From a virus, in IMG/VR virus record IMGVR_UViG_3300045988_126619, positions 64,001-128,000 of that record: a stretch of 64,000 bases of DNA, one strand, 5' to 3'. The translations under genes and the position numbers were made by a program. Positions within the stretch are counted from its first letter, which is position 1. Each line of letters opens with the position of its first letter. Shown here piece by piece: positions 1-64,000 of this stretch. The notes beneath the pieces are model-generated. The model had not been told where the DNA came from. It saw nothing but the letters and a program-made list of their open reading frames with translations, and did no database searches.

Positions 1-1
1 A

Positions 2-256
2 TATAATAAGAAGGGATTAAATCTAGTAGCATTAAGTGGCTGTAGTATGCCTAATGATGATATAGATGATTTAATAGACGAATTAAAGACAAGACAAGAA
101 GATGATGATGATTACGAAATAGAAGGTTTCAATATTTCAGATGATGAAGAAGATACAGTTGATACAAAACCTAAAAAACAAGAAAAAACAAATGTATTCA
201 TGGAAGAAGAAGATATTGATGCCATTTTAAGTGATGCAGATTTCTTTAAATTTTAG
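2..256 (+). CDS. 3' end of a gene entering from upstream of the window; Asp/Glu-rich C-terminal tail
   Basis: The frame of the 47..256 ORF stays open back to the window edge. Stop TAG at 254-256. Confidence 0.45.
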   Translation, partial: YNKKGLNLVALSGCSMPNDDIDDLIDELKTRQEDDDDYEIEGFNISDDEEDTVDTKPKKQEKTNVFMEEEDIDAILSDADFFKF

Positions 257-305
257 ATGATAAATTGTCAGCAAAAAATATTTTTAAATTTTTTAATATT
301 TTTTG

Positions 306-334
306 TTGACAAGATATTTAAACTATGTTATTAT
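306..334 (+). promoter_or_regulatory. sigma-A-type promoter
   Basis: -35 TTGACA 306-311, 17-nt spacer ending in TGt, -10 TATTAT 329-334. Confidence 0.6.
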
Positions 335-403
335 AATATTGTCGATAGGACATCGGCAAACAATAAAGAAATAAAATAAATGATAAGAATGGAGAGATGT
401 AAA

Positions 404-1072
404 ATGAAAAGTATTAAAAGAATGAAGATGTTAGATGATATAAGGGGAGCAATTTCAAATTATTTTGAGTTTAGAATTGATAATTTATCAGAAAGTGAAA
501 ACAAATTAAAATCAACTTATGTTAAAAGCTTAGATAAATTAGAAAACTCTAATGGAAACTTTTTTGAAACAATATCTGAATTAACATCAATATTATGTGA
601 GGTATGTTTAGAATTTAAACCAAAAAATTTAGAAGATGTAGATAAGTTGTTACCATACCAAAAAAGTATTTTAAGAGTAACAGGAGCATTAGTGGAAGCT
701 AGTTTCAGCTTAGATAAAGATATTAAAGGTTATAGTAAAAGTAGAAAAAATAAAAATGATAGAGAAGATAGAATGTTAAATGAATTAGAAAGTGTTATTG
801 AAAATTATATAATGAGTGTTCTTGCCACAGAAAGTGTTAAAAAATTAAGTGACATCTATAAATCAAAGATAAATAAAATCAGAGGAAACGATGACTTGGC
901 TGTTGTGTTAGCTGTTTTTGCTGAAATAGCTAAGTTAATGCAATCAATAGTTGATGAATTTGTTGTAGGAAAAACAACACGTAATGAATTAACTAAAGAA
1001 GAACAACAGTTTTTATCAATGAAAAATGCTATAGTAAGAACATTAAATGATATGAATAAAATGTTTAAATAA
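404..1072 (+). CDS. hypothetical protein, paralog family A (with 1572..2237)
   Basis: SD GGAGAG 391-396 and ATG 404; the track start at 380 lies inside the AAATAAATGATA box. Shares LCxVCLxF..YQK and C-terminal LTxEEQ..MxNAIV blocks with 1572..2237. Confidence 0.65.
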   Translation: MKSIKRMKMLDDIRGAISNYFEFRIDNLSESENKLKSTYVKSLDKLENSNGNFFETISELTSILCEVCLEFKPKNLEDVDKLLPYQKSILRVTGALVEASFSLDKDIKGYSKSRKNKNDREDRMLNELESVIENYIMSVLATESVKKLSDIYKSKINKIRGNDDLAVVLAVFAEIAKLMQSIVDEFVVGKTTRNELTKEEQQFLSMKNAIVRTLNDMNKMFK

Positions 1073-1109
1073 TATAAAATAAACAATAAATAGAAATGGA
1101 GGGTTCAAT

Positions 1110-1490
1110 ATGGATTTTAAAAAATGTGAAGAACAAGTAATAACTTTAATAAAAGAATTGAGAAGAGAAATAGTGGATGATTGTGAAAATGTTTGGGATT
1201 TATGTGATGAATGTAGATGGAATAAAGAAACACAAAATGGTATTAGCATTTGTGATAATAATACAGAACTATATCCGATTGAAGCTGTATGCAAAGATGA
1301 TTGTGACACAATAGAACAGATTATGTGTGCATTATACAAAGAAATGAGTAAAGATTGTGATGTAAATAAAGATGATTGTAGTAAGTGTCAATGGAATAGA
1401 GTTTCAAAAAACGGACAAACATTATGTGACTTACACAGCAAGATTATGGCATATATTATTATAGAAAAAAATGAAAGAACGCAGAAATGA
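1110..1490 (+). CDS. small Cys-rich protein with an internally duplicated CxxC-x8-10-G-x3-CD motif
   Basis: SD GGAGGG lies upstream. CDECRWNKETQNGISICD and CSKCQWNRVSKNGQTLCD are two copies of one motif. Confidence 0.6.
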   Translation: MDFKKCEEQVITLIKELRREIVDDCENVWDLCDECRWNKETQNGISICDNNTELYPIEAVCKDDCDTIEQIMCALYKEMSKDCDVNKDDCSKCQWNRVSKNGQTLCDLHSKIMAYIIIEKNERTQK

Positions 1491-1571
1491 TGAATAAATT
1501 CAAAAGTAATTGTAATTAATGTAAATAGGATGAATTTAAATAAATAATAAATAGAAATGGAGAGATTTAAT

Positions 1572-2237
1572 ATGATGATGGAAATGATGCAAAAAATATT
1601 TTTAGAAGAAACTGGAAATGTTATAGGAGGATATTTAAACAATGCTGACAAACCTTTAAGTGGTTCAGATAAGAAATTACAAGATAGTTATGAAGAATTT
1701 GTGCATGAAGCAACAAATCCAACTGGAAATACTATGACAAAATTAAAAAACTTAGCATTAGCTTTATGCACAGTATGTTTAAAATTTGACCATGAAACAG
1801 AGGAAGATATTGATAAATTAAATGAATATCAAAAGAATATAATTTTATTTACAGGAAAAGTTGTAGAAACACTTACTATTGTAGAAGAAATAACAGGTAA
1901 TGATATGGATGGCGAATTGCCTAATGAAGAATCACAAAAATCAGAAGATATAATTGATATGATAGGGAATATTATAAAAAAATATTTAGATTCTAAAGAT
2001 AATTTTAACAAAGATGAAATGATATTAGCTAATTCATATGAAAAAATTATTGATACTCTAAAGAAAAAAGATATTTCTGATGAAAACTTTAGAAAAACTT
2101 TAGCATTACTTGAAAATTTAATGTTGAAGGTAATCAATAATATTTTTGATATACCATCTGACCTAACAGAAGAAGAACAAGATATGATACGTATGAGAAA
2201 TGCTATTGTAGAATCATTACTATTGTATAATAAATAG
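1572..2237 (+). CDS. hypothetical protein, paralog family A
   Basis: SD GGAGAG 1559-1564, ATG 1572. Paralog of 404..1072. Confidence 0.65.
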   Translation: MMMEMMQKIFLEETGNVIGGYLNNADKPLSGSDKKLQDSYEEFVHEATNPTGNTMTKLKNLALALCTVCLKFDHETEEDIDKLNEYQKNIILFTGKVVETLTIVEEITGNDMDGELPNEESQKSEDIIDMIGNIIKKYLDSKDNFNKDEMILANSYEKIIDTLKKKDISDENFRKTLALLENLMLKVINNIFDIPSDLTEEEQDMIRMRNAIVESLLLYNK

Positions 2238-2252
2238 AATAAGAATTAAAAG

Positions 2253-2280
2253 AAATGGGGTTCGTCACTCCATTTTTTTT
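2253..2280 (+). terminator. intrinsic terminator
   Basis: 8-bp stem AAATGGGG/CTCCATTT (one G-U), 7-nt loop, T-run to 2280. Confidence 0.7.
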
Positions 2281-2371
2281 GCATAAAATAAACAATAATA
2301 TATAAATTAGAATTATGAGAAAAATATAGAATTATTTTAAATAATTTAAAGAAATTTTTAATTATTTATAG

Positions 2372-2400
2372 TTTACAATACATAAAATAAATGATATAAT
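2372..2400 (+). promoter_or_regulatory. sigma-A-type promoter with AAAATAAATGATA box in the spacer
   Basis: -35 TTTACA 2372-2377, 17-nt spacer, -10 TATAAT 2395-2400. Confidence 0.65.
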
Positions 2401-2431
2401 TAACTCATAGGTTGGATAATCTATGAGTTAA
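2400..2431 (+). promoter_or_regulatory. perfect 11-bp inverted repeat overlapping the predicted start site (operator-like)
   Basis: TTAACTCATAG-N10-CTATGAGTTAA begins at the last base of the -10 hexamer and is followed by ATTTTTAT. Confidence 0.45.
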
Positions 2432-2456
2432 ATTTTTATAAAGAGAGGTATAAATT

Positions 2457-3245
2457 ATGAACAGAAAGAAAATACACAACATTTTAACAAAACTCTATAA
2501 AACTCAATGGAAAACAGTATTTAATGAACTGGATAAACAATATACAGATAAGGTTATTGAAATTGCTAGTGATTATGAAATACGTAGACAAAAAGCATTT
2601 ACTCCAATATTGATAAATGGTTACAATTTAAATGATAAGTTAAATAAATATAAAAATACGATTGATGCAGAAACATTTTATGAATATGTTGATGAAAATA
2701 ATAGTTATATTAGAGAATATAACGTGCTTACAAAAAAAATGCACTCCGAATTATTAAATCAATGTGAAAAGATTAAAGATTTTTACGAAGAAATTCAAGA
2801 CATAGTTATTCCTTTTGCAAAGAAATTATCAGATGTAGATGAAATATTTGCTAGATTAGGTCATTTAAAAGGTAAATGGTTTAATATGTTAATAACATTT
2901 GATTGCAATAAAATAGGAGAAAGTCCAACAATATTTAATGAAAATGTTAATATACTTAATAAAAAAAGAAGTAAAATAATTGAAGATTTAGAAATTAAAA
3001 TGCAAAAAATGGAAAACCAAACCGAAGATAAACCCAATAAAGGACAAGAATATAAGAAAATATTTGACCATAAAGAAATGAATAGACTGGCAGAAATAAG
3101 TGGATATATATTTAATAGAACCACAGGAAGTCATAAAGTATATATTCATTCAAAAACGAATAAATTAGTAGTTATTCCCCAACACAAACTTGAATACGGT
3201 CTTATGTGTGGAATTCAAAAACAAATAAAGCAAAATTCTTTATAA
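2457..3245 (+). CDS. 262-aa protein with a C-terminal HicA-like (mRNA interferase toxin) domain
   Basis: SD AGAGAGG upstream. The C-terminus GYIFNRTTGSHKVYIHSKTNKLVVIPQHKLEYGLMCGIQKQI fits the HicA pattern G-x..GSH..Y..(V/I)P.H..l..G.l..I.KQ. Confidence 0.55.
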   Translation: MNRKKIHNILTKLYKTQWKTVFNELDKQYTDKVIEIASDYEIRRQKAFTPILINGYNLNDKLNKYKNTIDAETFYEYVDENNSYIREYNVLTKKMHSELLNQCEKIKDFYEEIQDIVIPFAKKLSDVDEIFARLGHLKGKWFNMLITFDCNKIGESPTIFNENVNILNKKRSKIIEDLEIKMQKMENQTEDKPNKGQEYKKIFDHKEMNRLAEISGYIFNRTTGSHKVYIHSKTNKLVVIPQHKLEYGLMCGIQKQIKQNSL

Positions 3246-3251
3246 ATTATG

Positions 3252-3280
3252 TTGACATTACATAAAATAAATGATATAAT
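3252..3280 (+). promoter_or_regulatory. sigma-A-type promoter with AAAATAAATGATA box
   Basis: -35 TTGACA 3252-3257, 17-nt spacer, -10 TATAAT 3275-3280. Confidence 0.75.
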
Positions 3281-3298
3281 TAAAAATGTAGATAGGAG

Positions 3299-3505
3299 AT
3301 GATGATTGTGAAAAATAAAAACAAATATGTGAGCATTAAAGAACTGTTAGATGAAGTAGAGGATGCTATGATACAAGAATGTGAATGTGTAGACGATTGT
3401 CACGATTGTAAGTATGGAAAAATTATTACAGGTAATAAATCTATATGTGATTTACATACAGATTTATATGCAGAATTGGTTACGGGGGCGATATGGAATG
3501 ATTAG
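3299..3505 (+). CDS. small Cys-rich protein (same CxxC..G..CDLH motif as 1110..1490)
   Basis: CHDCKYGKIITGNKSICDLHTDLY. SD TAGGAG is present, but the exact start is ambiguous (ATG 3299/3302, GTG 3308). Confidence 0.55.
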   Translation: MMIVKNKNKYVSIKELLDEVEDAMIQECECVDDCHDCKYGKIITGNKSICDLHTDLYAELVTGAIWND

Positions 3506-3884
3506 TAAAAATCAATATGATGATGGGATAAGATGTAAAGGAATGTGTGATTTTGGCGACAGCAATATGGAACAAGTATTTATTGGCGGAGGATGTGCTG
3601 AAAGAGGATTTTGTTATCAATACAAAATGCAAAACAAATCAGAAAATAACATATTGTGGAAAAAAATTACATTCAAGGAACGAGAATATATGTGCAAAGT
3701 AGATTTATACAATCTAAAATTATTTGTATATAACATGAATGGTAATGAACTATATTCAAATCCATTATATACAAATAATTTGGTAAAAGAATGTAAAGAT
3801 GCAGTATTACAAGCAAATGCTATAGTTGTAGAATCTCAAGTATATGAAGATTTTATGAGATGGGATGGAAATATGGATAAATAA
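3498..3884 (+). CDS. hypothetical Cys-containing protein
   Basis: ATG 3498 overlaps the previous stop, with a G-rich SD 7 nt upstream. The track start at 3414 would overlap the previous gene by 90 nt. Confidence 0.5.
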   Translation: MISKNQYDDGIRCKGMCDFGDSNMEQVFIGGGCAERGFCYQYKMQNKSENNILWKKITFKEREYMCKVDLYNLKLFVYNMNGNELYSNPLYTNNLVKECKDAVLQANAIVVESQVYEDFMRWDGNMDK

Positions 3885-3904
3885 TAAAGGGAGGGAGTAA
3901 TAAT

Positions 3905-4228
3905 ATGTGGACAGAATTTAAACAGGATAGTTGTTTATATAGAGTTCGTATAGAACATCATAAACCTACATGGATGCAAATATTATTCGATAGAGAAGTA
4001 TATAAAGAATATTGTATACACATACAAAAGGTAGATTCAAAAAGCACTTCTGTTATAAAATATAGATTTAGCGAGTATGAATTGTGTTTTTATTGTAACG
4101 ATATGGTCAACCAAACATTAAAAGACCTAATGAAAAATAGTGACGAAAAATATGAGAAATATTTAATAGCGACAGCTAAAGAATTGATACAAAATCAAAT
4201 ACAATCAAAGAGAATTACAGAGGTTTAG
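3905..4228 (+). CDS. hypothetical protein, tandem paralog family B
   Basis: SD GGGAGGGAG upstream. MWTEF..YRVRIEHHK..W and C-terminal RITEV match 4242..4607. Confidence 0.6.
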   Translation: MWTEFKQDSCLYRVRIEHHKPTWMQILFDREVYKEYCIHIQKVDSKSTSVIKYRFSEYELCFYCNDMVNQTLKDLMKNSDEKYEKYLIATAKELIQNQIQSKRITEV

Positions 4229-4241
4229 GAGGATTAATAAT

Positions 4242-4607
4242 ATGTGGGTGGAATTTGATTATTATGGAAATCACTATAGAATAAGAGTGGAACATAAAAA
4301 AGGTTGGAAAACATGGATTGGAAAGGTAATAAGTGATTTTTCTTATACGGAATATAAACCATATGCAATAAGAATTGAACAAAGAATCGATAAATACAAT
4401 ACGTATTCATATAGAAAAACATATAAGAAAATATACAAAAAAAATATGACAATCTATGATAATGTTTTTGTTACTGAAAATAATCATTTAATTTGTGTAA
4501 GAAATTTAAAACAACAAGATGATAAAATGTTTACTTCAATATTAATTCAAACAGGCATCACTACATTAGAAAAGATGAATAGAGATAGTAGAATAGCAGA
4601 GGTTTAA
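4242..4607 (+). CDS. hypothetical protein, tandem paralog family B
   Basis: SD AGGAGG upstream. MWVEF..YRIRVEHKK..W and C-terminal RIAEV. Confidence 0.6.
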   Translation: MWVEFDYYGNHYRIRVEHKKGWKTWIGKVISDFSYTEYKPYAIRIEQRIDKYNTYSYRKTYKKIYKKNMTIYDNVFVTENNHLICVRNLKQQDDKMFTSILIQTGITTLEKMNRDSRIAEV

Positions 4608-4651
4608 TTCTTTGCTATTTACACAAAATAAACAATAAGCGAGGTATAAAT

Positions 4652-4777
4652 ATGAAAAGAAATATTTTTTTTGAATATATTCAACAAAGAATTGAAATTG
4701 GTTATATCACACGTTTGTTTATTATTGGAATGATGATTATTTATATAATCAGCGAAGTATTATATCAAATTACTTAA
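4652..4777 (+). CDS. 41-aa hydrophobic peptide (below the track cutoff)
   Basis: SD GCGAGG 7 nt upstream. MKRNIFFEYIQQRIEIGYITRLFIIGMMIIYIISEVLYQIT. Confidence 0.4.
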   Translation: MKRNIFFEYIQQRIEIGYITRLFIIGMMIIYIISEVLYQIT

Positions 4778-4793
4778 TATATGGAGGGATAGT

Positions 4794-5081
4794 ATGAAAA
4801 GAATATTGTTAGGAACATTGACATTAATTTTTACATCTAGTTTATTATTAGGATGTAGTGAAACAATAAACTCTGGTTATACTTCATCAGATAAAGATGG
4901 AGTATTAATATCAATAGAAAATAATATAATGTGTGGGGCAAATCAAGATATTAAAGTGGTAACTTTTGGAGAAGAAAAATTAGAAAATTATTCAATAGAA
5001 AAGAATGATGATGGTACTAAAGATGTAATATTGCATTTATCAACTAATACAAATAAATACAGAAAAGAGGAGAATAAATAA
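4794..5081 (+). CDS. putative lipoprotein
   Basis: Signal peptide with lipobox: MKRILLGTLTLIFTSSLLLGC. SD GGAGGG upstream. Confidence 0.65.
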   Translation: MKRILLGTLTLIFTSSLLLGCSETINSGYTSSDKDGVLISIENNIMCGANQDIKVVTFGEEKLENYSIEKNDDGTKDVILHLSTNTNKYRKEENK

Positions 5082-5938
5082 TGATATTAAATTGTAAAGA
5101 AATAAGAGAAAAGGCTATTGATAAAATAAAACAAGAAGGGAATATAGAAAACTGTAAAGCAGTATTTGTTCAAGTTGGAGAAGACCAATCTTCTAATGTA
5201 TATGTTAGAAATAAAATAAAACTTTGTGAGGAAGTTGGAATTAATGTAGAGCATATGCAATTTGCAAGTAATGTTGAAGAAAATGAACTAATTAACTTTA
5301 TAAAAATAATGAATATGGATGAATATATACATGGGATAATGGTACAATTACCTTTACCAAAGCATATAAGTGAAGAAACAATCATTAATACAATAGACCC
5401 TAAAAAAGATATAGATGGTTTTACGCACAGCAATAAAGGTAAATTAATGGTAGGGGATAGTTCAGCTATGATTCCTTGTACACCTTTAGGAATTATGGAT
5501 ATATTAGATTACACAGCAACAGATGTTGAAGGTAAGAATGTGGTAATAGTTGGAAGAAGTAACATTGTGGGAAAACCTATCGCTCAATTATTGATAAATA
5601 AAGGTGCTACAGTTACTGTATGTAATAGTAAAACAAATAAACATTATTTGGGAGAACTTATATCAAGAGCAGATATATTTATAAGTGCAATTGGACAACC
5701 AAATTATTTTAACAAAGAGTTCTTTGATTCAGTTGATATTCCTACTACAAGATTAAAAAACATAGTAGCAATTGATGTGGGAATAAATAGAGATTCAGAT
5801 AATAAATTGTGTGGAGATATTTCAAGAGAATTATATGATGATTTTAACATAATCACACCTGTACCAAATGGAGTGGGAGTAATGACCGTATTAAACGTAA
5901 TAAAAAATATTATTAAATGCTATAAAAATCAAATTTAA
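5081..5938 (+). CDS. folD: bifunctional methylenetetrahydrofolate dehydrogenase/cyclohydrolase
   Basis: Hallmark blocks VQLPLP, DIDGF, PCTP, GRSNIVGKP, TVTVCNSKT. 285 aa. Start overlaps the previous stop (TAATG). Confidence 0.9.
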   Translation: MILNCKEIREKAIDKIKQEGNIENCKAVFVQVGEDQSSNVYVRNKIKLCEEVGINVEHMQFASNVEENELINFIKIMNMDEYIHGIMVQLPLPKHISEETIINTIDPKKDIDGFTHSNKGKLMVGDSSAMIPCTPLGIMDILDYTATDVEGKNVVIVGRSNIVGKPIAQLLINKGATVTVCNSKTNKHYLGELISRADIFISAIGQPNYFNKEFFDSVDIPTTRLKNIVAIDVGINRDSDNKLCGDISRELYDDFNIITPVPNGVGVMTVLNVIKNIIKCYKNQI

Positions 5939-5952
5939 ATAATTAAAATTGC

Positions 5953-5981
5953 TTGACATAAAATAAATGATATAGTATAAT
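5953..5981 (+). promoter_or_regulatory. consensus sigma-A promoter with AAAATAAATGATA box
   Basis: -35 TTGACA 5953-5958, 17-nt spacer, -10 TATAAT 5976-5981. Confidence 0.8.
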
Positions 5982-6139
5982 GAATTCATAGGAAGGAGCT
6001 GATACATTGTTAACTGATAGAGAAATACAAGAAATAAGAGAATTACTTGCTCGGTAATGAATTGACTGATGAAGAAAGATGGGAATTAGAGGAAATTCTG
6101 ATTAGACATTACAGACACGTATAAAAAGGGGGAATTTTA

Positions 6140-6853
6140 TTGGCAGAAGATAAAATTAAATACTTAGAAGAACTTAGAGATAAATTAGAAAAGTCTAATA
6201 TAAGAGAATTTAAAAATTGGACTAAGCTATGTGAACTATTTTCGTGGAAAATTACTAGAGGAACATATAAACTTGCTAGAGAAAAAGAATTATCAATAAT
6301 TTGTCAATGGGAAAAGATTGGGAATAAAATAAAAATAAAAAAAATAAATAACAATATACAAAAGTCAGATATAAAAGATGGAAGGAGCGATATGATATTT
6401 GGTGGATATAATAATGTTAAAATTGGTAAAAATGAATACGATAATATAGGTATATATATTATTATTGATAAAGACAATAACTGTTATATTGGTTCTACCA
6501 TACAAGGTTTTAAACAAAGGTTTTACGACCATTATAGAAAAAAACACAAATCCATGCAACATACGTATGATTTATTACATGATAATTATGCAGAATTTAG
6601 AATATTGCACGATATGACAGATATTGAAGATGTAGAACTTATTCGTATGGTAGAAGATGAATATATCCAATATTACAAATCTCTACCACAATATAATGTT
6701 ATAAATAGAGCAGAAAAAGCTTATTATAAAGGTTATTGTAAAAAACAAAAATATAAAAGTTTAAAAATAAAAGAAGAAGATTATATGTTAGCTATTAAAA
6801 TATTGCAAGATAATAATATTGAAATAAAAGGAGAGTTATTAGATTATGAGTAA
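6140..6853 (+). CDS. GIY-YIG homing-endonuclease-like protein
   Basis: GIYIIIDKDNNCYIGSTIQGFKQRFYDHY contains GIY..YIG..R..H. TTG start after SD AAAGGGGGA. Free-standing between folD and a helicase gene. Confidence 0.7.
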   Translation: MAEDKIKYLEELRDKLEKSNIREFKNWTKLCELFSWKITRGTYKLAREKELSIICQWEKIGNKIKIKKINNNIQKSDIKDGRSDMIFGGYNNVKIGKNEYDNIGIYIIIDKDNNCYIGSTIQGFKQRFYDHYRKKHKSMQHTYDLLHDNYAEFRILHDMTDIEDVELIRMVEDEYIQYYKSLPQYNVINRAEKAYYKGYCKKQKYKSLKIKEEDYMLAIKILQDNNIEIKGELLDYE

Positions 6854-7025
6854 ATATTTTGCAGTCAAAGATGTGAAAATAGCAGAAATAATGTCTAGTT
6901 TATTAAATAAAAATTATTATAAATTTTATGATGAAAAATTAGGTCAAGATATTTATACTTTTGAAAGAACTGAAAACATAAATAAAGTTTATGGTCATGC
7001 TATGAGAATATTAGCAAACCTATAA
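6846..7025 (+). CDS. 59-aa hypothetical protein (below the track cutoff)
   Basis: ATGA overlap with the stop of 6140..6853. The ORF exactly fills the gap to the next gene. Confidence 0.45.
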   Translation: MSKYFAVKDVKIAEIMSSLLNKNYYKFYDEKLGQDIYTFERTENINKVYGHAMRILANL

Positions 7026-7043
7026 TTGGGAAGGATTACGATT

Positions 7044-8516
7044 ATGATTAAGAAAAAATATATACAAGAAATAATAGGTGATGATTATAGAAGTTGGGAA
7101 AAAGGTGAAACAATATTAATTAAAGCAGGCACAGGAGCAGGAAAATCTAGTTTTGTAAAAAATATATTAAATATGTTTTGTTACTGTAGAAATGAAAAAA
7201 TATTATTTCTTAGCAATAGAACCAATTTAAAAAAACAAAATGAAAATGATATAGATAAATTAATTGATATAGGATATAACAGCATAATAATAAAAAATTA
7301 CCAAGAAGTAGAAGAAAATTCTGAATGTGGAAAATATGATTTAAGTAAATATGATGTTATTGTTATGGATGAAGCACATTATTTCTTTACTGATTCAGCA
7401 TTTAATAATAGAACAGATGTTTTCTTTAGACAAATATTAAAGAATGATAATGTAATCAAAATTTTTATGACAGCAACTCCAACTATTTTACAATTCTATT
7501 TCAAGCAAAATAATTTGAAGTTTGATTATGAATATGAATTAGATACAGATTATTCATATTTAGAAAATGTTATAGCCTATAATAATAAAGATTCTGCTTT
7601 ATCAATAATTAATGAAATACCTCAAGATGAACAAATAATTTATTTTGGTTCTGTAAAAAGAGCATTAGAGATATCACAAACTTTTGGTGGAGCATTTATA
7701 TGTAGTAGGTATAATAAAGATTATTACAATAAATACGTTATCGGAACAGAAAATGAAGAAGAATTAAATAGGATTATTACAAGTCAAAAATTCAATAATC
7801 ATATATTATGCACAACTATAGCACTAGATAATGGGATAAATTTATCATCAAAATCTAATATAAAACATATAATTATAGAAGTTTCAGATTTGGATACTTT
7901 TATACAATGTTTAGGAAGAAGAAGGGTTGTTGATGGTGAAAAAATTAATTTATACTTCTATGATTTTTCTAACAATCAAGAAATAGCAGGTTATAGAACT
8001 AAATTATTAAAACCATTGGCAGAAGCCGACTTTCTTATTGATAAAGGCGAACTAGAATATGTAAAAGCATATAATAAACAACACAAAACAGGAATAGTAG
8101 ATTTTACAATTGGAGAAGATGGTTATACTCACCCACAATTAAATGAATGTATGTATTATAAATATTATGTTAATAAAATAATATATGATTCTATATTAGA
8201 TAAAAATACATCAACTAGTTATAAAAGTATGGTTTCTGTAGCATTAGGTGTTGAAATTATAGATAAAGAAATGACAGAAATAAAATCATCAACAGAGATA
8301 TATTTAGATGGATTAATAGGAAAACCACTTTATAAAGAAGACCAAAAAGAGTTAATAGAAAGATTAAATATTAGAGATGATAGGCACAGATTGCAAAAAA
8401 AGATATCTACATTAAATGGATATTTAATAGATAACTATAATATGATGTTGATTAGTAAAAGAATAAGAGAAGAAGGTGATAGAACCACAATTTGGTTAAT
8501 AAATAATATAGAATAA
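7044..8516 (+). CDS. superfamily-2 DEAH-type helicase
   Basis: Walker A GTGAGKSS, DEAH (VMDEAHYF), TATP, QCLGRRRV. SD GGAAGGA 8 nt before ATG 7044. Confidence 0.75.
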   Translation: MIKKKYIQEIIGDDYRSWEKGETILIKAGTGAGKSSFVKNILNMFCYCRNEKILFLSNRTNLKKQNENDIDKLIDIGYNSIIIKNYQEVEENSECGKYDLSKYDVIVMDEAHYFFTDSAFNNRTDVFFRQILKNDNVIKIFMTATPTILQFYFKQNNLKFDYEYELDTDYSYLENVIAYNNKDSALSIINEIPQDEQIIYFGSVKRALEISQTFGGAFICSRYNKDYYNKYVIGTENEEELNRIITSQKFNNHILCTTIALDNGINLSSKSNIKHIIIEVSDLDTFIQCLGRRRVVDGEKINLYFYDFSNNQEIAGYRTKLLKPLAEADFLIDKGELEYVKAYNKQHKTGIVDFTIGEDGYTHPQLNECMYYKYYVNKIIYDSILDKNTSTSYKSMVSVALGVEIIDKEMTEIKSSTEIYLDGLIGKPLYKEDQKELIERLNIRDDRHRLQKKISTLNGYLIDNYNMMLISKRIREEGDRTTIWLINNIE

Positions 8517-8523
8517 ATAATAC

Positions 8524-8575
8524 TGACCATTTTTTTGGAGTAAGCTAAATATAGCTTTATCCAACTTTTTGGTCA
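8524..8575 (+). other. extended imperfect hairpin after the helicase gene
   Basis: Outer stem TGACCA/TGGTCA, inner stems GGA/TCC and AAGCTA/TAGCTT. Confidence 0.35.
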
Positions 8576-8611
8576 CAACATAAAATATGGTATTACAAAG
8601 GAGGAAAATAT

Positions 8612-8821
8612 ATGTTAATTGATTTAGAAAAACAAGATTTAATAAACTTAGTAAAAGGTATTGCTCCATCTTTTACCGCTATGAATGAACCTTATATTAA
8701 AGGTATGGGGTACTACGATGATTATAGGGGTTCTTGGAAATGGTATAATACCTCCCTAGAACAATTAGATGAAAATGACTTACTTCTTATTTATTACCTA
8801 TGTAAAAATAGTTGGAACTAG
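8612..8821 (+). CDS. hypothetical protein
   Basis: SD AAAGGAGGA 8 nt upstream. Confidence 0.6.
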   Translation: MLIDLEKQDLINLVKGIAPSFTAMNEPYIKGMGYYDDYRGSWKWYNTSLEQLDENDLLLIYYLCKNSWN

Positions 8822-8871
8822 ATTTGAAAATTATATGAATATAAAATAAAATAAACAATAGGAGTGATTAA

Positions 8872-9186
8872 ATGATTTTAAGAGATAAGGGTAAAAGTTT
8901 TTTTGATGAAAAATTAATTGTTGGAGCATCTGTTTATGAAGATTATTACGGAAACAACGATATTCGTAAAGGAATAAATATATTTACAAGAGATAAACAT
9001 TACAGATTTGAGTATGATGATATCAAACTGGCTCAAGAAGATATATTTGATATTCAACAATTATATGTAGAAAGAAATAAACCTAACCAAATGTTTGTTG
9101 ATAGTAGAGTTAATATAAGTACACAGATACAAGATGAACAAGGTGATTTGAGAAATTTTGCTGATAGAGTTAATGAATTAATATAA
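8872..9186 (+). CDS. hypothetical protein
   Basis: SD TAGGAGTG upstream, preceded by the AAAATAAACAATA box. Confidence 0.6.
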   Translation: MILRDKGKSFFDEKLIVGASVYEDYYGNNDIRKGINIFTRDKHYRFEYDDIKLAQEDIFDIQQLYVERNKPNQMFVDSRVNISTQIQDEQGDLRNFADRVNELI

Positions 9187-9224
9187 GCAAACCATATTAT
9201 ACAACAACATAGAACAGGGTAAAA

Positions 9225-9255
9225 GGGAAGATTGCTAACGCATCTTCTCCTTTTT
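9225..9255 (+). terminator. intrinsic terminator
   Basis: 8-bp stem GGGAAGAT/ATCTT(C)TCC with one bulge, 9-nt loop, TTTTT at 9251-9255. Confidence 0.65.
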
Positions 9256-9313
9256 AACTCATAAAACAAGTTTTATTCGTTATAGTTTGTTTTTTATTAT
9301 CTATACCTACAAC

Positions 9314-9516
9314 TATATACCCCCCCCATATATGAAGTATATCCGCCCATATAAGCTTCTTATACCCCTCCCCTTATAACTTTACTATTTATATTTGCAG
9401 GGTGCTTAGAACAGCTAATAGGGTTATTATTTTGTTATATGTTTACGACTGCAATATACCCCCTCCCTACCTATATATAATTATTGGCATTAATACGTTA
9501 AGTACCCGCCCTACTT
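9314..9516 (+). repeat. cluster of five short AT-stem hairpins with C-rich loops
   Basis: TATATA-C8-ATATAT (9314-9333); TATAT-CCGCCC-ATATA (9338-9353); TTATA-CCCCTCCCC-TTATAA (9360-9379); ATATA-CCCCCTCCCTACC-TATAT (9454-9476); AAGTA-CCCGCCC-TACTT (9500-9516). Confidence 0.6.
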
Positions 9517-9543
9517 GACAACAATTAAAAATAGTATTATAAT
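9515..9543 (+). promoter_or_regulatory. consensus sigma-A promoter firing into ORF-free DNA
   Basis: -35 TTGACA 9515-9520, 17-nt spacer, -10 TATAAT 9538-9543. No ORF of 60 aa or more lies downstream for 1.8 kb. Confidence 0.6.
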
Positions 9544-9757
9544 AGTAATAAAGAAGTAGGGTAGAATAATAGATATTTACTCTATGAAATGGCAATAAGT
9601 TCTTTGAAAAGTAAATAAAAAGGGTGTTTTTGAAAATGGATATATCCGATGATTTACATATGTTTATGAGTGATGTTATGAGAAAAGTGTTACTCGTCAA
9701 AAAATACAAAATGTGTGTAGATTAAGGAGAGGATGGCTTTGTTCACGAATTGAACAC

Positions 9758-9769
9758 AGTAAACGTTTA
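9758..9769. repeat. perfect 12-bp palindrome GTAAACGTTTAC (copy 1)
   Basis: An identical copy sits at 11294-11305. 11/12 copies are at 11237-11248 and 14176-14187. Confidence 0.7.
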
Positions 9770-9928
9770 CAAGTACCCCCTAGTATACGTTTTCATACGA
9801 TATATAACAGAGTATAAGTATACATTATACGTTGTTACCTATGTACTAGGCTTTACCAGTAATAAGGGAAAATATTTTCATAAATTGAACACTCATTAAT
9901 GTTATGTATATATTTGTTACGTACCTAT

Positions 9929-9944
9929 ACACACACACACACAC
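9929..9944. repeat. (AC)8 microsatellite
   Basis: Read directly from the sequence. Confidence 0.9.
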
Positions 9945-9966
9945 CAACATAACAAAATGTTAATAT

Positions 9967-9998
9967 CAAGTACAGTATTAGTAAACATAAAGTTTAAT
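9967..9998 (+). repeat. ~30-nt direct repeat, copy a
   Basis: CAAGTACAGTATTAGTAAACATAAAGTTTA versus CAAGTATAGTATTAGTAAACAAAAGTTTA at 11095-11125. Confidence 0.6.
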
Positions 9999-10192
9999 AT
10001 TAATGAACTATTACCACCATAAAGTTTTGTATTACTATACTTTGTGTTCACTATTACTATACTTGATTTATATATAAGATAAGATTTGAACGTTTGTTAT
10101 TTGTATAGTTGTTCAAGTTTCAATAGTTCAAATCTTATTTTCTCTTATATTTGATATCATGTTATATGGTATTATATACTACATTAACAAGT

Positions 10193-10405
10193 TTGACATA
10201 CAATGATAGAGTTGTTCTAGCAAAAGAGTTATCGAATACCACTTTAAGAGGTTTGACAAGTTATACATTATGTGTTCTAAGTTATATAGTAATGAATACT
10301 ACATAATAAGATTTGACAAACGCTATAACATTTGTTCTAAGATAAGAGTTATTGAATACCATATAAGAAGGCTTGACAAACTATGTTTGATTTGTTCTAA
10401 ATTTT
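10193..10405 (+). repeat. four tandem units in exact 60-bp phase
   Basis: TTGACA at 10193, 10253, 10313, 10373. GTTCTA at 10214, 10274, 10334, 10394. GAATAC at 10234, 10294, 10354. Confidence 0.8.
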
Positions 10406-10406
10406 T

Positions 10407-10650
10407 GGATACTATTTTGAGTGATTTGTCAAGAGTTAATTTATAAGAGGTATTTAATACTGCATTATAAGGTTTGACATAATAATAATTTTATATCTAG
10501 TTTTTTAGAACGACTGATTTTGTTTTGTCAAGTATAATTTTATATATGGTATTGGATACTGTTTAATAAGGTTTGACACATGATGATTTATATGCTCTAA
10601 GAATTTAGATACTATTTTTATAGTTTTGTCAATGGTTAATTTTAGGAGAT
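10407..10650. repeat. ~100-bp-phased composite units with alternating TTGACA orientation
   Basis: TGTCAA at 10427, 10526, 10627. TTGACA at 10474, 10573. (G/A)GATAC at 10407, 10554, 10607. Confidence 0.7.
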
Positions 10651-11094
10651 ATAGTGTATTTAATATGTATACATATGTATGTGTATGAAGTACACCAATC
10701 TATACACGTACAATATAACGACAATTTAGATTTGAACGTGAATTTAAGAACGAAAATAACCTTGTAATTAATCATTTATTTTGTGTTTGAATTTACATTT
10801 TTGTGAGAATTGAAGATAGCTGAAACGTAGTCATATCAATGGTTTGCAGGCTTACAAATATTCCTAATTAATGATAATATATATCATTTACATAAGAATA
10901 TAGTATAGTAAAGGTTTACAACGCATTTATTACGTTATTTTACGACTGTTTTATAACTGGTATTTTAAGAGATATTAAGAACACGAACGTTTAACGTATT
11001 GTGGTGTGAAACATTCAGATAACATATATTAGAACAAGTATTTTGATTTTGTCAAGTTTTTAGCGGAATAGAGTAGTATTGTACAATATATGAA

Positions 11095-11125
11095 CAAGTA
11101 TAGTATTAGTAAACAAAAGTTTATA
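11095..11125 (+). repeat. ~30-nt direct repeat, copy b
   Basis: Matches 9967-9998 with one mismatch and one indel. Confidence 0.6.
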
Positions 11126-11293
11126 AATAGTAAACAATTATCAGAATATTATGAGCGTGTATAATAACGATAATGGAACGATAGAACGGTTTTATTTTTC
11201 AAGGTATTAGTTTACCTGCGATTTTTGGGCGTGAATCTAAACGTTTACATGGGCATTAGAATTGATTGACCAGTCAACATATTGAGTAGTTTT

Positions 11294-11305
11294 GTAAACG
11301 TTTAC
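11294..11305. repeat. perfect 12-bp palindrome GTAAACGTTTAC (copy 2)
   Basis: Identical to 9758-9769. Confidence 0.7.
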
Positions 11306-11382
11306 AGAGTATGAGTGTTCAACAAGTGAACTATTGTTCTGAATAGTGTATAATTAAATAATATGCGAACCTTATCAAGTGC

Positions 11383-11415
11383 AAAAAAATAACTAGCGTA
11401 TAGAACGTTAGTTAT
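11383..11415 (-). terminator. intrinsic terminator of the leftward micro-operon
   Basis: On the - strand: stem ATAACTA/TAGTTAT, 13-nt loop, T7 run. It overlaps the stop of 11412..11621(-). Confidence 0.6.
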
Positions 11416-11621
11416 TGATATATAGATAAAGCTATTAATATTAATATACATAGAGTTGAAAACATTTGTAAGTTGCGTATAATACGTTGAATACTGTTTA
11501 ATGGTTTGAAATCAAGTGACACGTTATAAGAAGTTTTGTTATTATTAGTTATCTTTTTGCTGAATGTTAATGTAGTATTGAATACCATGTTAAAAGTTCT
11601 ATTATAAGTTGTTGTTATCAT
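11412..11621 (-). CDS. 69-aa protein with an Asn/Thr-rich N-terminus and a hydrophobic C-terminus
   Basis: SD AAGAGGTG 7 nt before the ATG. Bracketed by a - strand promoter and terminator. Its DNA overlaps copies of the GAATAC/TTTGA repeat words, so caution is needed. Confidence 0.4.
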   Translation of the reverse strand: MITTTYNRTFNMVFNTTLTFSKKITNNNKTSYNVSLDFKPLNSIQRIIRNLQMFSTLCILILIALSIYQ

Positions 11622-11651
11622 ATCTTTACACCTCTTATTATTTATTTTATG

Positions 11652-11768
11652 CTATATAAATTTATAAGTATAAACTTGTTCCTTAATATCTTTAATACCT
11701 AGAATGAATGATAGTTGTTTTTTGTCTACCACCTTTTGAGTTCCATCTTTAAAAAATATCTTACACAT
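11652..11768 (-). CDS. 38-aa peptide MCKIFFKDGTQKVVDKKQLSFILGIKDIKEQVYTYKFI (not in the track)
   Basis: Carries the AAAGGTGGTAATA SD signature used by + strand early genes, and is preceded by an AAGATAAATGATA box on the - strand. Confidence 0.45.
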   Translation of the reverse strand: MCKIFFKDGTQKVVDKKQLSFILGIKDIKEQVYTYKFI

Positions 11769-11818
11769 AATTTTATTACCACCTTTACATTTTTTGTTAT
11801 CATTTATCTTATGTACTC

Positions 11819-11847
11819 ATTATATAATAAATTTTGGATATAGTCAA
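11819..11847 (-). promoter_or_regulatory. consensus leftward promoter
   Basis: On the - strand: TTGACT (11842-11847), 17-nt spacer, TATAAT (11819-11824). Confidence 0.65.
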
Positions 11848-11935
11848 CATTTTAAGTAATATTTTTATTAATTATTTTATGTTATATATTATATATAATG
11901 TAGAGAAAATTTTAATAATATTTTTACTTAAAATG

Positions 11936-11964
11936 TTGACATAAGATAAACAATAATATATAAT
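11936..11964 (+). promoter_or_regulatory. consensus rightward promoter
   Basis: -35 TTGACA 11936-11941, 17-nt spacer (taagataaacaataata), -10 TATAAT 11959-11964. Confidence 0.75.
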
Positions 11965-12009
11965 AGTAGTTGTAAAGGACAATAGAATAAATTTAAAGAG
12001 GTGCTGTAA

Positions 12010-12336
12010 ATGAAACTTAATATTAAAAAATTAGATGGTTCAAAAGAACAAATTAAATGTGATAATTTTTCAATATTAACATATGAAAAAGATAAAAATA
12101 TTAAAGAATTATATAGTGGAAGTGAAATAGAAAGAATAACAGTAATGTCGGGTATTGTAGATAAAAACATGAGATTGCATGACTGTAAAATAAAATATTT
12201 AGCGTTAATATCACTATTAGACAAAAGCGATAAAGCTCAACCTTGGATGAAAATAGATTTAAACAATTCAAGTGTTGGTGACATTCAACAAAGAACAAGA
12301 GAAATAGAAGAATATATAATAGAATCTTTATGTTAA
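12010..12336 (+). CDS. hypothetical protein
   Basis: SD AAAGAGGTG upstream. Stop TAA 12334-12336 abuts the ribozyme. Confidence 0.6.
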   Translation: MKLNIKKLDGSKEQIKCDNFSILTYEKDKNIKELYSGSEIERITVMSGIVDKNMRLHDCKIKYLALISLLDKSDKAQPWMKIDLNNSSVGDIQQRTREIEEYIIESLC

Positions 12337-12407
12337 GCTTAAAAAGTGCTGACGAGTCTTTGAAAATTAAGACGAAACTAGGGGCAACCCTAGTCCACTT
12401 TAAAAGT
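12337..12407 (+). ncRNA. type I hammerhead self-cleaving ribozyme
   Basis: Stem I 12343-12348/12396-12401; core CUGACGA 12349-12355; stem II GUCUU/AAGAC 12356-12360/12369-12373; GAA 12374-12376; stem III ACUAGGG/CCCUAGU with GCAA loop 12377-12394; cleavage after C12395. Confidence 0.85.
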
Positions 12408-12437
12408 GAATTTTAATTAAATAAGGAGCGTTTAAAG

Positions 12438-12869
12438 ATGATTAAAATATTAAGAGTTGTTCAATTAAAACATATTAAAAAGGTTAAAATATTAGATGGA
12501 GATAATAAAATTACTATAGATTTTAGTAAGAATATTACGAAAATTAATAACAATCCTTTTGACACTTTTTCTAAAACTGTTATAAATGGAATACCAAACA
12601 AATATATTCACTTAGAAAAATTGTTTAACAATGAAGATAGAGAAAATATGTTAAACATTGTTTATGATATGATAGTAAAGGGTTGTTATAGCATAAGCAA
12701 TGATTATATCTATATAGATTATAATGGTAATGAATATAGAATTAATACACGTAATAAAGATAGTTTTATAATAGGAAGAATAGGAGATAATGAACTTGTT
12801 ACACGCTTTTATTATGAAGTAAATAATATAAAATCTAATACAGTATATGAAGTATTGTCTAATTGTTAA
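12438..12869 (+). CDS. hypothetical protein
   Basis: SD AAGGAGCG upstream. Confidence 0.6.
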   Translation: MIKILRVVQLKHIKKVKILDGDNKITIDFSKNITKINNNPFDTFSKTVINGIPNKYIHLEKLFNNEDRENMLNIVYDMIVKGCYSISNDYIYIDYNGNEYRINTRNKDSFIIGRIGDNELVTRFYYEVNNIKSNTVYEVLSNC

Positions 12870-12890
12870 TAATGTTTTTATTAAAAGTTG

Positions 12891-12919
12891 TTGACATTTA
12901 TAAAATTATCTATTATAAT
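12891..12919 (+). promoter_or_regulatory. sigma-A-type promoter
   Basis: -35 TTGACA 12891-12896, 17-nt spacer, -10 TATAAT 12914-12919. Upstream TTATTAAAAGTTG UP-like tract. Confidence 0.7.
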
Positions 12920-12965
12920 ATAGGCATAGTAAACGAACAAAATAAATGATAAGGAGCGATAAGAT

Positions 12966-13445
12966 ATGAAAAAATTTAACAAAGGTGATATAGTATTATG
13001 TAAGAATGTTATAGGAGCAAACTACATTTTATGTAAAGTAATTGATGGAAATTATTCAGATAGGGCAATAGAGGTGCAAGTATTAAAAAATAACGCTTAT
13101 ACAGTAGTTAGCTTGATTTACTGCAAAAAGGTTACACAAAACACTATCAAAAAAGAAATACAAAGGGAATTAATAGCAAATGGAGTGACTAAAGAAGATT
13201 TAGATAACAATGTTTTTGAAGATTTTATTTCATTAGAGTTATTATGTGCTATAAAAGCATTTGCGTTAAACTTTGTTAAGTTGACAATATCTGATTTAAA
13301 GGCTATTAAGTATTGTGACGAATACGACAACGCAGAGGACTTTAAGCAAACAATTATATTTTCATTTTTTGATTACTTATTGGATAATGATAATATAACA
13401 ATAACTCAATTTAAAAATACAATTGTAAAGAATTTAACAGTATAA
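12966..13445 (+). CDS. hypothetical protein
   Basis: SD AAGGAGCG upstream, preceded by the AAAATAAATGATA box 12939-12951. Confidence 0.6.
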   Translation: MKKFNKGDIVLCKNVIGANYILCKVIDGNYSDRAIEVQVLKNNAYTVVSLIYCKKVTQNTIKKEIQRELIANGVTKEDLDNNVFEDFISLELLCAIKAFALNFVKLTISDLKAIKYCDEYDNAEDFKQTIIFSFFDYLLDNDNITITQFKNTIVKNLTV

Positions 13446-13460
13446 GGAGCGTGTAAAGAT

Positions 13461-13661
13461 ATGATTAAGTGTGTAAAGGAAATTAAGCCAAATGACGTAT
13501 TGGATTTAGGTGGTAACATTTTTAACAATACAAGGTCGGTTTGTACATTAGTAAGTTATGGAATATGTGGCGACACATACGAACTCAATTTAAAGTCGGA
13601 ACAAACTGGAGAATATTTTACTCAAGAATTTAAAAATACTGATAATATTGTGGTGTGGTAA
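13461..13661 (+). CDS. hypothetical protein
   Basis: SD AAGGAGCG upstream. Confidence 0.55.
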   Translation: MIKCVKEIKPNDVLDLGGNIFNNTRSVCTLVSYGICGDTYELNLKSEQTGEYFTQEFKNTDNIVVW

Positions 13662-13674
13662 AGGAGCGTTAACA

Positions 13675-13860
13675 ATGAATAGAATTAATGATTTGATAGA
13701 AAAACAGTTTTTAACTTATGACGAACTTGCAGAACTAACACTCTCTAGTTATGTTGAAAGTGTTATTGACAATGGGAATAGTGGTTTACATTATGGATAT
13801 AAATGGTTTTCGGTTATAGTGAATGATTTTGACTTTGACATATACGTTAAATATGATTAA
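13675..13860 (+). CDS. hypothetical protein
   Basis: SD AAAGGAGCG 6 nt before ATG 13675. The track start at 13648 overlaps the previous gene. Confidence 0.55.
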   Translation: MNRINDLIEKQFLTYDELAELTLSSYVESVIDNGNSGLHYGYKWFSVIVNDFDFDIYVKYD

Positions 13861-13874
13861 GGAGTGTAGGCAAT

Positions 13875-14141
13875 ATGTGGAAAAAGATATTTGATATTAA
13901 TAATCAATTAAAACAAGTTACAAACGATATTAAGGCAAGCGACAAGCAAATACACGCTATAGAGGTTAATAAGCAAGGATTATTATATATTAATAGTGTA
14001 ATAGGTGTGGCTAATGACGTGGCAACTGGAAATTATTGTTTGATAGGTGTAGTTGATAGTGGTTTGAGTTCAAATGATGAACGACTAAAGTTATACTTAC
14101 AAAATATAATAAATGAATACAATGAATTAAGAAGTGTATAA
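13875..14141 (+). CDS. hypothetical protein
   Basis: SD AAGGAGTG upstream. Confidence 0.55.
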   Translation: MWKKIFDINNQLKQVTNDIKASDKQIHAIEVNKQGLLYINSVIGVANDVATGNYCLIGVVDSGLSSNDERLKLYLQNIINEYNELRSV

Positions 14142-14166
14142 GAGGTATTATTACCTCTTATTTTAT
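14140..14166 (+). terminator. intrinsic terminator
   Basis: 8-bp stem AAGAGGTA/TACCTCTT, loop TTAT, then ATTTTATTA. Confidence 0.65.
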
Positions 14167-14441
14167 TATATCAATGTAAACGTTTAATTTTAGTGTCATA
14201 TGTACAGAATGATAAATAATACATTATTAATACTGCAACGACTGTATGAAGCTGACAAGGGCAAAATATTTGATATTACGTTGTATTATATTGTTGTTAG
14301 AATACTATATAATACATTTATTAGCTAATATAAGCGTTTTTGTGAGTTCTAATGAATAATTTATCATCTAATATGTTAAACCACTAATGTAAACGATATT
14401 ATGAATAAATAAAAAAATAATAAAAAGTTATTAAAAAGTTG

Positions 14442-14470
14442 TTGACATAAAATAAATTATAATATATAAT
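14442..14470 (+). promoter_or_regulatory. consensus promoter (first of a tandem pair)
   Basis: -35 TTGACA 14442-14447, 17-nt spacer, -10 TATAAT 14465-14470. Confidence 0.75.
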
Positions 14471-14538
14471 AATACTTGTAAGGAACAACAGAAACGGAAC
14501 GCCTTGAAAATATCAAGCAAACAGTAACAAAATTGTTC

Positions 14539-14567
14539 TTGACAAAGCACAAAATAAATGATATGAT
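14539..14567 (+). promoter_or_regulatory. sigma-A-type promoter (second of a tandem pair)
   Basis: -35 TTGACA 14539-14544, 17-nt spacer with AAAATAAATGA, -10 TATGAT 14562-14567. Confidence 0.55.
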
Positions 14568-14758
14568 AATATCAAGGAAAACAGTTCTTTGAAAAATAAA
14601 TATATAGATATTAGATTTACTTTGAAAAAGTTTATAACTTTAAAGAGTGCATTACAAGAGTGAATTGCTTATCTTAATTATTTATTTAATTTAATATATA
14701 GTAATGTTGTATATTAAATTAAGTAAATAAAATATTAAATATAAGAGGTTGAAGTAGT

Positions 14759-15097
14759 ATGGAAAAAATGTATTATATCAAATCTAAAAATTATGAACTT
14801 GCTGAAAGACAACAAGACAAATTACGTTATTTGTATGAAGAGTTAAATTATAATTACATTGTTGAAAACAATCCACAAGAATTAACCAAGGAAGAGTACG
14901 AAAAACAATTATCTGACATTTTCAAGGCTCAAGAACAATTAGACAATGCTATGAATAATGTACATTTTGAAGGGTTTAAAGCTAAAGCATATTGGAAATA
15001 TGTAGAGGTTATTAATTACTGGGCAAATGTTAAAGCTACAGAAATGCAAATAGTTTGCGACAAGCTAAGAAGTCAAGGGTTTACGGCTTGTATATAA
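14759..15097 (+). CDS. hypothetical protein
   Basis: SD AAGAGGTTGAAG upstream. Confidence 0.55.
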   Translation: MEKMYYIKSKNYELAERQQDKLRYLYEELNYNYIVENNPQELTKEEYEKQLSDIFKAQEQLDNAMNNVHFEGFKAKAYWKYVEVINYWANVKATEMQIVCDKLRSQGFTACI

Positions 15098-15131
15098 ATT
15101 AGTAAAAATATTATGAAAAGGTGGTAATATT

Positions 15132-15620
15132 ATGAAAACAAAATTAGTAGTAAATGGATTAACTTTAAATATCGAACTAAAAACAAAGGTTTGCAGAGAT
15201 TATTCAGATTTCCAAGAAAAGGAAATGATTTGTTTGTCAATAAGTGGAAGCAAAAAAGGATATGGAAGAGGTCAATGTTTGGGCTATATTAAACAAAGAA
15301 TTTTAATGGGTTCATTTAATCCAAGACTTAAAAAGGCTCAAACTAATGAAGTATTAAATATTATAAACATATGGGAAAAGTATCATTTGAACGATATGAA
15401 AGCGGGAACTATAAACCAAGAAAAGTTCATCAAAGAAAACTATAAAGGTGCTTATGATTATAACAAAGTTTGTGAATTATTAAAAGAAAACAATCTTTTA
15501 GAAGATGTTTACATGAATTGTCAAAATTACAAATATGGTACATCTTGGTTATGTGAAGAAATACCAACAAGCGTTATAGATAGCTTAATGAACTCTATAG
15601 AGAATTTACAAAACATGTAA
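15132..15620 (+). CDS. hypothetical protein, paralog family C (with 17667..18350)
   Basis: SD AAAGGTGGTAATA upstream. Shared block GQCL..VLNIIxIWExYHL. Confidence 0.6.
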   Translation: MKTKLVVNGLTLNIELKTKVCRDYSDFQEKEMICLSISGSKKGYGRGQCLGYIKQRILMGSFNPRLKKAQTNEVLNIINIWEKYHLNDMKAGTINQEKFIKENYKGAYDYNKVCELLKENNLLEDVYMNCQNYKYGTSWLCEEIPTSVIDSLMNSIENLQNM

Positions 15621-15666
15621 TAATAAGTTGTCAGTATTTTTTTAGTAAAAACTTTATTAAAAAGTA

Positions 15667-15695
15667 TTGACAACACACAAAATAAATGATAATAT
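15667..15695 (+). promoter_or_regulatory. sigma-A-type promoter with UP-like tract and box
   Basis: AAAACTTTATTAAAAAGTA upstream. -35 TTGACA 15667-15672, 17-nt spacer, -10 TAATAT 15690-15695. Confidence 0.6.
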
Positions 15696-15743
15696 ATTAG
15701 TATAGTAAATAAAGAAAATAAATATAAAAGGTGGTAATAAATT

Positions 15744-16130
15744 ATGATGAAAATATCTAAAATAACAATGTATTTATGTAAATCTGAAAGAAGAAATAGC
15801 AAATGTATATCTAAAAGCTTGGATATAGTTAAGACTAGTACGCCAACAAAGCTAAAATCACAATTCAATAAAGAGGATATAATAGACTTTATAGACAAGG
15901 TCGTTTGTTGTAGAGAAGATTATCCAGTAATTAGATTTACAGTATTTGACGGAAATTTCTGTTTATCTAATTGGAATACGAGAAAAATACACGGAAATAT
16001 TGAAGAGGTAATAAACTGTATTTATAAATATATGCAGTATTTGAATGGTAAAGAGTTCGATTTTACCTTGGAAGAACTTCATAGCGATAAGCGTGTAAGA
16101 TATCATATAAATAAATATTATCATGGTTAA
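15744..16130 (+). CDS. hypothetical protein
   Basis: SD AAAGGTGGTAATA upstream. Confidence 0.6.
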   Translation: MMKISKITMYLCKSERRNSKCISKSLDIVKTSTPTKLKSQFNKEDIIDFIDKVVCCREDYPVIRFTVFDGNFCLSNWNTRKIHGNIEEVINCIYKYMQYLNGKEFDFTLEELHSDKRVRYHINKYYHG

Positions 16131-16174
16131 TTAATAAGTGGTCAACATTTTTAGTAAAAACTTTATTAAAAGTG

Positions 16175-16203
16175 TTGACACAACATAAAATAAATGATAT
16201 AAT
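16175..16203 (+). promoter_or_regulatory. consensus promoter with UP-like tract and box
   Basis: -35 TTGACA 16175-16180, 17-nt spacer, -10 TATAAT 16198-16203. Confidence 0.8.
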
Positions 16204-16252
16204 AAGTACATAAACTAAATCAAATAAATAATATGAAAAGGTGGTAATAAGT

Positions 16253-16852
16253 ATGATAAATGAAAAGGTAGTAGCATTATTAAATGAAGTATTTGCAGGT
16301 GAAAGCATTGATAGTATTGAATTTTGGGATGATAACACAATAGTGGTTGATGGACAAACATTTCTTGTGTTAGATGATAGCGAAGCTGATGAATATTACA
16401 ATGATTATCAAAAGGAATTAATTGATGAAGTAGGTCTTGAAGGTTTTAGCGGTAGTTTCCAAGATTGGATAATTGACAATTGTATTGACGAACAACATTT
16501 CTTTGACATTATGAATGAAAGTAATGAATGTTACTTGGATGATATCGAAGTAGAATGTTCAAATACTGGAGAATATGACAATAGACTAGAAGAAGAAATA
16601 GCCGAAAATGGTTGTGCAGATAGGGAGGAATACTTAAATTTCCTTAATAGTAATTATGATAACGCCATAGAATGGTATAGATTTAATTTTGGCAATGAAC
16701 AATTCAAAGACTACATTAAAGATAATGACTATGTTATTGATTGGGATTCAGTAATTGAAGAGTGCAAAAGCGTTGACGGTAGAGGAACATTATCAAGCTA
16801 TGACGGTGAAGAAATAGAGTTGGAAAATGGATTTTTTGCATATAGATGTTAA
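16253..16852 (+). CDS. strongly acidic hypothetical protein
   Basis: ATG 16253 follows SD AAAGGTGGTAATA; the track start at 16241 is inside the SD. Very Asp/Glu-rich, so a DNA-mimic or anti-restriction role is only a guess. Confidence 0.55.
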   Translation: MINEKVVALLNEVFAGESIDSIEFWDDNTIVVDGQTFLVLDDSEADEYYNDYQKELIDEVGLEGFSGSFQDWIIDNCIDEQHFFDIMNESNECYLDDIEVECSNTGEYDNRLEEEIAENGCADREEYLNFLNSNYDNAIEWYRFNFGNEQFKDYIKDNDYVIDWDSVIEECKSVDGRGTLSSYDGEEIELENGFFAYRC

Positions 16853-16864
16853 TTGAATATAGTT

Positions 16865-16892
16865 AAGAGGAATATAAACAAATATTCCTCTT
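16865..16892 (+). terminator. terminator-like hairpin (no T-run)
   Basis: Perfect 11-bp stem AAGAGGAATAT/ATATTCCTCTT, 6-nt loop. Confidence 0.45.
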
Positions 16893-16949
16893 ATAGTGTA
16901 GTCAATTAAGGCAAACACAAAATAAATAATTAAAGGTGGTAATAAGATT

Positions 16950-17540
16950 ATGTTAAGTTTAAAGTATCAAATCTTAAAAGAAGGTATCAAGTTAATAAGC
17001 GATGAAATGGTGGAAAATTTAGGAAAACAAGAAAATTTAAAATTATATGATATTGCATTTAATGCAAATGACAATGATTATGAATCATATTTTTATGATT
17101 TTTGTGTTGACAATTACGAACAATTCAAAGAGGTAGAAGAGTCGTTCTATACTAAAAGAGAATATATAGGGCGTACAAGTTCTTTTTATATAGTTTCTAA
17201 TGGTGGTTTTATAGGTAGTTGCTACAATGGGAAGGATTATTCAAATCTAAGCAATTTAGATAAAAAAATAATGGTTATAGATGAATATTTAACAAGTCGA
17301 ATATCTGGAATGATTAACATATATGACGATATGAGCGTATTTGATGCTGACATAAGATATATAAGTGAATATGATGAAGACAGTCAAATAATAGAGGAAA
17401 TAATTGAAGATATGAAACAATACTTATTATCTAACTTGGAAGAAATCAACAACACTTATAAATATATTGCAAACTTTAAAGAGAACCAAGTTAAATATTG
17501 GGATGAATATATAGAATGTTTGAAATCAGAAGAGTTTTAA
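16950..17540 (+). CDS. hypothetical protein
   Basis: SD AAAGGTGGTAATA upstream, preceded by the box at 16919-16931. Confidence 0.6.
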   Translation: MLSLKYQILKEGIKLISDEMVENLGKQENLKLYDIAFNANDNDYESYFYDFCVDNYEQFKEVEESFYTKREYIGRTSSFYIVSNGGFIGSCYNGKDYSNLSNLDKKIMVIDEYLTSRISGMINIYDDMSVFDADIRYISEYDEDSQIIEEIIEDMKQYLLSNLEEINNTYKYIANFKENQVKYWDEYIECLKSEEF

Positions 17541-17567
17541 AAATTAATAAAAACTTTATTAAAAGTG

Positions 17568-17596
17568 TTGACATAAAATAAATTATACTGTATAAT
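17568..17596 (+). promoter_or_regulatory. consensus promoter with UP-like tract
   Basis: -35 TTGACA 17568-17573, 17-nt spacer, -10 TATAAT 17591-17596. Confidence 0.8.
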
Positions 17597-17666
17597 GTAA
17601 GTATAGTAAATGATTAAAGCAAATCAAATAAAAAATAAAATAAATGATATGGAAAGAGGTAATAAT

Positions 17667-18350
17667 ATGAAAACTGTATTAAACTTAAAAACTATAACTT
17701 TAGAGGTGGAAATTAGAAACTGGAACGTAGAAAATGAATTGTCAATATGTGCGGAGTATAATGGTTCATGTGGTCAATGTTTAGATAGCATTAAAAGAGA
17801 TATTGACAAACTTAATTTTACAGACGTTGAAAAAGCAGAAGTTTTAAATATCATTAGCATATGGGAGGAATATCACTTAAAATCTATTCCAAGTGATACA
17901 ATGGTAAACTTACAAAACTCTATTGATAAACTACAAGGAATTATTGAAGAATATGCACAAAAGGATATAGACGATATTAAGGAGGAAATTAAAGAATATT
18001 TAAAAGACAATATTGAAGAAACTATAACAATTGTAGGTGAGATAAATAGCTGGAATGGTTGTTTAGAAGATTATGCTTTAAATGTAAATGATGAATATTT
18101 CTTTGAATCATACTTTGAAGGTAATCCATATGGAGTTGTTGAAGCACTTCACAACAATGATTATTATAGTATTAATGATGATTATGTTACATTTGATATG
18201 TATGGACATTTAGTATCATATAGTGAGTATGAATACCATGAATTACTAGAAGATAACATAGAGGAAATTACAGACGAACTTATTGACAATTTATCTCATG
18301 TATGTTTATCTGATGATTTACAAGAAATAGTTAACAAAATGTATGAATAA
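17667..18350 (+). CDS. hypothetical protein, paralog family C
   Basis: SD AAAGAGGTAATA before ATG 17667. MKTVLNLKTITLEVE aligns with MKTKLVVNGLTLNIE of 15132..15620. Confidence 0.6.
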   Translation: MKTVLNLKTITLEVEIRNWNVENELSICAEYNGSCGQCLDSIKRDIDKLNFTDVEKAEVLNIISIWEEYHLKSIPSDTMVNLQNSIDKLQGIIEEYAQKDIDDIKEEIKEYLKDNIEETITIVGEINSWNGCLEDYALNVNDEYFFESYFEGNPYGVVEALHNNDYYSINDDYVTFDMYGHLVSYSEYEYHELLEDNIEEITDELIDNLSHVCLSDDLQEIVNKMYE

Positions 18351-18441
18351 TTGAATATAAATAATAGATATCTAAAAGGTATCTATTAATATGTATTCAA
18401 TATACATAAATAAAATATATTATAAAGGTGGTAATAAGATT

Positions 18442-18723
18442 ATGGATTATAAAAACATTTTTAAAGCAATTAAGAAACAACTTAAAGACACACACAATTA
18501 TGATTGTATTTCAATAGATAGCAGAAAGAAGACTATATTTTTAGACAATCTAAAAGGATATAACAGTATGACTAATTTCTTCAAAGGTCTTGATTATAGT
18601 CCAACAAATCATATTGTAATAAATGATATAGACTTTATTATAGTAGGTTTTGCTTACTGTGACGGAGTATTTTCAAAGGTTTTTATCAAAGAATATAACC
18701 AGTTTTTAAAAGATGGTAGATAA
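18442..18723 (+). CDS. hypothetical protein
   Basis: SD AAAGGTGGTAATA before ATG 18442. Confidence 0.55.
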   Translation: MDYKNIFKAIKKQLKDTHNYDCISIDSRKKTIFLDNLKGYNSMTNFFKGLDYSPTNHIVINDIDFIIVGFAYCDGVFSKVFIKEYNQFLKDGR

Positions 18724-18748
18724 TATATGAAAAGGTGGTAATATAAAA

Positions 18749-18889
18749 ATGTATAAGTTAAGAATTGAAGAGTTAAGAAGTAAGCAAGTATTAAATAAGG
18801 CTGAATACAGAGAATTAAAACGTCTAAAGGATATAACAGTCGTTGTTATTATAATCACGCTATATGGGGCAATTATCGCTATTCTGTAA
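18749..18889 (+). CDS. 46-aa peptide with a C-terminal transmembrane (TM) segment (below the track cutoff)
   Basis: SD AAAAGGTGGTAATA upstream. MYKLRIEELRSKQVLNKAEYRELKRLKDITVVVIIITLYGAIIAIL. Confidence 0.45.
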   Translation: MYKLRIEELRSKQVLNKAEYRELKRLKDITVVVIIITLYGAIIAIL

Positions 18890-18969
18890 AGTTTATATAT
18901 ATTCAGCATACTAATTAATAGTATGTTGAAATATGTATAAAACATTAATAAAAACTTTATTAAAAAGTG

Positions 18970-18998
18970 TTGACGTAAAATAAAATAAATGATATTAT
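18970..18998 (+). promoter_or_regulatory. sigma-A-type promoter with UP-like tract and box
   Basis: -35 TTGACG 18970-18975, 17-nt spacer, -10 TATTAT 18993-18998. Confidence 0.55.
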
Positions 18999-19046
18999 AT
19001 ATACATAAGGTAACACAAAATAAATTAACGAAAAGGTGGTAATAGT

Positions 19047-19931
19047 ATGATAAAAGAATTAAAGGGCATTAAAATTTTAGAGGTTGTTGGAAGTGAACAA
19101 AATATAATTGAAGAAATCAATTTTGTTGATACAACTAATACTAAAGTTATTAGAGTTGAATTTATTGAAGATATGATAACAACTGTTGTAATTAAAGATG
19201 GAAGAACAAAACATTATAATAGACTATTAAAGAAGTATGAAAGAGTTGTTGATTATGTTTCTAAGCATTTAGCAGATATGAGAAACAAAGTCGCAGAAAT
19301 AGTTAACAAAGATTCAGAGGAAATTGAAGCAGGAGCAACATTTAGTAGCTTTTTACACAATAGAATATCAACTATGAAAAAAGATAATATTAAGATTCAT
19401 AAATATTGTTATTCTGATGATATTGTAGTAATGATTGACGATAAATTTACTTATGAATGTAGATTTGAACAAGATAGTGAATTTTATAGTAACTTAAATA
19501 AAATATTCAAGAAAACAGTTTGTATTACAATTGATGATGAAAATAATATTGTGGAAATTAAAATTGATTATGAAAATATCGAATTAAAACACGATGAAAG
19601 TGGACTTTATACACCCAATAAAAAATATGAAAATATTGTTAATGGAATTGTAAGAAGAAAAAACAAACTTTTAAATCAAGCAAGTGAAATAATTAAAATA
19701 GATAAAGTATGCGAACACAATTACGATAAAGACTATGCAATGTTATATATGAACGATATTGTTAAAAATGTTAATGTAGGGATAGAAAATGGTATATTAA
19801 TCAGTTATTCAAAAGGGCAATATAAAATATCTATTGGATTATCTGACTATTGTGAATTGAACGTAAATCTAAATCCTAATAGTAAACTATATCAGATGAT
19901 AAAAGACAAATACAAAGGATTATTTGAATAG
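19047..19931 (+). CDS. hypothetical protein
   Basis: SD AAAAGGTGGTAATA upstream. Confidence 0.6.
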   Translation: MIKELKGIKILEVVGSEQNIIEEINFVDTTNTKVIRVEFIEDMITTVVIKDGRTKHYNRLLKKYERVVDYVSKHLADMRNKVAEIVNKDSEEIEAGATFSSFLHNRISTMKKDNIKIHKYCYSDDIVVMIDDKFTYECRFEQDSEFYSNLNKIFKKTVCITIDDENNIVEIKIDYENIELKHDESGLYTPNKKYENIVNGIVRRKNKLLNQASEIIKIDKVCEHNYDKDYAMLYMNDIVKNVNVGIENGILISYSKGQYKISIGLSDYCELNVNLNPNSKLYQMIKDKYKGLFE

Positions 19932-19945
19932 TGGAGGTGAGTAAA

Positions 19946-20338
19946 ATGAAGAAAATTGACAACGAAAATGATTTACAAAGATATTTATATAAAGATGGAT
20001 TAACAAAAGCTTATGGCTTAAATGATATATACGTGTCAAAAAGTGGTGCGGTTGTTAGCATTAAATTATTTAATAAAGGATATAGAATAAAGGATGTCAA
20101 TGTTAGTAAAGGCACAAAAGGACTATTAAAATTCAATTATTGCGAAAATGGAAAAGTCACAAGTATATTATTACACAAAATAATTTACGATACCTTTAGT
20201 ACAGATAAAAGTAGTCACGGAGAAATATGCTTTATAGATGGCGATAGTAATAATTGTAGTTTTAACAACTTAATAACTGTTAGTGAGTTGTTAGACTACT
20301 ACAAACAACACAATAATGTTAATAAATTAGTGGGATAA
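19946..20338 (+). CDS. HNH_3-like homing endonuclease homolog, probably degenerate
   Basis: LLHKIIYDTF..GEICFIDGDSNNCSFNNL resembles hrlv..v.HidGdk.NN...NL, but Phe replaces the first His. SD GGAGGTGAG upstream. Confidence 0.4.
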   Translation: MKKIDNENDLQRYLYKDGLTKAYGLNDIYVSKSGAVVSIKLFNKGYRIKDVNVSKGTKGLLKFNYCENGKVTSILLHKIIYDTFSTDKSSHGEICFIDGDSNNCSFNNLITVSELLDYYKQHNNVNKLVG

Positions 20339-20354
20339 ATAGGAGGACTGAAAA

Positions 20355-20534
20355 ATGTTAAATATATTAAATAATGTTACTTTAATTCTAGGATACTCAT
20401 GTTATGTTGTAATTGCTTATATAGCGTTTGTATTAGCTTGTATAAGAATTGAAAAGGCAATTAAAAGGAAGAGAAAAACAAAAGCGTTAAAGGAGCGTAA
20501 AAAAAGATTTATGGAGGTTTTAAAATCAGCATAA
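20355..20534 (+). CDS. 59-aa membrane peptide with a basic tail (below the track cutoff)
   Basis: SD TAGGAGGA upstream. A hydrophobic core is followed by KRKRKTKALKERKKR. Confidence 0.5.
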   Translation: MLNILNNVTLILGYSCYVVIAYIAFVLACIRIEKAIKRKRKTKALKERKKRFMEVLKSA

Positions 20535-20563
20535 AATAATCAATAAAGTTTTTACTAAAAGTA

Positions 20564-20592
20564 TTGACAATAAATAAAATAAATGATAATAT
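20564..20592 (+). promoter_or_regulatory. sigma-A-type promoter with box
   Basis: -35 TTGACA 20564-20569, 17-nt spacer, -10 TAATAT 20587-20592. Confidence 0.55.
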
Positions 20593-20637
20593 ATAATCAA
20601 GGAAAACAAATAAATTAAAAAAGGTGGTAATAAGATT

Positions 20638-20982
20638 ATGTTAATGAATAAAATGAAAGAATTATATTTAAAAAATAAGTTTAAAAATGTTACACTTGAA
20701 AATTTTGATGATTTTGAAGATGAAATTTTTTACTACTTAAACATAGAAGATATCGAACAAAAATATATAAATCAAGCCAAAAAATTCGATGGTGAAAACT
20801 ATATGTTAAGTTGTTTTAGATATCTTATAGTTTACGATACAGAAAAACAAAAGTATACTGCGGGTATTTTAGAATACATTACGGAAAATGATGGAATACA
20901 AGAAATGGATTATTTAAAAGAAATGGAAATACGTATTCTAGGGGGAATAATAGAAAAAGAAAGAAAGAGTAAAGGGTGGTAA
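20638..20982 (+). CDS. hypothetical protein
   Basis: SD AAAAGGTGGTAATA upstream. Confidence 0.6.
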   Translation: MLMNKMKELYLKNKFKNVTLENFDDFEDEIFYYLNIEDIEQKYINQAKKFDGENYMLSCFRYLIVYDTEKQKYTAGILEYITENDGIQEMDYLKEMEIRILGGIIEKERKSKGW

Positions 20983-20986
20983 TAAT

Positions 20987-21205
20987 ATGAAAAATGTTTA
21001 TGGTGTAAAATTAACAAAAAAGGATATTGAAAATACAATATCAATAGCAATGGATTTACAAATGTATGGATATAATTTTGAATACTTTCATTCAGAATAT
21101 ACAGATAAGTTAAGTGAAGAAAACGCACTAAAATTATGGGATAAAGCAAAAGCGTTAAATAAAACAGTTACTAGGAAATCAATTGCAGAAATATATTTTT
21201 CTTAA
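20987..21205 (+). CDS. hypothetical protein
   Basis: SD AAAGGGTGGTAATA upstream. Confidence 0.55.
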   Translation: MKNVYGVKLTKKDIENTISIAMDLQMYGYNFEYFHSEYTDKLSEENALKLWDKAKALNKTVTRKSIAEIYFS

Positions 21206-21254
21206 AATAAAAAAAAGATTATTAAATTATTAAATTAAAAGGTGGTAATATAAA

Positions 21255-21632
21255 ATGAAAAACATGAAAAACTTATTTATAAAGGCTCATAGATTAACAA
21301 AGGAAATTAAATCAGAGTTCAAAGGGGTTGACTATAAAGCACAATTTGGAATATGTATAAAGTTTTTTAGAACAAAATCAAATGGTATGAGTGCATTTGT
21401 CGGAGCAATTGGACAACTATTTCAAAATGTAAAAATGAATGTTGAAAAAGTTATAACTTTTGCAAATGGTTCATACGGATATACTTTAAAAGATGAACAA
21501 GGGAACTTGTATAAGTGGTTAAGCAAGTTTGAAATAAAAGGGGTAGACGTATTCTTTAAAAGGTTCATTATTAAAAGGCACGTAACACAAAATGGAATAT
21601 GTTATAATTCTATTGGAAGGTGTTTAATTTAA
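21255..21632 (+). CDS. hypothetical protein
   Basis: SD AAAAGGTGGTAATA upstream. Confidence 0.55.
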   Translation: MKNMKNLFIKAHRLTKEIKSEFKGVDYKAQFGICIKFFRTKSNGMSAFVGAIGQLFQNVKMNVEKVITFANGSYGYTLKDEQGNLYKWLSKFEIKGVDVFFKRFIIKRHVTQNGICYNSIGRCLI

Positions 21633-21681
21633 AGGTGTTATTGACACAAAATACACTATAAATAAAAAGGAGATAACAAAA

Positions 21682-22113
21682 ATGTTGACAAATTTTAAGA
21701 TAATTGAAGAAAAGTTAATTGATAATATGGAACTTATAAAAAATAGTTCGGATATTAATAATATAGGAATTATTGAAGAAAAAACCATGATTAAATGTTA
21801 TAATAATAATACATTAATTTCTTGGTGTGTAATTTCTAAAACAACTGAAAAATTAATGAAAGACTTTTTTAAATATGATGTTAATTATTTAGAAGAAGAA
21901 GAAAAAGAACAATATACAAAAGATTTTATGAATTGTATTTATATAGATTTAATTAAAAGTGAAGTACCAAAACAAGGTGGAGCAACCGCAATAATTAGTT
22001 ATTTAAAAAATAAGTATAATAAAATATGGTTATATTCAACGTTTGAAGCTATGGATTTTTATGATAAAATGAATTTTAACAATTATGATGGTGAATATAT
22101 TTACTATATTTAA
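21682..22113 (+). CDS. possible GNAT-family acetyltransferase
   Basis: KQGGATAII (motif A-like Q-x-x-G-x-A) and C-terminal FYDKMNF. SD AAAAGGAG upstream. Confidence 0.4.
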   Translation: MLTNFKIIEEKLIDNMELIKNSSDINNIGIIEEKTMIKCYNNNTLISWCVISKTTEKLMKDFFKYDVNYLEEEEKEQYTKDFMNCIYIDLIKSEVPKQGGATAIISYLKNKYNKIWLYSTFEAMDFYDKMNFNNYDGEYIYYI

Positions 22114-22128
22114 AAGGAGTGTAAAAAC

Positions 22129-22344
22129 ATGGAATTAATAGTCGAAGCAAAAGATTTAAAATCAGATGATATATTATTAGATAGGGGAAATTTACAAGTG
22201 CAAACCGTAAAAACTAATTTTGCAGATAATAGAATAAGATATGACGATATTACAACAATTACTTTTAATGATGATTTTCCTAGTAACTTATATACAAGTC
22301 CAGACACAATGTTTAGAATTTTTAGAAGAGATATGGAGGAATAA
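22129..22344 (+). CDS. hypothetical protein
   Basis: SD AAAAGGAGTG upstream. Confidence 0.55.
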   Translation: MELIVEAKDLKSDDILLDRGNLQVQTVKTNFADNRIRYDDITTITFNDDFPSNLYTSPDTMFRIFRRDMEE

Positions 22345-22346
22345 AA

Positions 22347-23054
22347 ATGCAAACAAATTTTATAAATAATTATGATATTAAAAACTTTGAGTTAATGAAT
22401 ATGAATAAAATTGACACGGTTTATGATGGCAAAAGAATAAAAGTTTATGCAGTTGAATTAAAAGCAACAACAAAAGATAAAATAAAATTTATAGATATAA
22501 TGAAGAATGGAATTGCAACATATTTTATTAATCTATTTACATTATGGGTAGATGAAAAGAATAGTTTACCTAAACAAAAAGGGCGTATGAATACTATTAA
22601 TACAAATAGTAAAATAGCTTGGATTAAAAGAAATGATACACAACAACAAATAGGAACGTCATACGGTGTAGGCATGATAAGAGATAATAAATCTTATATT
22701 AGAATGTTAAATGATAATATGATTTTTGATGATAAAGACAAAGAACTATTTGTAAACTTTTATTTTCATCAATTACTTATAGAACTTGAAATAGCTGAAA
22801 GGAAATATTTTAAAGAAACAGATGTCAGAATGATTAAATTAAGACAACTAACAGAATATATAAATAAATACGGTCAACTGAATAACAATATTAAAGTTAA
22901 TGACATTCTTTGGAACGGTGACGACAATATTGAAGAAAACGACATTGACTATTTGATAGAAAAATACAAAGAAATAGAAAAGGTATTTACTAAAGTATCA
23001 AATGAAGTCCTTGAAAAATATCCACAATGGAAATATGAAGATGAAGAAAAATAA
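22347..23054 (+). CDS. hypothetical protein
   Basis: SD TGGAGGA upstream. Confidence 0.6.
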   Translation: MQTNFINNYDIKNFELMNMNKIDTVYDGKRIKVYAVELKATTKDKIKFIDIMKNGIATYFINLFTLWVDEKNSLPKQKGRMNTINTNSKIAWIKRNDTQQQIGTSYGVGMIRDNKSYIRMLNDNMIFDDKDKELFVNFYFHQLLIELEIAERKYFKETDVRMIKLRQLTEYINKYGQLNNNIKVNDILWNGDDNIEENDIDYLIEKYKEIEKVFTKVSNEVLEKYPQWKYEDEEK

Positions 23055-23214
23055 AAAAGCAGGAATACATTATACTATCTCTTTTATATTGCGGTTATTA
23101 GCTTCATATAGAGGTTTTATAAATGTTCGTGATAAATTATTTAACTAAAAATAAAAGGCTTGTATAAAGCTAATAAGAGTATTAGAAATAAAATAAATGA
23201 TATTGTAAAATATG

Positions 23215-23243
23215 TTGACAAATATTTATAAGTCATATATAAT
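23215..23243 (+). promoter_or_regulatory. consensus promoter (first of a tandem pair)
   Basis: -35 TTGACA 23215-23220, 17-nt spacer, -10 TATAAT 23238-23243. Confidence 0.7.
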
Positions 23244-23296
23244 AATACTTGTAAGGAACGAACTTACAATAAATAAAATAAATACTAAAAAAGGTG

Positions 23297-23325
23297 TTGA
23301 CAATACACAAGATAAATGATACAAT
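23297..23325 (+). promoter_or_regulatory. sigma-A-type promoter (second of a tandem pair)
   Basis: -35 TTGACA 23297-23302, 17-nt spacer (atacacaagataaatga), -10 TACAAT 23320-23325. Confidence 0.65.
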
Positions 23326-23360
23326 AATAGTGTAGTAAAGAGGAAGCGAGGTAATAAAGT

Positions 23361-24335
23361 ATGAAAAAATACCTATACGAACAATATTTCAACGAACTAA
23401 ATGAAGATTTAAAAGTTGGTAAGGTTAGGGAAAACACTTACAAATCAAAGAAAAGTGATTTGAACACGCTTTACAATTATATGGCAGAACTTGGCTATAC
23501 AACAGAAAAAGATTTTTTTGAAAATGTTAGGCAATCAGATATAGACCAGTTTGCAGAACAATTAAAAACACAATATAAACCTTCCACATATAACAGAAAA
23601 ATAGCAACATTTAAAAAGTTTTTTAACTATCTAATTGACAATTCTTATATAGTTAATGTAAACTATTTTAACAATATTAAACAAATATCTAATGATATAG
23701 TGGAGGAAAAGACAAAAGAAAAAGATATTATTTCTATTGATAAAGTAAAAATGTTGTTAAATGCAACAGAAGAAAAAGACCAAGAAAAACAAAGTACATT
23801 TGAGTTTAATGCAAAAAGAAATAAAGCAATAATTACTATTTTAACTTGTTATGGTAGTAGAATTGAAGAAATTTTATCAACAAAGTTTTCAGACATAAAG
23901 GAAACAGAGAATAAAATTCAATATATAGATATTCCAAAAACTAGAGTTAAAAATCGCTTGCATAAAAGAATATTTATTGCAAATGCTATAAAAGAAAGCT
24001 TGGAGGAATATTTAAAAATCAGAAATGAAGTTCTACCATACAATGAAGATGATTATATATTCAGTAGTGTAAATGGTAAAAAATTGACTAGCAATAACAT
24101 AAATGAAGCATTAAGCAACTTATGTAAAAAAGCAAATATAAATAAACATATCACGTGTCATTGTTTTAGACATATTTGCACGTTAGCATTACAAGAAAAA
24201 TCAATACCAGAATACGACATTGATTATATTATAGGTTGGAAAAAGGGGGATTCTATGCAACAGAGATATTCAAAACATATGCCAATAGAAAAGATTAATA
24301 AAATTATATCCGCCACGGATTTACTGCAAAAATAG
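23361..24335 (+). CDS. tyrosine recombinase / phage integrase family
   Basis: GSRIEEIL (Arg), HCFRHICT (H-x-x-R), GWKKG..QQRYSKH (catalytic Tyr region), and an N-terminal SAM-like core-binding domain. Confidence 0.8.
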   Translation: MKKYLYEQYFNELNEDLKVGKVRENTYKSKKSDLNTLYNYMAELGYTTEKDFFENVRQSDIDQFAEQLKTQYKPSTYNRKIATFKKFFNYLIDNSYIVNVNYFNNIKQISNDIVEEKTKEKDIISIDKVKMLLNATEEKDQEKQSTFEFNAKRNKAIITILTCYGSRIEEILSTKFSDIKETENKIQYIDIPKTRVKNRLHKRIFIANAIKESLEEYLKIRNEVLPYNEDDYIFSSVNGKKLTSNNINEALSNLCKKANINKHITCHCFRHICTLALQEKSIPEYDIDYIIGWKKGDSMQQRYSKHMPIEKINKIISATDLLQK

Positions 24336-24364
24336 AATATGTCATACGGAGGAAGAATGTTTTT

Positions 24365-24607
24365 ATGGGGTTAATGGAAAAAGAAGATGTAAGATTATTA
24401 TTAGCGAAAACGGAAATTGAGGAAAAAATCGTTTCACTAACAAATTTAAAAGAGAATACTATCAAGTTATTTGTACAAATAGACATTGGGAAAGTTTATG
24501 ATATAATAAATGATGGTAAAAATTTTGAGTTAATATTTATAAGTGGAAATAAAACAAAAATTACATTTTTAGATAAACATAATAATAAAATGTTATTAGA
24601 AATGTAG
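24365..24607 (+). CDS. hypothetical protein
   Basis: SD CGGAGGAAG upstream. Confidence 0.5.
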   Translation: MGLMEKEDVRLLLAKTEIEEKIVSLTNLKENTIKLFVQIDIGKVYDIINDGKNFELIFISGNKTKITFLDKHNNKMLLEM

Positions 24608-24612
24608 ATATA

Positions 24613-24640
24613 TTGACAATTGGGATATATCCACTATAAT
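24613..24640 (+). promoter_or_regulatory. sigma-A-type promoter with a GGATATATCC palindrome in the spacer
   Basis: -35 TTGACA 24613-24618, 16-nt spacer, -10 TATAAT 24635-24640. Confidence 0.6.
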
Positions 24641-24689
24641 TATTAACAAATACGAAAATAAATGATAAAAAAAAGGAGATGTATTCCAA

Positions 24690-25991
24690 TTGGAAAAATT
24701 AAGAATGTTAATAAATGAAATCATAGTAGAATATAGAAAGGACATGAAATTTATTCAAGAAGTAAGAAGAAGTTTCGCACAAAAAGGACTAGACACAAAT
24801 ATTCCTGCTATGTTATTCAAAAATCAAATGGAGGTCGAAGACCTTGAAGTAAATGAATTAATATGTTTGACAGAATTTTTATATACAGAACTTAATCAAG
24901 AAAGATTTAGTTTAAAAAAATATTTTTCAGATATGGAAATCAGCAATTATAAAGTTTATCAACAACCCAATAAAGAAACACAAACAAATAATATTGTTCA
25001 TATCGAAGAGGTAAGAATGATTACTGATATCGAGTACGTTGTTCCAATGACTGCAAAACAATTAACAGAATTAAGACAAAATAGACAATATGCTTACTTT
25101 AAAGATATTCAAAGATGTACTAAAAAGGAAAAATTACCTAATGGGGACATCATAGAAAAAATTAATGTTAATAAACAAGGAATTGAAAGCTTAAAATCAA
25201 GATTTAAAGACAAAGAACGATATATTGTGCCAACCGAAATAAGTTTTACTATTTTAGACATTGAAAATAAAAATCCACAATATCAATTTATACCACAATA
25301 TAAAAATACTGGAGATTTAAATATAAAGATTAATTTTGATATAGATAGTGACGAATATACACCACTAATAATAAACGATGGCTACCATAGATTAACTGCA
25401 ATAACTGATGCTTATTTAGAAGATAACAGTATTGCAGATAAACAACTAGTAGTCGGTATTCATGTTTTAACAGAAGTTCAAGCAAAAGATTTGACTGCCG
25501 ATACTTTCAAACAAAATGCAACAGATAAACAATGGATTGATAGTTTGAAATTCACAAAAGAAAATCAAATAATAGATATGTTAATACAAAAATCAGTATT
25601 TTTAAGTGAAAACAATATTGTAAATAGTAAAAGAGATTTTGTGAGAGATACAAAAGCAATTACTTATAGAGTTTTATTAAAACAAGGTATAAAATTATTA
25701 AATTTAACATTTAATAATGATATAACTATGACAAGAAATGTAACTAAAATTGCTAAAAACTTAGATATATTACTCAATTATTTAAAAGATGAATATAGAG
25801 AACTATTTCATAGAGATTGTTTATTATTTGAAAAAGCATTTATTATGTTTCTTGCAATAGCGAGTGATTTAAATAATGACATTATATCTATTGGTCAATT
25901 AGGGGATAAAATTGTAAATTTAAATTTTGAAGAGTTAAAACAAAAATCAGAGCAAGAATTGTACGAAATAGTGCAAAACATTAATTTTTAA
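24690..25991 (+). CDS. DGQHR-motif (DndB/ParB-nuclease-like superfamily) protein
   Basis: PLIINDGYHRLTAI matches the DGQHR-type motif. TTG start 11 nt after GGAG; ATG 24705 is an alternative. Confidence 0.5.
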   Translation: MEKLRMLINEIIVEYRKDMKFIQEVRRSFAQKGLDTNIPAMLFKNQMEVEDLEVNELICLTEFLYTELNQERFSLKKYFSDMEISNYKVYQQPNKETQTNNIVHIEEVRMITDIEYVVPMTAKQLTELRQNRQYAYFKDIQRCTKKEKLPNGDIIEKINVNKQGIESLKSRFKDKERYIVPTEISFTILDIENKNPQYQFIPQYKNTGDLNIKINFDIDSDEYTPLIINDGYHRLTAITDAYLEDNSIADKQLVVGIHVLTEVQAKDLTADTFKQNATDKQWIDSLKFTKENQIIDMLIQKSVFLSENNIVNSKRDFVRDTKAITYRVLLKQGIKLLNLTFNNDITMTRNVTKIAKNLDILLNYLKDEYRELFHRDCLLFEKAFIMFLAIASDLNNDIISIGQLGDKIVNLNFEELKQKSEQELYEIVQNINF

Positions 25992-26005
25992 TAAAAAGGA
26001 AGTGT

Positions 26006-26983
26006 ATGAAAATGGAAAAATTTAAACAATATATAGAAGAAACAACAAACGAAGGGCAATTAAATAAGTATCAAAAAAATAAATTACAATGGCTTTATGA
26101 TAGTAAATATTCATATAATTCAAAATTGAATTTTTGGAAATTATTTAAAAGAAATGTTGATTTTGTAGAGTTGGAAAAGAATAAAGATGTTTATGATTTT
26201 GATAGACAAGAAATAATTGATTTAATTAAAAACACACCTACGACAAAAGTTTCAACAAAGTTAACAATATTTAGTATGATAAGTAGGTATATTGATTGGG
26301 CGGTTCAAAGAGGATTTAATTACATGGGTAATCCTTGCGATACTATCAATGTACACAAGATTTTAGATATTGATACAGAGGTAACAAAGGAACAATATAA
26401 ATCTCTACATGACTTTTATGATTGGTTAGGACAATTAAAAAGAGCAACACCAGTTGATAAAATGATTTTATTAATGTTGAGATATGGTATAGATGTCAAA
26501 AATATTGGAGAAATAAAAATGCAAGATATGGATATAGAAAAGAATATTTTACATTGTAAAAATGGTGATATAGAAGTATCCTTACCTATTGATGAAGAAT
26601 TTATTCAGATGGCAATAAAATCTAATGAATGTATAGAATCAGATGATGTAAGTTATATTGTTTCAGACTATATTGCAAAAGTACAAACAAATATGCAAGT
26701 TCCGACTTTAGATAAAACAGTAATTTATAACAGGATTAATGTTATTTTTAAAAGAGCAGAAGAAAAAAGAATATCTATTCCTTTATTAAATTTAAGTAGA
26801 AGATATGACATCTTATATAACAAATATCTTCTTAACGGAGAAGTTACAATTGATGATGTAAAGGAAACATTAAAGATATTTAATGGTAAATTTACACCAA
26901 ATCAAGCGTTAACATTAAAAAGGAATTTTGAATTGGCGATGGGTGGAGAAATTAAAGTCAATACATTTAGAACAAGAAAATAA
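26006..26983 (+). CDS. integrase-fold protein without an obvious catalytic RHRY set; possible MrpR/YopR-like DNA-binding regulator
   Basis: N-terminal SAM-like region (..TIFSMISRYIDWAVQRGF..NPCD). I could not find an H-x-x-R..Y signature. 325 aa. Confidence 0.4.
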   Translation: MKMEKFKQYIEETTNEGQLNKYQKNKLQWLYDSKYSYNSKLNFWKLFKRNVDFVELEKNKDVYDFDRQEIIDLIKNTPTTKVSTKLTIFSMISRYIDWAVQRGFNYMGNPCDTINVHKILDIDTEVTKEQYKSLHDFYDWLGQLKRATPVDKMILLMLRYGIDVKNIGEIKMQDMDIEKNILHCKNGDIEVSLPIDEEFIQMAIKSNECIESDDVSYIVSDYIAKVQTNMQVPTLDKTVIYNRINVIFKRAEEKRISIPLLNLSRRYDILYNKYLLNGEVTIDDVKETLKIFNGKFTPNQALTLKRNFELAMGGEIKVNTFRTRK

Positions 26984-27023
26984 AAAAGGTGTAGGCGTAC
27001 GAATAACGAATTAAAGTTATTTT

Positions 27024-27050
27024 GGGGATACTCATTTAGTTCTCCCCTTT
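27024..27050 (+). terminator. weak terminator-like hairpin
   Basis: Stem GGGGA/TCCCC, 14-nt loop, TTT. Confidence 0.35.
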
Positions 27051-27074
27051 GTAGCTTTTTTAGAGGTTGAAGTT

Positions 27075-27281
27075 ATGGATAAGGATGTATTACGGGTGGT
27101 TGACTTGGTTTTGAAATCAGACAATAGCATTATATTAATATGGAATTACTTATTACCTAGACTAGAGGACGTTGAAATTTTAAAAATGCTTACAAAAAGA
27201 AGTGGGAAAGAAATAAGAATAGTTCCATTAGTGGAAATTGTGAGGAATATTAATAATAAAAATGTGACAATTATCCAATAA
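27075..27281 (+). CDS. hypothetical protein
   Basis: SD AGAGGTTGAAG upstream. Confidence 0.5.
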   Translation: MDKDVLRVVDLVLKSDNSIILIWNYLLPRLEDVEILKMLTKRSGKEIRIVPLVEIVRNINNKNVTIIQ

Positions 27282-27287
27282 AAAGTA

Positions 27288-27316
27288 TTTACACAAGATA
27301 ACTGATAGTGTATAAT
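27288..27316 (+). promoter_or_regulatory. sigma-A-type promoter
   Basis: -35 TTTACA 27288-27293, 17-nt spacer (caagataactgatagtg), -10 TATAAT 27311-27316. Confidence 0.65.
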
Positions 27317-27360
27317 ATAAGTATAATAAATTATTTGAACATAAAGTGAGGTAATAAATT

Positions 27361-27966
27361 ATGCAAAAGAAAACATTAAAAATCTTAGTAGCAACATTAG
27401 GGATTGTTGTAGTATTAGGAGGAGTAATTGGAACAGATATTTATTTTACTGGTAAGACAGTTGGCAATATGAAAGAAAATACACCAATTGAAAGTCTTAA
27501 CTTGAATCAAAAAACTATAGCAAATATATTGGGTTATGAATTAAAAACAGAACAACAGTTACAAGATGAATATTTAATTTTAACAGAAGAACAAAAAATA
27601 TTGTTAGAATTAAAAGATATCATTGATAATTCAGACGATAGTCTTAAATGGGAAGAAAATCTGGATAGATTAATGGAAATAGAAGAGAATACTATATTAA
27701 AAAATCGTAGAATTAAAAATGGATTAAGTTTGGCAATTCAAATATTTGAACAAAAAATCAAATTAGGTGATGCAGAATATAAGTTGCTAACTGGTGATTT
27801 TGATTTTTTAATGTATGATATGGCAAATAATATCTTATCTGATAAAGTACAGACAAACATAAAAGAGTTTATGAATATATTTACACAATTACATGGGGAT
27901 GAAATGAAAAAAGCTCAAGAAAATATAAAGACATTTCAAGAAAAGAAATCAGAACAATCTATATAA
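27361..27966 (+). CDS. N-terminally membrane-anchored protein
   Basis: TM segment LKILVATLGIVVVLGGVIGTDIYF. SD GTGAGGTAATA upstream. Confidence 0.6.
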   Translation: MQKKTLKILVATLGIVVVLGGVIGTDIYFTGKTVGNMKENTPIESLNLNQKTIANILGYELKTEQQLQDEYLILTEEQKILLELKDIIDNSDDSLKWEENLDRLMEIEENTILKNRRIKNGLSLAIQIFEQKIKLGDAEYKLLTGDFDFLMYDMANNILSDKVQTNIKEFMNIFTQLHGDEMKKAQENIKTFQEKKSEQSI

Positions 27967-27984
27967 TAAAGAGAGGTAATAAAC

Positions 27985-28335
27985 ATGAGTATAATATCAA
28001 AAATAGAAAGAGCAATAAAGACAGTTAATCAAGGACAATCAGTAATGTATATGGAAACTGAAATCTCACCACGAGATTTTGGCAAAAAAGAGCCACAAAA
28101 TAAACAACAACCACAATCTTTTGAAGATGTATTAAATAGCGTTAGACAACTGAATTTAAATACCAAAACTTATAAATCAGTAAGTAAATTGCCAAAAACA
28201 AAAGGTTCAAATGCTAATATTACTTACAACAATGCTAGAGAATTAAATAGAATATTAAGTCAATGTAAAGATAAGTATGAAACTTGTAATGTATTTGACC
28301 ACATGGGAGTAGTTTCACTAGTAAACAGAAAATAA
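27985..28335 (+). CDS. hypothetical protein
   Basis: SD AGAGAGGTAATA upstream. Confidence 0.55.
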   Translation: MSIISKIERAIKTVNQGQSVMYMETEISPRDFGKKEPQNKQQPQSFEDVLNSVRQLNLNTKTYKSVSKLPKTKGSNANITYNNARELNRILSQCKDKYETCNVFDHMGVVSLVNRK

Positions 28336-28360
28336 ATAAAATAAATTATAGGTGATTAAA

Positions 28361-29707
28361 ATGAAACTCAGAGATTATCAGCAAGAATGTGTAGATAAAA
28401 TGATTAATATGGATAAAAACATAAAAGGTATTGCGTGTATCCCAACAGGTGGAGGAAAGACAATTTTAATGTCAGAAATCGCAAGAAACACAAATGGTAG
28501 AATATTAATAGTAGTGATGAATACAGAGTTAAGAGAACAAACAATTGATAAATTAAAAATGGTTTGTGGAAGTTCTGTAGATGTTGGGAGTGTTCAAGGT
28601 AGCTTAAAAGAGTATGATAATAAAATAATAGTAGCAACTAGACAAACATTAACTAGTAAGAGTTTTAATGCTTTTAGATTATTAGATAAAGGTAATTTTG
28701 ATTTAATAATGTTTGATGAATGTCACGTGGCTATAGAGCAACAACAATTAATATGCTTAATGTTAGCAACAGAAAACACAAAAGTAATAGGATTTACTGC
28801 AACGCCTTATAATTTAGACATGAAATATCTCTATGATGAAATCATTTATAAAAGAGAATTAATAGATATGATTAATGAAGGTTATTTAGTTAAACCAGTT
28901 TGTATGCAAGTAAAATCAGATACAAATTTAGATGATATAAAAATCAGATTTGGGGACTTTAATAAAAGGCAATTAGGGGAAAAAGTCAATAATGAAGTAA
29001 GAAATAAATTGATTCTACAATCATATGTTGATATGTGTCAAGATAGAAATAAAACACTTATATTTACAACAAATGTAAAGCATAGTCAAGCAATTGCAGA
29101 ATGTTTTGTGCAAAATGGAATATCAGCAAAATCAATTGATGGAAGTTGTTCAAAAACTGAACGAAAGCAAATATTTAATGATTTTGAAACTGGAAAAATA
29201 AAAGTATTAGTAAATGTGGATATATGTACAATAGGGTTAGATATCCCAAGTATAGACTGTGTCATATTTGCTAGACCAACAAAAAGTAAAGGTTTGTATA
29301 TACAAATGCTAGGGCGTGGGTTAAGACTATCGCCACAAACAGGAAAAACTGATTGTTTAGTAATTGATATAGTTGATGTAACAACAAAACACAATTTAAT
29401 TAATGGAAAAACTGTATTTGATGTAGATGTTGAAGAAAAACAAAATAAAAAGAAGAAAGTGACAAAAAAAGAAATACTTGAAGCAATAGAAGAAGAATAC
29501 GAGGAACAAAAACAACAAGAATATATAGAGGATATACAACTAGACATTAATATCTCACCAAGCTATGAAGATACTAATATTTTAGTTGAAATGTCAGAAA
29601 AATTAAATCCTTTTGTAAAATCAGCTAAAAAGAAAGTTGAATCCTTAAAGAAAAATTATACCAAAATGAAACAATTAACTAAAAAGATATTTAATATATT
29701 TAAATAA
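28361..29707 (+). CDS. superfamily-2 DEAD/DEAH helicase (type III restriction Res-like core)
   Basis: LRDYQQECV, PTGGGKT, FDECH, GFTATP, QMLGRGLR. ATG 28361 follows SD AGGTGA. Confidence 0.75.
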   Translation: MKLRDYQQECVDKMINMDKNIKGIACIPTGGGKTILMSEIARNTNGRILIVVMNTELREQTIDKLKMVCGSSVDVGSVQGSLKEYDNKIIVATRQTLTSKSFNAFRLLDKGNFDLIMFDECHVAIEQQQLICLMLATENTKVIGFTATPYNLDMKYLYDEIIYKRELIDMINEGYLVKPVCMQVKSDTNLDDIKIRFGDFNKRQLGEKVNNEVRNKLILQSYVDMCQDRNKTLIFTTNVKHSQAIAECFVQNGISAKSIDGSCSKTERKQIFNDFETGKIKVLVNVDICTIGLDIPSIDCVIFARPTKSKGLYIQMLGRGLRLSPQTGKTDCLVIDIVDVTTKHNLINGKTVFDVDVEEKQNKKKKVTKKEILEAIEEEYEEQKQQEYIEDIQLDINISPSYEDTNILVEMSEKLNPFVKSAKKKVESLKKNYTKMKQLTKKIFNIFK

Positions 29708-29721
29708 GAGAGGTGTTTAAT

Positions 29722-30000
29722 ATGAGAAAAACTATTATAGGGATGTTATTAATATATACACTTGGATTAATGGGTTGTGGAACTCCTAATAACGTTATAA
29801 AAGGAACTATAATTGATGTTGAATGTAGTATGAATAAAAATTATCTTATCATAGAAACAAATAGTGGTAATTCGATTAAGTTAAGAGCCAGTTTGGAAAA
29901 AACTATTATGTATCAAAAGGGGACAAAAATTCAATTCACTTATGATAGATATGATGGATATATAAAATACTTATATTTAGATGAAGGGCAGAACAGTTAA
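29722..30000 (+). CDS. putative lipoprotein
   Basis: MRKTIIGMLLIYTLGLMGC lipobox. SD AGAGGTG 7 nt upstream. Confidence 0.6.
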   Translation: MRKTIIGMLLIYTLGLMGCGTPNNVIKGTIIDVECSMNKNYLIIETNSGNSIKLRASLEKTIMYQKGTKIQFTYDRYDGYIKYLYLDEGQNS

Positions 30001-30139
30001 ATAAAACTTGTAAAAGAATTAATAGAAGAAGGTGATAAAAATGATATGGGGCAAGTTATTCCTCCAAAAACCAATATGTTAACTTATTATTAAAAACGAT
30101 TTACACAAAAAATAAATAACAAAAAGAGAGGGATTAAAT

Positions 30140-30592
30140 ATGAAAAATACTTATTGGAATAAACATGGAAAATATCAAAAAGAATATAATAAATTATATG
30201 AAAAATTCGTGCCAACTATGGGATATACAGATAATAAATATATAAATTTATTAATAGCTACTGGAAAAAGATATTCTGATTTATATAATAATGGATTGGG
30301 AAATGAAGATACTCTATATGACTATTGCATAAAAAAAATAGAATCAGTATTAACAGAATTAAAATGTAGTGATGAAATCAAATGTTGCTTCACGAAAAAC
30401 AGATTCAGTATAGAGATATATGAAGAACCAGTTTATATATGGGATGAAGACAATAATCGTGAAACCGATGAAATAGATTATTATGAAGATAAAGAAGAAG
30501 AAATTATTGAAAGTTTAACACAACAAGAATATAAACATTTTGAATTATTTGTTGATTCAGTTATAGAATTATGTATTGAAAAATTACAATAA
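30140..30592 (+). CDS. hypothetical protein
   Basis: SD AGAGAGGGA upstream. Confidence 0.55.
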   Translation: MKNTYWNKHGKYQKEYNKLYEKFVPTMGYTDNKYINLLIATGKRYSDLYNNGLGNEDTLYDYCIKKIESVLTELKCSDEIKCCFTKNRFSIEIYEEPVYIWDEDNNRETDEIDYYEDKEEEIIESLTQQEYKHFELFVDSVIELCIEKLQ

Positions 30593-30693
30593 TAAAACAT
30601 TACAAAAAAGCTTTGAATCAAGAACCGAGGACATTGATTAAAATTGATGTTCTTTTTTTAATTTAAAAATAATATGAAATTTAGTATAAAATA

Positions 30694-30722
30694 TTGACCG
30701 AAATTTATACCTATGATATAAT
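30694..30722 (+). promoter_or_regulatory. sigma-A-type promoter
   Basis: -35 TTGACC 30694-30699, 17-nt spacer, -10 TATAAT 30717-30722. Confidence 0.65.
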
Positions 30723-30751
30723 GTATATATAGTAAATAAGAGGTGATAATT

Positions 30752-31435
30752 ATGGAAAATAAATTGATAGAAAGAATACAAAAATTATTAGCACTTACAG
30801 AAAGTAGTAATGAAAATGAATCAAAATTAGCAATGTTAAAAGTTCAAGAATTATTGGTAAAAAATAAATTGTCATTAAAAGATGTTGAAAGCTATAAGAA
30901 AGTAAATATTAGTATTAAAGAACATATAAGTGATATTTCTTTTAGACAAGGAAAATGGAAAGCACAACTAGGACAATTAATTGCTGAAAATTTTGGATGT
31001 TATCAATATTTCAGAGGTGTTAGAAGTAAATATATAGTTTTTTTTGGGAAAGAAGAAGATGTTATTGTTTGTAATATAGTTTTAGAATATGCTATTGATT
31101 GTATTCAAAGTGCAGTTAAAAAATTGAGATATCAATATTCAAGAAGAGGACTTAGTACAAAAGGGTTAGAAAATGATTATGCGTTAGGATTTATAGTTGG
31201 GTTAAAAAAATCTTTTGACAAACAAAAGGAACAAAATAAAGGTTGGGGTCTTGTATTAGCAAAGGATGTTCAAGTTGTAGAAGCTTATGAAAATATCGAA
31301 TTTTCTAGTGGAATCAATACAAGTGCTAAATTTACTGGACATGAAGAAGCCTTACGAAAAGGAAAACAAGATGGAGAAGAATTTAGCATAAGTGATAAAA
31401 TAGCAAGAAAAGAAGAAGAAACGCCATTAATATAA
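30752..31435 (+). CDS. DUF2786-like protein
   Basis: N-terminal IERIQKLLALTESSNENESKLAMLKVQELL matches the family as I remember it (unverified). Confidence 0.45.
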   Translation: MENKLIERIQKLLALTESSNENESKLAMLKVQELLVKNKLSLKDVESYKKVNISIKEHISDISFRQGKWKAQLGQLIAENFGCYQYFRGVRSKYIVFFGKEEDVIVCNIVLEYAIDCIQSAVKKLRYQYSRRGLSTKGLENDYALGFIVGLKKSFDKQKEQNKGWGLVLAKDVQVVEAYENIEFSSGINTSAKFTGHEEALRKGKQDGEEFSISDKIARKEEETPLI

Positions 31436-31463
31436 TAAACGTAGTTTAAGGAGTTGATAGATA

Positions 31464-31850
31464 ATGAAAAATTTAAAAGATTTAATGATTAGCATTTCAG
31501 AGTTTAAAGTTCAAATGTCTGAAATTATCAAGAACAAAGTAACAAAAGTTATAGTTAAAAATAACGAGCCAGTTGCTGTTATTATGCCGTATGCTGAATA
31601 CATAGAAAGGGCAAAAGATTCGGAGAGAATAGAACAAATAGGGCAAGATATAACTTTACAAAATGGGGTTCAAATGATGGTGACTGTTTCAAAAGAAAAA
31701 GATGACTCACTATGTATCAAAACATATGTAAAGATGAAGACAACAGGGGATTACAAACTTCATTTTACACACCATATAGGGATGCCAACAATTGAATCGA
31801 CTATGACTACAAAAGAAATAATAGAGTTTTATGAAAGGAATGATAATTAG
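31464..31850 (+). CDS. Phd/YefM-like antitoxin domain protein with a C-terminal extension
   Basis: ISISEFKVQMSEIIKNKVTKVIVKNNEPVAVIMPYAEYIE fits the Phd/YefM N-terminal pattern. SD AAGGAG upstream. Confidence 0.5.
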   Translation: MKNLKDLMISISEFKVQMSEIIKNKVTKVIVKNNEPVAVIMPYAEYIERAKDSERIEQIGQDITLQNGVQMMVTVSKEKDDSLCIKTYVKMKTTGDYKLHFTHHIGMPTIESTMTTKEIIEFYERNDN

Positions 31851-31851
31851 T

Positions 31852-32523
31852 ATGTTGACAAATGAACAAATATTTTTACTAAAAAAACATAATATAAATC
31901 CTTCTAATGTTTTAAAAAACGATAATTTTTTATATAAATACACATATGTTGATATGGGTGGGTTATTGATATTAGATTTAATTGATATTGACGAACAATA
32001 TTTTGAAATGATGAAGATAGAAAAAAATATAAAACAAAGAAAATTATATATAGAAAAAGCTTTAAAAATGGAAGATTTTTCTAAAATATTATTTTTAATG
32101 GATAAACCATATCGATTAGAAGTTTATAAACAGATATTTGAAGAGATTCCGAACGAGGATAAATATAAAATCTTTATTGATTTATATGTAAATGCAGAAT
32201 ATGGCTTTAGCAATATTTCTGAGAGTTTTTTAAATGAAATTTTAAAATATAAACCAAAAATAGATTTAAGTGATTTAGATGATGAAATAATAATTTATAG
32301 AGGAGAAGGACTTAAATCTAATAAAAAAGAAAAGGCTTTGTCTTGGACTACAGATATAAAAGTTGCTAGATTTTTTGCTAATAGATTTAATAACAATGGC
32401 AGAGTTTATAAGGGAAAAGTTAAAAAAGAAAATATAATCGATTTTTTAAGAGATAGGAGTGAAAGTGAGATTTTAGTACAATATAAATATATATATGATG
32501 TGAGAAGAATAGATAATAAATAA
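31852..32523 (+). CDS. putative R-S-E class ADP-ribosyltransferase
   Basis: IIYRGEG (Arg), LSWTTDIKVARFFA (S-x-T then A..F), SESEILV (E-x-E), arranged as in C3-like toxins. ATG 31852 is 1 nt after the previous stop. Confidence 0.45.
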   Translation: MLTNEQIFLLKKHNINPSNVLKNDNFLYKYTYVDMGGLLILDLIDIDEQYFEMMKIEKNIKQRKLYIEKALKMEDFSKILFLMDKPYRLEVYKQIFEEIPNEDKYKIFIDLYVNAEYGFSNISESFLNEILKYKPKIDLSDLDDEIIIYRGEGLKSNKKEKALSWTTDIKVARFFANRFNNNGRVYKGKVKKENIIDFLRDRSESEILVQYKYIYDVRRIDNK

Positions 32524-32635
32524 GTTAGACATCAGAGAGAATGATTATGTTTACAAAAATTGAAAAATAATTTAAAGGAAAACTCAAATCAAATATAGAA
32601 TGATTAATTATGAATAAAAGAAAGAGGGTATTGAG

Positions 32636-33133
32636 GTGTTTAATCAAACAATAATTAATGTGTTAGAATCTTTAATAAAAGAAGGGTATTATTTAAATTT
32701 AGATGCAACCGATAGATGTATTACAGTAAATGCTACCAACAACTGGAACAAAAAGACATATAAATTAGTTTTTAATATGAGTGTTACAGTAGAGGGGGGC
32801 AATATTTTAAATGAAAACATAGCAGTTGTTAGTAAATTTGTACCTATTACAGACAAAGAAAAGATAGCAGAAAATTGGTGGATAACACATTGTGCTTCAT
32901 TGAAAGAAAATAGAGATTTATATAATTTTGAATATGATTATGAATGGGATTTAGATAATTGTAGTTTAATTCTAAAATATTTAGTTCATGAATGGAGAGA
33001 TATGGATGATGAAAAATTTTTTGATGACGAAGATGATATAATTTATAGAGATAGTGAAACAATCAATGTTAAAGAAATATTGTATATATTAAAAAATAAT
33101 TTTGGTATAAAACAATTACAATTTATTAAATAA
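32636..33133 (+). CDS. hypothetical protein
   Basis: GTG start 8 nt after SD AGAGGG. Confidence 0.5.
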   Translation: MFNQTIINVLESLIKEGYYLNLDATDRCITVNATNNWNKKTYKLVFNMSVTVEGGNILNENIAVVSKFVPITDKEKIAENWWITHCASLKENRDLYNFEYDYEWDLDNCSLILKYLVHEWRDMDDEKFFDDEDDIIYRDSETINVKEILYILKNNFGIKQLQFIK

Positions 33134-33168
33134 ACAAAGATTCAATAAATGATATATGGAGGTTTATT

Positions 33169-33981
33169 ATGAAACAATATTTTAAAACATTAGAAGAATT
33201 AAAAAGCTTTACAAGTATAGATTTGTCTTCTAAATCATCACAAGACATTGTGGAGTATGTAAGCAACTATAAAGAAAATAATGAAGATTTAGGGATAGAA
33301 TTTCCAATAAAGGAAGGATTCTTGATTAGAAAAGTATCTAATGATGATGATGATATAAAAGATGACATTTTTCAAAATCTTTTGGAATATTATTATTTTA
33401 AAATAGAAAAGAATGATGACAGTATTGTTTTTCATATTGAAACTTATTATGATGTTACAATGATGGGGAAAAAAGTTTTTGTTGGAGAAAGTGCTACTAA
33501 ATTTATAATAGGAGAAAATACAGATATATCAAATAATTCCATTATACCTTTAGATTATATTGATAGAAGTGAAGGAAAATTTAATGCAGTATTACAGGCT
33601 TTTAGAAACAATAAAATAGACAAAAAAACGAGAATAAATAACATAGGATATGTCATAACTGGTTTATTGTATATAAATTGTATAAGAAAAAATAGAGATA
33701 CTATATATAAAAAAACAAAAGGTATGCGTTTTAAATCGTCTAATAATAAATCAAAGACTTCACAAACAGAAAAAGTAGAAATATTAAATAATGACAAAGT
33801 TATGTATGTAATCAATGGAGAGAAGAAGAAAATCGACAGTTTTAGAACTTATGAGAGAAAAACTGATAGTTGGAATGTTATGGGTCATTTTAGACATTAT
33901 AAAAGTGGTTTAATAAAATGGATTGAAGGCTATAAAAAAGGGATAGGAAAAAGTAAAGCCAAACATTATAAAGTTAAATAA
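33169..33981 (+). CDS. hypothetical protein with a basic C-terminus
   Basis: SD TGGAGG upstream. Confidence 0.6.
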   Translation: MKQYFKTLEELKSFTSIDLSSKSSQDIVEYVSNYKENNEDLGIEFPIKEGFLIRKVSNDDDDIKDDIFQNLLEYYYFKIEKNDDSIVFHIETYYDVTMMGKKVFVGESATKFIIGENTDISNNSIIPLDYIDRSEGKFNAVLQAFRNNKIDKKTRINNIGYVITGLLYINCIRKNRDTIYKKTKGMRFKSSNNKSKTSQTEKVEILNNDKVMYVINGEKKKIDSFRTYERKTDSWNVMGHFRHYKSGLIKWIEGYKKGIGKSKAKHYKVK

Positions 33982-34118
33982 CAGAATAAATAAAAATGTA
34001 AGTTTAAAAGGAAAAATGCAGAAATTATAAATATATAAAAAATTACTTCGGTTGAATTTAGTCAAGATTAATATTAGTATAAATTTAACCTTTTAAATGA
34101 ATAGGAGTGTGTAAAAAT

Positions 34119-34301
34119 ATGGCAAAAAAGAAAAGATATACATTAAAAGAGGTTTATAAACTAATGGAAGAAAAATTAGGAGAAACAATTTATATATGTG
34201 AAACAAACAATTATTCTGAACCAATGATGAGATATAGAGTTGATGGAATGTATCATCAAACTTTAGTTGAAATTGTTGATAGATTTCATTTAGACGATTA
34301 A
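34119..34301 (+). CDS. hypothetical protein
   Basis: SD TAGGAGTG before ATG 34119. Confidence 0.5.
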   Translation: MAKKKRYTLKEVYKLMEEKLGETIYICETNNYSEPMMRYRVDGMYHQTLVEIVDRFHLDD

Positions 34302-34416
34302 AATAATATATATATATATATTAATAACCTCCAAAATTTTAATAGGTATGTGCATCTTATAACCAAATAAAAACAATATTTAATAAGTAAATAAGTTGCA
34401 GAAAGGGTAAAGTTAA

Positions 34417-34551
34417 ATGGATAGAATAGAAATTCAAAATAAAATTAGTGAATTAATTGATGAAGCAGTAAATTCGCTAAATAATGACGAAATGAAATTA
34501 TTCGTAAACAGAATGGAAGAAATGATTAAGGATATTGATTATTACGATTAG
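34417..34551 (+). CDS. 44-aa acidic peptide (below the track cutoff)
   Basis: SD AAAGGG upstream. MDRIEIQNKISELIDEAVNSLNNDEMKLFVNRMEEMIKDIDYYD. Confidence 0.35.
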   Translation: MDRIEIQNKISELIDEAVNSLNNDEMKLFVNRMEEMIKDIDYYD

Positions 34552-34743
34552 TTCGTAACACTTTAAGATTGTGGAACAAGACTTAGAAAATTGGGATAAC
34601 AAACCTATTCAATGGAATTATAGATATAAAATAACGATTTTAAAGGAGAAATAAAAGTATGAAAGATTGTAAATTTAATAGTTTATTTGAAAATGGAATA
34701 GAAAAAGAATTTATAACAGTATAAACACGGGGGATTTTAGATT

Positions 34744-35121
34744 ATGAAATATGGAATAATATTTAATATAGAAAAAAATAACTATTCACTAATAAATATT
34801 CATACTAATGAAGTAATAGCAACTGTAGGAGATATCTACAAAGACTTATTCAACACAGAAAGAAAAAGAGAAATGGGAGATATACAGAGAATATTAAAAA
34901 AATTAGAGTGTGAAGATTTTGTTAAAAAATGTATAGAAAGAAAAACTGTTTTTAAATTTAAATATAATAACTACAGATTTGTAATAGGGGGTATTGCTTG
35001 TAGTGGGCAATGGTACACTACGTGTTTAGATTACGTTAATCATTCCGTAGCAGTTTGTACACAATATCATGAAATAACAAAAAATCCTTTAGAAATTGGG
35101 GATATATTAATAGATAATTAG
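34744..35121 (+). CDS. hypothetical protein
   Basis: SD GGGGGA upstream. Confidence 0.55.
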   Translation: MKYGIIFNIEKNNYSLINIHTNEVIATVGDIYKDLFNTERKREMGDIQRILKKLECEDFVKKCIERKTVFKFKYNNYRFVIGGIACSGQWYTTCLDYVNHSVAVCTQYHEITKNPLEIGDILIDN

Positions 35122-35204
35122 ATATTAATTAATAGGGGAACTGGCTATTTTGGCATTAAAAATGCTAGAGTAAATTAATTTTATTTAAGGAGTTATAGTT
35201 ATAT

Positions 35205-35705
35205 ATGAATAAAACACAGATAATAAAAATTGCTCCAAAAGGCAATATAACTTTAGATTTAATACAGGTTGATAACATCCAATATGATTTGAATTGCGAA
35301 GACGAAGATGGTGATATATTTACATTAGGTGTAATTAAAGTATATAAAGATAAATTAAGCAAAGATAGTTTTTCATCTCAATCAGATTTGGATATATTTG
35401 AAACATTCAGAAAAACTAAAGGTAAAAAGAGAATTTTTTTAGATATAATAAAGGTGTCAAGCGTTTTTAAAAATCAAGGTTTGGGAACTTATATGATTGA
35501 AGAGATGTGTAGTAGAATGAAGAATAATGGCTATGAATCCATATGTCTGAAAGCCCATCCTTTAGTAATATGGAAATATGGTATTTCGTCAAATAAAAAT
35601 AAAAGTGAAATAAGAAAAGAAAAAGAATTAATACAAAGATTTTATTTAAAAAATGGTTTTAATTTTTGTAAAAAAGGTGTAGATTATATGTATAAAGACT
35701 TATAA
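35205..35705 (+). CDS. GNAT-family N-acetyltransferase
   Basis: VFKNQGLGTYMIEEM (Q-x-x-G-x-G motif A) and C-terminal RFYLKNGF. Confidence 0.6.
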   Translation: MNKTQIIKIAPKGNITLDLIQVDNIQYDLNCEDEDGDIFTLGVIKVYKDKLSKDSFSSQSDLDIFETFRKTKGKKRIFLDIIKVSSVFKNQGLGTYMIEEMCSRMKNNGYESICLKAHPLVIWKYGISSNKNKSEIRKEKELIQRFYLKNGFNFCKKGVDYMYKDL

Positions 35706-35832
35706 AAAGGATGGAATTAAATATGGAAATTAAAGATATTGGTACGATATTTCTTGATGTAACAAAAAATCAACAGGGTTTTATAAATTTAATAACAAGT
35801 TTTCATAACAGATTAACATAAAAGGGGGAACT

Positions 35833-36057
35833 ATGAATATTAATGAATTTATAGAGAAAATAGTACAATACGAAAAGGAATATGAAATAATTATAACAAC
35901 GAATGAAAGTACCTATTTTATTACCTATAATGACGAGAATTATAAATGTAATGATTTAGGGAATATAACATATATGGATTTAGATATGTTAGCATTTGAT
36001 TTATTTAAAAAAATAGCTAATCGTAATGAAATTATAATTGAAATATTAAATGAGTGA
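35833..36057 (+). CDS. hypothetical protein
   Basis: SD AAGGGGGA upstream. Confidence 0.55.
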   Translation: MNINEFIEKIVQYEKEYEIIITTNESTYFITYNDENYKCNDLGNITYMDLDMLAFDLFKKIANRNEIIIEILNE

Positions 36058-36072
36058 TACGAGGATATATAT

Positions 36073-36390
36073 ATGACACAATTTAAATCTCAAGAAGATT
36101 ATATTAAAGAAATAGCCGAAAAGATTAATAACGGAAAAAGATACGAAATTGAAAATCCAACACTAGAAGATATATTAAAATTAAATGATTATGATTATAT
36201 AATCACAGAAGGGTTTTATTTTCCTTTAATGATAAGAAAAAGATACAAGATAGATACAGTATTGAACATTCCAACTGTATTTTGGTATGATGGATATGAA
36301 ATAGGTGATACTATTATGGGAATGATACCTCATACCTTTACAGCAGAAGAAATATTGGGAGAAATTAAAGGATTTAAGGGAACAGAGTGA
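36073..36390 (+). CDS. hypothetical protein
   Basis: SD CGAGGA upstream. Confidence 0.55.
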   Translation: MTQFKSQEDYIKEIAEKINNGKRYEIENPTLEDILKLNDYDYIITEGFYFPLMIRKRYKIDTVLNIPTVFWYDGYEIGDTIMGMIPHTFTAEEILGEIKGFKGTE

Positions 36391-36487
36391 AATAAGTTAT
36401 GTTTATGTTAGTTGAGCATTGCATAAGACAAACAATTGTGATAATGTATAATCAATACTATAAAATATTTAAATAAGGAAGAAATGG

Positions 36488-36748
36488 GTGATTTTATTGA
36501 AATGGAACGAGGTTAGAAAAACTTATCCTAATAAATTTATAGTCTTTCAAAGCTTGAATCAACATGAAAAACATAACATTTTAACGGTAACTGATGTAGC
36601 AGTAATAGAAGTCTTTGATAACCTTGAAGAATCATTTAAGTATTATTCTAAACTTCACCAAGCAGACAAGAAGAAACCGTTAAATATAGGTGATACCAAA
36701 AAGGAAAAATTGACATACAATGTTAAAAGGCTTGGTGTACTTAGATGA
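36488..36748 (+). CDS. hypothetical protein, translationally coupled to the protease gene
   Basis: GTG start after SD AAGGAAG. Its stop overlaps the next ATG (ATGA). Confidence 0.5.
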   Translation: MILLKWNEVRKTYPNKFIVFQSLNQHEKHNILTVTDVAVIEVFDNLEESFKYYSKLHQADKKKPLNIGDTKKEKLTYNVKRLGVLR

Positions 36749-37122
36749 TAAAATTAAGACAAAAAAATAAATTATTACTTTGTGAATTAGAATTGACAAT
36801 TAATGAACAAATCTTAACTCTTAAAAATGTATTAGTCGATACTGGTTCAGCAACTACTTTAATTAATAGTGATTATGTAAAAGTTGATGGTACAGAAATG
36901 ATTGATACAATATATGGAGTAGGTGGTTACGAAACTATATTAACTAAACGTGTAGACATATTGAAAATAAATGAATATATAATTGAAAATTTTCAAATAG
37001 ATTTAGGTAAAATGGATTTTGGTATAGAACTAGATGGGATATTAGGACTAGACGTTTTAACTATTTTAGGAGCAAATATTAATATTAAAGATTCTATTTT
37101 GAGTTTTGATTGTCAAAAGTAG
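36745..37122 (+). CDS. retropepsin-like (clan AA) aspartic protease
   Basis: VLVDTGSATTLI (D-T-G-S active site) and ILGLDVL flap-region-like block. 125 aa. Confidence 0.6.
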   Translation: MIKLRQKNKLLLCELELTINEQILTLKNVLVDTGSATTLINSDYVKVDGTEMIDTIYGVGGYETILTKRVDILKINEYIIENFQIDLGKMDFGIELDGILGLDVLTILGANINIKDSILSFDCQK

Positions 37123-37137
37123 AAGTAATATAATGAC

Positions 37138-37178
37138 AATTAAACAGTAGTAAAATAATTTATTGCTGTTTAATTTTT
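37138..37178 (+). terminator. intrinsic terminator
   Basis: Perfect 10-bp stem AATTAAACAG/CTGTTTAATT, 18-nt loop, T5. Confidence 0.7.
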
Positions 37179-37186
37179 AAAAACTA

Positions 37187-37215
37187 TTGACATAAAATAA
37201 ACAATAGTATATAAT
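37187..37215 (+). promoter_or_regulatory. consensus promoter with box
   Basis: -35 TTGACA 37187-37192, 17-nt spacer, -10 TATAAT 37210-37215. Confidence 0.8.
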
Positions 37216-37247
37216 TAATATATAGTTAAAGTTAAGGGGGAATATAA

Positions 37248-37490
37248 ATGAAAAAATATGAATGTGTTAAAGCATTTTTAGTTCCATTATGTGATGATGA
37301 TGGTTTCATTATAGAGAATGAAGACAAATATATAGAAGAAGGTTCTATATGGAGTACACCAAAAGATGAAAATTATAGATTGATAGGAGCAGAAGTTAGA
37401 CTTGAAAAAAGTGATTGTGAACGGTTAGAATGGTTAGAAATAACTCAAGAAGATTTAGAAGACAAATTTAGATTGATAGAAGGTGTGTAA
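37248..37490 (+). CDS. hypothetical protein
   Basis: SD AAGGGGGA upstream. Confidence 0.55.
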   Translation: MKKYECVKAFLVPLCDDDGFIIENEDKYIEEGSIWSTPKDENYRLIGAEVRLEKSDCERLEWLEITQEDLEDKFRLIEGV

Positions 37491-37491
37491 A

Positions 37492-38925
37492 ATGATAGAT
37501 AAAGAATTAAATAAAAATATGGAAGTATTAAATATGTTGAGAAAAAGGATTATTATTTTGCCAGAAGTAAGGCTTATATTAGATAAACTTCACATAAATA
37601 ATCATAAGGCTTATATTGTGGGAGGTTATGTTAGAGATTCATTGTTAAAGAATCGTATGCCACATGATTGTGATATATGCACGTCTGCTACACCACAAGA
37701 AATTATGGATATATTTAAAAATTATAAAATAATTCCTACAGGTTTACAACATGGGACAGTAACTATTTGTATGAAATGGGGCGATTATGAAGTAACTACA
37801 TTTAGAAAAGATGGGGAATATTTAGATGGTAGACACCCACAAACAATTGATTTTGTTAATGATTTAAAAGAAGATTTGAGCAGAAGGGATTTTACGATTA
37901 ATGCGTTAGCTTATAATGAAGAAGAAGGATTAATTGATTATTTTGGAGGAAAGGAAGACCTTGAGAATAAAATCATAAGATGTGTAGGAGATGCTGAAAA
38001 AAGATTTAAAGAAGATGGATTGAGAATATTAAGAGCATACAGATTCTCTGCACAATTAGGATTTACTATAGAATATAATACAAGTAGTATATTAGCATAT
38101 AAAGGTGTAAAAACAAATATAGATAACGTATCAAGAGAAAGAATAAGAGAAGAATTAAACAAAATTATATTATCTGATAATTCAAGAGAAGTATTGCTTA
38201 ATATGGTTGATGATGGAATATGTAAAAGTATATTTGGGGATTTTACATTTGAAGATATGATGTTTTTTAATCAGAATAATCCTTATCACAATAGAACATT
38301 ACTCAATCATACACTAACTGCCATGACTATTGCTCCACCAATTTTAGAAGTTAGATTGGCATTATTATTTCATGATATAGGTAAATTACAAACACAAGCA
38401 ACTGATGATAAAGGCATTTCTCACTATTATAATCATTCAAAAGTATCAGCAGAATTAGCTTTAAAGTATTTAAAAGGATTAAAATATGATAATAAAACAA
38501 TAGATATGGTTGTTACATTGATTGCAAACCATGATTTTACATTTGATAATTATGATTATATAATTAAGAAACAATTGAAGAAGCTTCTTAATAAACATGG
38601 GGAAGAAATTGTTAAGAATTTAATAATAATTAGAAAATGTGATATATTAGCACAATCAGAAAAGTATTATTATGACCGATTAGAAAAAATTTATAAAGTT
38701 GAACGTTTACTAAATGATGTTTTAGAAGACCAAGAATGTTTTCAAATTAAAGATTTGGCTATAAACGGAAATGATTTAATTACAATAGGTTATGAGCAAG
38801 GTGTAGAACTTGGGAAAACTTTAAAATATATTGTAGACCTTGTTATAGAAGAACATTTGAATAATGACAAAGAAGAATTATTAGAATATGCAAAATTTTT
38901 ATTAAAAACACTTGACACAAAATAA
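37492..38925 (+). CDS. cca: CCA-adding tRNA nucleotidyltransferase with HD domain
   Basis: GGYVRDSLL, DCDICT, RRDFTINA, ERIREEL, then LLFHDIGK (HD). ATG 37492 follows SD GAAGGTG. Confidence 0.85.
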   Translation: MIDKELNKNMEVLNMLRKRIIILPEVRLILDKLHINNHKAYIVGGYVRDSLLKNRMPHDCDICTSATPQEIMDIFKNYKIIPTGLQHGTVTICMKWGDYEVTTFRKDGEYLDGRHPQTIDFVNDLKEDLSRRDFTINALAYNEEEGLIDYFGGKEDLENKIIRCVGDAEKRFKEDGLRILRAYRFSAQLGFTIEYNTSSILAYKGVKTNIDNVSRERIREELNKIILSDNSREVLLNMVDDGICKSIFGDFTFEDMMFFNQNNPYHNRTLLNHTLTAMTIAPPILEVRLALLFHDIGKLQTQATDDKGISHYYNHSKVSAELALKYLKGLKYDNKTIDMVVTLIANHDFTFDNYDYIIKKQLKKLLNKHGEEIVKNLIIIRKCDILAQSEKYYYDRLEKIYKVERLLNDVLEDQECFQIKDLAINGNDLITIGYEQGVELGKTLKYIVDLVIEEHLNNDKEELLEYAKFLLKTLDTK

Positions 38926-38940
38926 ATGATAGTATATACT
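38912..38940 (+). promoter_or_regulatory. sigma-A-type promoter inside the 3' end of cca
   Basis: -35 TTGACA 38912-38917, 17-nt spacer with box, -10 TATACT 38935-38940. Confidence 0.6.
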
Positions 38941-38974
38941 ATTAGTATAGTAAACAAAAGAAAGGATTGATTGA

Positions 38975-39511
38975 ATGAAAGAAAGACAAATATTATATTT
39001 TATTGTAAGTAAGAGTGGGACAGGAAAAGATTATATTACTGATAAATTATGTAAGGAATTTGGAAAGAGTAAAGTAATATCTGCAACAACTAGAAGTCCA
39101 AGAAAAGGAGAAAAAGATACTCATAGATTTGTTTCTAATGAAGTAGCCGACAGAGAATTTGATAAAGCATTAGGAAAAACAGTATTTAATGGAAACAGAT
39201 ATTATACAACATTAGATGACGTAAAAGATAAAGATTTTTATATCATTGACCAAAAAGGTGTAGAAACTTTTGACTATAGTAAATTAAGGGAAGAATTAAA
39301 TACAGAGGTTCATGTGATTTATGTGAAATCTAAATGGTATGTAAGGGCGTATCATATGTTAAAACGTGGAGATAGTATTAAATCAATTATAAACAGATTG
39401 AGAAATGATAAACAATGTTTTGACGATAAATATTTAGAAAATATTGCTACAGTAACATTAAATGGTAGTGATGAATTATATCAATATTTTAAAGATAAGT
39501 ACACAAAATAA
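38975..39511 (+). CDS. guanylate-kinase-like nucleotide kinase
   Basis: P-loop SKSGTGKD and ATTRSPRKGEKD..HRFVS (TTRxPRxGE signature). Confidence 0.6.
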   Translation: MKERQILYFIVSKSGTGKDYITDKLCKEFGKSKVISATTRSPRKGEKDTHRFVSNEVADREFDKALGKTVFNGNRYYTTLDDVKDKDFYIIDQKGVETFDYSKLREELNTEVHVIYVKSKWYVRAYHMLKRGDSIKSIINRLRNDKQCFDDKYLENIATVTLNGSDELYQYFKDKYTK

Positions 39512-39536
39512 TAAATATATCATGGAGGAGTTTATT

Positions 39537-39809
39537 ATGAATTTAAAGGGGATTAAAGAACAGTCTATAGAAATAATAAATACAGAAGTTACTGCGTATA
39601 TAAAAACAGATAATAAAGAAGGGTTTTTATCTATAATGTTTGCACTAGGAGAAACAATTATATTATTACACGACAATATTAGTCAAGCTGGTATGTGTGG
39701 TTCAAAGGAACAAATATTAGAACTGCTTAATGAAGAAAATTTTAAATATAATGAAATAACTTTTATTGCAAAAACAACAAAGTCTATTTCAGAATATACG
39801 GTAATATAA
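39537..39809 (+). CDS. hypothetical protein
   Basis: SD GGAGGAG before ATG 39537. The track start at 39462 overlaps the kinase gene. Confidence 0.55.
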   Translation: MNLKGIKEQSIEIINTEVTAYIKTDNKEGFLSIMFALGETIILLHDNISQAGMCGSKEQILELLNEENFKYNEITFIAKTTKSISEYTVI

Positions 39810-39823
39810 AGGGGGAGTAAATT

Positions 39824-40255
39824 ATGAAAGACATAAAGGTAAAAGAATTTTATACTCAAGATGATTTTGATGGATTTGTAAGGATTGCACAAGCAGGAAA
39901 TCTTAATTGTATGAATGAAGAACAATTTGAAAAATTAAGAGAAAACTATAATCCAAGCTATGATTTTGATAAAGATATGGATGGATTTAAGAAATCATCA
40001 TTTGTATTTGTAGAAAAACGAACATCTTTACATTTAATGATTTTTAATATAGTTTTAGTTTTTATTACATCTTTATTAAGTGGATATATGGCGGGAGAAA
40101 TATATAGAGCAGGTATTTATTTATTATTACCATTTGTTATATGTGGAGTGTTATTTGTAATTCACCTATTAAAAGAGTTTGAAACATTTTATTATATGTA
40201 TTTTTGTGCTAAAGAAATTGAAAAAGTAATAAAAGAAATTAAGGGGAAAGAATAA
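39824..40255 (+). CDS. membrane protein (two predicted TM segments in the C-terminal half)
   Basis: SD AGGGGGAG upstream. LHLMIFNIVLVFITSLLSGYM and YLLLPFVICGVLFVIHLL. Confidence 0.6.
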   Translation: MKDIKVKEFYTQDDFDGFVRIAQAGNLNCMNEEQFEKLRENYNPSYDFDKDMDGFKKSSFVFVEKRTSLHLMIFNIVLVFITSLLSGYMAGEIYRAGIYLLLPFVICGVLFVIHLLKEFETFYYMYFCAKEIEKVIKEIKGKE

Positions 40256-40257
40256 TT

Positions 40258-40917
40258 ATGGCAAAATATGTAATGAGTGATATACATGGAATGTACGACA
40301 AATATATTGAAATGCTTAAAAAGATTGGTTTTTCTAGTGATGATACTTTATATATATTAGGGGATATTATCGACAGAGGTGCTGATTCTATGGAGATATA
40401 TAAGCACATAATATCTAACGATAATATAACATTATTAAAGGGAAATCATGAATGGTTGTTTGAAGATTTTTGTAACGATAGTGTTGATTTTGCTTATTCT
40501 AACTGGAGATTCAATGGTGGGAGTGCCACTAAGAAAAGTATGTATAAAAATAAAGTTATGTATAAAGAGTTTTTACAATTTGTAAAAAAACTACCTACAA
40601 TAATGGTGGTAGATGGGTTTATATTAGCACACGCAAGTATATATACAAACCCACCTTATACAGACCATATGGACTTAGATATGTTATTAGAAATACAAAA
40701 CGAAGAACAATTATTATGGGATAGAAATGATATTGGTGAAGCAGAATATAAGGATTATCAATTTATATTTGGGCATACACCGACCGAAACCATAGAAAAA
40801 GATAGAAATACTATTCTACACATTAATAATTCTTATTATATTGATTGTGGAGCGTGTTTTCAAGGTGGACAATTAGCTTGTCTTAGACTGGATGATTTAA
40901 AAGAATTTTATGTATAA
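40258..40917 (+). CDS. PPP-family metallophosphatase (lambda phosphatase/PrpE-like)
   Basis: SDIHG, GDIIDRG, GNHE, GHTP motifs in canonical order. Confidence 0.75.
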   Translation: MAKYVMSDIHGMYDKYIEMLKKIGFSSDDTLYILGDIIDRGADSMEIYKHIISNDNITLLKGNHEWLFEDFCNDSVDFAYSNWRFNGGSATKKSMYKNKVMYKEFLQFVKKLPTIMVVDGFILAHASIYTNPPYTDHMDLDMLLEIQNEEQLLWDRNDIGEAEYKDYQFIFGHTPTETIEKDRNTILHINNSYYIDCGACFQGGQLACLRLDDLKEFYV

Positions 40918-40964
40918 AAATTATTAAAACATATTGACATAAAATAAATGATAAGCAAAAAGAC

Positions 40965-40993
40965 TTGACTTTTATGGTTAAGTCTTTTATAAT
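40965..40993 (+). promoter_or_regulatory. sigma-A-type promoter
   Basis: -35 TTGACT 40965-40970, 17-nt spacer, -10 TATAAT 40988-40993. An upstream TTGACA+box at 40934-40953 lacks a -10. Confidence 0.6.
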
Positions 40994-41028
40994 ATAATTG
41001 TAAAATAAATGAAAGAGAGTGATAAAAT

Positions 41029-41337
41029 ATGTTAAAAGTAGTTATTAAAGAACCAAGCAAGAAACCTTATGTAAAGGAGATAGAAGATGAATTGAGTGTC
41101 TACCAAGAGATTGTAGGAGGATATATAGAAGTATTTCCATTTAGTGATTGTTTGGCGATTTGCAATGAAGAAGGAAAGTTTAAGGATTTAGCACCTAATT
41201 TCCCTTTATATTCTGCTAGAACAGGGGAAATGGTTGACATGGTAGTTGGTACTGTAATCTTTATTAATGAAGGTAAAGATGGTGATTTTGCTAGTCTGAA
41301 TGATGAACAGGTAGAAAGAATATTAAAGAGTTTATAG
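41029..41337 (+). CDS. DUF3846-like protein
   Basis: KVVIKEPSKKPYVKEIED..YQEIVGGYIE..ICNEEGK..GTVIFI..SL recalled as the DUF3846 pattern (unverified). Confidence 0.45.
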   Translation: MLKVVIKEPSKKPYVKEIEDELSVYQEIVGGYIEVFPFSDCLAICNEEGKFKDLAPNFPLYSARTGEMVDMVVGTVIFINEGKDGDFASLNDEQVERILKSL

Positions 41338-41348
41338 TAAAAATTTAT

Positions 41349-41378
41349 GTGTGGCTAGGTGTAAAAACTTGGCTACAC
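41349..41378 (+). terminator. terminator-like hairpin
   Basis: 11-bp stem GTGTGGCTAGG/CTTGGCTACAC (three G-U pairs), 8-nt loop, weak T tract. Confidence 0.4.
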
Positions 41379-41436
41379 TATTTAAACAAAATAAATAATA
41401 GCCTTGAAAAATATAATTGTAGAGAGGTATATAAAA

Positions 41437-41700
41437 ATGAATAAACAAGAATTAATTAAAACATTAACAAAAAGATACAAAGAATCCGAGGAATGTATAA
41501 ATAAAATTTTAGATTATGAAATTAAATATTTAACTGATATAGGATATGGAGAAAATAAAAGAGAAGAAAGTTTTATATTAAATTATAAAGATATTAAGAC
41601 AGAAATAACAAGAATACAATATTATGTTGTTGGACATATAAAAGAATGTTGGTATATTAAAACTATAAGGAAAAATAGTAAATTATATAAATCTATTTAA
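41437..41700 (+). CDS. hypothetical protein
   Basis: SD AGAGAGG before ATG 41437. Confidence 0.5.
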   Translation: MNKQELIKTLTKRYKESEECINKILDYEIKYLTDIGYGENKREESFILNYKDIKTEITRIQYYVVGHIKECWYIKTIRKNSKLYKSI

Positions 41701-41727
41701 ACAAAATAAATAATAGAGGTGAAAAAT

Positions 41728-41982
41728 ATGAGTTTTGAATGGAAATGTAAATGTGAAAAAACAATAATTATACCTTTTGCGGATATTCCAACACTAATGA
41801 GTGGTTTTGCTTATTGCGTATGTGAAGACTGTTATAAGGAGTTATTGAAAGAAGAAAGAAGTTATTATGCAACAGAAGAAGAATTTAAAGAGTGGACAAG
41901 GGAATTTAAGCAAAATAATGGATTACCTTACTTTATAACTCCAGATGGAGCGACATATGCTTGTGAAGTAAAGAAAGATTAA
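41728..41982 (+). CDS. small Cys-rich protein
   Basis: SD AGAGGTG upstream. CKCEK..CVCEDC. Confidence 0.5.
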   Translation: MSFEWKCKCEKTIIIPFADIPTLMSGFAYCVCEDCYKELLKEERSYYATEEEFKEWTREFKQNNGLPYFITPDGATYACEVKKD

Positions 41983-42019
41983 TTTAGCATGAAAAAGAAA
42001 ATATTAGATGTTTATTAGA

Positions 42020-42052
42020 ATAAGTCAAGCAAATAGCTTGGCTTATTTTTTA
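42020..42052 (+). terminator. intrinsic terminator
   Basis: 11-bp stem ATAAGTCAAGC/GCTTGGCTTAT (one G-U), 5-nt loop, T6. Confidence 0.8.
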
Positions 42053-42161
42053 TTTCTAGGCATCAGAGCCTTTGTGTAAGAGGTTTTAATTGTGCTAAGG
42101 ATAAATTAGTCTATGATTAATAATAACGTCTTATAATTGACGTATGGAGCAAATAAAACTA

Positions 42162-42190
42162 TTGACACAAAATAAATGATATGATAAAAT
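42162..42190 (+). promoter_or_regulatory. sigma-A-type promoter driving an ORF-free transcript
   Basis: -35 TTGACA 42162-42167, 17-nt spacer with box, -10 TAAAAT 42185-42190. Confidence 0.6.
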
Positions 42191-42196
42191 AAATCT

Positions 42197-42620
42197 TGTA
42201 AAAGTTAATTAAGAAGATATGAGAACAAACTATCTTTAAAGACAATCCGTGGAAGCTGACACCACGTATAAACAAGGCTGAACTGTAGGCAACGCAAGAA
42301 AAATACAGTAGGACAGATACATTACTCTATTTATGTTAATCTGCCCTTTAAGTGGGTACATATGTCCACTATATAAATTATATGGGTGTTTCTAGGGAAC
42401 TGGCAGAAATGCGGGATATAAGTCACATACAAACCTTTGTCGGGTAACAGTTGGCAATTGTAGACTTATATACAAATAGAGATAGCATGAGCGATACAAT
42501 TCAGTATACTCAACTATGTTTTTCTTTTTACTCTCAATTTTGAGGGTAAAACATAAACACTTCGCAACGTTTCCACAGTTCCTCAACTATACTTTTCTTA
42601 ATTCAAAAGTCAAGTGTTTT
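42197..42620 (+). ncRNA. candidate ~420-nt structured non-coding RNA of unknown class
   Basis: It has its own promoter and no SD-led ORF. Local G+C is ~38% over 42241-42480 (counted by hand) against a ~28% background. Many stems, e.g. 42248-52/42262-66, 42311-22/42333-45, 42351-55/42366-70, 42417-24/42463-70. ACTTTT/AAAAGT hairpin plus T5 at the 3' end. Confidence 0.5.
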
Positions 42621-42643
42621 TACATAAAATAAATAATAAAGTG

Positions 42644-42672
42644 TTGACAATATTTAAAATGTATTATATAAT
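42644..42672 (+). promoter_or_regulatory. consensus promoter
   Basis: -35 TTGACA 42644-42649, 17-nt spacer, -10 TATAAT 42667-42672. Confidence 0.75.
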
Positions 42673-42714
42673 AATAGTATAGTAAATAAGATAAATGATA
42701 AGGAGAGAGGTAAC

Positions 42715-43338
42715 ATGACAAAATTAGAAAAAGATATTATAAAAGAAAAACTTAAAGGATTAGAAGAAGGAACAAAGATATATGTAAAAGATGGTGATGG
42801 AATAGTACAAGAAGCAAAGTTTGAGAAAATGAATAGAACAAGATTTGTAGCCAAGTATAAGAATGGAACTTATTCATTCCCACTAAGCTTTTTTATAGGA
42901 ACTTGTGATGATAGTATAAAGGCTAAAGAAATCATAAATGAACAAAAGAATAAATATAAGAAATTTAACTTTATTAAAAAGAATCTTAATATTAAGGGAC
43001 TTAATACAACAGATTGTGCTGTTAGAGGTGTGGCAGAATTATTAAATATATCATGGGAAGATGCTATGATTAGATTAGCACAAACGTCTTGTATTACTGG
43101 TGAAATGCCTAACGATATAAGAACAACTGATATGTTATTAGAAAAAGAAGGGTTCAAACATATTAAAATTAAAAAGATGAAAGTTATTGATTTTGTAGAG
43201 AATATAGCAGAGAAGGATAAAAAATATGCAATTCATGCTAGTGGACACTTTACAGTAGTTAAAGGATATGACTTAATAGATTCATGGGATTGTAGAAATA
43301 ATATGATAAAGTCAGTATTAGAAATGGAGGATAAATAA
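42715..43338 (+). CDS. hypothetical protein; C-terminal half may be a papain-fold Cys-His-Asp peptidase
   Basis: NTTDCAVRGVAELLNISWEDA .. IHASGHFTVV .. IDSWD. The assignment is weak. Confidence 0.3.
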   Translation: MTKLEKDIIKEKLKGLEEGTKIYVKDGDGIVQEAKFEKMNRTRFVAKYKNGTYSFPLSFFIGTCDDSIKAKEIINEQKNKYKKFNFIKKNLNIKGLNTTDCAVRGVAELLNISWEDAMIRLAQTSCITGEMPNDIRTTDMLLEKEGFKHIKIKKMKVIDFVENIAEKDKKYAIHASGHFTVVKGYDLIDSWDCRNNMIKSVLEMEDK

Positions 43339-43339
43339 G

Positions 43340-43768
43340 ATGAAGAAAGAAACTAGGATAGAAATAAGAGAAATACCATATAATGTTTATGTTGCAGAAG
43401 ATGGTACAGAATTTGATTATGAACAAGCATGTAAAGAGTATGAATTAAAGTTAAAAGGAGTTAAATTTAAAAATTTATCAGATTTCCAAAGTATTAATAA
43501 TTTAAATTTTTTAGATTGTTATAAATGGTATTATGTGGAAGATAAAGATGATTTAGAATTATTCACGCAAGCATTAAAAAAACAATATTATAATTGTAGT
43601 ATATATATGGAGTACGATGATGAATACTATTGTAACACATGGGTATCATTTAGAAAAACAGAAGATGATTATGGAACAGATGTAGAAATAATACCATATA
43701 AGATTATTGAAGAACAATTTAATAATGTTAAAAATGTTTTAAGTCAAAATAATATTGACAAAAAATAA
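43340..43768 (+). CDS. hypothetical protein
   Basis: SD TGGAGGA upstream. Confidence 0.55.
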   Translation: MKKETRIEIREIPYNVYVAEDGTEFDYEQACKEYELKLKGVKFKNLSDFQSINNLNFLDCYKWYYVEDKDDLELFTQALKKQYYNCSIYMEYDDEYYCNTWVSFRKTEDDYGTDVEIIPYKIIEEQFNNVKNVLSQNNIDKK

Positions 43769-43783
43769 AATATATTATATAAT
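43755..43783 (+). promoter_or_regulatory. consensus promoter overlapping the previous gene end
   Basis: -35 TTGACA 43755-43760, 17-nt spacer, -10 TATAAT 43778-43783. Confidence 0.7.
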
Positions 43784-43827
43784 ATTAAATATAGAAAACA
43801 TAAAATAAACAATAAAGGAGAAGTGTT

Positions 43828-44433
43828 ATGGCAAAATATTATGCGATTAAATCAATTGATGGAGAATTAGTAAATAAGATTTATACAAGTTGGGATGAAT
43901 GTAAAGAAAAGGTTAGTGGACATAACTCAATTTATAAATCATTTAAAACACAAGAACAGGCAGAAGAATATTTAGGAAACGCACAAGAAGAAATTAAAGA
44001 GCATGAAATAAATGATAATAATGTAATATATTATGTTGATGGTTCTTATATGAATGATGTAATAGGTTGGGGTTGGGTAAAAGTAAAGAATGGTAAACAG
44101 ATAGGTTCTGATTGTGGAGGTATTAAACCAACACAAGAAAATAGTCGTAATATAACAGGAGAATTACAAGCAACTATGTTTGCAGTAAAGAACGCAATAT
44201 TAACTGGTGTGAAAGATATTTACATTGGACATGATTATCAAGGAATAAGTTGTTATGTAAGAAAAGAATGGAAACCAAAAAGTAAAGAATCAGTAGCTTA
44301 TACTAAATGGATGTTAGATGCTATAAAAAAATATAATTTAAATATTCAATTTTTTAAGATAAAAGGGCATACTGGTAATGAATGGAATGAAGTAGTAGAT
44401 AAAGTTGCTAAATTAGGGACAGAGGTGATTTAA
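43828..44433 (+). CDS. rnhA: ribonuclease HI with N-terminal hybrid-binding (Cauli_VI-like) domain
   Basis: N-terminus YYAIKS..IYTSWDECKEKVSGHNSIYKSFKTQEQAEEYL. Catalytic YVDGS, TGELQA, GHDYQG, NEVVDKVAK. Confidence 0.8.
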   Translation: MAKYYAIKSIDGELVNKIYTSWDECKEKVSGHNSIYKSFKTQEQAEEYLGNAQEEIKEHEINDNNVIYYVDGSYMNDVIGWGWVKVKNGKQIGSDCGGIKPTQENSRNITGELQATMFAVKNAILTGVKDIYIGHDYQGISCYVRKEWKPKSKESVAYTKWMLDAIKKYNLNIQFFKIKGHTGNEWNEVVDKVAKLGTEVI

Positions 44434-44723
44434 TGTATAATTTAATTTCTATATCAATATCTATTGCATTAGTAATATATATCATATGTTGTGTAGTATT
44501 GTGTTTTTATTTTTCAGAATTACTGGATAAACATAAGTTAAATATAAAAGATGCAATAAAAGATTTAACAATATTTGATATAATATTAGCGATTGTGTTT
44601 TGGGTTACTACAGTAGCTACTATTATAGTATTTATTATAGCAAAAATAATAGATAAAATTACAAAAGTTAAACTTTGGAATATGTTAAAGAAGAAGCCAT
44701 TTAAAAATATTGGTGATAAATAA
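44433..44723 (+). CDS. small two-TM membrane protein
   Basis: ISISIALVIYIICCVVLCFYF and ILAIVFWVTTVATIIVFIIA. Confidence 0.55.
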   Translation: MYNLISISISIALVIYIICCVVLCFYFSELLDKHKLNIKDAIKDLTIFDIILAIVFWVTTVATIIVFIIAKIIDKITKVKLWNMLKKKPFKNIGDK

Positions 44724-44745
44724 ATTATATTACAGAGGTGATTTA

Positions 44746-45090
44746 ATGAAAAAGGTAAGAATTAAGGAAAGAAAAATTTGTACAGAAGGTCATGAAAATA
44801 TTTTAAAATTTATTAATGAAATGTATTATATACGAGAAATTAATAAAGAGAATCCAGATATGTTTGAATTTATACTTGATAATTGTAGAGCATTTTATAA
44901 AGACATTACAAATAGTTTTAGAGAACATTTAGGAATTAACAATATTATATCATTAGGTATAGCAACACATAAAAAGACTGGAAAAGAAGTATTGTGTATT
45001 AATATTTGGGATTGTGATATTGATAAAGAAGATACAACACGTTGGTATACAATAGAAGAAGATGAAGAAGGTGTGTATATTAATGTGTAA
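44746..45090 (+). CDS. hypothetical protein
   Basis: SD AGAGGTGA before ATG 44746. Confidence 0.55.
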   Translation: MKKVRIKERKICTEGHENILKFINEMYYIREINKENPDMFEFILDNCRAFYKDITNSFREHLGINNIISLGIATHKKTGKEVLCINIWDCDIDKEDTTRWYTIEEDEEGVYINV

Positions 45091-45147
45091 AAAATAATAT
45101 CTTAGAAATATAAAAAAATATAAATTGAATATTAGGAGGAATTTATA

Positions 45148-45321
45148 ATGAAAGAACAAGAATATTTTGAAAAGTACAAACAATTAAACACTCTTAGAAT
45201 GAAAGCAGAAAAAGAAGAACCAAACAAATATATAGCGTATGGGTTTGAACAAGCTTTAATTAAATTACAGAAAGATTATCAAGAATCATTAGTAGAAGTT
45301 GGTGAGGATAATGTTGAATAG
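45148..45321 (+). CDS. 57-aa hypothetical protein (below the track cutoff)
   Basis: SD TAGGAGGA 7 nt upstream. Confidence 0.5.
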   Translation: MKEQEYFEKYKQLNTLRMKAEKEEPNKYIAYGFEQALIKLQKDYQESLVEVGEDNVE

Positions 45322-45583
45322 TTTATTAAATGTTGGGGTATCTATAGTGTTTGTGTTCTTATATATACTTTTAATAAGAGTGTTTATCAGAATATATACA
45401 ATATATGATGATACAGCACCAAAACTGGATAAGAATAAATTTTTCTATGGACTTGGTTTTGATGATTTAATAACTTATATTGGTGCATTTACAATGGGTA
45501 TATTAATTATTGCATTGTTATTTACTGTATCTGATATGTTTGGAGGATTTTTATTAAATATGATTAAAGGGGTGATTAAATAA
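45311..45583 (+). CDS. two-TM membrane protein, tandem paralog family D
   Basis: ATG 45311 follows GGTGAGG. The ..YD.T..KLD.NKFF.GL.. block is shared with 45583..45843. Confidence 0.55.
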   Translation: MLNSLLNVGVSIVFVFLYILLIRVFIRIYTIYDDTAPKLDKNKFFYGLGFDDLITYIGAFTMGILIIALLFTVSDMFGGFLLNMIKGVIK

Positions 45584-45843
45584 TGTATAATTATGTGTTT
45601 ACTCCAATGGTAGGGTTAATAACACTTGGAATATTATTTTTAATATTTAGACAAATATGTTTTATAATTGCAAAATATGATAAAACTGTTCATAAATTAG
45701 ATGATAATAAATTTTTTAAAGGGTTAGATGCAGAATATATATTTGGATGCCTTATTGTAACTGTTGTTGGAATAGCTGTGTTATTATTAATTTATGTAAT
45801 ATTAGTTGTTATAGGAAATGTTGTTATTAACACATTATTTTAA
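45583..45843 (+). CDS. two-TM membrane protein, tandem paralog family D
   Basis: SD AAGGGGTGA upstream. Start overlaps the previous stop. Confidence 0.55.
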   Translation: MYNYVFTPMVGLITLGILFLIFRQICFIIAKYDKTVHKLDDNKFFKGLDAEYIFGCLIVTVVGIAVLLLIYVILVVIGNVVINTLF

Positions 45844-45852
45844 AAAAATATA

Positions 45853-45881
45853 TTGACAAGACATAAAATAAATGATATACT
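45853..45881 (+). promoter_or_regulatory. sigma-A-type promoter with box
   Basis: -35 TTGACA 45853-45858, 17-nt spacer, -10 TATACT 45876-45881. Confidence 0.6.
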
Positions 45882-45926
45882 TAGTATATAGTAAATACTA
45901 AGTATATTTTTTTAGGAGGAATGTTT

Positions 45927-46268
45927 ATGAATAAAAATGTATTAACAGAGAGAGATTTGATGCTTATTAAAGAATGGTATTTTAATTATGTTCATGATGG
46001 AAAAGATACAGAAGAATCGGAAGCACTATACTACAAGATAGATTCAATGTTAGATAATAAGTTTAAGGATGGAACTAACTTACAAGTATTTTGGTATGAT
46101 GGTGATATTACAAACTATGTTTATAATAAAAATACACAAATGTTTGTAAATGCTGAAACAGGAAGTGTTTTTACTAGTGTAATAATTGATTGTAAATATG
46201 ATTTAGAAAAATTTGTACAACAGGCTGACTTGATTAAAGATATAAAAATTATTGATGGAGGAATGTAA
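45927..46268 (+). CDS. hypothetical protein, paralog family E
   Basis: SD AGGAGGA 7 nt before ATG 45927. The VFWYDGD..Y.Y block resembles VVWFDDT..YNY of 46271..46519. Confidence 0.55.
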   Translation: MNKNVLTERDLMLIKEWYFNYVHDGKDTEESEALYYKIDSMLDNKFKDGTNLQVFWYDGDITNYVYNKNTQMFVNAETGSVFTSVIIDCKYDLEKFVQQADLIKDIKIIDGGM

Positions 46269-46270
46269 AA

Positions 46271-46519
46271 ATGGATATTAAACATGGAGCAGTTTTAAAA
46301 GTTGTTTGGTTCGATGATACTACATCAGAATATAATTATGATTCAAATAAACAATTATTTATTAAGACAGGTGTAGATAGGGCAATTTATTTTACTAAAA
46401 CTAAAATATTCACAATAGAAGAACTAGAGGATTTTATAGAGCGTATTGATGATGATGAAATTAAAAATATTAGAGGTTATGTTCCAACAGTAATCAGTCA
46501 TATAATTTTAAATGATTAG
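46271..46519 (+). CDS. hypothetical protein, paralog family E
   Basis: SD TGGAGGA upstream. Confidence 0.55.
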   Translation: MDIKHGAVLKVVWFDDTTSEYNYDSNKQLFIKTGVDRAIYFTKTKIFTIEELEDFIERIDDDEIKNIRGYVPTVISHIILND

Positions 46520-46530
46520 GAGTGTGAAAT

Positions 46531-46941
46531 ATGAATATATATAGAACAATTAATACACAAGCAGAAAGATTATACAGTCAATATAAGGAACATGGTAATA
46601 TAATTATAGCATATGATTTTGATGATACAGTTTATGGACACAATGGAAATAATTGTGATGATGTAATAAGAGTTCTTAGATGTTGTAAGCAAGCAAATAT
46701 AGGTAGATTTATTTGTTATACTGCAAGTAAAGAAGAACGATATCCGTTTATAGAGCAGTATTGTAAAGATATGAATTTACCATTGGATAAAATAAATGAT
46801 GGTTTTGATGATGTTAACCACGTTAACGGTGGAAAGATTTATTATAATATATTTTTAGATGATAAAGCAGGTTTAGGACAAGCACTTGAAACATTACAGA
46901 TTGTATTAAATAGGATTATAGATAATACAGATGCTTTTTAA
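46531..46941 (+). CDS. small HAD-superfamily phosphatase-like protein
   Basis: IIAYDFDDTV (DxDxT/V motif I) and C-terminal IFLDDKAG (motif IV-like). Confidence 0.45.
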   Translation: MNIYRTINTQAERLYSQYKEHGNIIIAYDFDDTVYGHNGNNCDDVIRVLRCCKQANIGRFICYTASKEERYPFIEQYCKDMNLPLDKINDGFDDVNHVNGGKIYYNIFLDDKAGLGQALETLQIVLNRIIDNTDAF

Positions 46942-46954
46942 GGAGATGATAAAC

Positions 46955-47329
46955 ATGATAGAGATGGAAGAAATTAATAATATATCATATGAAACTTGTT
47001 TGTGTATATTGCGTAATCCAAACATAAGTAAAGACGTTAAGTTATATCAAGTATTAGATATGGTTGAACAGGGGATGGTGTCAGTAAGAACAGCTTTGTT
47101 GTTGTTATATAAGTATAAAGTAATAACACAAACTTATGCAGAAATAGAATCAGAGCATAACAAGAATTATTTGAAATATTATCAAATGTTAAATAAGACT
47201 TCAAGAACGTGTCAGAAATGTGGAGAAACAAAGTCATATACATTAGATATTGAAAGAAGGGATGTACCATACAATATATTATGTGAAGAATGTTGGGTTG
47301 AGTATATGAACGATAATGATTTAGCATAA
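46955..47329 (+). CDS. hypothetical protein with C-terminal CxxC..CxxC zinc-ribbon-like motif
   Basis: SD AAGGAG 9 nt before ATG 46955. CQKCGE..x19..CEECW. Confidence 0.5.
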   Translation: MIEMEEINNISYETCLCILRNPNISKDVKLYQVLDMVEQGMVSVRTALLLLYKYKVITQTYAEIESEHNKNYLKYYQMLNKTSRTCQKCGETKSYTLDIERRDVPYNILCEECWVEYMNDNDLA

Positions 47330-47354
47330 AATAAATGATAGGAGAGGTAAAGAT

Positions 47355-49538
47355 ATGAGAACATTAGTTTTACTTAGAGGAAGTGCAGGATGTGGCAAAT
47401 CAACATTTATTAAGGAGCATAAGTTAGAGGACTATACGTTGTCCTCTGACAGTTTTAGATTATTATATAGTTCACCTATATTAATGAATGATGGAACACA
47501 ATCAATTAGTGGAAAACATGAGAAAAAGACATGGGAAACATTATTTAATATCCTAGAATATAGAATGGAACAAGGGTTATTTACAGTAATAGATGCTACT
47601 AATAGTAAGGTTTCTGAAATTAACAAATATAAAAAACTTGCTGAATTTTATAGATATAATATTATTGTAGTAGATTTTACAGATTTGCCAAGAGAAGAAT
47701 GTAAGATTAGAAATGCAAATAGAGAACCTAGTTATAAAATAGTTCCAAATGTTGTAATAGATAAATTCTATGATAGATTTGATAAAAAGGAAAAGTTAAG
47801 TGGAGTAACAGTTATTAAACCACATGAATTTGAACAAGCTATAAGGATTACACCTATTAATGTATCTAACTATAATGATATTCAAATCATAGGAGATATT
47901 CATGGTTGTTATGATGCACTAATGACAATGTTAGAAGGTGGACAATTAAAAGAAGATAGATTATATATATTCACAGGAGATTTTTGTGATAGAGGTATCC
48001 AAAATGCAGAAGTGTTAGAATATTTATTCACTATTATGAACAATGATAATGTAATTTTATTAGAAGGAAACCATGAAAGAGCCTTATGGAGATATGCAAA
48101 TGATTTATATAGTCAACGAAGACAATTTGAAAAATATACAAAAGAAGAATTAATTAATAAAAATGTTTCTAAATCAAAAATTAGACATTTATATAGAAGA
48201 TTAAGGCAAATGGCTTTATTAAAGTTTGATGAAAAGACATTATTTATTTGTCATGGTGGTATTACTAATTTATCACAAGATTTACATTTGATTTCAGCAG
48301 AACAATTAATTTATGGTGTAGGTAATTATGAAGAAGTTGAAATTATTGATAATATATTTGAATTAAACACAAGTTCTACAACTTATCAGATACATGGACA
48401 TAGAAATGTTAATAGTAAACCTATTAATATAACACCAAGATGTTTCTGTTTAGAAGATAGAGTAGAATTTGGTGGGAATTTAAGAAGTGTAATATTTACA
48501 CACTCTATAATTAAAACTGTATCAGTAAAGAATGATACATATAAAGATTCAGAATACACAGAGGATAAAGATATTGTTATAGAGCCAAACATATTAGATA
48601 GATTAAGAAGTAGTGAATTAATTAGAGAAGTTAAGTTTGGTAATATTTCATCATTCAATTTTACAAGAAAAGCTTTTAATAATAAAGAATGGAATAATGA
48701 AACAATCAAAGCGAGAGGTTTATATGTAAATACTAATACAAAAGATATAGTTATAAGAAGTTATGATAAATTCTTTAATGTTAATGAAAGAGAAGAAACA
48801 CAATTACAGAACCTTTGTAAATCACTTTCTTATCCTGCTACAGCGTATGTTAAGTACAATGGATATCTTGGTCTAGTTGGTTATGATAACGAATCTGACA
48901 AGCTGTTAGTGGCTTCTAAATCACGATTGGATGGAGATTATGCAGACTGGATAAGAGAGATAATAAATACATGGGAAGATGATAAAATTCAATTCATGCA
49001 AGATTATGTTAAAAAGAACAAATGTACGCTAGTATTTGAAGTTATTGTTCCAGAACATGATACTCATATGATTAAGTATGATAAGTCTGAATTAGTGCTT
49101 TTATCCATTGTCAGAAATAATATTGAATTTGAACAGCTACCATATGAAGAAGTAATCGAACTTGGACACCGTTTAAATTTAAATTTTAAAGAGAAAGCAA
49201 TTGTTTTAAATAATAAGGAAGAGTTTTTGTCATGGTATAGAGAAGTTACACAAGAAGACTATATGTATAATGGTGAAGATATTGAAGGCTTTGTAATAGA
49301 GGATTCTAAAGGATTTATGACAAAAATTAAGTGTAGTTATTATACATTTTGGAAACATATGCGAGCATTAGTGGGAAGATATAAAAAACAAGGATATTAT
49401 ATGGATACTTCCAATTTAAATGATAGAGCATTATTATTCTTAGAATTTTTAAAGACATTACCAAAAGAACAATTGGAATATGATATCATTACATTAAGAG
49501 ATATGTTTTACAATTATGTTATTAATAAATTTTTTTAA
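47355..49538 (+). CDS. trifunctional polynucleotide kinase / metallophosphatase / RNA-ligase-like repair enzyme (bacterial Pnkp architecture)
   Basis: P-loop GSAGCGKST; GDIHGC, GDFCDRG, GNHE, HGH; ligase motifs KYNGYLG (I), EGFVIE (IV), TKIK (V). 727 aa. Confidence 0.75.
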   Translation: MRTLVLLRGSAGCGKSTFIKEHKLEDYTLSSDSFRLLYSSPILMNDGTQSISGKHEKKTWETLFNILEYRMEQGLFTVIDATNSKVSEINKYKKLAEFYRYNIIVVDFTDLPREECKIRNANREPSYKIVPNVVIDKFYDRFDKKEKLSGVTVIKPHEFEQAIRITPINVSNYNDIQIIGDIHGCYDALMTMLEGGQLKEDRLYIFTGDFCDRGIQNAEVLEYLFTIMNNDNVILLEGNHERALWRYANDLYSQRRQFEKYTKEELINKNVSKSKIRHLYRRLRQMALLKFDEKTLFICHGGITNLSQDLHLISAEQLIYGVGNYEEVEIIDNIFELNTSSTTYQIHGHRNVNSKPINITPRCFCLEDRVEFGGNLRSVIFTHSIIKTVSVKNDTYKDSEYTEDKDIVIEPNILDRLRSSELIREVKFGNISSFNFTRKAFNNKEWNNETIKARGLYVNTNTKDIVIRSYDKFFNVNEREETQLQNLCKSLSYPATAYVKYNGYLGLVGYDNESDKLLVASKSRLDGDYADWIREIINTWEDDKIQFMQDYVKKNKCTLVFEVIVPEHDTHMIKYDKSELVLLSIVRNNIEFEQLPYEEVIELGHRLNLNFKEKAIVLNNKEEFLSWYREVTQEDYMYNGEDIEGFVIEDSKGFMTKIKCSYYTFWKHMRALVGRYKKQGYYMDTSNLNDRALLFLEFLKTLPKEQLEYDIITLRDMFYNYVINKFF

Positions 49539-49546
49539 AAAAGGTA

Positions 49547-49575
49547 TTGACATAAAATAAATGATAGTATATAAT
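49547..49575 (+). promoter_or_regulatory. consensus promoter with box (head of the PspA/TerD module)
   Basis: -35 TTGACA 49547-49552, 17-nt spacer, -10 TATAAT 49570-49575. Confidence 0.8.
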
Positions 49576-49599
49576 AGAATCATAAGGAAGGTGTTAAAT

Positions 49600-49779
49600 A
49601 TGATGAAAAAATTTAAAAAAGATAAGATTGTTTTAGAAGGTGGTTACGTTCCCACAAGATTTACAAATGTAGAAGGAAGTCTTCAAGAAATTAATAGGGG
49701 TTGTGGTATTCACAAATCTAAAAAAGCTTATAAAAGAAATCTAAAACACAGAAAGAAGGAATTAGAATATGATTTTTAA
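49600..49779 (+). CDS. 59-aa basic protein
   Basis: SD AAGGAAGG 8 nt before ATG 49600. The track start at 49561 lies inside the promoter box. Confidence 0.5.
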   Translation: MMKKFKKDKIVLEGGYVPTRFTNVEGSLQEINRGCGIHKSKKAYKRNLKHRKKELEYDF

Positions 49780-50431
49780 GAAAATTTGGCAAACAATTAA
49801 AAAGGTCTTATCATTCTTATCTCATAGAGTAGATAAATCAATTCCAGTAGAAGACCAATTAGAAATTATGAAAAAAGACCTACTACAAAAGAAACATGAT
49901 ATTGAAAATAATTCTAATCTTATGCAAATAAGAGGGATGAAACAACAATATGAGCAGGAACTCAAAGACCTAAGAAGAGAATTTGCAAATGCAAACTTTG
50001 ATAAAACTATTAAATTTTTAAAAGATAATAATGATACAGAACACGCATTAGAAACACTAAAGAAAAAGAAAAGACTAGAATCAAAAATAGAAGCAACTAA
50101 GGATAGACTTAAACAAGCAAAAGAAGCTGATAGAAATATCGTTAAGAAATTAAATCTATTAGATGCTAAGATTCAAGCTACAACAGATAAGATTGAAGAA
50201 TTAAAAGAAAGAAATCAATATGCAGAACAAACAAATGCTATTGCTGATTTAATGAACCAATTAAACGATATTGATACTGGTGTAGATGTTGATGGAATTT
50301 CAGATAGAATTAAATCTATTGAAAGAGAATCTAATGGAAGACTTGATGAATTTAATAGAAGAAGTTCTGGAGAAATTGCTAGACAAGAATCTTTAGATAA
50401 TGCTTTACTAGAAGAATTAAATAATTATTAA
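49769..50431 (+). CDS. PspA/IM30-family coiled-coil membrane-stress protein
   Basis: N-terminal amphipathic IWQTIKKVLSFL, then PVEDQLEIMKKDL, then a long heptad-rich region. 220 aa, the typical PspA size. Confidence 0.6.
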   Translation: MIFKKIWQTIKKVLSFLSHRVDKSIPVEDQLEIMKKDLLQKKHDIENNSNLMQIRGMKQQYEQELKDLRREFANANFDKTIKFLKDNNDTEHALETLKKKKRLESKIEATKDRLKQAKEADRNIVKKLNLLDAKIQATTDKIEELKERNQYAEQTNAIADLMNQLNDIDTGVDVDGISDRIKSIERESNGRLDEFNRRSSGEIARQESLDNALLEELNNY

Positions 50432-50456
50432 TTAAATAATATACGAAAAAATAATT

Positions 50457-50480
50457 GAGGTGTAAATCATTATACACCTC
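50457..50480 (+). other. perfect 8-bp hairpin after the pspA-like gene
   Basis: GAGGTGTA-N8-TACACCTC, with no T-run. It directly precedes the box at 50487-50499. Confidence 0.4.
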
Positions 50481-50517
50481 ACACATAAAATAAATGATAA
50501 AAAGGAGAATGAAAAGT

Positions 50518-50934
50518 ATGAGATATGAAGTAGATATGAAATTAAGTGGAAAAATAGATGGAAGTGAAATAGAACAATTATTAACAACAACTGTTGTTAG
50601 AACATTAGTTGGAGGTATGCTATTATTAAAAGATGAAGAATATATTGAAGAAAGAGGTCTAACAAAAAAAGATTTAGCTGAAATAAAAGACAAAATGGAA
50701 ACTGCTAAAAAAGATTACTTAGAATTATTAGGAAATTTAGATGGAGTTACACCAGTAGGTGATAAACAAGCTAGATTTATTAGTGTAAATATGACTAATC
50801 CAACAGATATTAATTCGGTGGCACTTGTAGTTTTAAAAGGAATTACTGTATCAAATGAAGAAGAATTATTAAAGTTTGCAGGAGCAAAGTTAATAGAAGA
50901 AGATGATATAATTTATGCTGAAACAGTATTATAG
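50518..50934 (+). CDS. acidic 138-aa protein, TerD-partner paralog 1
   Basis: MRYEVDMKLSG.. and ..EEELLKFAGAKLIEEDD align with MKYKVDERLSG.. and ..DEELLKFVSAKIMIDNED of 53038..53460. Confidence 0.6.
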   Translation: MRYEVDMKLSGKIDGSEIEQLLTTTVVRTLVGGMLLLKDEEYIEERGLTKKDLAEIKDKMETAKKDYLELLGNLDGVTPVGDKQARFISVNMTNPTDINSVALVVLKGITVSNEEELLKFAGAKLIEEDDIIYAETVL

Positions 50935-50946
50935 GGGGTAGTTTAT

Positions 50947-51501
50947 ATGGCAGTAACATTACAAAAAAGACAGGGAATATCATTATCAAAAGGTTTCTCT
51001 AAATTAAGATTTACAGTAAATTGGGAGTATAAAGATGCAGATGTAGACATTGAAGCAATTGTTGTAGATGATGGTATTGCTTTAATTGATGAAGACCTAG
51101 TTTTTTATGGCAATTTAAGACATCCAAGTAAATCAGTTAGACATTTAGGAGATATAAGAAATGGTGGTGGTTCTGATGGTGGAACTGAAACTATATCAAT
51201 AGATTTAACTAAACTACCTAATGATAGAAATGAAATTATTCTAACAGCTTCAATAGATGGAGCAGAATCAAACGGAAATAATTTTGGTAATATAGGTAAA
51301 GTTAGATGTGAATTAATTGATGATACAAATAGTAAATTATTAGCAACATATGATGTTGATGTTGATTTAGATATGGAAATTGCAGGAGTGTTATGTAGAA
51401 TATATAGAAAAGAAGATAATCAATTTGGATATGAAACAGTTGGGCAAGCTTATCCAAGCTTAGAAAGTATGGTAACACATTACGGAATAGTGGTGGCATA
51501 A
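50947..51501 (+). CDS. terD: TerD-domain stress protein
   Basis: MAVTLQKRQGISL.., DVDIEAIVV, DLVFYGN, HLGDIRNGGGSDGGTETISIDL (Ca-binding GD..G..D/E loop). 184 aa. Confidence 0.8.
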   Translation: MAVTLQKRQGISLSKGFSKLRFTVNWEYKDADVDIEAIVVDDGIALIDEDLVFYGNLRHPSKSVRHLGDIRNGGGSDGGTETISIDLTKLPNDRNEIILTASIDGAESNGNNFGNIGKVRCELIDDTNSKLLATYDVDVDLDMEIAGVLCRIYRKEDNQFGYETVGQAYPSLESMVTHYGIVVA

Positions 51502-51509
51502 AATAAACG

Positions 51510-51545
51510 ACAGCAGGACTTATTATATAGGTTCTGCTGTATTTA
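51510..51545 (+). terminator. terminator-like hairpin
   Basis: 10-bp stem ACAGCAGGAC/GTTCTGCTGT (one G-U), 11-nt loop, ATTT. Confidence 0.45.
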
Positions 51546-51564
51546 AAAACGAGGAGAGAGAACT

Positions 51565-51900
51565 ATGAAGAATAAAGAAATTATTAAATTAGATGAAAAT
51601 AGATGGGTATTATGGTCATATACAGAAGGAGTTATTTTGACTTGTGATTCAGAAGGAGATTTATTAGAGTATTTAGAAGATTGTAAATGTGTAGATTTAG
51701 ATGTAAAGGAATTTTTAGTTAATAGTAAAATATATGGAGCAAAATTAGAATGTATTGAAGAACTTATGACATATTCTGATAATGAAGATGATTGGGATAT
51801 ATTCTATAATTGGAAGAAAGAAGTGTTATGTTCTGTAGAAGATTTTGATGATTATTGCAGAGCAATAGACAATAAATTAAATGAATTATTAGAGAGGTAA
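51565..51900 (+). CDS. acidic hypothetical protein
   Basis: SD GAGGAGAG upstream. Confidence 0.55.
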   Translation: MKNKEIIKLDENRWVLWSYTEGVILTCDSEGDLLEYLEDCKCVDLDVKEFLVNSKIYGAKLECIEELMTYSDNEDDWDIFYNWKKEVLCSVEDFDDYCRAIDNKLNELLER

Positions 51901-51904
51901 TTAA

Positions 51905-52324
51905 ATGAGTTATGAAGTAACTGTAAGAGAAAGCACAATAAAAATTAAAAAAGAACTTGTTAAACAAGCTTTGGAAGATATTTGCAATCACCAAAAACAA
52001 CATGGAACATTTCAATATTGCTATTTTTTTAATATTGAAGATATAAATTTTAATAATTATGGAATAGATGATAATACATGGAGTGCAATAGATATATTTC
52101 ATGATTGTCTAGGGTTGGTCTGTAAATATGAAGATGATTGTTTATTTATAAAAAGATTAAGATATGACGGTTTAGCAGAAGAATTAGATATATTTAATGT
52201 CATAGCACCATATTGTTATGATGGGGGATATATGGAGTTTTGTGGAGAAGACGGAGAACTATTTAGATACACAATAAAAGATGAATCATGTATAGAACAA
52301 AGTCCTAAAATAGTTTGGGAATAA
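51905..52324 (+). CDS. hypothetical protein
   Basis: SD AGAGAGG upstream. Confidence 0.55.
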   Translation: MSYEVTVRESTIKIKKELVKQALEDICNHQKQHGTFQYCYFFNIEDINFNNYGIDDNTWSAIDIFHDCLGLVCKYEDDCLFIKRLRYDGLAEELDIFNVIAPYCYDGGYMEFCGEDGELFRYTIKDESCIEQSPKIVWE

Positions 52325-52348
52325 ATAAAAAAATATTTTAAAAAAGTA

Positions 52349-52377
52349 TTGACATAAAATAAATGATATGATATACT
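52349..52377 (+). promoter_or_regulatory. sigma-A-type promoter with box
   Basis: -35 TTGACA 52349-52354, 17-nt spacer, -10 TATACT 52372-52377. The leader has a TTGTAGT/ACTACAA hairpin. Confidence 0.6.
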
Positions 52378-52430
52378 AATATTGTAGTCAAGGGAACTAC
52401 AAAATAATAAATAGAAAGAGGGATAAATAA

Positions 52431-52985
52431 ATGGCAATTCAATTATCAAAGAACAAAGGAATTAATTTAAAGAAAGGCTTGGACAAAGTAAGATTTGTTG
52501 TAAGATGGGATTCTAAAGAAGATGTAGATATCCAAGCATTAGTTTTAAAAGACGGACAATCAAGTGCTGATGAAGATTTAGTATTCTACAATCAACCAAC
52601 ACATCCTACAGGAGCAGTAAAACATTCTGGAGATGTAAGAGATGGTTCAAAAGTAGATGGTGATGATGAATATATTGATATTACATTATCTGCTTTACAT
52701 CCACAAAAGAATCAAGTATTATTAACTGCTTCAATAGATAATGCAGTAGAAAAAGGTGTTGATTTTGGAAGTATTGGAAAAGTTACTTGTGAACTTATAA
52801 ATGCTAGTAACAATGAAGTTTTAGCAACATATCAAGTTGATAAAGACTTAGACATGGAAGCTTGTGGAGTTCTTTGTGAATTAAAGAAGAGTGATAATGG
52901 AAGTTGGGATTATAAAGCTGTAGGTCAAGCTTATATGGACTTAGGAGATATGTTAACATCATATGGATTCAATATAGCAGATTAA
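52431..52985 (+). CDS. terD: TerD-domain stress protein
   Basis: MAIQLSKNKGINL.., DVDIQALVL, DLVFYNQ, HSGDVRDGSKVDGDDEYIDITL. 184 aa. Clear paralog of 50947..51501. Confidence 0.8.
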   Translation: MAIQLSKNKGINLKKGLDKVRFVVRWDSKEDVDIQALVLKDGQSSADEDLVFYNQPTHPTGAVKHSGDVRDGSKVDGDDEYIDITLSALHPQKNQVLLTASIDNAVEKGVDFGSIGKVTCELINASNNEVLATYQVDKDLDMEACGVLCELKKSDNGSWDYKAVGQAYMDLGDMLTSYGFNIAD

Positions 52986-53037
52986 TATTAATAAAACATA
53001 AAATAAATGATAATAAATAAAAAGGAGAGATTTGAAT

Positions 53038-53460
53038 ATGAAATATAAAGTAGATGAAAGATTAAGTGGAACAGTAAGATTAGAAATTGGAGAAAGAATG
53101 TTTGTAGAAGATGTTTGTAAAACAATTATTGGTGGAAAAGCATTATTGGAAGATGAAGATTATATTAAAGAGCATAATGTATCAGAAGAAGATTTAAATG
53201 ATGTAGCACAACAAATAGCAGAAGCTGAAAAAGCTTATTTAGCATTATTAAATGATGTAGCAGGAACAACTGATGAAAATGAAGAAGATGCTAAAGAAGT
53301 ACAAAGTATGATTAGAATGTTAGCTTTTGATTCAGAAGGAGAATTAGGACTTTTAGTATTAGAAGGAACTAGAGCAACTAATGATGAAGAATTATTAAAA
53401 TTTGTAAGTGCAAAAATAATGATAGATAATGAAGATATGTATGTTGAAATTGATGAATAA
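53038..53460 (+). CDS. acidic 140-aa protein, TerD-partner paralog 2
   Basis: SD AAAGGAGAG 8 nt before ATG 53038. Paralog of 50518..50934. Confidence 0.6.
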   Translation: MKYKVDERLSGTVRLEIGERMFVEDVCKTIIGGKALLEDEDYIKEHNVSEEDLNDVAQQIAEAEKAYLALLNDVAGTTDENEEDAKEVQSMIRMLAFDSEGELGLLVLEGTRATNDEELLKFVSAKIMIDNEDMYVEIDE

Positions 53461-53476
53461 AAGGAGAGATTGAATA

Positions 53477-54133
53477 ATGGCAGTATCATTACAAAAAAGA
53501 CAAGGAATATCATTAAAGAAAGATAACGGAACAAAATTAACAAAAATCACATTAGGTTTATCTTGGTGTGAAAAGAAGAAAGGAAGGACTGTAACAGAAA
53601 CAGTTCCAAAGAAGGGATTCTTTAATAGATTAATTGGAGCAGTTGAAGAAGTTACAAGAACAATTCCAGTAAATACTAAAGATGTTGATTTAGATACAGC
53701 AGTTCTTGCATATAAAAGAAATGATTATAAAGGTATATGTTACTTTGGTGATAAAGATATGTATATAAGAAATAATCATATTATACACCACTATGGGGAT
53801 GCACTTAGTAGCAATACAAAGTTTACAGAAAAAGATAACGAACAAATAGATATATACTTAGATAAGATTGACACAAACATAATGGATACATTCTATCTTG
53901 TAATGAATATATTCACAAGTGGTATTGACTTTGGAGATATTGAAAATGCTAGAGTTACAGTTTATGATGAAAAAGGTAATAGCATAGCAACATATAATCC
54001 AGTAGATGATTACAGAGGTAATAATGGAATTATAGTTGGTAAAGTTTATCACAATGGTTCTGAATGGAAATTTGAAGCGATTGGTGATGGAAAGAATGTA
54101 TCAAGATTAATCGATTTTAAAAGATATTTATAA
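53477..54133 (+). CDS. divergent TerD-fold protein with an inserted segment
   Basis: MAVSLQKRQGISL.. N-terminus as in the other two. DVDLDTAVL, YGDALSSNTKFTEKDNEQIDIYL. ~35-aa insertion after the first strand. Confidence 0.6.
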   Translation: MAVSLQKRQGISLKKDNGTKLTKITLGLSWCEKKKGRTVTETVPKKGFFNRLIGAVEEVTRTIPVNTKDVDLDTAVLAYKRNDYKGICYFGDKDMYIRNNHIIHHYGDALSSNTKFTEKDNEQIDIYLDKIDTNIMDTFYLVMNIFTSGIDFGDIENARVTVYDEKGNSIATYNPVDDYRGNNGIIVGKVYHNGSEWKFEAIGDGKNVSRLIDFKRYL

Positions 54134-54149
54134 TAATAACATAAAATAA

Positions 54150-54180
54150 ATGATAAGGGATAATAACAATCCTTTATCAT
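54150..54180 (+). other. 12-bp hairpin that sequesters the ATGATA end of a box copy
   Basis: ATGATAAGGGAT-N7-ATCCTTTATCAT (one G-U). Confidence 0.45.
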
Positions 54181-54214
54181 TTAAATAAATTAATTATAAG
54201 GAGAGATAAATAAT

Positions 54215-56833
54215 ATGAAAATTAATAAAGAAGGTTTAAGTAACCAAGAAGTAGAACAAAGTAGAGAAAAATATGGAGCGAATAGACTTCCCGAAAAAGT
54301 ATATCCTACAATATGGGAAAGAATAACAAATGTTTTTAAAGAAGATGGAATAATGACAATGTTATTTGTTTTAGCAATATTGGAAGGAATTGAAGCACTA
54401 GTATGTAGAGAGATACCTTGGGAATGTATAGGAATCATGACTACAGTTAGTGTAGTAACATTTTTTACTATTAATTCAGATTTGAAACAAGAAAAATCAT
54501 TTAAAGATTTGAAAGCATCTATACAAGAGCCTACAGTTACTGTAATAAGAGAAGGAAGAAAACAGATAATTAAACAATCAGACTTAGTAGTTGGTGATAT
54601 TTGTTTACTTAATAATGGAGAAAAAGCTTATGCTGATGGATTGATAATTGAACAAACCGATTTTAAAATTTCAAATGCAGAACTTAATGGTGAATCAGAT
54701 GAAGTAGAAGTTGATACATTTAATTATGTGGAAAATTCAGAAGTTGAATTTACAGATGATGTTTCAAAACAAGAAGGATTTATTAATAGTGGAGCATTAA
54801 TTGTTAATGGTAAAGCTACTATGGGAGTTGTAAGAGTTGGAGAAAACACAGAAAGTGGTAAAGCTTTAGTAAATGTTACTGAAATGAAAACGCCTTTGCT
54901 TGAAAAACTTGATACTTTAACAGAACAAATCACAAGATATGGTGCAGTTGGTGCAACATTAATGTTCGCTATCAATTTTGGAGTGATTGTTTTATTAAAA
55001 GGTGGATTATCATACTTCACAAGTACAGCAGTTCTTAGTATAGGATTAGATATAGTTGCTTGTTTAATGGTTGCATTATCAATATTTAGTGCATCTGCCC
55101 CAGAAGGTCTTCCATTTGTTATTAACTTAGTTCTTTCAGCAAATGTTAACAAGATGAAAAAACACAACGTTTTATTAAAAAATGTTAAAAAAGGTGAAAC
55201 AAGTGGTTCTTTATCAATCTTATTTAGTGACAAAACAGGAACAATGACAAAGAATATAATGTCAATAGTTGAATTTACAGATGGAACAGGAAAAACACTT
55301 AATCGTGGCGAAATTGAAAATTCAAAATACAAAGAATTAATAGATAGAAGTATTGTAATGAGTTCAGATTCATATTATGACGAGAATGGAGATTTAATTG
55401 GTGGTAATGGTACTGATAGAGCATTTAGTAAGTTTGTTGGAGCAGATTTATTTAAACAATATTCAAATAGTACAGTAATTAAATCACAACCATTCAATTC
55501 TAAGAATAAGTATAACGCAGTTCAATTAGATGGATACACTATATATAAAGGTGCAGGAGAAATATTAGTAAACAATTCTAAAAACTTAATAAATACTGAT
55601 TGTTGGGTAAGAGGAATTGAAGAAGAAGATAGAGAAAATCTACAATCTACAATGGATAGAATGATGAATAAGGCTGAAAGAGTTTTAGCTATCGCAATTT
55701 CTAAACAACCATTAGTTGACAATGAACTTCCAAGCGACTTAACATTATTAGCGGTATTTGGTATTAGAGATGAAATAAGAGAAAGTACACCAACAGCTAT
55801 TGAAAATTTAAATAATGCAGGTGTTCAAGTTGTAATGGTAACAGGAGATAATATTAAAACTGCTGATGCTATTGCAAAAGAAATCGGATTATTAAAAGAT
55901 GGAGATTTAAGTTTTACAAATGATATATTAATGGATATGACCGATGAAGAAATCGCTTCAATATTACCTAAATTAAAAGTAGTTGGTAGAGCGAAACCAG
56001 ATACTAAACGTAGATTAAATCATATCGCTCAAAATAACGGTTATGTTACAGGAATGTGCGGAGATGGAGTTAATGATGCTCCTGCCTTAATGCAAGCTGA
56101 TATTGGATTTGCTATGGGTTCTGGAACAGATGTTGCAAAAGATGCAGGTGACGTAGTTATCTTAGATAATAACTTAGCATCAATTGAATATGGTGTTAAG
56201 AGTGGTAGACAAATATTTAAGAATATTCAAAAGTTCTTAAAGTATCAATTAGCAATTAATGTTGGTATTGTTATAACTCCTATTTTAGCTTCATTATGTG
56301 GTGTAACTAAATCATTAGCAGTAACAAGTATTCTATGGATTAATGCAATAATGGATACATTAGCATCACTTGCATTTAGTGGTGAACCTTGTGAAGATAG
56401 TGTGATGAAAGAAAAACCTATCTCAAGAACAGCTAACATAATTAATAAAGACATGATGATTCAAATAGCAACAACTGGTTTATACTTTATAGGAACTGGA
56501 TTATTTATGCTAACAAGTGATGTAATGGGTAATTTATTTGGTGAAAAACAAACAACAGCTTATTTCTCATTATTTGTAATGATAGCGATATTCAATGGTT
56601 TTAATGTAAGAACAGCATCAATTAATTGTTTAAAAGACATTAAAAAGAATCCAAGATTTATTAAGATTATGGCTTTAATTACAGTATTACAAGTGTTATT
56701 AGTAAGTTTTGGTGGTAAAATATTTGATGTTATGCCAATGAACCTTATGGAATGGTTAATTGTAACAGGTATTGCAGTATTAATTATCCCAATAGATTTA
56801 ATTAGAAAAATGATTATGAATAAAACAAAATAA
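54215..56833 (+). CDS. P2-type cation-transporting ATPase, Ca2+-pump-like
   Basis: NGESDEV (TGES variant), APEGLP in TM4, DKTGTMT, KGAGE, MVTGDN, GDGVNDAPAL. 872 aa with ~10 TM segments. Confidence 0.8.
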   Translation: MKINKEGLSNQEVEQSREKYGANRLPEKVYPTIWERITNVFKEDGIMTMLFVLAILEGIEALVCREIPWECIGIMTTVSVVTFFTINSDLKQEKSFKDLKASIQEPTVTVIREGRKQIIKQSDLVVGDICLLNNGEKAYADGLIIEQTDFKISNAELNGESDEVEVDTFNYVENSEVEFTDDVSKQEGFINSGALIVNGKATMGVVRVGENTESGKALVNVTEMKTPLLEKLDTLTEQITRYGAVGATLMFAINFGVIVLLKGGLSYFTSTAVLSIGLDIVACLMVALSIFSASAPEGLPFVINLVLSANVNKMKKHNVLLKNVKKGETSGSLSILFSDKTGTMTKNIMSIVEFTDGTGKTLNRGEIENSKYKELIDRSIVMSSDSYYDENGDLIGGNGTDRAFSKFVGADLFKQYSNSTVIKSQPFNSKNKYNAVQLDGYTIYKGAGEILVNNSKNLINTDCWVRGIEEEDRENLQSTMDRMMNKAERVLAIAISKQPLVDNELPSDLTLLAVFGIRDEIRESTPTAIENLNNAGVQVVMVTGDNIKTADAIAKEIGLLKDGDLSFTNDILMDMTDEEIASILPKLKVVGRAKPDTKRRLNHIAQNNGYVTGMCGDGVNDAPALMQADIGFAMGSGTDVAKDAGDVVILDNNLASIEYGVKSGRQIFKNIQKFLKYQLAINVGIVITPILASLCGVTKSLAVTSILWINAIMDTLASLAFSGEPCEDSVMKEKPISRTANIINKDMMIQIATTGLYFIGTGLFMLTSDVMGNLFGEKQTTAYFSLFVMIAIFNGFNVRTASINCLKDIKKNPRFIKIMALITVLQVLLVSFGGKIFDVMPMNLMEWLIVTGIAVLIIPIDLIRKMIMNKTK

Positions 56834-56840
56834 TAAATTG

Positions 56841-56874
56841 TAAGAGTGGTAGAAATATCACTCTTATTTTTTTT
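56841..56874 (+). terminator. strong intrinsic terminator
   Basis: 8-bp stem TAAGAGTG/CACTCTTA, 10-nt loop, T8. Confidence 0.85.
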
Positions 56875-56882
56875 AAAAACTA

Positions 56883-56911
56883 TTGACATAAAATAAATTA
56901 TAATATATAAT
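56883..56911 (+). promoter_or_regulatory. consensus promoter with box
   Basis: -35 TTGACA 56883-56888, 17-nt spacer, -10 TATAAT 56906-56911. Confidence 0.8.
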
Positions 56912-56944
56912 AAATATATCAAATAAAAGAAAAGAGGTATAAAA

Positions 56945-57346
56945 ATGGAAACAATTAGATTAGAGGATTTAACCAAATCAGAAGTATGTTTTGTATATTC
57001 TACAATTGGATATATAAAGGGACAATTATGTAGCAAATATGTAGGTGAGATAAATAATTATCAAACTAAAATGAGCATATGCAATGATGTAAACGACTTG
57101 TTGTGTCAACTTACATCACAAGATTATTTAGTATCAGACAATAATATGTTATCATATGCAGAATTAAGTTTAGATAAAACAATTGAATATTTAGATAGAA
57201 AAAACGTAAAGATGGATGATTTAACAGACAAAATGATTCTTAGTATGGGTACAGAATATCATGTATTTGTAACATTTTATTTATATATGGTAGGCAAAGA
57301 TGAATATGTAAAAGTAGAAACAGATTTTTTTGAAATAATTAATTAA
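56945..57346 (+). CDS. hypothetical protein
   Basis: SD AAGAGG upstream. Confidence 0.55.
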   Translation: METIRLEDLTKSEVCFVYSTIGYIKGQLCSKYVGEINNYQTKMSICNDVNDLLCQLTSQDYLVSDNNMLSYAELSLDKTIEYLDRKNVKMDDLTDKMILSMGTEYHVFVTFYLYMVGKDEYVKVETDFFEIIN

Positions 57347-57352
57347 AAGCTA

Positions 57353-57381
57353 TTGACATAAAATAAATGATAATGTATAAT
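57353..57381 (+). promoter_or_regulatory. consensus promoter with box
   Basis: -35 TTGACA 57353-57358, 17-nt spacer, -10 TATAAT 57376-57381. Confidence 0.8.
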
Positions 57382-57414
57382 AAATATATAATCAATTGAA
57401 GGAGAGATGTAAAT

Positions 57415-57843
57415 ATGAGAGCAAAATTTAGTTTAAATGGAAATACTATTGAAAATGAACAAATAGAAAATGTTTCATTATTAATAATATTGGGTTCAAA
57501 ATTTAAAGATGAATATTGTTACGATAATGAAGAATATGTTATAGATTTATTAAAACAAAAATGCAAAATATTTAATGTAGATAGTTTTGAAGTAGAATGT
57601 CCTTGTGAAGATTTGATTTATTTATCTAATGAATCATTTACTGGAGAGGGTGAAGAAGGTGTTTATCCAAATAACAAAAAAGAATTACAAATATTAATAG
57701 ATTCATATAATGAAGCAAAAAAAGTATTTGGTTCAGATAAAGTTAGAATATCAGTATATAGTAATTATTTATATGAAAATGTAAATGAGGACGATTTCTC
57801 ATTAGAAGAATTTTTAAGTAATTTTGAATTAATAGAAGATTAA
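57415..57843 (+). CDS. acidic hypothetical protein
   Basis: SD AAGGAGAG upstream. Confidence 0.55.
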   Translation: MRAKFSLNGNTIENEQIENVSLLIILGSKFKDEYCYDNEEYVIDLLKQKCKIFNVDSFEVECPCEDLIYLSNESFTGEGEEGVYPNNKKELQILIDSYNEAKKVFGSDKVRISVYSNYLYENVNEDDFSLEEFLSNFELIED

Positions 57844-57866
57844 TAAATAGAAGGGGCGATAAAAAT

Positions 57867-58412
57867 ATGAAAAAAATATTAGTAGTAATTGATATGCAAA
57901 ATGATTTTATAACAGGAAGTTTAGGAACAAAGGAAGCACAAGAAATTGTTCCAAAAGTAATTGATAAGATTAAAGAATATGATAAATATGAAAACAGTCT
58001 TATATATGCAACACAAGATACTCATTATATAGGTTATTTAAAAACTCTTGAAGGATTAAAATTACCAATAGAACATTGTATAAAAGATACAGAAGGATGG
58101 GAAATACAAAAAGATATATTAAAAGAATTAAAAGAAAGAAAAGCTTGTATATCAGAGAAAATAACATTTGGAGATATAAATTTAGCAGAGAATTTTTCTG
58201 GATTAAATTGTGTTAATCATGATGTTGAAATAGAATTAATTGGGTTATGCACAGATATATGTGTTATATCTAACGCATTAACAATTAAAGCTTACGTTCC
58301 AGAAGTAAAAATTATAGTAGATGCAAGTTGTTGTGCAGGTGTAACACCACAAAGTCATAAAAATGCACTAGAAGCTATGAAGATGTGTCAAGTAGAAATT
58401 ATTAATGAATAG
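57867..58412 (+). CDS. pncA: nicotinamidase / isochorismatase-family hydrolase
   Basis: ILVVIDMQNDFITGSLG, catalytic-Cys block LIGLCTDICV. 181 aa. Confidence 0.7.
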   Translation: MKKILVVIDMQNDFITGSLGTKEAQEIVPKVIDKIKEYDKYENSLIYATQDTHYIGYLKTLEGLKLPIEHCIKDTEGWEIQKDILKELKERKACISEKITFGDINLAENFSGLNCVNHDVEIELIGLCTDICVISNALTIKAYVPEVKIIVDASCCAGVTPQSHKNALEAMKMCQVEIINE

Positions 58413-58426
58413 GAGATGTATAGATT

Positions 58427-59251
58427 ATGGTAAAAGTAAATGGAGAAGAACACAATTATTATTTATTCCCTAATAATGAATTAAAGGTATCACCTATTAG
58501 ATATGGTAATTATGTTGAAATTAAAGATGGCGATGATATAGAAGTAGAATTAATATATGAAAATTCAATAGACCTTGTTCACCTTATATTTGTAAAGAAA
58601 TTTTTAGATGAAGCCTATCCACATAGTTGTGTAGATTTAGTTATGAAATATATTCCATACTCAAGAATGGACAGGGAAACACCTTTTCAAATGTTTACTT
58701 GTAAATATTTATGTCAATTAATAAATGATTTATGTTTTAGTTCTGTAACAGTATTAGACCCTCATTCAAATGTATGTGTGGGAGCATTAGAACGTGTTAA
58801 GCAAATAGATTTATCATATTATGTTAAACAAGTATTAGACTACGAAAGAGTGAAAGAAGGAACTTATATAGATGCTATATTCCTTCCAGACGTAGGTGCA
58901 TATAAAAAGTATACAGAAGTATTGGATAATGTAAAGTTACCTAAATTTTGGGGGAATAAACATCGTGACTTAAACAATGGAGCAATAACTGATTATGATA
59001 TAATTGGAGATATTGATGTTAATGGTAAAAATATACTTATAGTTGATGATATATGCGTTAAGGGATTTACCACATTATTTGCCTCAAAGAAATTAAAAGA
59101 ACTAGGAGCAAATAAAGTCATTTTCTATTGTTCTCATTGTGAAGATGCTATTCATAGTGGACAATTATTAAAAACAGATTATGTAGATAGAATATATACA
59201 ACTGATAGCATGAAATTTGATGAACATAATAAAATAATTAAATTATATTAG
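58427..59251 (+). CDS. ribose-phosphate pyrophosphokinase (Prs) homolog; candidate ADPR-pyrophosphate synthetase (Adps-like)
   Basis: YIPYSRMDR (YxRQDR-like), VLDPHS (DLH-like), ILIVDDICVKGFT (PRPP loop). 274 aa, shorter than housekeeping Prs. Confidence 0.6.
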   Translation: MVKVNGEEHNYYLFPNNELKVSPIRYGNYVEIKDGDDIEVELIYENSIDLVHLIFVKKFLDEAYPHSCVDLVMKYIPYSRMDRETPFQMFTCKYLCQLINDLCFSSVTVLDPHSNVCVGALERVKQIDLSYYVKQVLDYERVKEGTYIDAIFLPDVGAYKKYTEVLDNVKLPKFWGNKHRDLNNGAITDYDIIGDIDVNGKNILIVDDICVKGFTTLFASKKLKELGANKVIFYCSHCEDAIHSGQLLKTDYVDRIYTTDSMKFDEHNKIIKLY

Positions 59252-59275
59252 GAGAAAGTATTATATCAAAATATG

Positions 59276-59304
59276 TTGACATAAAATAAATGATAGTATA
59301 TAAT
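59276..59304 (+). promoter_or_regulatory. consensus promoter with box
   Basis: -35 TTGACA 59276-59281, 17-nt spacer, -10 TATAAT 59299-59304. The leader has a hairpin GTAGAGAGCAG..CTGCTCCTAC. Confidence 0.8.
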
Positions 59305-59370
59305 AAATAATGTAGAGAGCAGTTAGTAAATCTGCTCCTACAATATAAATAAATGAAAGAGAGTGATTAT

Positions 59371-60843
59371 ATGAAAACAAACCCAATGTTATTGATTGAT
59401 TTTTATAAGGCTTGTCATAGTGATATGTTACCAAAAGGAATAACTAAATCAGTCAGTTATTTTACACCTAGAATGAAAAGAGTTGAAAGATGGGACAATG
59501 TAGTTATGTTCGGTCTACAAGGATTTATTAAAACTTATTTAATTGATTATTTTAACGAAAATTTCTTTAATCAAACAACAGAAAAGGCAGTATTTGAATA
59601 TGAAAGAGTTCTTAAATATTCTTTAGGGGAAGATTCTTTTAGTAGTGAAAAAGTAAGAAAACTTCATAAATTAGGTTATTTACCAATTGAAATTTTAGCA
59701 ATTAAAGAAGGAACAAAAGTACCTATAAAGATACCTATGTTTGCAATAACAAATACTCATGATGATTTTGCATGGCTACCACAAGCCTTAGAATCACTTA
59801 TATCTGCTGAAATGTGGCATCCTATGATATCAGCTACAGTTGGAGCAACTTATAGAGATATAGTAAATAAATATTATGATATTTCATGTGATGATGATAT
59901 TCCAAGAGCAAAAGCATTAGGAGATTTTAGCTTTAGAGGACAAGAATGTTTACAATCAGCAATTAAGAGTTCAGCAGGTTGGTCACTATCATTCTTAAAT
60001 TCAGCTACAGTTCCTGCTATACCATATTTAGAAGATAATTATAATTGTAATTGCATAACAGAACCAGTTTTATTTGGGGCAGTTTCTACAGAACATTCTG
60101 TGATGTGTTCTAATTATTCTGTAGATGGGGATGAAGAAACATTAATCAGAAGATTATTAACTGAATTATATCCAAATGCTTCATTTAGTGCTGTTTTAGA
60201 TTCTTATGATTATTGGAGAATTGTTAAAGAAGTTCTTCCTAAATTAAAAGAAGAAATACTTAACCACAATGGATGTTTCTTAATAAGGGGAGATAGTGGG
60301 GATTGTGTAGAAGTTGTTACACAAACTGTATTTGAGTTATGGAAGACATTTGGAGGAACTGTTAATAGTAAAGGCTATAAAGTATTAGACCCACACGTAA
60401 AAGCTATTTATGGTGATTCTATAACAGTTCAAAGATGTGAAGAAATATATAAGATACTTATAGAAAATGGATTTGCTTGTTCAAATGTAGCACTTGGTGT
60501 TGGCTCATTCTCAATGCAAGCAATTGAAGAAGATGGAATACTTAAACCATTTACTAGAGATACTTATGGAATGGCTATTAAAGCTACTTACATGGAAATA
60601 AATGGTGAATCATATCCAATATTTAAGAATCCAAAGGATGGAGGATTTAAGAAATCGCAAAAAGGCTGTTGTAGTGTATTCTTTGATGAAGATGGGGAAA
60701 TGGTTTATGCAGATGGATTAACTTGGGAAGAAGCTTGTGGTGATGAAGAAAACTTATTACAACCAGTATTTAAAGATGGTCAGTTAGTTAGGGAACAATC
60801 ATTACAAGAAATAAGAAATATATTACATGAAGGAGGATTTTAA
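59371..60843 (+). CDS. nicotinamide phosphoribosyltransferase (NAMPT/NadV) family; candidate Namat-like enzyme
   Basis: NPMLLIDFYKACH N-terminus typical of NAMPT. 490 aa. ATG 59371 follows SD AGAGAGTG. Confidence 0.7.
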   Translation: MKTNPMLLIDFYKACHSDMLPKGITKSVSYFTPRMKRVERWDNVVMFGLQGFIKTYLIDYFNENFFNQTTEKAVFEYERVLKYSLGEDSFSSEKVRKLHKLGYLPIEILAIKEGTKVPIKIPMFAITNTHDDFAWLPQALESLISAEMWHPMISATVGATYRDIVNKYYDISCDDDIPRAKALGDFSFRGQECLQSAIKSSAGWSLSFLNSATVPAIPYLEDNYNCNCITEPVLFGAVSTEHSVMCSNYSVDGDEETLIRRLLTELYPNASFSAVLDSYDYWRIVKEVLPKLKEEILNHNGCFLIRGDSGDCVEVVTQTVFELWKTFGGTVNSKGYKVLDPHVKAIYGDSITVQRCEEIYKILIENGFACSNVALGVGSFSMQAIEEDGILKPFTRDTYGMAIKATYMEINGESYPIFKNPKDGGFKKSQKGCCSVFFDEDGEMVYADGLTWEEACGDEENLLQPVFKDGQLVREQSLQEIRNILHEGGF

Positions 60844-60846
60844 AAT

Positions 60847-61149
60847 ATGAAATTAGGTCTTATTTATGATTATTTTGGAACTGTTAAGTTTGGTTCTATT
60901 GAAGTAGAAGAAAAACCAAAGACATATAAAACAATAGGTGGGGAATCAGTACCTAGAGTATATAGAAGTGTTATAAATAAAGATATGATTAATAAAGTGT
61001 ATGATGATGTTGTTCTTATATATGATTGTTCTAAAGAAGAAGCTATTAAAATATGGAATGAACATTTTGATAGAAAAATTAATACTAAAAAAGAATATTT
61101 TGAGAAAGAAGTAGAACGTTTAGAAGGTTTAATTATAAAGGAGGAATAA
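60847..61149 (+). CDS. hypothetical protein embedded in the NAD module
   Basis: SD AAGGAGGA upstream. Confidence 0.55.
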   Translation: MKLGLIYDYFGTVKFGSIEVEEKPKTYKTIGGESVPRVYRSVINKDMINKVYDDVVLIYDCSKEEAIKIWNEHFDRKINTKKEYFEKEVERLEGLIIKEE

Positions 61150-61150
61150 T

Positions 61151-61888
61151 ATGTATAAATTTGATGCAAAGGAAACAGCAAGACAATTAATAGAATGGAT
61201 AAAAGAATATTTTGAAAATAATGGGGATAAAAATACTAAAGCTATCATTGGTATTTCTGGTGGAAAAGATAGTTCTATAGTAGCAGGATTATGTGTTGAA
61301 GCACTAGGTAAGGATAGAGTAATTGGTGTAAAGATGCCACAAGGAGAACAAGAAGATATAGAATATGCAGAGGATATTATTGATTTCTTAGGCATAAAAT
61401 CATATGAAATAAATATTGAGGATTCAGTTTTTGGAGTATATAGAGAATTAGATTTTGAGAAAATACCTAGAAACTCAATAGTAAATTCCAATACACCTGC
61501 AAGAATAAGAATGACTGTATTATATGCAGTTAGTGGAGCATTGGGTGGTAGAGTAGCAAATACATGTAATCTATCAGAAGATTATGTCGGTTATGCTACA
61601 AAGTTTGGTGATGGAGCAGGAGATTTTTCACCATTATCTAATTTAACTGTAACAGAGGTTAAAGCTATTGGAAGAGAAATAGGTATTCCAGATTATTTAA
61701 TAGATAAGACACCTATAGATGGACTTTGTGGACTATCAGATGAAGATAATTTAGGTTTTTCTTATGATACTTTAGATAAGTATATTAGAACTGGTATATG
61801 TGAAGATGAAGAAACTAAGAGAAGAATAGATGCTATGCACAAAAATAATTTGCATAAGTTATTACCTATGCCATCATTTAAATTATAA
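61151..61888 (+). CDS. nadE: NH3-dependent NAD+ synthetase
   Basis: PP-loop GISGGKDSS, and C-terminal DEDNLGFSYDTLD typical of NadE. 245 aa. Confidence 0.8.
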   Translation: MYKFDAKETARQLIEWIKEYFENNGDKNTKAIIGISGGKDSSIVAGLCVEALGKDRVIGVKMPQGEQEDIEYAEDIIDFLGIKSYEINIEDSVFGVYRELDFEKIPRNSIVNSNTPARIRMTVLYAVSGALGGRVANTCNLSEDYVGYATKFGDGAGDFSPLSNLTVTEVKAIGREIGIPDYLIDKTPIDGLCGLSDEDNLGFSYDTLDKYIRTGICEDEETKRRIDAMHKNNLHKLLPMPSFKL

Positions 61889-61903
61889 GGAGGATTCTGT
61901 CTA

Positions 61904-62176
61904 ATGATAAATAAATATAGAAAGAAACCAATAACAATAGAAGCAATACAATTTACTAGAGATAATATAGATGAAATATATGATTTTAGCAGAGGAAAAG
62001 TATTTAATTTCGTAATTCCAAAAACTTTTGATAGAACAGCTACCTGTTGTATTGAAACATTAGAAGGAATAATGAAAGCACAAGAAGGAGATTATATAAT
62101 AAAAGGGGTAGAAGATGAAATATATTCTTGTGAAAAAAATATTTTTGAAAAAACATATGAAAAGGTATTGACATAA
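61904..62176 (+). CDS. small conserved phage protein (KKP-I-x-A-x-Q .. EG .. GDYII-G .. Y-C type)
   Basis: YRKKPITIEAIQF .. TLEGIMKAQEGDYIIKGVEDEIYSCEKNIFEKTYE. The family is recalled from other phages and its function is unknown. Confidence 0.5.
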   Translation: MINKYRKKPITIEAIQFTRDNIDEIYDFSRGKVFNFVIPKTFDRTATCCIETLEGIMKAQEGDYIIKGVEDEIYSCEKNIFEKTYEKVLT

Positions 62177-62196
62177 AATAAACGATATGATATACT
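62168..62196 (+). promoter_or_regulatory. sigma-A-type promoter overlapping a gene end
   Basis: -35 TTGACA 62168-62173, 17-nt spacer (taaaataaacgatatga), -10 TATACT 62191-62196. Confidence 0.6.
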
Positions 62197-62228
62197 ATAT
62201 GTATAGTAAGGAAAGGAGTTAATAAAAA

Positions 62229-62471
62229 GTGGGTATAATAAAAATGCTTCAAGAACAAGTAGACAAAAAAATGAAAGAAAAAAGAGAAAAACAATTATCA
62301 GAAATTCTTAAATTAGTTGATGAAGCTAAAGAACAAAAATTTACTTATTGTTATTATGCTACAGAATCATTTATAACATTAAAAGAATTAAATAATTTAG
62401 GATTTAAGGTAGCATTAGCAAATAATTCAACTGATGAAATTAGAATATTAAAAATATCATGGGAGGAATAA
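62229..62471 (+). CDS. hypothetical protein
   Basis: GTG start 11 nt after GGAG. ATG 62245 is an alternative. Confidence 0.5.
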   Translation: MGIIKMLQEQVDKKMKEKREKQLSEILKLVDEAKEQKFTYCYYATESFITLKELNNLGFKVALANNSTDEIRILKISWEE

Positions 62472-62472
62472 T

Positions 62473-62664
62473 ATGAGTGTATTATTAAATGTTGTAGGAT
62501 TTTTAGTAGTAGCTTTGATATTACAATTATTTGGTGGTTTATCTAAGCTAAATAACTTCTTAGAAAAACATTTTCAAAAAGTATTATCAGCTAAAAATTA
62601 TTACTTGGCAACAGTTATAATTGCTATAGTAATTCAAGTATTATGTATGTTGAGAAGAATCTAA
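62473..62664 (+). CDS. small two-TM membrane protein
   Basis: SD GGGAGGA upstream. LLNVVGFLVVALILQLFGG and YLATVIIAIVIQVLCML. Confidence 0.55.
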   Translation: MSVLLNVVGFLVVALILQLFGGLSKLNNFLEKHFQKVLSAKNYYLATVIIAIVIQVLCMLRRI

Positions 62665-62694
62665 AAATATTTTAAAAAATATTAAAAAAAATAC

Positions 62695-62723
62695 TTGACA
62701 TAAAATAAATAATATGATATAAT
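62695..62723 (+). promoter_or_regulatory. consensus promoter with box
   Basis: -35 TTGACA 62695-62700, 17-nt spacer, -10 TATAAT 62718-62723. Confidence 0.8.
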
Positions 62724-62765
62724 AAATATGTAATCAAGATTAACCGAAAGAAAGGAAGATGCAAT

Positions 62766-62948
62766 ATGGCAGTAAAAACAGTATCAAAGAAAAGAAATAA
62801 GAAGGAAATGGTTATTGACAACACATTCAAGTTTGAGGAAATTATTTCTCAAGAAGAAAGAGCAGTAATGTATGGAGTAGCAAATGGACAAGAGTTCAAT
62901 GTGAAAGACATTAATGAACAATTAAGAGTTGCAAGAGATTTAAAATAA
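62766..62948 (+). CDS. hypothetical protein
   Basis: SD AAAGGAAG upstream. Confidence 0.5.
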   Translation: MAVKTVSKKRNKKEMVIDNTFKFEEIISQEERAVMYGVANGQEFNVKDINEQLRVARDLK

Positions 62949-63034
62949 TCTCTTGTACACACAAAATAAATGATAGCAAATAATTAATAACAAAAAGATA
63001 AAAATATTTAAAGAGAAAAAGGAGAATTAACATT

Positions 63035-64000
63035 ATGGCAAATAACATTTTTAAGGAAGCAACATTTAACTTTATAGGACACATCAACTTTGGGAAAGAA
63101 CCAGTATCAATCAAAAATGCAAGAAAAGATGGTACAGGTAATCTTTATAGAAAGAAACTTGGAGTAGGAATAAAACATAGCACTTCTTGTCCATTCTTAT
63201 CAATGGAAGTATTACAAGATGGTATGAATCCAGAAAAATTTAAAGTTCTTGGATTAGATAATAAACTTGTTGAAGTTCCATATGGAATAACAACTAATCC
63301 AGATGTAATGGCTAAAATAGCTGACTACACTAAGATAACTATTGACTTAGAAACTGATTTTGAAAAGAAGAAAGAATATGTTTCATTAATTTACAAAGTT
63401 AGAAGTCATGAGTTTAAATTAGGTGAATTAGAAAAGAAGAAAGAAAGCGAAGGTCTTACTACAGAAGAAGAAACAGCAATTGAAGAACATAAAGCTAAGA
63501 TTGAAGAATATAACGCTGAAATAGCTGAAAAAGCTACTAATAGACACACATTTATTATGAAAGATGCTATTGATTTTATTAATGCTAATCTTCCAGAAAT
63601 GAAGAAACATAAAGTTAGAGTTACTGGTAATGCAGTTAGTAACTATTACAATGATGTTAATAAACTACAATATGTTCCAAAGACTATTGAGTATGTTCCA
63701 GACGATACACCAACTTGCTTAAAAGTTGAAGCAACAGTATTCTTTGAAAAGAAAGCCATGATTGATGATGAAAAGAATAAAAAAGTTATGGTTAACGGTT
63801 ATCTTCCAGAAACAAGAAAGAAAGTAACTAAACTTTATCCAACAATGTTTGTTATAGATTACAATAAGTTAGACTTATCACAAGAATCTCACCAAACTGC
63901 TTTAGACTTCATGAAATCAACATTTGAAGGTAAAGATAAGAAATCAGTTTACAGAGTATTAGTTGATATTGATGTTATAGATGGAGCAGAAGTTAAAGAG
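63035..64000 (+). CDS. 5' part of a gene running out of the window (not in the track)
   Basis: SD AAAGGAGAA 8 nt before ATG 63035. The frame is open for all 322 codons to the window edge. MANNIFKEATFNFIGHINFGKEP... Confidence 0.6.
   Translation, partial: MANNIFKEATFNFIGHINFGKEPVSIKNARKDGTGNLYRKKLGVGIKHSTSCPFLSMEVLQDGMNPEKFKVLGLDNKLVEVPYGITTNPDVMAKIADYTKITIDLETDFEKKKEYVSLIYKVRSHEFKLGELEKKKESEGLTTEEETAIEEHKAKIEEYNAEIAEKATNRHTFIMKDAIDFINANLPEMKKHKVRVTGNAVSNYYNDVNKLQYVPKTIEYVPDDTPTCLKVEATVFFEKKAMIDDEKNKKVMVNGYLPETRKKVTKLYPTMFVIDYNKLDLSQESHQTALDFMKSTFEGKDKKSVYRVLVDIDVIDGAEVKE

Follow-up and report, generated by a model that had tools for sequence, protein, structure and literature searches.

Hammerhead ribozymes of bacteria and prophages were described by Perreault et al. 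in 2011 (PMC3088659) and are represented in Rfam by RF00163 within clan CL00010. Cleavage in vitro and in E. coli has been shown for gene-flanking prophage hammerheads, and a role in the processing of polycistronic RNA has been proposed for them (PMC3088659; PMC6765202). The purpose of phage and prophage hammerheads is still listed as unknown (PMC6765202). The element examined here lies in a window of 64,000 nucleotides, the whole stretch of viral DNA that was analysed. Its catalytic core is identical to that of the hammerheads described by Perreault et al., and both have three stems with no mispair beside the core. Both are also intergenic, in sense orientation and located between small phage genes, the described copies sometimes forming arrays that flank single genes, and the cistron-separating cleavage predicted here matches the processing of polycistronic phage RNA proposed for them. 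Phage hammerheads have been known since 2011, and the present copy adds no new chemistry. The window element differs from these hammerheads and from RF00163 in scoring below the Rfam cut-off, in having stems II and III longer than those of the 45-position model, and in belonging to a sharply defined subfamily with an invariant GUCUU-UGAAAAUU-AAGAC and A(-7). It is very probably a genuine and active type I hammerhead. Comparison of related loci suggests, with a probability of roughly 0.8, that it provides the upstream gene with a self-cleaving 3' end module and splits the transcript from the promoter at 11936 at the predicted bond 12395/12396.

As seen in Table 1, a complete type I hammerhead occupies positions 12337-12407 of the plus strand, where sequence inspection finds the invariant core and three perfect stems. 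The helices of stems I, II and III are 6, 5 and 7 bp long with zero mismatches, and the pairs flanking the core are the standard ones (C12396-G12348, G12356-C12373 and A12377-U12394). Every core nucleotide by which the motif is recognised in PMC3088659 (C3 U4 G5 A6 N7 G8 A9, G12 A13 A14, A15.1, U16.1 and H17) is present. The topology is that of type I, with stems II and III closed by loops and both termini in stem I, and the descriptor scan agrees. The MFE fold of the 71 nt is the exact three-way junction (-20.3 kcal/mol, z = -3.5), and 0 of 200 shuffles were as good. A strict descriptor covering types I, II and III returned one match in 64 kb on both strands. Minimal-stem matches occurred at a rate of 0.12 per shuffle in 300 dinucleotide shuffles of the window, none of them as strong as the observed site, and no further copies were found within 10 kb beyond either window end. 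The identity of the motif as a hammerhead of type I is supported by the core, the geometry, a family model, covariation and a syntenic orthologue. The sequence-only reading, which had proposed this type, proved correct to the base in all of its coordinates. Its statement that this is the only copy in 64 kb also holds, the descriptor scan and the family covariance model each returning one site.

Table 1. Features of the hammerhead locus, in window coordinates
Feature	Positions	Strand	Remarks
Sigma-70-type promoter TTGACA-17-TATAAT	11936-11964	+	12/12 consensus match; ahead of ORF108, hammerhead and ORF143
ORF108, small protein	12010-12336	+	stop TAA 12334-12336; gene to which the hammerhead attaches
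Possible distal stem I extension GCUU/AAGU	12337-12340/12404-12407	+	across AA/AA internal loop; in MFE fold
Second in-frame TAA	12340-12342	+	abuts stem I; includes A(-7) = 12342
Stem I, 5' strand AAAGUG	12343-12348	+	pairs with CACUUU 12396-12401
Catalytic core CUGACGA (C3-U4-G5-A6-C7-G8-A9)	12349-12355	+	
Stem II GUCUU/AAGAC	12356-12360/12369-12373	+	8-nt loop II UGAAAAUU
Core G12-A13-A14 (GAA)	12374-12376	+	
Stem III ACUAGGG/CCCUAGU	12377-12383/12388-12394	+	GCAA tetraloop; A15.1 = 12377, U16.1 = 12394
Predicted scissile bond	12395/12396	+	C17 = 12395, C1.1 = 12396; placed by hammerhead consensus (PMC3088659)
Stem I, 3' strand CACUUU	12396-12401	+	would form 5' end of downstream product
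Alternative hairpin CACUU-UAA-AAGUG	12396-12408	+	uses stem I 3' strand
Shine-Dalgarno AAGGAG of ORF143	12423-12428	+	homology with relatives breaks inside, after 12426
ORF143, downstream cistron	12438-12869	+	variable gene slot ~12427-12880
Next perfect sigma-70-type promoter	12891-12919	+	right border of variable slot

Comparison with covariance models gave a divided result. At gathering thresholds Rfam produced no match over the window, and in permissive mode it returned nothing relevant over 64 kb. When the locus was searched alone, RF00163 (Hammerhead_1) was the top Rfam match, with 21.2 bits and E = 0.007 in a permissive local search of 251 nt, against a gathering cut-off of 34. The alignment spans all model positions 1-45, and 12-nt insertions in stems II and III cost score. 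The low value is therefore attributed to the penalty that a 45-position model places on long stems II and III, not to a defect of the motif. A family covariance model (R1) was built from 21 independent relatives, all of them other phages' copies, with the window sequence left out. This model scored 66.1 bits on the window (E ~6e-19), and the next best site reached 12.7 bits. A covariance-model score below threshold had been named with the sequence-only reading as an outcome that would refute it; formally this outcome occurred with RF00163, whereas the family-specific model scores the site strongly. It can be seen that an abundant subfamily of gut-phage hammerheads is missed by the Rfam type I model at its curated threshold. 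Like the window element, the RAGATH-1 hammerhead (RF03152) has the hammerhead core, and its stem III hairpin is likewise long. However, membership in that family was ruled out, as the element scores 20.9 bits against a gathering cut-off of 56.3 and lacks the 5' hairpin of the family as well as its conserved AU-rich spacer.

The subfamily was defined by an exact 30-mer consisting of the core, stem II, loop II UGAAAAUU and GAAAC. This 30-mer is found identically in at least 119 viral contigs of IMG/VR and in 82 bacterial-genome stretches, mostly of gut Clostridia, although this phage itself is absent from the 82 genome matches. Clean type I hammerheads make up 108 of 132 (IMG/VR) and 68 of 82 (genome stretches) of the 30-mer matches. 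The window element has the 30-mer, A(-7), a stem I of 5-6 bp and type I topology, and on these sequence features it is assigned to a large subfamily in phages and prophages of gut Clostridia/Bacillota. A literature search with the stem II sequence string returned no paper, and no description of the subfamily was found.

Covariation in the family is extensive. In an alignment of 99 distinct family sequences (A7), which was fitted to the model and in which the search pattern predetermines stem II, 95.2% of the cells are paired, compared with 68.3% in shuffled controls and 33-46% when partners were slid, and double changes occur at 15 of 17 pairs. Across the family, double compensatory changes were found at all 6 stem I pairs, and in stem III 5 of 6 modelled pairs carry double changes. 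Both of these stems covary strongly in about 100 relatives with the same stem II. Related phage hammerheads keep the loop as UGNNAAUU while the pairs of stem II covary, for example as GUCGU...ACGAC. Of 96 family members, 94 have an A at -7, and it is kept to the same degree with a real stop codon at that place and without one (36/37 versus 45/46). The equal conservation of A(-7) at sites lacking a real stop led to rejection of the view that the A/UAA ahead of stem I is conserved as nothing but a stop codon. Position H17 is C in 81 of 97 members, and stem I extensions of at least 4 bp occur in 29 of 91, compared with 16.3 +/- 3.0 in permuted controls. In view of the conservation of loop II and A(-7), loop II may dock on stem I. 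A pseudoknot has been reported for many bacterial hammerheads, whereas none is supported in the present subfamily: pairing of loop II (GAAAAUU) with AAUUUU at 12409-12414 was rejected as a family feature, the partner motif not being clearly enriched in the family flanks (8/91 and 6/91, with a background near 5%).

Relatives of the locus fall into close and distant ones. The close relatives are near-identical over the whole 630 nt around the hammerhead and differ by a single substitution within the ribozyme, at N7 (C in the window; U in L125, L127, L128 and L130-134). Their conservation is uninformative because the flanks are equally identical. L242, an unrelated phage represented by short contigs, has a syntenic hammerhead behind an ORF108 homologue of 64% identity. 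Its ribozyme shows a perfect core, and its stem II and loop are identical to those of the window copy. The outer pair of stem I is G-C instead of A-U, and stem III is remodelled yet paired, with AACGGG-GCAA-CCCGUU at the same place. A test for non-compensatory changes at homologous loci had accompanied the sequence-only reading. Its outcome favours the hammerhead, only N7 being altered in the close relatives and the changes in L242 being compensated.

These observations bear on two alternatives. A chance match, a plain pair of hairpins or a terminator could be considered, since on the minus strand a terminator scan picks out the stem III hairpin and the fold is equally good (-21.2 kcal/mol). 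However, the scan found no intrinsic terminator on the plus strand at the locus. No U-run follows either hairpin on the plus strand, where stem III is followed by CCACUUUAAAAGUG, and no minus-strand genes are present at the locus. A chance or plain-hairpin origin is refuted by the shuffles, which contained no equally good hammerhead, and by the family model, the orthologue in L242 and the covariation, so that its probability is negligible. The second alternative is that of a functionless hitch-hiker, active or not, which came with a horizontally transferred ORF108 cassette and was kept through recent divergence. In the close relatives purifying selection is not demonstrable because of their near-identity, and homologues of ORF108 in two other phages (L240 and L241) stand without any hammerhead, which indicates that the gene does not need it. 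Such an origin is nevertheless improbable, given that L242, at 64% protein identity, retains a perfect core, the same stem II and loop, and compensatory changes in stems I and III, and given that hundreds of independent copies keep both the architecture and the placement relative to genes.

The gene context was examined in the window and in the family. Four perfect sigma-70 consensus promoters were found on the plus strand, from which it is plausible that the flanking genes are early. Searches of Pfam and PHROGs with ORF108, ORF143 and their neighbours gave no match, nor did a megablast comparison of the surrounding 3 kb with GenBank phages, and IMG/VR searches with the two flanking proteins returned no relatives. 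Homologues of ORF108 occur in other phages at 60-94% identity, with the hammerhead carried by the one in L242; an AlphaFold model of ORF108 from 5 sequences was poor (pLDDT 44.8). For ORF143, the only sequences recovered were ORF143 itself and one 91% variant. The distance from the ORF108 stop to stem I is 6 nt, in addition to the second TAA abutting the stem, and the predicted cleavage site lies 42 nt before the ORF143 ATG and 27 nt before its Shine-Dalgarno. In the family, the median distance from upstream stop to stem I is 0 nt (0-4 nt in 41 of 90 members), and the next start codon and the first Shine-Dalgarno-like motif follow the cut at medians of 42 nt and 28 nt. A Pfam survey of the genes flanking family hammerheads revealed no shared function; 51 of 54 upstream genes had no match, and a Rho_N domain was present in 9 of 66 downstream genes.

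Inheritance follows the upstream gene. Identical copies of ORF108 and the hammerhead precede ORF143, a 58-aa ORF or a 40-aa ORF in the close relatives, and a fourth downstream gene stands behind the hammerhead in L242. In L124, ORF143 lies directly behind the same promoter, without ORF108 and without the hammerhead. Sequence comparison thus indicates that the hammerhead stays with its upstream gene and that the gene behind it is exchanged. The locus and its relatives represent a natural experiment, in which the same promoter is found with and without the ORF108-hammerhead module, and in which one module stands before three downstream genes and occurs in two unrelated phages, one of 159 kb and the other (L242) sampled as short contigs. 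A role of the hammerhead as a recombination breakpoint is unsupported in the close relatives, where the junctions fall in Shine-Dalgarno sequences, at ~12000 and 12427. The homology of L242 stops at the 3' edge of the ribozyme.

According to the proposed mechanism, the promoter at 11936 would give rise to an mRNA running through ORF108, the hammerhead and ORF143 and onward. The three-way junction would form as soon as the stem I 3' strand (12396-12401) has emerged, and the 2'-OH of C12395 would attack its own 3' phosphate. The upstream product would be an ORF108 mRNA reaching about 59 nt past its stop, its 3' end formed by the whole ribozyme body (stems II and III) and bearing a 2',3'-cyclic phosphate, and the downstream product would begin at C12396 with a 5'-OH. 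Such a module would set the end of the ORF108 mRNA without stopping transcription, and the fate of the next cistron would be uncoupled. It may be inferred that cleavage takes place in the cell and alters the stability or translation of both products. Through the rules seen in the family, namely that the stop abuts stem I, that the start follows about 42 nt after the cut, that type I predominates and that the element is co-inherited with the upstream gene, a vague idea of 'mRNA processing' is turned into a model, that of a self-cleaving 3' end module, which can be tested.

The extent of cleavage could be affected by the alternative hairpin at 12396-12408, which could either stand at the 5' end of the downstream product or compete with the active fold. 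The fold energies are -18.7 kcal/mol with the hairpin, -18.6 with stem I only and -21.0 with stem I and its extension. In contexts of at least 140 nt, the probability of stem I is 0.003-0.014 and that of the hairpin ~0.9 under nearest-neighbour folding, a method that leaves out tertiary contacts and co-transcriptional order. Comparable hairpins are present in 28 of 83 family members, compared with 13.1 +/- 3.0 after permutation, an enrichment partly due to related sequences; the hairpin is absent in the orthologue L242. An attenuated or conditional ribozyme can be derived from these data, in which the hairpin competes with stem I and only a fraction of transcripts is cleaved. Alternatively, Mg2+ and temperature, or the ribosomes passing the abutting stop, would govern cleavage. 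Either way, a ratio of full-length to processed mRNA would be set. The near-equal energies and the dominance of the hairpin in long contexts agree with this explanation. So does the close spacing in the family, because with stem I within 0-4 nt of the stop a terminating ribosome would cover stem I and the core. Regulated cleavage has also been raised for phage hammerheads (PMC3088659). However, conditional cleavage is considered unlikely: the thermodynamic models lack the tertiary contacts of loop II with stem I to which natural hammerheads owe their speed, the 3' arm of the hairpin is transcribed only after stem I is complete, and the hairpin is found in only about a third of the family and not in L242.

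The self-cleaving 3' end module also has to be compared with an explanation that overlaps it and places the selected function on the downstream side. The ribozyme may be a natural insulator or cassette boundary, which mainly gives the gene slotted in downstream a fixed short 5' leader, composed of a 5'-OH, a small 5' hairpin, an A/U-rich spacer and a Shine-Dalgarno, with expression independent of the upstream RNA. This role resembles that of the engineered RiboJ element. The slot from 12427 to ~12880 holds different genes in otherwise identical relatives with the junction inside the Shine-Dalgarno, the family spacing from the cut to the Shine-Dalgarno-like motif and start codon points in the same direction, and the enriched 5'-terminal hairpin is present at the window locus. 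The insulator remains a tentative proposal, since the hammerhead is co-inherited with the upstream gene rather than the downstream one, L124 expresses ORF143 without a hammerhead, and the hairpin is absent from L242 and owes part of its enrichment in the family to related sequences.

It is conceivable, though doubtful, that the whole unit is a portable single-gene cassette, made of a Shine-Dalgarno, a small ORF, UAA, a type I hammerhead and a short spacer, which moves among unrelated phages of gut Clostridia, with the ribozyme as both its self-cleaving 3' UTR and its insulator. The stop codon is built into the conserved AA of the ribozyme. If true, the ribozyme would make the expression of each cassette independent of its neighbours, and the identical 30-nt body in hundreds of unrelated phages would be explained, together with the abutment of the stop codon, the gene-hammerhead-gene-hammerhead arrays and the swapped adjacent gene slots.

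A further explanation concerns the fate of the cleaved ends, which could be rejoined by the phage's own kinase-phosphatase-ligase enzyme (47355-49538), making the RNA a substrate of ligation or circularisation. The phage encodes this fusion of polynucleotide kinase, metallophosphoesterase and Rnl1-type ligase as well as a CCA-adding enzyme, and hammerhead ends have the chemistry that kinase-phosphatase-ligase enzymes repair. However, a single hammerhead is present in the ~84 kb examined, so no excised segment is defined, and Rnl1-type systems are known for tRNA repair. Spliced or circular products of prophage hammerheads have been sought, and none were found (Perreault et al., PMC3088659). Rejoining is accordingly regarded as very improbable, and the self-cleaving 3' end module remains the preferred reading.

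Beyond the bacterial and prophage hammerheads, several known systems can be compared with the window element. The 5'-OH leader left by a self-cleaved mRNA, as in glmS and RiboJ, differs in fate from uncut RNA. The glmS ribozyme and the engineered RiboJ are functional analogues only, in which self-cleavage of a bacterial mRNA leaves a 5'-OH leader (glmS in PMC6765202); glmS is a different ribozyme class and RiboJ a synthetic construct, and in contrast to these no ligand dependence is indicated for the window hammerhead. The extended hammerhead of Schistosoma type, in which loop II makes a tertiary contact with an internal loop of stem I, is also type I, with a closed stem II and a conserved loop, and in stem I of the window element an A-rich internal loop without pairing lies about 6 bp up, at the usual contact site (PMC3088659). 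The loop sequences are unrelated, however; the contact in the window element is a predicted one, and the RNA is a phage mRNA, not a satellite repeat. Hammerheads with the same stem II are present in the crAss-like phages cr53_1, cr131_1, cr272_1 and cr273_1, in which the core and stem II/loop II are 97-100% identical to those of the window. The motif of cr53_1 is a permuted one of type III, in which stem I is closed and stem III is open, and cr273_1 has an extra A after A6, a variant reported to be slow (PMC3088659). These crAss-like carriers represent phage lineages unrelated to the window phage.

The element lies between two genes, the small ORF108 (12010-12336, +) and ORF143 (12438-12869, +). 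The TAA of the former immediately precedes it, and the ATG of the latter follows the predicted cut by 42 nt. When positions 11900-12700 were read, all coordinates that the sequence-only reading had assigned to a type I hammerhead were borne out (see table). The 71 nt alone fold exactly as the hammerhead junction (-20.3 kcal/mol, z = -3.5, 0/200 shuffles as good). A descriptor covering the three topologies (CUGANGA, GAA, A15.1-U16.1, H17, stems of at least 4/3/3 bp) gave 1 match on both strands of the 64 kb; across 300 dinucleotide shuffles of the window the minimal descriptor matched 0.12 times per shuffle, and stems of 6/5/7 bp appeared in none. The motif is therefore genuine, occurs once in the window and lies well outside what chance would give. 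A short AAUUUU at 12409-12414, 8 nt past stem I, could base-pair with loop II (GAAAAUU). A pseudoknot between the two showed no clear enrichment in the family, and the match is probably due to chance in an AT-rich genome.

Features of the hammerhead locus and of other regions of the window
Feature	Position	Strand	Sequence or detail	Basis
Stem I	12343-12348 / 12396-12401	+	AAAGUG / CACUUU	sequence reading
Optional stem I extension	12337-40/12404-07	+	GCUU/AAGU, beyond AA/AA internal loop	sequence reading
Catalytic core	12349-12355	+	CUGACGA	sequence reading
Stem II	12356-60/12369-73	+	GUCUU/AAGAC, loop UGAAAAUU	sequence reading
GAA	12374-76	+		sequence reading
Stem III	12377-83/12388-94	+	ACUAGGG/CCCUAGU, GCAA loop	sequence reading
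C17	12395	+		sequence reading
Promoters	9515, 11936, 12891, 14442	+	perfect 12/12 TTGACA-17-TATAAT, all within 5 kb	
Terminator-like hairpin	14138-14161			
Tyrosine-recombinase-like genes	23361-24335, 26006-26983		two	
TerD-domain genes	50947-51501, 52431-52985, 53477-54133		three	
P-type cation ATPase	54215-56833			
Isochorismatase/nicotinamidase-like gene	57867-58412		NAD salvage	
Phosphoribosyltransferase-like gene	58427-59251		NAD salvage	
NAMPT	59353-60843		NAD salvage	
NAD synthase	61151-61888		NAD salvage	

At gathering thresholds, Rfam 15 found no match in the whole window. In a permissive search of 12250-12500, Hammerhead_1 (RF00163) ranked first with 45/45 model positions aligned and scored 21.2 bits against a cut-off of 34, and the RAGATH-1 hammerhead model scored 20.9 against 56.3. 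RF00163 is a very short model, and the low score is explained by the 12-nt insertions that stems II and III have against it. A covariance score below threshold had been named in advance as evidence against the ribozyme, and for RF00163 this is strictly what was found; the model R1 of the element's own family gave 66.1 bits (E ~6e-19). R1 was built from A2, a gap-free alignment of 21 geometrically uniform family members, the window not among them, in which double compensatory changes affect 6/6 pairs of stem I and 4/6 of stem III. The next best R1 site in the window reached 12.7 bits, so that by model as well as descriptor the earlier statement of a single copy in 64 kb holds. Over 100 sources R1 produced 119 matches, 99 of them distinct. 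In the alignment of the distinct matches (A7), which is fitted to the R1 model and in which stem II is fixed by how the family was collected, standard pairs fill 95.2% of pair cells, compared to 68.3% when shuffled and 33-46% when partners are slid, and double changes occur in 15/17 pairs. Given the family and R1 evidence, the sub-threshold RF00163 score would not amount to a refutation. At the level of sequence, the element has all the defining features of the hammerhead class and of type I, its sole shortfall being the Rfam cut-off, and the reading as a canonical type I hammerhead is supported.

By exact protein matches, the window belongs to a ~159-kb contig (ENA ERZ27293550 k109_7570). ORF108 and the hammerhead are kept in ten related contigs, where the sole difference inside the ribozyme is N7 (C or U), the one unconstrained core position. 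Since the flanks in close relatives are as identical as the ribozyme, this is consistent with constraint and is no proof of it. Homologues of ORF108 with 60-69% identity are found in other phages, on short phage contigs and at an end or close to one. Two of these (L240 and L241, ~17 kb) are small phi29-like phages with a Phage_connector gene, and no ribozyme was found at their ORF108 homologues. L243 has a window-type ribozyme at a locus cut short by the contig end. Another locus, L242 (a 5.4 kb sequence with lysis genes, the same protein also being present on a 16.7-kb contig), has GAAGUG-CUGACGA-GUCUUUGAAAAUUAAGAC-GAA-AACGGG-GCAA-CCCGUU-C-CACUUC directly after the TAA of a 64%-identical gene. 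The window's core, stem II with loop II and GCAA tetraloop recur here without change. The outer stem I pair is G-C where the window has A-U, and stem III is remodelled: it is 6 bp long instead of 7 bp, its second pair is A-U instead of C-G, and it is still fully paired. Non-compensatory stem changes at homologous loci had been proposed as counter-evidence; those in stems I and III of L242 are compensatory. One early-type gene is thus common to a 159-kb phage and unrelated small phages, and among L240-L242 only L242 has a hammerhead.

When the locus was compared with GenBank phages by sensitive blastn, matches were confined to the core and stem II, at 97-100% identity in several crAss-like phages and faecal 'Bacteriophage sp.' contigs. 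Three matches were inspected: one is type I with other stems I and III, one is a type III permutation, and one carries an A6a insertion, a variant reported to be slow (PMC3088659). The type III permutation, in which the shared core, stem II and loop II go with a closed stem I and an open stem III, is present in L003, L027, L069, L097 and L104 (crAss-like, cr53_1 type), the cr53_1 copy lying ~1.2 kb upstream of tRNA-Leu, and in the motif of L001 (cr273_1) an additional A follows A6. CTGANGAGTCTTTGAAAATTAAGACGAAAC, searched as an exact pattern, was found in at least 119 IMG/VR contigs and in 82 stretches of species-representative bacterial genomes, nearly all from gut Clostridia/Bacillota (Lachnospiraceae, Christensenellaceae, Oscillospiraceae, Clostridium). 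Clean type I copies (stem I 5-6 bp, stem III 4-12 bp) represent 108/132 viral instances among the matches listed, and type I represents 68/82 genomic instances. Also among the matches listed, H17 is C in 81/97 members, and N7 is U, C, A or G in 59, 22, 15 and 1. Other phage hammerheads whose stem II has a GUC/GAC base often retain a UGNNAAUU loop while the stem pairs covary (GUCGU..ACGAC, GUCGC..GCGAC), which indicates that the loop, not the helix sequence, is the constrained part. Several contigs carry gene-hammerhead-gene-hammerhead arrays with ~400 nt spacing; two to three subfamily copies lie 390-600 nt apart in L030, L066, L106, L042, L011, L053, L088 and L029, each behind a small ORF. 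As R1 also detects neighbouring hammerheads with a different stem II, arrays are commoner than the exact-pattern scan suggests. Such arrays were described in prophages by Perreault et al. (PMC3088659).

The window has 25% G+C and all genes on the + strand. Four perfect promoters and a terminator-like hairpin are typical of a host-polymerase-dependent early region, and the label 'early' seems reasonable. From this layout, the 11936 transcript should read ORF108, the hammerhead and ORF143, and continue through the next promoter. The adjoining 9200-12000 stretch is gene-poor, with lower GC, AT skew and two short minus-strand ORFs; its features include degenerate direct repeats of 100-120 nt (10161-10642), C-rich boxes ATATACCCCCCCCATA at 9315, 9360 and 9454, and a 53-nt inverted repeat (11819-11871/11912-11964) giving divergent promoters, and could be a regulatory or origin region.

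Placement in the family is markedly regular: the distance from the stop of the upstream open frame (at least 40 codons) to stem I has a median of 0 nt (0-4 nt in 41/90), and from the cut to the first Shine-Dalgarno-like motif and to the next start codon the medians are 28 and 42 nt. The window values are 6, 27 and 42 nt, and a second in-frame TAA (12340-42) adjoins stem I, just the arrangement seen in the family. The A just 5' of stem I, A(-7), is present in 94/96 members among the matches listed, and its conservation is equal without a real stop codon there (36/37) and with one (45/46), indicating a ribozyme feature often reused by upstream genes as the last base of UAA. Flanking genes in the family are small (median ~90 aa) and almost all uncharacterised. 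Among the relatives, ORF108 and the hammerhead are identical while the downstream gene differs: the slot that separates the hammerhead from the next promoter (12427-12880) is occupied by ORF143 in the window, L126 and L129, by a 58-aa ORF in six relatives and, in L130, where the promoter is deleted, by a 40-aa remnant. Homology stops within the Shine-Dalgarno at 12426/12427 and resumes before the 12891 promoter. L242 has yet another downstream gene. In L124, a 91%-identical ORF143 lies directly behind an 11936-type promoter, ORF108 and the hammerhead are both absent, and the leader begins with a 7-bp hairpin (UUGUAAG...CUUACAA). In these comparisons, the ribozyme segregates with the upstream gene. 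The early region has another swapped module, where a GIY-YIG-like ORF (6140-6853) and a DEAD/ResIII helicase (7026-8516) correspond to a single unrelated 407-aa ORF in some close relatives (window 6140-8516 compared to L125 4966-6189).

The stop codon abuts the ribozyme, type I predominates and the element is inherited along with the upstream gene; together these make a self-cleaving 3' end module of the upstream cistron the best reading. Hammerhead chemistry places cleavage 3' of C12395, so that the upstream RNA would end in a 2',3'-cyclic phosphate and C12396 would carry a 5'-OH (PMC3088659). The predicted cut at 12395/12396 would yield two products, and because of type I topology the upstream one would keep the entire ribozyme body, with only CACUUU downstream. 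Such a module would create a defined, structured mRNA end lacking a 3'-OH, with transcription not terminated, and this end would be expected to withstand both polyadenylation-assisted decay and attack by 3' exonucleases. The fate of the downstream RNA would vary with the host: where Bacillota have RNase J1, decay can start at a 5'-OH, as with glmS; in RNase E hosts such an end is usually protective.

A competing hairpin occupies the first 13 nt of the downstream product (CACUU-UAA-AAGUG, 12396-12408) and takes up the 3' strand of stem I. Over 12337-12415, the hammerhead with stem I only is calculated at -18.6 kcal/mol, that with the stem I extension at -21.0 kcal/mol, and stems II and III plus the 3' hairpin at -18.7 kcal/mol. 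In partition functions of 140-490-nt contexts, stem I has a probability of 0.003-0.014 and the hairpin ~0.9; this is no argument against activity, since the models ignore tertiary contacts and transcription order. Two secondary readings of the hairpin may be considered: it may trap and protect the product's 5' end in an insulator-like design, or it may throttle cleavage. Hairpins starting at nt 1 or 2 of the 3' product occur in 28/83 family members against 13.1 +/- 3.0 permuted (maximum 23 in 1000), and distal stem I extensions in 29/91 against 16.3 +/- 3.0, both enrichments being somewhat inflated by related sequences; in L242 the 3'-product hairpin is absent.

Several other functions of the phage were observed. 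A 727-aa fusion (47355-49538) of polynucleotide kinase (AAA_33), metallophosphoesterase and Rnl1-type RNA ligase is ~40% identical to SPbeta-like and Staphylococcus phage proteins, and together with a CCA-adding enzyme with HD domain (37483-38925) it is an RNA repair kit, whose substrate ends (2',3'-cyclic phosphate, 5'-OH) are those of hammerhead products. An auxiliary metabolic block extends over 50947-61888. Just left of the window (L244, 8492-9877), a small HTH protein followed by a tubulin-family protein forms a TubR/TubZ-like partition pair, which with the tyrosine-recombinase-like genes hints at a plasmid-like or temperate lifestyle.

Hammerheads between phage and prophage genes, including arrays, were published in 2011 with in vitro and in vivo cleavage and a polycistronic-processing hypothesis (PMC3088659), and reviews still call their function in phages open (PMC6765202). 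A literature search, incomplete in coverage, found no paper with the stem II sequence. Novelty may exist at the level of the family: the exact 30-nt body common to hundreds of unrelated gut phages, the conserved loop II and A(-7), the stop codon overlapping the ribozyme 5' edge, and the linkage to the upstream gene. That phages exchange portable single-gene cassettes whose 3' ends are these ribozymes is a speculative and rather unlikely extension. Compared to the hammerheads of PMC3088659, the window copy itself belongs to an already known kind and is not surprising to a specialist.

Follow-up and report, generated by a model that had tools for sequence, protein, structure and literature searches.

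The DNA examined here (the window, one stretch of 64,000 nucleotides) holds a 732-nt gap at 41983-42714, flanked by an 87-aa ORF and a 207-aa ORF, and the question it raises is whether this gap houses an RNA gene and, if so, of what kind. A first-pass annotation had read its segment 42162-42620 as a promoter- and terminator-bounded, GC-enriched and stem-rich segment encoding a candidate large structured RNA. On its 5′ side this reading holds: the strong terminator placed upstream is present, closes the upstream operon and forms the 5′ limit of the non-coding gap, and a pattern scan recovered the promoter assigned to 42162-42190 (P1) as well as the next promoter at 42644 (P2), which is followed by the ribosome-binding site AAGGAGAGAGG and the ATG of the 207-aa gene at 42715 (Table 1). 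The 3′ side is different. The ACUUUU/AAAAGU hairpin with its U5, previously taken as the 3′ boundary, is weak: folding of the entire 3′ region yields no more than -6 kcal/mol, no intrinsic terminator was called by the scan 3′ of the RNA, and the U-run after AAGUCAAGUG is missing in two relatives, L011 and L014. The bounded unit thus keeps its promoter and upstream terminator and loses the terminator at its 3′ end; judged as an independent ncRNA gene, it has a promoter of its own and lacks an intrinsic terminator of its own. Because the 3′ hairpin and U5 are weak and not conserved, the RNA could simply be the 5′ portion of a longer mRNA.

P1 is of a sequence type, AAAACTATTGACA...TGATAAAAT, that occurs in ~30 or more plus-strand copies in the window, several of them preceding protein genes, and we read it as the predicted sigma-A-type promoter that is standard for this phage. 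Transcription is predicted to start near G42198. That P1 is a real promoter is supported by the diverged relatives L011 (-10 TACAAT) and L014 (-10 TAATAT), in which the hexamers persist while the spacer changes.

Table 1. Positions of the features discussed, in window coordinates
Feature	Position	Strand	Remarks
CCA-adding enzyme	37483-38925	+	
Intrinsic terminator	42017..42049	+	14-bp stem then T-run; -16.5 kcal/mol, z -5.0
Promoter P1	42162..42190	+	TTGACA-17-TAAAAT, TG extension; 11/12 matches
Shared 5′ end, GUAAAAGUUAAU + UAAGAAGAUA	42198..42219	+	UAAGAAGAUA is the 5′ strand of the closing helix, 42210-19
Form-A-specific body, ~370 nt	42220..42587	+	replaced wholly by form B in sister phages
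Form A helix	42248-52/42262-66	+	CGUGG/CCACG
Form A helix	42282-87/42304-09	+	with candidate 2-bp pseudoknot 42277-78/42289-90
Form A helix	42310-22/42333-47	+	
Form A helix	42351-56/42365-70	+	
Form A helix	42416-24/42463-71	+	encloses two small hairpins
Form A helix	42488-42512	+	
18-nt direct repeat D2, proximal copy CUCAACUAUGUUUUUCUU	42509..42526	+	alternative partner of 5′ strand UAAGAAGAUAUG
Form A helix	42526-42551	+	
Form A hairpin, UUCGCAA loop	42556-42572	+	
D2, distal copy, running into shared 3′ tail (CUCAAC/UAUACUUUUCUUAAUUCAA, slash at the junction)	42582..42606	+	3′ strand of closing helix
Motif AAGUCAAGUG, then U5	42607..42621	+	AAGUCAAGUG invariant in every A and B sequence
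Promoter P2	42644..42672	+	perfect consensus, 12/12 matches; drives 207-aa gene; 3′ limit of locus
RNase H1-type enzyme	43828-44433	+	1.2 kb downstream of RNA
Kinase-phosphatase-RNA-ligase fusion	47355-49538	+	best relatives in SPbeta-like and Staphylococcus phages
Other window genes		+	metallophosphatase, DUF3846 protein, helicases, tyrosine recombinases, NAMPT homologue, P-type ATPase

No ORF is present in any of the six frames of the gap, which bears out the claim of ~420 nt without an SD-led ORF; each frame carries several TAA stops, so reassignment of TGA or TAG would open none of them. Stop-free translations of the region had no match in Pfam, substitutions among the sequences related to it show no codon periodicity, and 1-nt indels are present among these relatives. 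A decayed protein gene, the reading that the first-pass annotation had itself set against its own, is not supported by these observations. A small type-I-toxin-like ORF at 42516-42632 (MFFFLLSIL...) was considered and rejected, as it has no SD, is frameshifted by a 1-nt indel in L014 and is missing from the alternative form of the locus described below. The G+C content of 42241-42480 is 38.3%, agreeing with an earlier hand count of ~38%, against 25.9% for the whole window and not the ~28% background assumed at that time; 150-nt segments here rank among the most G+C-rich of the 64 kb.

Folding of 42198-42606 gave a minimum free energy (MFE) of -99.7 kcal/mol (z -4.3 versus dinucleotide shuffles), and the slightly longer segment 42197-42625 gave z -3.2 versus shuffles. 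Local 200-nt fold z-scores do not distinguish this gap from other gaps, and only the full-length fold is distinct. The local helices previously picked out by eye are all present where they had been placed, and most recur in the consensus fold. The long-range GGAACUG/CAGUUCC pairing fared less well: the complementarity exists, without support from the relatives, and L014 breaks one pair uncompensated. Two copies of the repeat D2 (42509-26 and 42582-99) offer the 5′ strand alternative 3′ partners. In the MFE structure the tail at 42582-42606 pairs with 42207-42221 to form the closing helix, while the consensus fold pairs 42211-21 with 42515-25, where the apparent covariation is alignment-dependent. 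There are no iterons or tandem repeats inside the RNA region and no second copy in the window (blastn, nhmmer), and the complementarity of this RNA to other parts of the window is limited to chance-level 13-14-mers.

The most unusual property of the locus emerged from comparison with 27 related contigs (L001-L017, L031-L039) recovered via the flanking proteins, 24 of which reach the site; L016, L036 and L015 end before or inside it. In each of the 24, a non-coding gap of ~0.7 kb immediately precedes the homologue of the 207-aa gene. In sister phages, however, 42210-42587 is swapped for an unrelated 418-nt sequence, which we call form B, the window's own being form A. Thirteen contigs and the window carry form A and 11 contigs carry form B, with no third body type among the contigs that reach the site. 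The B-carrying sister phages match the window at 94-100% identity in their flanks and at 96-100% in the 207-aa protein, which is exactly the same in L002-L010. Three diverged lineages have form A and two have form B, and L002, a B-type contig, is a much closer relative of the window than are the A-type L011 and L014. The form present therefore does not track flank phylogeny, which points to exchange by recombination across the conserved flanking DNA.

Six distinct form A sequences, including that of the window, were available from three phage lineages. The body (42220-42587) is 91-99% identical in the five others. In L014, identity per 100 nt is 86-96% across 42210-42609 compared with 55-78% in flanking genes, and its homologue of the 207-aa protein is 52% identical to that of the window; in L011 the RNA core is 93-98% identical. 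Overall, identity per 100 nt is 86-98% in the RNA and 55-78% in flanking genes (the proteins of these phages being 52-65% identical), which makes this non-coding segment the conservation peak of its neighbourhood, although the high identity could partly stem from recent cassette exchange instead of constraint. Variable columns are depleted at positions predicted to be paired (18 paired vs 48 unpaired; OR 0.375, p 7e-4; six form A sequences). Several changes speak for the pairing: CGUGG/CCACG becomes CGUAG/CUACG by compensation (42251/42263), in one of the helices first noted by eye; C-G turns into G-C at 42278/42289; and wobble pairs arise in the helices 42310-47 (G-C to G-U) and 42416-71 (U-A to U-G). 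Pairing reaches 97.2% in a hand model of 101 pairs, which contains three two-sided changes, a value that 15/500 shuffles attain; one of these changes, located in the proximal closing helix, depends on the alignment of a U-run. We regard the covariation in form A as suggestive.

Form B is likewise ORF-free, with 1-nt indels shifting its frames, and folds with a z of -5.2. On eight distinct sequences, pairing holds in 98.9% of the cells of a hand model with 119 pairs; two-sided changes affect five pairs, spread over four helices, whereas none of the slid controls has any. Compensatory changes thus exceed the controls in form B. They include GGUAC/GUAUC to GGUCU/AGACC, UGAG/CUCA to UGAA/UUCA, and UGGG/CCCA to both UGGC/GUCA and UGGU/GCCA. 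A hairpin loop also pairs downstream in a pseudoknot that changes from CCCUU/AAGGG to CCCUC/GAGGG. Eleven substitutions fall within the 50-nt pseudoknotted module, the remainder of form B being ~98% identical. The wobble changes in both forms are all valid only for a plus-strand transcript. Compensatory events are few because there are only six (A) and eight (B) distinct sequences from few lineages; several trace to a single split, most helices are invariant, and the structural models were built from the same sequences used to test them. Fold z-scores, conservation, compensatory and G-U changes and the lack of coding potential all agree with the large structured RNA that was first proposed here.

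Beyond shared pieces of leader and tail, blastn and nhmmer found no similarity between forms A and B. The pieces in common are the leader GUAAAAGUUAAU, the strand UAAGAAGAUA and the tail UAUACUUUUCUUAAUUCAAAAGUCAAGUG. A 31-nt hairpin is inserted between GUAAAAGUUAAU and UAAGAAGAUA in form B, and the 3′ tail is common to both forms from 42588 onward. Folded separately, A and B both close their MFE structures by pairing 5′ UAAGAAGAU with 3′ ACUUUUCUUA. Both also carry a UUCGCAA-loop hairpin near the 3′ end (the loop is UUCACAA in L039), and form B holds CUAUCUCUU, analogous to the internal tail repeat of form A. Natural variation in the tail affects the closing helix in both directions: two adjacent substitutions in L017 turn mismatches into pairs and lengthen it, and changes in L014 and L039 weaken it. 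Given a shared promoter, leader and closing strands around unrelated bodies, we describe the RNA as a chassis with an interchangeable body. The invariant AAGUCAAGUG may correspond to a processing site or to the 3′ end of the RNA. The same motif reads as a -35 box (TTGACT) when taken on the minus strand. Together with TATAGT at a distance of 16 nt (42613..42586) it makes a candidate antisense promoter whose hexamers are constant and whose 16-nt spacer is variable in form A relatives; the -10 is poor in form B (TATACG).

The element from which the window derives is a ~159-kb phage, with relatives on 146-162-kb contigs from human-gut and other metagenomes (exact-protein matches). One neighbour protein has a 95%-identical counterpart among the annotated proteins of a 155-kb contig from a Clostridium butyricum assembly. 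Together these matches point to a large phage, or an extrachromosomal element resembling one, with a link to C. butyricum. The window's genes, mostly small, all lie on the plus strand. A non-coding region of 2.8 kb (9187-12009) contains 60/120-nt tandem repeats and a stretch of 13-15% G+C. An AlphaFold model of the 207-aa protein (pLDDT 78) gave only weak Tudor/SH3-like matches for its N-terminal barrel, and the protein had no sequence match in the PDB. No partner protein was found, and the proteins encoded nearby offered no clue to what the RNA does.

The site is a hotspot of gene turnover among the relatives, where an antirepressor gene, a choline-binding-like gene, a TnpB element and a mini-CRISPR array are variously gained or lost. 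In the related contigs these accessory genes insert only upstream of the cassette promoter and never between the cassette and the 207-aa gene. In several relatives a tnpB gene ends ~1.4 kb upstream of the RNA. An association of form B with tnpB was rejected, since the form A contig L005 begins within the same tnpB 3′ region. The window has no copy of the type I-B-like CRISPR repeat seen in the relatives, with up to 3 mismatches allowed, the RNA contains no CRISPR repeat unit, and spacers of the relatives' arrays matched neither the window nor any of the related loci, cassettes included.

Beyond these contigs, neither form was found in the collections searched. BLASTN in distant mode gave no match for form A among GenBank phages and PLSDB plasmids, nor for form B among GenBank phages; a search of IMG/VR for loci related by both flanking proteins returned no relatives; and exact 30-mer scans for form A in IMG/VR and for forms A and B in GTDB genomes found no match. 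A promoter-plus-leader pattern had 13 matches in IMG/VR and JGI metagenomes, all of them chance by inspection. The cassette was also not found in distant Clostridium phages reached via RNase H homologues (L040 from Clostridium sp. M14, L041 from C. botulinum, and L044), the corresponding gap in L040 being occupied by a gene with an in-frame stop. On present data, the RNA families appear restricted to this phage clade.

Could the RNA be a divergent member of a known large class (ROOL, GOLLD, raiA, OLE, RNase P, tmRNA, group I/II intron or TnpB/IscB guide RNA) that covariance models miss? A cmscan of the whole window with the 4227 families of Rfam 15 gave nothing at gathering score, and at E<=10 the segment 41950-42750 had sub-threshold microRNA/sRNA matches only, the best of which (E 0.09) falls on the upstream terminator hairpin. 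Form B had no credible Rfam match at E<=10 either. Neither form matched a model of RNase P, 6S, group I/II introns, riboswitches or ribozymes in Rfam 15, ARAGORN found no tRNA and no tmRNA in the 64 kb, and an RNA lying outside any gene is not an intron. The earlier failure to match it to a known RNA class is thereby borne out. ROOL and GOLLD, which are large ornate RNAs of phages and prophages, have no known function and assemble into RNA-only nanocages (PMC12286853), nevertheless offer the closest parallels for a Firmicute-phage-encoded, densely structured RNA of several hundred nucleotides with likely pseudoknots. As in ROOL and GOLLD, unpaired positions are also highly conserved, no protein partner is known, and two unrelated RNAs occupy similar phage genomic niches. 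Their models were, however, not matched in the whole window (gathering score), in 41950-42750 or in form B (E<=10). At ~410-470 nt this RNA is shorter than ROOL (~580 nt) and GOLLD (~800 nt, often over 800, with a conserved 3′ half). ROOL and GOLLD typically adjoin tRNA genes or islands, in contrast with 64 kb without a tRNA here, although this RNA too is phage-borne. Unlike ROOL and GOLLD, A and B alternate at one locus, with shared promoter and ends, in near-identical genomes. Similarly, TnpB/IscB omega RNAs are structured ncRNAs of a few hundred nucleotides on mobile elements, and tnpB lies nearby in several relatives, but an omega RNA sits at or overlaps the 3′ end of tnpB (IS200/IS605); no tnpB lies near 42 kb, neither form resembles the tnpB 3′ region, and the tnpB element occurs with both forms. 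We consider membership in a known class very unlikely.

Two further types of phage and plasmid RNA invite comparison. Relatives of the phi29-family pRNA keep position and fold while their sequence diverges almost completely, with co-varying loop-loop pairs. Like pRNA, the RNA described here would be a phage-encoded structured RNA from an early promoter, and the loop-to-downstream pairing of form B co-varies. However, pRNA is 120-174 nt long, specific to small phi29-like podoviruses and located at the genome end, and, unlike pRNA relatives, A and B do not share a fold; nothing ties this RNA to packaging. P1/P7 c4, P4 CI RNA and ColE1 RNA I/II provide the second comparison, as allelic RNA variants on conserved flanks can set specificity types there, and an antirepressor gene is adjacent in some relatives of the window. 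Such immunity and specificity RNAs are 70-110 nt long (RNA II ~550 nt) and act via defined complementary target sites, unlike form A, for which the window holds no target complementarity beyond chance 13-14-nt matches and no origin features.

The main rival to a free-standing RNA gene is a cis-acting structured 5′ leader, in which transcripts from P1 would read through P2 into the operon of the 207-aa gene, a 142-aa gene and RNase H, and the leader would control stability, processing, translation or elongation. It is the main rival because there is no real terminator, the U-run being absent from L011 and L014, and because the cassette always lies directly upstream of P2 and the 207-aa gene in the related contigs; the two alternative partners of the 5′ strand provided by D2 could moreover form a switch. 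Yet P2, a perfect-consensus promoter, intervenes between RNA and gene, so most mRNA would escape leader control, and an identical downstream protein, behind an identical P2/RBS region, occurs with two wholly unrelated bodies. That the 207-aa protein can be 100% identical with either form speaks against tuning of the body to the downstream gene. Neither does a leader explain ~370 nt at 86-98% identity, unpaired positions included, which far exceeds the needs of known leaders, and no riboswitch, T-box or antitermination family was matched. We therefore treat the leader as a possibility of some weight, though not a probable one.

At appreciably lower probability stands a replication or incompatibility RNA, a pre-primer or copy-control RNA like ColE1 RNA II/RNA I or the P1/P4 immunity RNAs, with A and B as incompatibility or immunity types of a plasmid-capable phage. 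Two interchangeable forms on identical flanks suit a specificity determinant, an RNase H gene follows downstream, the candidate antisense promoter keeps its hexamers in form A relatives while its spacer varies, and L032 has its antirepressor gene just upstream of the cassette. This reading is improbable all the same: the adjoining region has no iterons, AT-rich unwinding element or initiator gene, and the repeats and low-G+C stretch at 9187-12009 make a better origin candidate. In addition, the antisense -10 box deteriorates in form B, the structural signals are all on the plus strand, and known immunity RNAs are far shorter. Finally, the locus might be non-functional, either a decayed protein gene or mosaic filler DNA, as could be expected at a hotspot of accessory-gene gain and loss. 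This we strongly disfavour. No other segment nearby is as well conserved in phages whose protein identity is no higher than 52-65%, all relatives with a contig extending to the site carry it, and both forms show compensatory changes and a low fold z; stops in all six frames, 1-nt indels and the lack of periodicity and of protein-family matches are further evidence against a non-functional locus.

We conclude from these comparisons that the locus is a real structured ncRNA in two forms, as its predicted promoter, lack of coding capacity, exceptional conservation, plus-strand structure with compensatory changes and two-form organization indicate. It is a new family when judged against Rfam 15 and the sequence databases searched, prior listing in two large candidate-RNA catalogues being possible. 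The best explanation, in which we have moderate confidence, is a gene for a stable, highly structured ncRNA that would act in trans as a scaffold or decoy with interchangeable bodies. Under this explanation P1 would initiate transcription near 42198 and the transcript of form A would fold into a ~370-nt multi-helix body, enclosed by pairing of 5′ UAAGAAGAUA with the pyrimidine-rich UAUACUUUUCUUA (42588-42600) or with the internal repeat at 42515-25. The ends would constitute a common chassis, into which sister phages put an unrelated ~410-nt body. The RNA most likely would bind a host or phage macromolecule after infection, and the two forms may represent alternative specificities that the phage population retains through recombination across the conserved flanks.

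More speculatively, the locus could be an RNA cassette system, in which a constant chassis (promoter, leader and closing helix) carries at least two non-homologous ~370-410-nt bodies as a maintained polymorphism, swapped via the flanks. The bodies might then be specificity modules in phage-host or phage-phage conflict, such as decoys for RNA-targeting defence or determinants of RNA-based exclusion or immunity, or self-assembling architectures like those of ROOL and GOLLD. We put this forward tentatively, as a reading of low probability. If it is true, the hypervariable, structure-preserving pseudoknot of form B would serve as a recognition surface that evolves fast.

Large structured RNAs that are highly conserved but have no known function are rare; earlier examples, namely OLE, ROOL, GOLLD and raiA, opened new biology, RNA-only nanocages among it. 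The present locus adds two new candidate RNA families; what appears to be new is one or two families of large phage ncRNAs with an unusual two-form locus. It also constitutes a natural experiment, with two unrelated folded RNAs in the same promoter and end chassis of otherwise near-identical phages, so that allele swaps, competition assays and pull-downs can be designed directly. The surroundings are rich in RNA-repair and counter-defence genes and, in relatives, mini-CRISPR arrays adjoin, a setting that makes a role of the RNA in phage-host conflict testable.

RNA-repair and RNA-processing genes lie on both sides of the ~410-nt structured RNA gene, at most 5 kb away, and the window contains no tRNA genes. 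The phage also encodes a P-type cation ATPase and an NAD-salvage pair, in which one protein has a phosphoribosyltransferase domain and the other, of 496 aa, is NAMPT-like. Coordinates of these and other features are collected in the table.

Coordinates of genes, repeats and promoters in the window and in related contigs (L-numbers; L040, Clostridium sp. M14, and L041, C. botulinum, are more distant phages)
Feature	Location	Details
CCA-adding enzyme	window 37483-38925	
RNase H1	window 43828-44433	with hybrid-binding domain
Kinase-phosphatase-RNA ligase fusion	window 47355-49538	
P-type cation ATPase	window 54215-56833	full-length, 872 aa
NAD-salvage pair	window 58427-60843	
Accessory insertions at hotspot	L032:246-1969; L011:2725-3306; L037:1551-2144	
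Tandem repeats, 60/120 nt	window 10161-10400	TTGACA...TTCTAA in each repeat
Perfect promoters inside 9187-12009	window 9515 and 11936	
Extended promoter type, example sites	window 14442, 23162, 37180, 40925, 49537, 52342, 56876, 59276, 62684	+ strand
Promoter-like TTGACT-16-TATAGT	window 42613..42586	minus strand; oriented inward from the 3' end of the RNA
Mini-CRISPR array	L002:1266-1491; L005:247-404	sister phages
TnpB element		sister phages; IS605 OrfB, 449 aa
Single CRISPR repeat	L037:357-386; L007:1-30	some relatives retain just one repeat
Cys-rich interrupted ORF	L040:3569-4135	
Anti-Pycsar Apyc1-like metallo-beta-lactamase gene	L040:984-2066; L041:323-1408	near syntenic gap

Directly upstream of the RNA's promoter, relatives accumulate accessory genes, making this position a hotspot; the inserts are an antirepressor (P22_AR_N, 290 aa) and/or a choline-binding-like gene of 193-197 aa. 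On two of the related contigs (L032 and L033) the promoter region is duplicated, with one copy on each side of the antirepressor insertion. Sister phages, in addition, carry a mini-CRISPR array between the TnpB element and a DUF3846 gene, with type I-B-like repeats, GTTTAATATTAA[C/T]ATGAGATGTATTTAAAT, and at most three spacers per array. This repeat is absent from the window, and the relatives' spacers gave no matches to the window or to any of the related loci, including the RNA cassettes. In the 173-kb Clostridium sp. M14 contig, the gap syntenic with the RNA contains a Cys-rich ORF that an in-frame TAA breaks. The M14 element and its C. botulinum relative each have an Apyc1-like gene nearby.

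Elsewhere in the window, a 2.8-kb stretch (9187-12009) has no ORF of at least 60 aa on the + strand and includes a segment of 13-15% G+C (11750-11950; fold z -5.8). This stretch may be a replication origin, a regulatory region or the site of further non-coding RNAs. Intergenic 200-nt windows at 14542-14741 (z -6.4) and 63249-63448 (z -4.4) also fold far better than shuffles, and the + strand of the gap at 62949-64000 likewise lacks an ORF of at least 60 aa.

Among relatives sharing the window's RNA body, both hexamers of the minus-strand promoter-like sequence are conserved and the 16-nt spacer is variable; where the unrelated body occupies the site, the -10 box reads TATACG. An antisense transcript from this candidate promoter is possible. 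On the + strand, one extended promoter type, AAAACTATTGACA-N17-T(G)ATAAAAT, occurs at ~30 or more sites, and its repetition throughout the window hints that these phage promoters form one temporal class.

Follow-up and report, generated by a model that had tools for sequence, protein, structure and literature searches.

The window, a stretch of 64,000 nucleotides (positions 64,001 to 128,000 of IMG/VR virus record IMGVR_UViG_3300045988_126619), contains a block of ten open reading frames that all lie on the + strand and are each preceded by a GGAG-type ribosome-binding site (Table 1). All ten were confirmed where the original prediction, made from the sequence without database searches, had placed them. 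The promoter and the strong terminator that it described at the two ends were also recovered, the former as a perfect consensus match and the latter as a stable hairpin whose fold was computed on 56840-56867 plus the U8 tail. Perfect TTGACA-17-TATAAT sites occur 17 times in the window, where 0.05 would be expected, and always on the + strand; the promoter at 49547 is therefore not a chance match. The second TerD gene does have its own promoter, an 11/12 site, and a weaker 9/12 site lies upstream of the ATPase gene. The claim of one transcription block thus stands as regards the main promoter and the single terminator, but because of these internal sites it is better described as a main promoter plus internal ones. 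No further + strand terminator-like sites were found within the block; the hairpin between the PspA-like gene and X lacks a U-tract and is thus not a terminator. The next perfect promoter after the block terminator begins at 56883.

The spacer of the main promoter holds a 17-mer, ACATAAAATAAATGATA, that is repeated in this phage (40 copies, against 0.66 expected). Five exact copies lie inside the block, a copy at 50483 directly follows the hairpin, and the same phage-specific 17-mer is present in all of the at least 17 perfect promoters of the window as well as in dozens of other phage promoters and intergenic regions. Because the consensus promoters share this element, the block probably belongs to a co-regulated gene set that is expressed early or upon derepression.

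Table 1. Genes and transcription signals of the block, in window coordinates
Feature	Position	Strand	Remarks
Main promoter	49547..49575	+	Perfect sigma-A/sigma-70 consensus TTGACA-17-TATAAT; spacer holds the 17-mer
59-aa basic ORF	49600..49779	+	pI 9.95; 11-nt overlap with start of PspA-like gene; called in L001/L003
PspA/IM30-like coiled-coil protein, 220 aa	49769..50431	+	PF04012, 27.8 bits; residues 1-190 colinear
Hairpin between PspA-like gene and X	50456..50481		-12.7 kcal/mol, z = -5.05; no U-tract
X, acidic orphan, 138 aa	50518..50934	+	pI 4.5; X family, about seven members
TerD1, 184 aa	50947..51501	+	Pfam TerD, 123 bits; 50% identical to TerD2
Acidic protein, 111 aa	51565..51900	+	6 Cys; conserved in L013 (36% identity)
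Acidic protein, 139 aa	51905..52324	+	8 Cys; conserved in L004 (66%) and L013 (55%)
Internal promoter	52349..52377	+	11/12 match, TG extension; carries the 17-mer
TerD2, 184 aa	52431..52985	+	Pfam TerD, 127 bits
X', second orphan-family copy, 140 aa	53038..53460	+	pI 4.2; ends 16 nt ahead of TerD3
TerD3, basic, 218 aa	53477..54133	+	pI 8.3; Pfam TerD, 95.5 bits; divergent long form
Weak promoter-like site	54136..54164	+	9/12 match; exact 17-mer copy; upstream of ATPase gene
PMCA-type (P2B-like) Ca2+ P-type ATPase, 872 aa	54215..56833	+	Four Pfam domains; TIGR01517 nearest
Intrinsic terminator	56840..56875	+	12-bp stem, 4-nt loop, U8 tail; -14.3 kcal/mol, z = -5.2

The assignment of the last gene product to the P2, Ca2+-pump-like ATPases was upheld. 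[quoted passage not shown] These motifs and the M6 segment LWINAIMDT, which aligns to LWVNLIMDT of plant ACA8, are invariant in ten ATPase homologs. The best NCBIfam model was the PMCA-type TIGR01517, whose equivalog cut-off of 507.05 bits was missed by 1.5 bits (score, 505.5), and the best solved relatives were all Ca2+ pumps, among them ACA8 (E = 2e-105) and Listeria LMCA1 (lmo0841; E = 2e-96). LMCA1, ACA8, and animal PMCA match over the full length of the protein; the M4 Glu (E297 in PEGLP) and the M6 Asn and Asp (N710 and D714 in NAIMD) of their single Ca2+ site are conserved, and D339 lies in DKTGT. On the strength of these residues we lean toward a single-site Ca2+ exporter of the PMCA/LMCA1 type. 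Unlike calmodulin-regulated pumps, the predicted Ca2+ transporter has no calmodulin-regulated extension. It shares only 39-41% identity with the closest bacterial homologs found. In many natural relatives a 1.2-kb insertion splits the gene between the GDG and VNDAPAL of the last motif, and so, barring removal of the insertion by splicing, the pump may be dispensable or nonfunctional in these variants.

All three TerD-fold assignments held, with scores far above the Pfam TerD cut-off of 25.3 bits. TerD2 retains the Ca2+-binding motif (GDVRDGSKVDGDDE, aligned to GDNRTGEGDGDDE of Klebsiella TerD), and its full-length alignment with the Ca2+-binding Klebsiella TerD 2KXT (E = 8e-21) includes the GD..G..DGDDE motif. 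The Ca2+ motif is partly degenerate in TerD1 (GDIRNGGGSDGGTE), for which no ortholog was found in the closest relatives, L013 and L004, and it is also degenerate in TerD3. TerD3 carries an inserted GFFNRLIG segment, an insert common to L8a, L9a, and L12b, and within the bacterial-type clusters L008 and L009 it is most similar to the TerD that adjoins the ATPase.

The PspA/IM30-like identity was supported in part. The block's protein resembles PspA/IM30/Vipp1 in length, in coiled-coil character, in a colinear profile match, and in a putative N-terminal amphipathic helix, as which the sequence MIFKKIWQTIKKVLSFL reads; the seven best hits of a profile search against the PDB were all Vipp1/PspA (E = 0.006 to 0.05). 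Its score, however, misses the Pfam PF04012 (PspA_IM30) cut-off of 33.9 bits, and coiled-coil composition can raise scores such as this one. The match is consistent among relatives, being found in eight of nine family members, all below the gathering score (best, 33.4 bits), and the homologs in L016 and L023 have a hydrophobic, transmembrane-like stretch at the N terminus. Unlike PspA systems, the block contains no pspBC or other psp partners. A relationship to TelA was ruled out (hhalign probability, 0.2%). The overlapping 59-aa ORF is absent from L013 and L004, and this lack of conservation in the closest relatives leaves doubt that it is a gene.

The remaining proteins are acidic. X shares 33% identity with X' (E = 2e-25), and both belong to a family with about 7 members among 1.84 billion representatives. 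The confidently predicted fold of X, a small beta-sheet with a long alpha-hairpin (pLDDT, 88.6), had no match to any known fold in a structure search. Its description as a TerD partner would follow from adjacency only, and the 4.2-kb contig L007 has X with neither TerD nor pump. The position X–TerD3, taken by X' in the block, is kept in L005 and L013. The 111-aa and 139-aa proteins, which are rich in Cys, matched no known family. We consider X, X', and these two proteins to be, on balance, lineage-specific accessories.

The block is encoded by the element and is not host chromosome beside a prophage, a possibility that the original prediction had kept in view. It lies roughly 108 to 131 kb along Caudoviricetes contigs of ~159 kb that were assembled independently in ENA, JGI, and NCBI, without host flanks in several samples, and a Clostridium butyricum assembly holds the same proteins. 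Both flanks consist of phage-type genes, nr labels the proteins Caudoviricetes, and the GC content of the block (0.28 to 0.29) is near that of the remaining phage. Upstream lies a tRNA-repair enzyme (PNK/phosphatase/RNA-ligase) and downstream an NAD+-salvage set of isochorismatase, Prs-like protein, NAMPT, and NAD synthase. The PNK/ligase is 42-44% identical to those of SPbeta-like phages, and a YorH domain is present. Two further genes of the window specify a tyrosine integrase (23361-24335) and a protein with an MrpR-like core-binding domain (26006-26983). In SPbeta, MrpR represses early promoters via a repeated element (PMC10516654), which is in line with the co-regulated gene set proposed above. 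The carrier is somewhat more probably than not an SPbeta-like phage linked to C. butyricum, with the block in an accessory region.

The arrangement, which the original prediction did not recognize, is not unique. YceG–TelA–TerD×3–PMCA-type ATPase is a chromosomal operon of Clostridia/Bacillota, common among Clostridia genomes and related to the yceCDEFGH cluster of Bacillus subtilis. A TerD gene lies within 3 kb of the ATPase gene in 37 of 80 bacterial ATPase loci, usually in this order, and the closest bacterial ATPase (Clostridium sp. CAG:221) is downstream of a YceG+TerD fusion gene. As in this operon, several TerD paralogs adjoin an ATPase of the same subfamily in the block, and the TerD nearest the pump is long and insert bearing. 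The block differs in that TelA and YceG are absent, with the unrelated PspA-like protein instead, that X/X' and the two Cys-rich proteins are added, and that it is borne by a phage under phage promoters. It would therefore seem, with a little more than even confidence, to be a phage-adapted version of the Clostridia TerD–Ca2+-ATPase envelope-stress operon.

Many IMG/VR contigs carry related cassettes, with a TerD adjoining the ATPase in 8 of 12 viral ATPase clusters. Three architectures were seen: YceG–TelA–TerD×3–ATPase–PNK/ligase (L041 group); ATPase–vWA(TerF-like)–TerD–PspA-like, in which the PspA-like protein has a segment at its N terminus that is hydrophobic (L023 group); and PspA-like–TerD–long TerD–ATPase, the core of the window's block, in three other phage lineages (L011/L012, L016, and L017) whose four core proteins are 34-53% identical to ours. 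X/X', the two Cys-rich proteins, and the 17-mer repeat are in none of the other cassettes, and gene order and accessory genes differ. The components have also been published: the main text on the Jug phages of the gut (2026) reports phage terD, a pspA-like gene, and a highly transcribed Ca-ATPase, with a hypothetical gene between two terD genes, comparable to TerD2–X'–TerD3, and a third terD adjoining the pspA-like gene (PMC12880540). According to its list, 81 other huge phages and four phages of 159-197 kb also carry the ATPase, with Bacteroidaceae or Bacillota affinities (PMC12880540). That main text describes the terD regions and the ATPase, paired with a small 77-91-aa protein, as separate operons and makes no mention of a TerD–ATPase linkage or a bacterial origin (PMC12880540). 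In the 159-kb Clostridium phage, by contrast, a single main promoter and a single terminator enclose all genes of the block.

A dedicated counter-defense function is plausible, if unlikely. TerD would sense or buffer Ca2+ influx from membrane-perforating or depolarizing abortive infection effectors, the PspA-like protein would reseal the lesion, and the pump would clear Ca2+, so that the cell survives until phage release. PspA and Vipp1 belong to the ESCRT-III superfamily, and Ca2+ triggers eukaryotic ESCRT-III repair of gasdermin pores. The tRNA-repair and NAD+-salvage flanks are likely counter-defense genes, and the pairing is seen again in unrelated viral contigs: TerD×3–ATPase–PNK/ligase in the L041 group, Prs–NAMPT close to the ATPase in the L033 group and L055, and NAMPT adjoining the ATPase in L017. 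In L012, an Acb2/Tad1-hairpin protein is encoded 4 kb downstream. All of this is, however, guilt by association only, and the parent operon in bacteria has a housekeeping or stress role, not one in defense or anti-defense. To our knowledge, no defense system is defeated by Ca2+ export, and a literature search on calcium influx together with phage and abortive infection yielded no relevant report.

Less likely still, the block could serve lysogenic conversion or exclusion, its expression from a prophage raising host tolerance to envelope-active antimicrobials, to bacteriocins, or to superinfecting phages, much as the plasmid ter operon does. Operons of that kind inhibit phages and make cells resistant to colicins, and TelA has a share in the nisin resistance of Listeria. 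The integrase, the MrpR-like protein, the SPbeta-like affinities, and the presence of the element in a C. butyricum genome assembly fit a temperate phage. However, the shared 17-mer suggests that the block is regulated together with most of the early genes and is not an independent moron, very large viral contigs (145-241 kb) carry the same cassette, and the ~159-kb contigs have no host flanks in several samples.

It is very improbable that the phage, in a host that forms spores and stores Ca-dipicolinate, uses the pump and Ca2+ binders to draw off Ca2+ and so to block sporulation or turn it to its own ends. A Clostridium is the presumed host, and the PMCA-type pump YloB of B. subtilis is expressed in sporulation, but contigs of 22-55% GC carry cassettes of the same types, some apparently with non-spore-forming hosts, such as the L033 group, whose YadA-type adhesin is typical of diderm bacteria, and no sporulation genes were seen adjoining the block. 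That the block is recently captured host DNA without function for the phage is the least credible reading: its parts clearly come from a bacterial operon and some relatives have a disrupted ATPase gene, but the distance from bacterial homologs, the phage-like GC content, the intact catalytic motifs, and the phage-specific 17-mers interleaved with the genes speak against it, and conservation of the four-gene core in such diverged phages largely refutes it.

We therefore favor, though only somewhat above even confidence, a module that holds down cytosolic Ca2+ and preserves the membrane of the infected cell. Transcribed from a host-type consensus promoter, it would supply a pump that, judging from its conserved residues, expels cytoplasmic Ca2+ at the cost of ATP, together with soluble TerD proteins that bind Ca2+, of which TerD2 retains the full motif. 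The basic, insert-bearing TerD3, which always adjoins the pump gene, may act at the pump or the membrane, and the PspA-like protein would bind and stabilize the membrane. The buffering of Ca2+ and membrane stress proposed in the original prediction, perhaps with a blunting of abortive infection, fits the domain content and the tRNA-repair and NAD+-salvage neighbors; the net effect in the infected Clostridium would be a membrane that stays sealed and energized.

The block at 49547-56875 holds ten plus-strand open reading frames (ORFs), each with a GGAG-type ribosome-binding site, in a window of 25 to 29% GC whose gene-like ORFs are nearly all on the plus strand. On re-examination, the ORFs, the promoter, and the terminator of the original prediction proved to be accurately placed (see the table). 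The promoter is a perfect TTGACA-17-TATAAT, one of 17 such sites in the window, every one on the plus strand, against an expectation of 0.05. The terminator folds at −14.3 kcal/mol (z = −5.2) and is followed by a further perfect promoter; no other plus-strand terminator-like site was found within the block. The genes had been described as a single transcription block, and this stands insofar as one main promoter and one terminator frame them, but promoter-like sites also occur internally, ahead of TerD2 and ahead of the ATPase gene. A hairpin with a 9-bp stem and no U-tract (−12.7 kcal/mol, z = −5.05) between the PspA-like gene and the gene for X, an acidic orphan protein, may serve in RNA processing or stability, or may act as an attenuator and so fix the ratio of PspA-like to downstream expression.

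Features of the block and of its surroundings in the window
Feature	Position	Strand	Remarks
262-aa protein	2457-3245		weak HicA-toxin-like match at C-terminus
FolD (methylene-THF dehydrogenase/cyclohydrolase)	5081-5938		phage-encoded
Tyrosine integrase	23361-24335		Phage_integrase, E = 5e-23
MrpR-like protein, 325 aa	26006-26983		N-terminal core-binding domain, E = 3e-10
CCA-adding enzyme	37483-38925		with HD domain
Trifunctional kinase/phosphatase/RNA ligase, 727 aa	47355-49538		
Main promoter	49547	+	perfect TTGACA-17-TATAAT
59-aa ORF	49600-49779	+	basic
PspA-like coiled-coil protein, 220 aa	49769-50431	+	
Hairpin	50456-50481		no U-tract
X, 138 aa	50518-50934	+	pI 4.5
TerD1	50947-51501	+	
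111-aa protein	51565-51900	+	acidic, Cys-rich
139-aa protein	51905-52324	+	acidic, Cys-rich
Internal promoter	52349	+	11/12, with TG extension
TerD2	52431-52985	+	
X', 140 aa	53038-53460	+	pI 4.2
TerD3, 218 aa	53477-54133	+	pI 8.3
Promoter-like site	54136	+	9/12
ATPase, 872 aa	54215-56833	+	
Terminator	56840-56867	+	followed by U8 tail
Perfect promoter after the terminator	56883	+	also serves NAD+-salvage region
NAD+-salvage cluster	57867-61888		isochorismatase/nicotinamidase-like, Prs-like phosphoribosyltransferase, NAMPT, NAD synthase
Further perfect promoters of NAD+-salvage region	57353, 59276	+	

The block belongs to the phage and is not flanking host chromosome, since phage-type genes lie on both sides of it and it sits at about 108 to 131 kb of a contig of ~159 kb. 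The exact ATPase sequence is present on contigs of 159,027 bp (ENA) and 159,411 bp (JGI), and members of its cluster are found on contigs of up to 162.5 kb. In nr the proteins carry names of the form 'MAG TPA: ... [Caudoviricetes sp.]', and identical or near-identical proteins are also filed under Clostridium butyricum accessions. Upstream are RNase H and a PNK/phosphatase/RNA-ligase, 42 to 44% identical to SPbeta-like phage proteins; downstream are an isochorismatase, a Prs-like protein, NAMPT, NAD synthase, and a YorH-domain protein, which in the close relative L013 are followed by a baseplate gene (Baseplate_J). Elsewhere the window encodes helicases, a CCA-adding enzyme, FolD, a tyrosine integrase, and a protein with an MrpR-type core-binding domain. 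By their sequences, the integrase and the MrpR-like protein suggest an SPbeta-like temperate lifestyle with a recombinase-derived master repressor. Searched as DNA against collections of phages and plasmids, the block and its flanks returned no related record; the only match was a short conserved stretch of the ATPase gene.

Several genes around the block deserve mention in their own right. The trifunctional kinase/phosphatase/RNA ligase and the CCA-adding enzyme make up a tRNA-repair toolkit, and a homolog of the RNA ligase lies directly after TerD×3–ATPase in a group of huge-phage contigs (L041 group). The NAD+-salvage cluster directly downstream of the block, whose transcription units each have their own perfect promoter, resembles phage NAD+-reconstitution counter-defense pathways. 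NAMPT or Prs genes are also found near the Ca-ATPase gene in unrelated viral contigs (L017, the L033 group, and L055). In the L033 group (L032 to L037, L056, and L057), which has no TerD, Prs–NAMPT lies upstream of the Ca-ATPase gene and PNK/ligase downstream, and a YadA-type trimeric autotransporter adhesin of 740 aa (L033 11430-13652) is encoded 0.8 kb downstream of the Ca-ATPase gene.

All three TerD assignments of the original prediction hold, with full-length PF02342 matches of 123.2, 127.2, and 95.5 bits (TerD1, TerD2, and TerD3) against a cut-off of 25.3 and matches to the TerD structures 2KXT (E = 8e-21) and 3IBZ (E = 5e-17) in the PDB. To our knowledge, the role of TerD proteins has stayed obscure for decades. 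The Klebsiella TerD is said to bind Ca2+ through the motif GDN(R/L)TG(E/A)GDGDDE. TerD2 aligns end to end with that protein (2KXT, E = 8e-21) and retains its acidic loop (GDVRDGSKVDGDDE versus GDNRTGEGDGDDE in 2KXT), with one extra residue in the motif; judging from this loop, it very probably binds Ca2+. Two acidic ligands are gone from the TerD1 loop (GDIRNGGGSDGGTE) and the TerD3 loop (GDALSSNTKFTEKDNE) is divergent, and with motifs so degenerate Ca2+ binding by these two proteins is uncertain. TerD1 and TerD2 share 50% identity, and TerD3, which is only ~22% identical to either, carries an inserted segment (...KKGFFNRLIGAV...). The TerD3 gene ends 81 nt short of the ATPase gene, and in two bacterial-type clusters (L008 and L009) the protein is most similar to the TerD that bears the insert and adjoins the ATPase.

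The P-type ATPase had likewise been recognized correctly. [quoted passage not shown] These motifs and the M6 segment LWINAIMDT (N710, D714), which aligns with LWVNLIMDT of ACA8, are invariant across the ten homologs of the ATPase alignment. The best NCBIfam model by far is the PMCA-type equivalog TIGR01517, whose 505.5 bits are 1.5 below its cut-off of 507.05 and whose runner-up is a PMR1-type model at 360.6 bits; a near-identical C. butyricum protein has been named 'PMCA-type' by NCBI. Among solved structures, the ATPase of the window best matches Arabidopsis ACA8, Listeria LMCA1, PMCA1/2, and SPCA1. The putative ligands of Ca2+ site II are present, namely, the Glu of PEGLP in M4 (E297) and the N-x-x-x-D of M6 (N710 and D714). 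In P2 pumps, such a residue pattern points to a single-site Ca2+ exporter, and from the sequence of M5 and M6 read in this light we infer that the pump is one.

The proposal that the 220-aa protein is a PspA was sustained in part. Its PF04012 match is colinear (residues 1 to 190 with profile positions 1 to 183 of 220), and PF04012 was the best family for eight of nine aligned homologs, which come from four phage lineages; however, the window protein scores 27.8 bits, under the gathering score of 33.9, and the top score in the family (33.4 bits, in the phage cassette L016) is also below it. In a profile search of the PDB, the seven best matches were all Vipp1/IM30/PspA (E = 0.006 to 0.05). We call the protein PspA-like, a putative member of the PspA/IM30/Vipp1 family. 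The N-terminus of the window protein (MIFKKIWQTIKKVLSFL) can be read as an amphipathic helix. The homologs in L016 and in the L023 group of phage cassettes start with a hydrophobic, transmembrane-like stretch, which indirectly backs a predicted membrane association of the family. That the protein might be a diverged TelA was ruled out by an hhalign probability of 0.2%.

X and X' are paralogs (33% identity, E = 2e-25) of a very small family. A word-index search with X recovered near-identical proteins only, and a profile search run exhaustively over 1.84 billion representatives yielded only seven real members of 51 to 141 aa, the 51-aa one being a fragment. A single-protein scan of IMG/VR with X found nothing. 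With 4 sequences, AlphaFold2 gave a poor model of X (pLDDT 63); with nine sequences it gave a confident one (pLDDT 88.6), which has a small beta-sheet bearing a long alpha-hairpin and for which Foldseek found no match with E < 0.1 in the PDB or BFVD. In close relatives, the X gene stands after the PspA-like gene and before the long TerD; L007 keeps an X homolog and has no TerD nearby. The 59-, 111-, and 139-aa proteins gave nothing reliable in Pfam, PHROGs, or NCBIfam; the latter two are kept in close relatives, and the 59-aa ORF is absent in L004 and L013.

Among these close relatives, L013, whose ATPase is 70% identical, has the order PNK/ligase–PspA-like–X–108 aa–141 aa–TerD–X–X–long TerD–ATPase, L004 has PspA-like–X–139 aa–TerD, and L005 has TerD–X–X–long TerD–ATPase; judged by such comparisons, TerD1 is specific to the lineage of the window. 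More distantly, a 145.8-kb contig (L011/L012, ATPase 48% identical) carries PspA-like (44%)–TerD–long TerD–ATPase without X. A single-sequence scan of IMG/VR with the ATPase gave nothing, and a search with the ATPase alignment gave 44 viral loci, which group into 12 clusters at ≥80% identity; in 8 of the 12, TerD lies within 3 kb of the ATPase. Three architectures occur: YceG–TelA–TerD×3–ATPase–PNK/ligase (the L041 group), ATPase–vWA(TerF-like)–TerD–PspA-like with a hydrophobic N-terminal segment (the 14 loci of the L023 group), and PspA-like–TerD–long TerD–ATPase (L016 and L017, in each of which the four core proteins are 34 to 46% identical to those of the window). A rough neighbor-joining tree placed the phage ATPases at several positions and paired the window with L012 on long branches; we do not read a number of acquisitions from it.

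On the 145.8-kb contig, 4 kb downstream of PspA-like–TerD–TerD–ATPase, is a protein with an Acb2/Tad1-hairpin domain (L012 16630-16989), a family of anti-CBASS/anti-Thoeris sponges. Three unverified human-fecal GenBank records named 'Bacteriophage sp.' (MT836648, MT840059, and MT838269; L008 to L010; GC 0.42 to 0.59) carry canonical bacterial-type clusters, namely, YceG–TelA–TerD×3–ATPase, ATPase–TerD–TerD, and an ATPase gene beside the gene of an FAD synthetase; rather than phage genomes, the records may represent DNA of bacteria that is present in virome data.

The nearest bacterial ATPase, from Clostridium sp. CAG:221, is 39% identical and is encoded directly after a YceG+TerD fusion gene (565-aa protein). 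Among the best 80 ATPase loci in species-representative genomes (L060 to L139), TerD was found within 3 kb in 37, TelA in 24, and YceG in 23, the TerD-linked loci being mostly from Lachnospiraceae, Ruminococcus, Flavonifractor, Butyricicoccus, and Clostridium, and the commonest layout was YceG–TelA–TerD×3–ATPase. The ATPase of this cluster is PMCA-type, and L008 and L014 are further loci at which such a linkage was noted. The block resembles this operon in that TerD paralogs adjoin a PMCA-type ATPase but differs from it in that the window has no TelA or YceG match. The bacterial TerD–ATPase linkage and the kinship of TerD3 together argue that the block is a remodeled copy of a common Clostridia operon, in which, on the evidence of gene content, TelA and YceG are replaced by the PspA-like protein and lineage-specific small proteins. 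Both the identity of 39 to 41% to the pumps of bacteria and a GC content like that of the phage speak against a recent capture.

The components themselves are known, having been reported in 2026 for the Jug phages of the gut (PMC12880540, as far as that paper was accessible). According to the accessible part, the ATPase is also present in a further 81 huge phages and in four phages of 159 to 197 kb, with Bacteroidaceae or Bacillota affinities; it places the terD regions and the ATPase in separate operons, whereas in the window they form one unit; that part makes no mention of a TerD–ATPase linkage or of a bacterial parent operon. The L023 group (e.g., L023 7998-12912, GC 0.34) may be these Jug phages or their relatives, in which case their ATPase adjoins one terD/pspA-like region. 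No description of the Clostridia TerD–ATPase linkage was found in the literature covered, to which Anantharaman et al. 2012 (on Ter systems) does not belong. What is new in detail is the arrangement as a single unit, along with the X family and the derivation from YceG–TelA–TerD–ATPase.

The spacer of the main promoter contains a 17-mer (ACATAAAATAAATGATA) of which the window has 40 copies with ≤2 mismatches, 36 of them on the plus strand, against 0.66 expected. The sites are nearly always intergenic; some lie inside perfect TTGACA-17-TATAAT promoters and some lack −35/−10 boxes. The block has five exact copies, one ahead of each subunit (49550, 50483, 52352, 52996, and 54139), and sites elsewhere include 2380, 3260, 5956, 16183, 40937, 45861, 57356, and 59279. 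Close relatives retain the repeat (L013 has 15 copies), and the distant cassettes lack it. In SPbeta, early promoters contain a repeated 15-bp element that is bound by the master repressor, the recombinase-like protein MrpR (PMC10516654). By analogy with this SPBRE element, the 17-mer may be the operator of the MrpR-like protein; we infer that the block is part of a repressor-controlled lytic gene set, and on the same analogy its genes are probably early.

The ATPase gene of L013 and of many natural variants is interrupted exactly at GDG|VNDAPAL, its most conserved motif; split proteins occur in other records as well (P0013 to P0021, P0148, P0151, and P0157). The insertion in L013 (1192 nt, 11855-13046) carries its own copies of the 17-mer and encodes a 240-aa ORF with an HNH-like motif (IDRIENNKGYNPSNCRWV). 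It had no Rfam match to known group I/II introns, and the ORF had no Pfam match; the insertion may represent either a mobile intron or a homing endonuclease of the free-standing kind.

The original prediction held that the module buffers Ca2+ and membrane stress during infection, and this interpretation is supported in part. It is established what the domains are, that the catalytic and ion-site residues are conserved, that the genes are linked in both bacteria and phages, and that the block lies in a phage, but the functional part is inferential. The pump would export Ca2+, the TerD proteins would bind it, with TerD3 acting at the pump, and the PspA-like protein would shield the membrane, for a net effect of low Ca2+ and an energized membrane during infection. 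A counter-defense role for the cassette, which had also been suggested, is plausible because tRNA-repair and NAD+-salvage genes recur beside it in unrelated viral contigs, which is an association only.

Eukaryotic cells repair gasdermin pores by means of Ca2+ and ESCRT-III. On that analogy, a more elaborate reading, which we consider unlikely, is that the cassette is a phage-encoded, Ca2+-triggered membrane-repair circuit and that the Ter/Yce operon has been co-opted repeatedly as a counter-defense island. Ca2+ would enter through lesions made by host pore-forming abortive-infection effectors, superinfecting phages, or premature holin action; TerD would act as the sensor and bring in or switch on the PspA-like ESCRT-III relative, by which the membrane would be resealed, and the pump-proximal TerD3 would stimulate the PMCA-type pump and so reset Ca2+, with X and X' as lineage-specific adaptors. 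Large phages of Bacillota and Bacteroidota would have co-opted their hosts' operon beside tRNA-repair and NAD+-reconstitution genes.

Bacterial calcium signaling and homeostasis are poorly understood. The two main results are that the linkage of TerD to a PMCA-type exporter is recurrent and tight in Clostridia and that large phages adopted the pair several times, adding a PspA-like protein. Together they lead to a testable hypothesis for TerD, in which Ca2+ sensing or buffering would be coupled to export and membrane protection, and the cultivability of C. butyricum makes the system tractable for such testing. Since tRNA-repair and NAD+-salvage genes lie near it repeatedly, the cassette can reasonably be regarded as a candidate for a new class of counter-defense or host-maintenance modules. 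The most valuable lead is the general linkage of TerD to a Ca2+ pump, with PspA, TelA, or vWA partners, repeatedly adopted by large phages, and the results suggest that such phages recurrently need to control the Ca2+ and the membrane integrity of their hosts.
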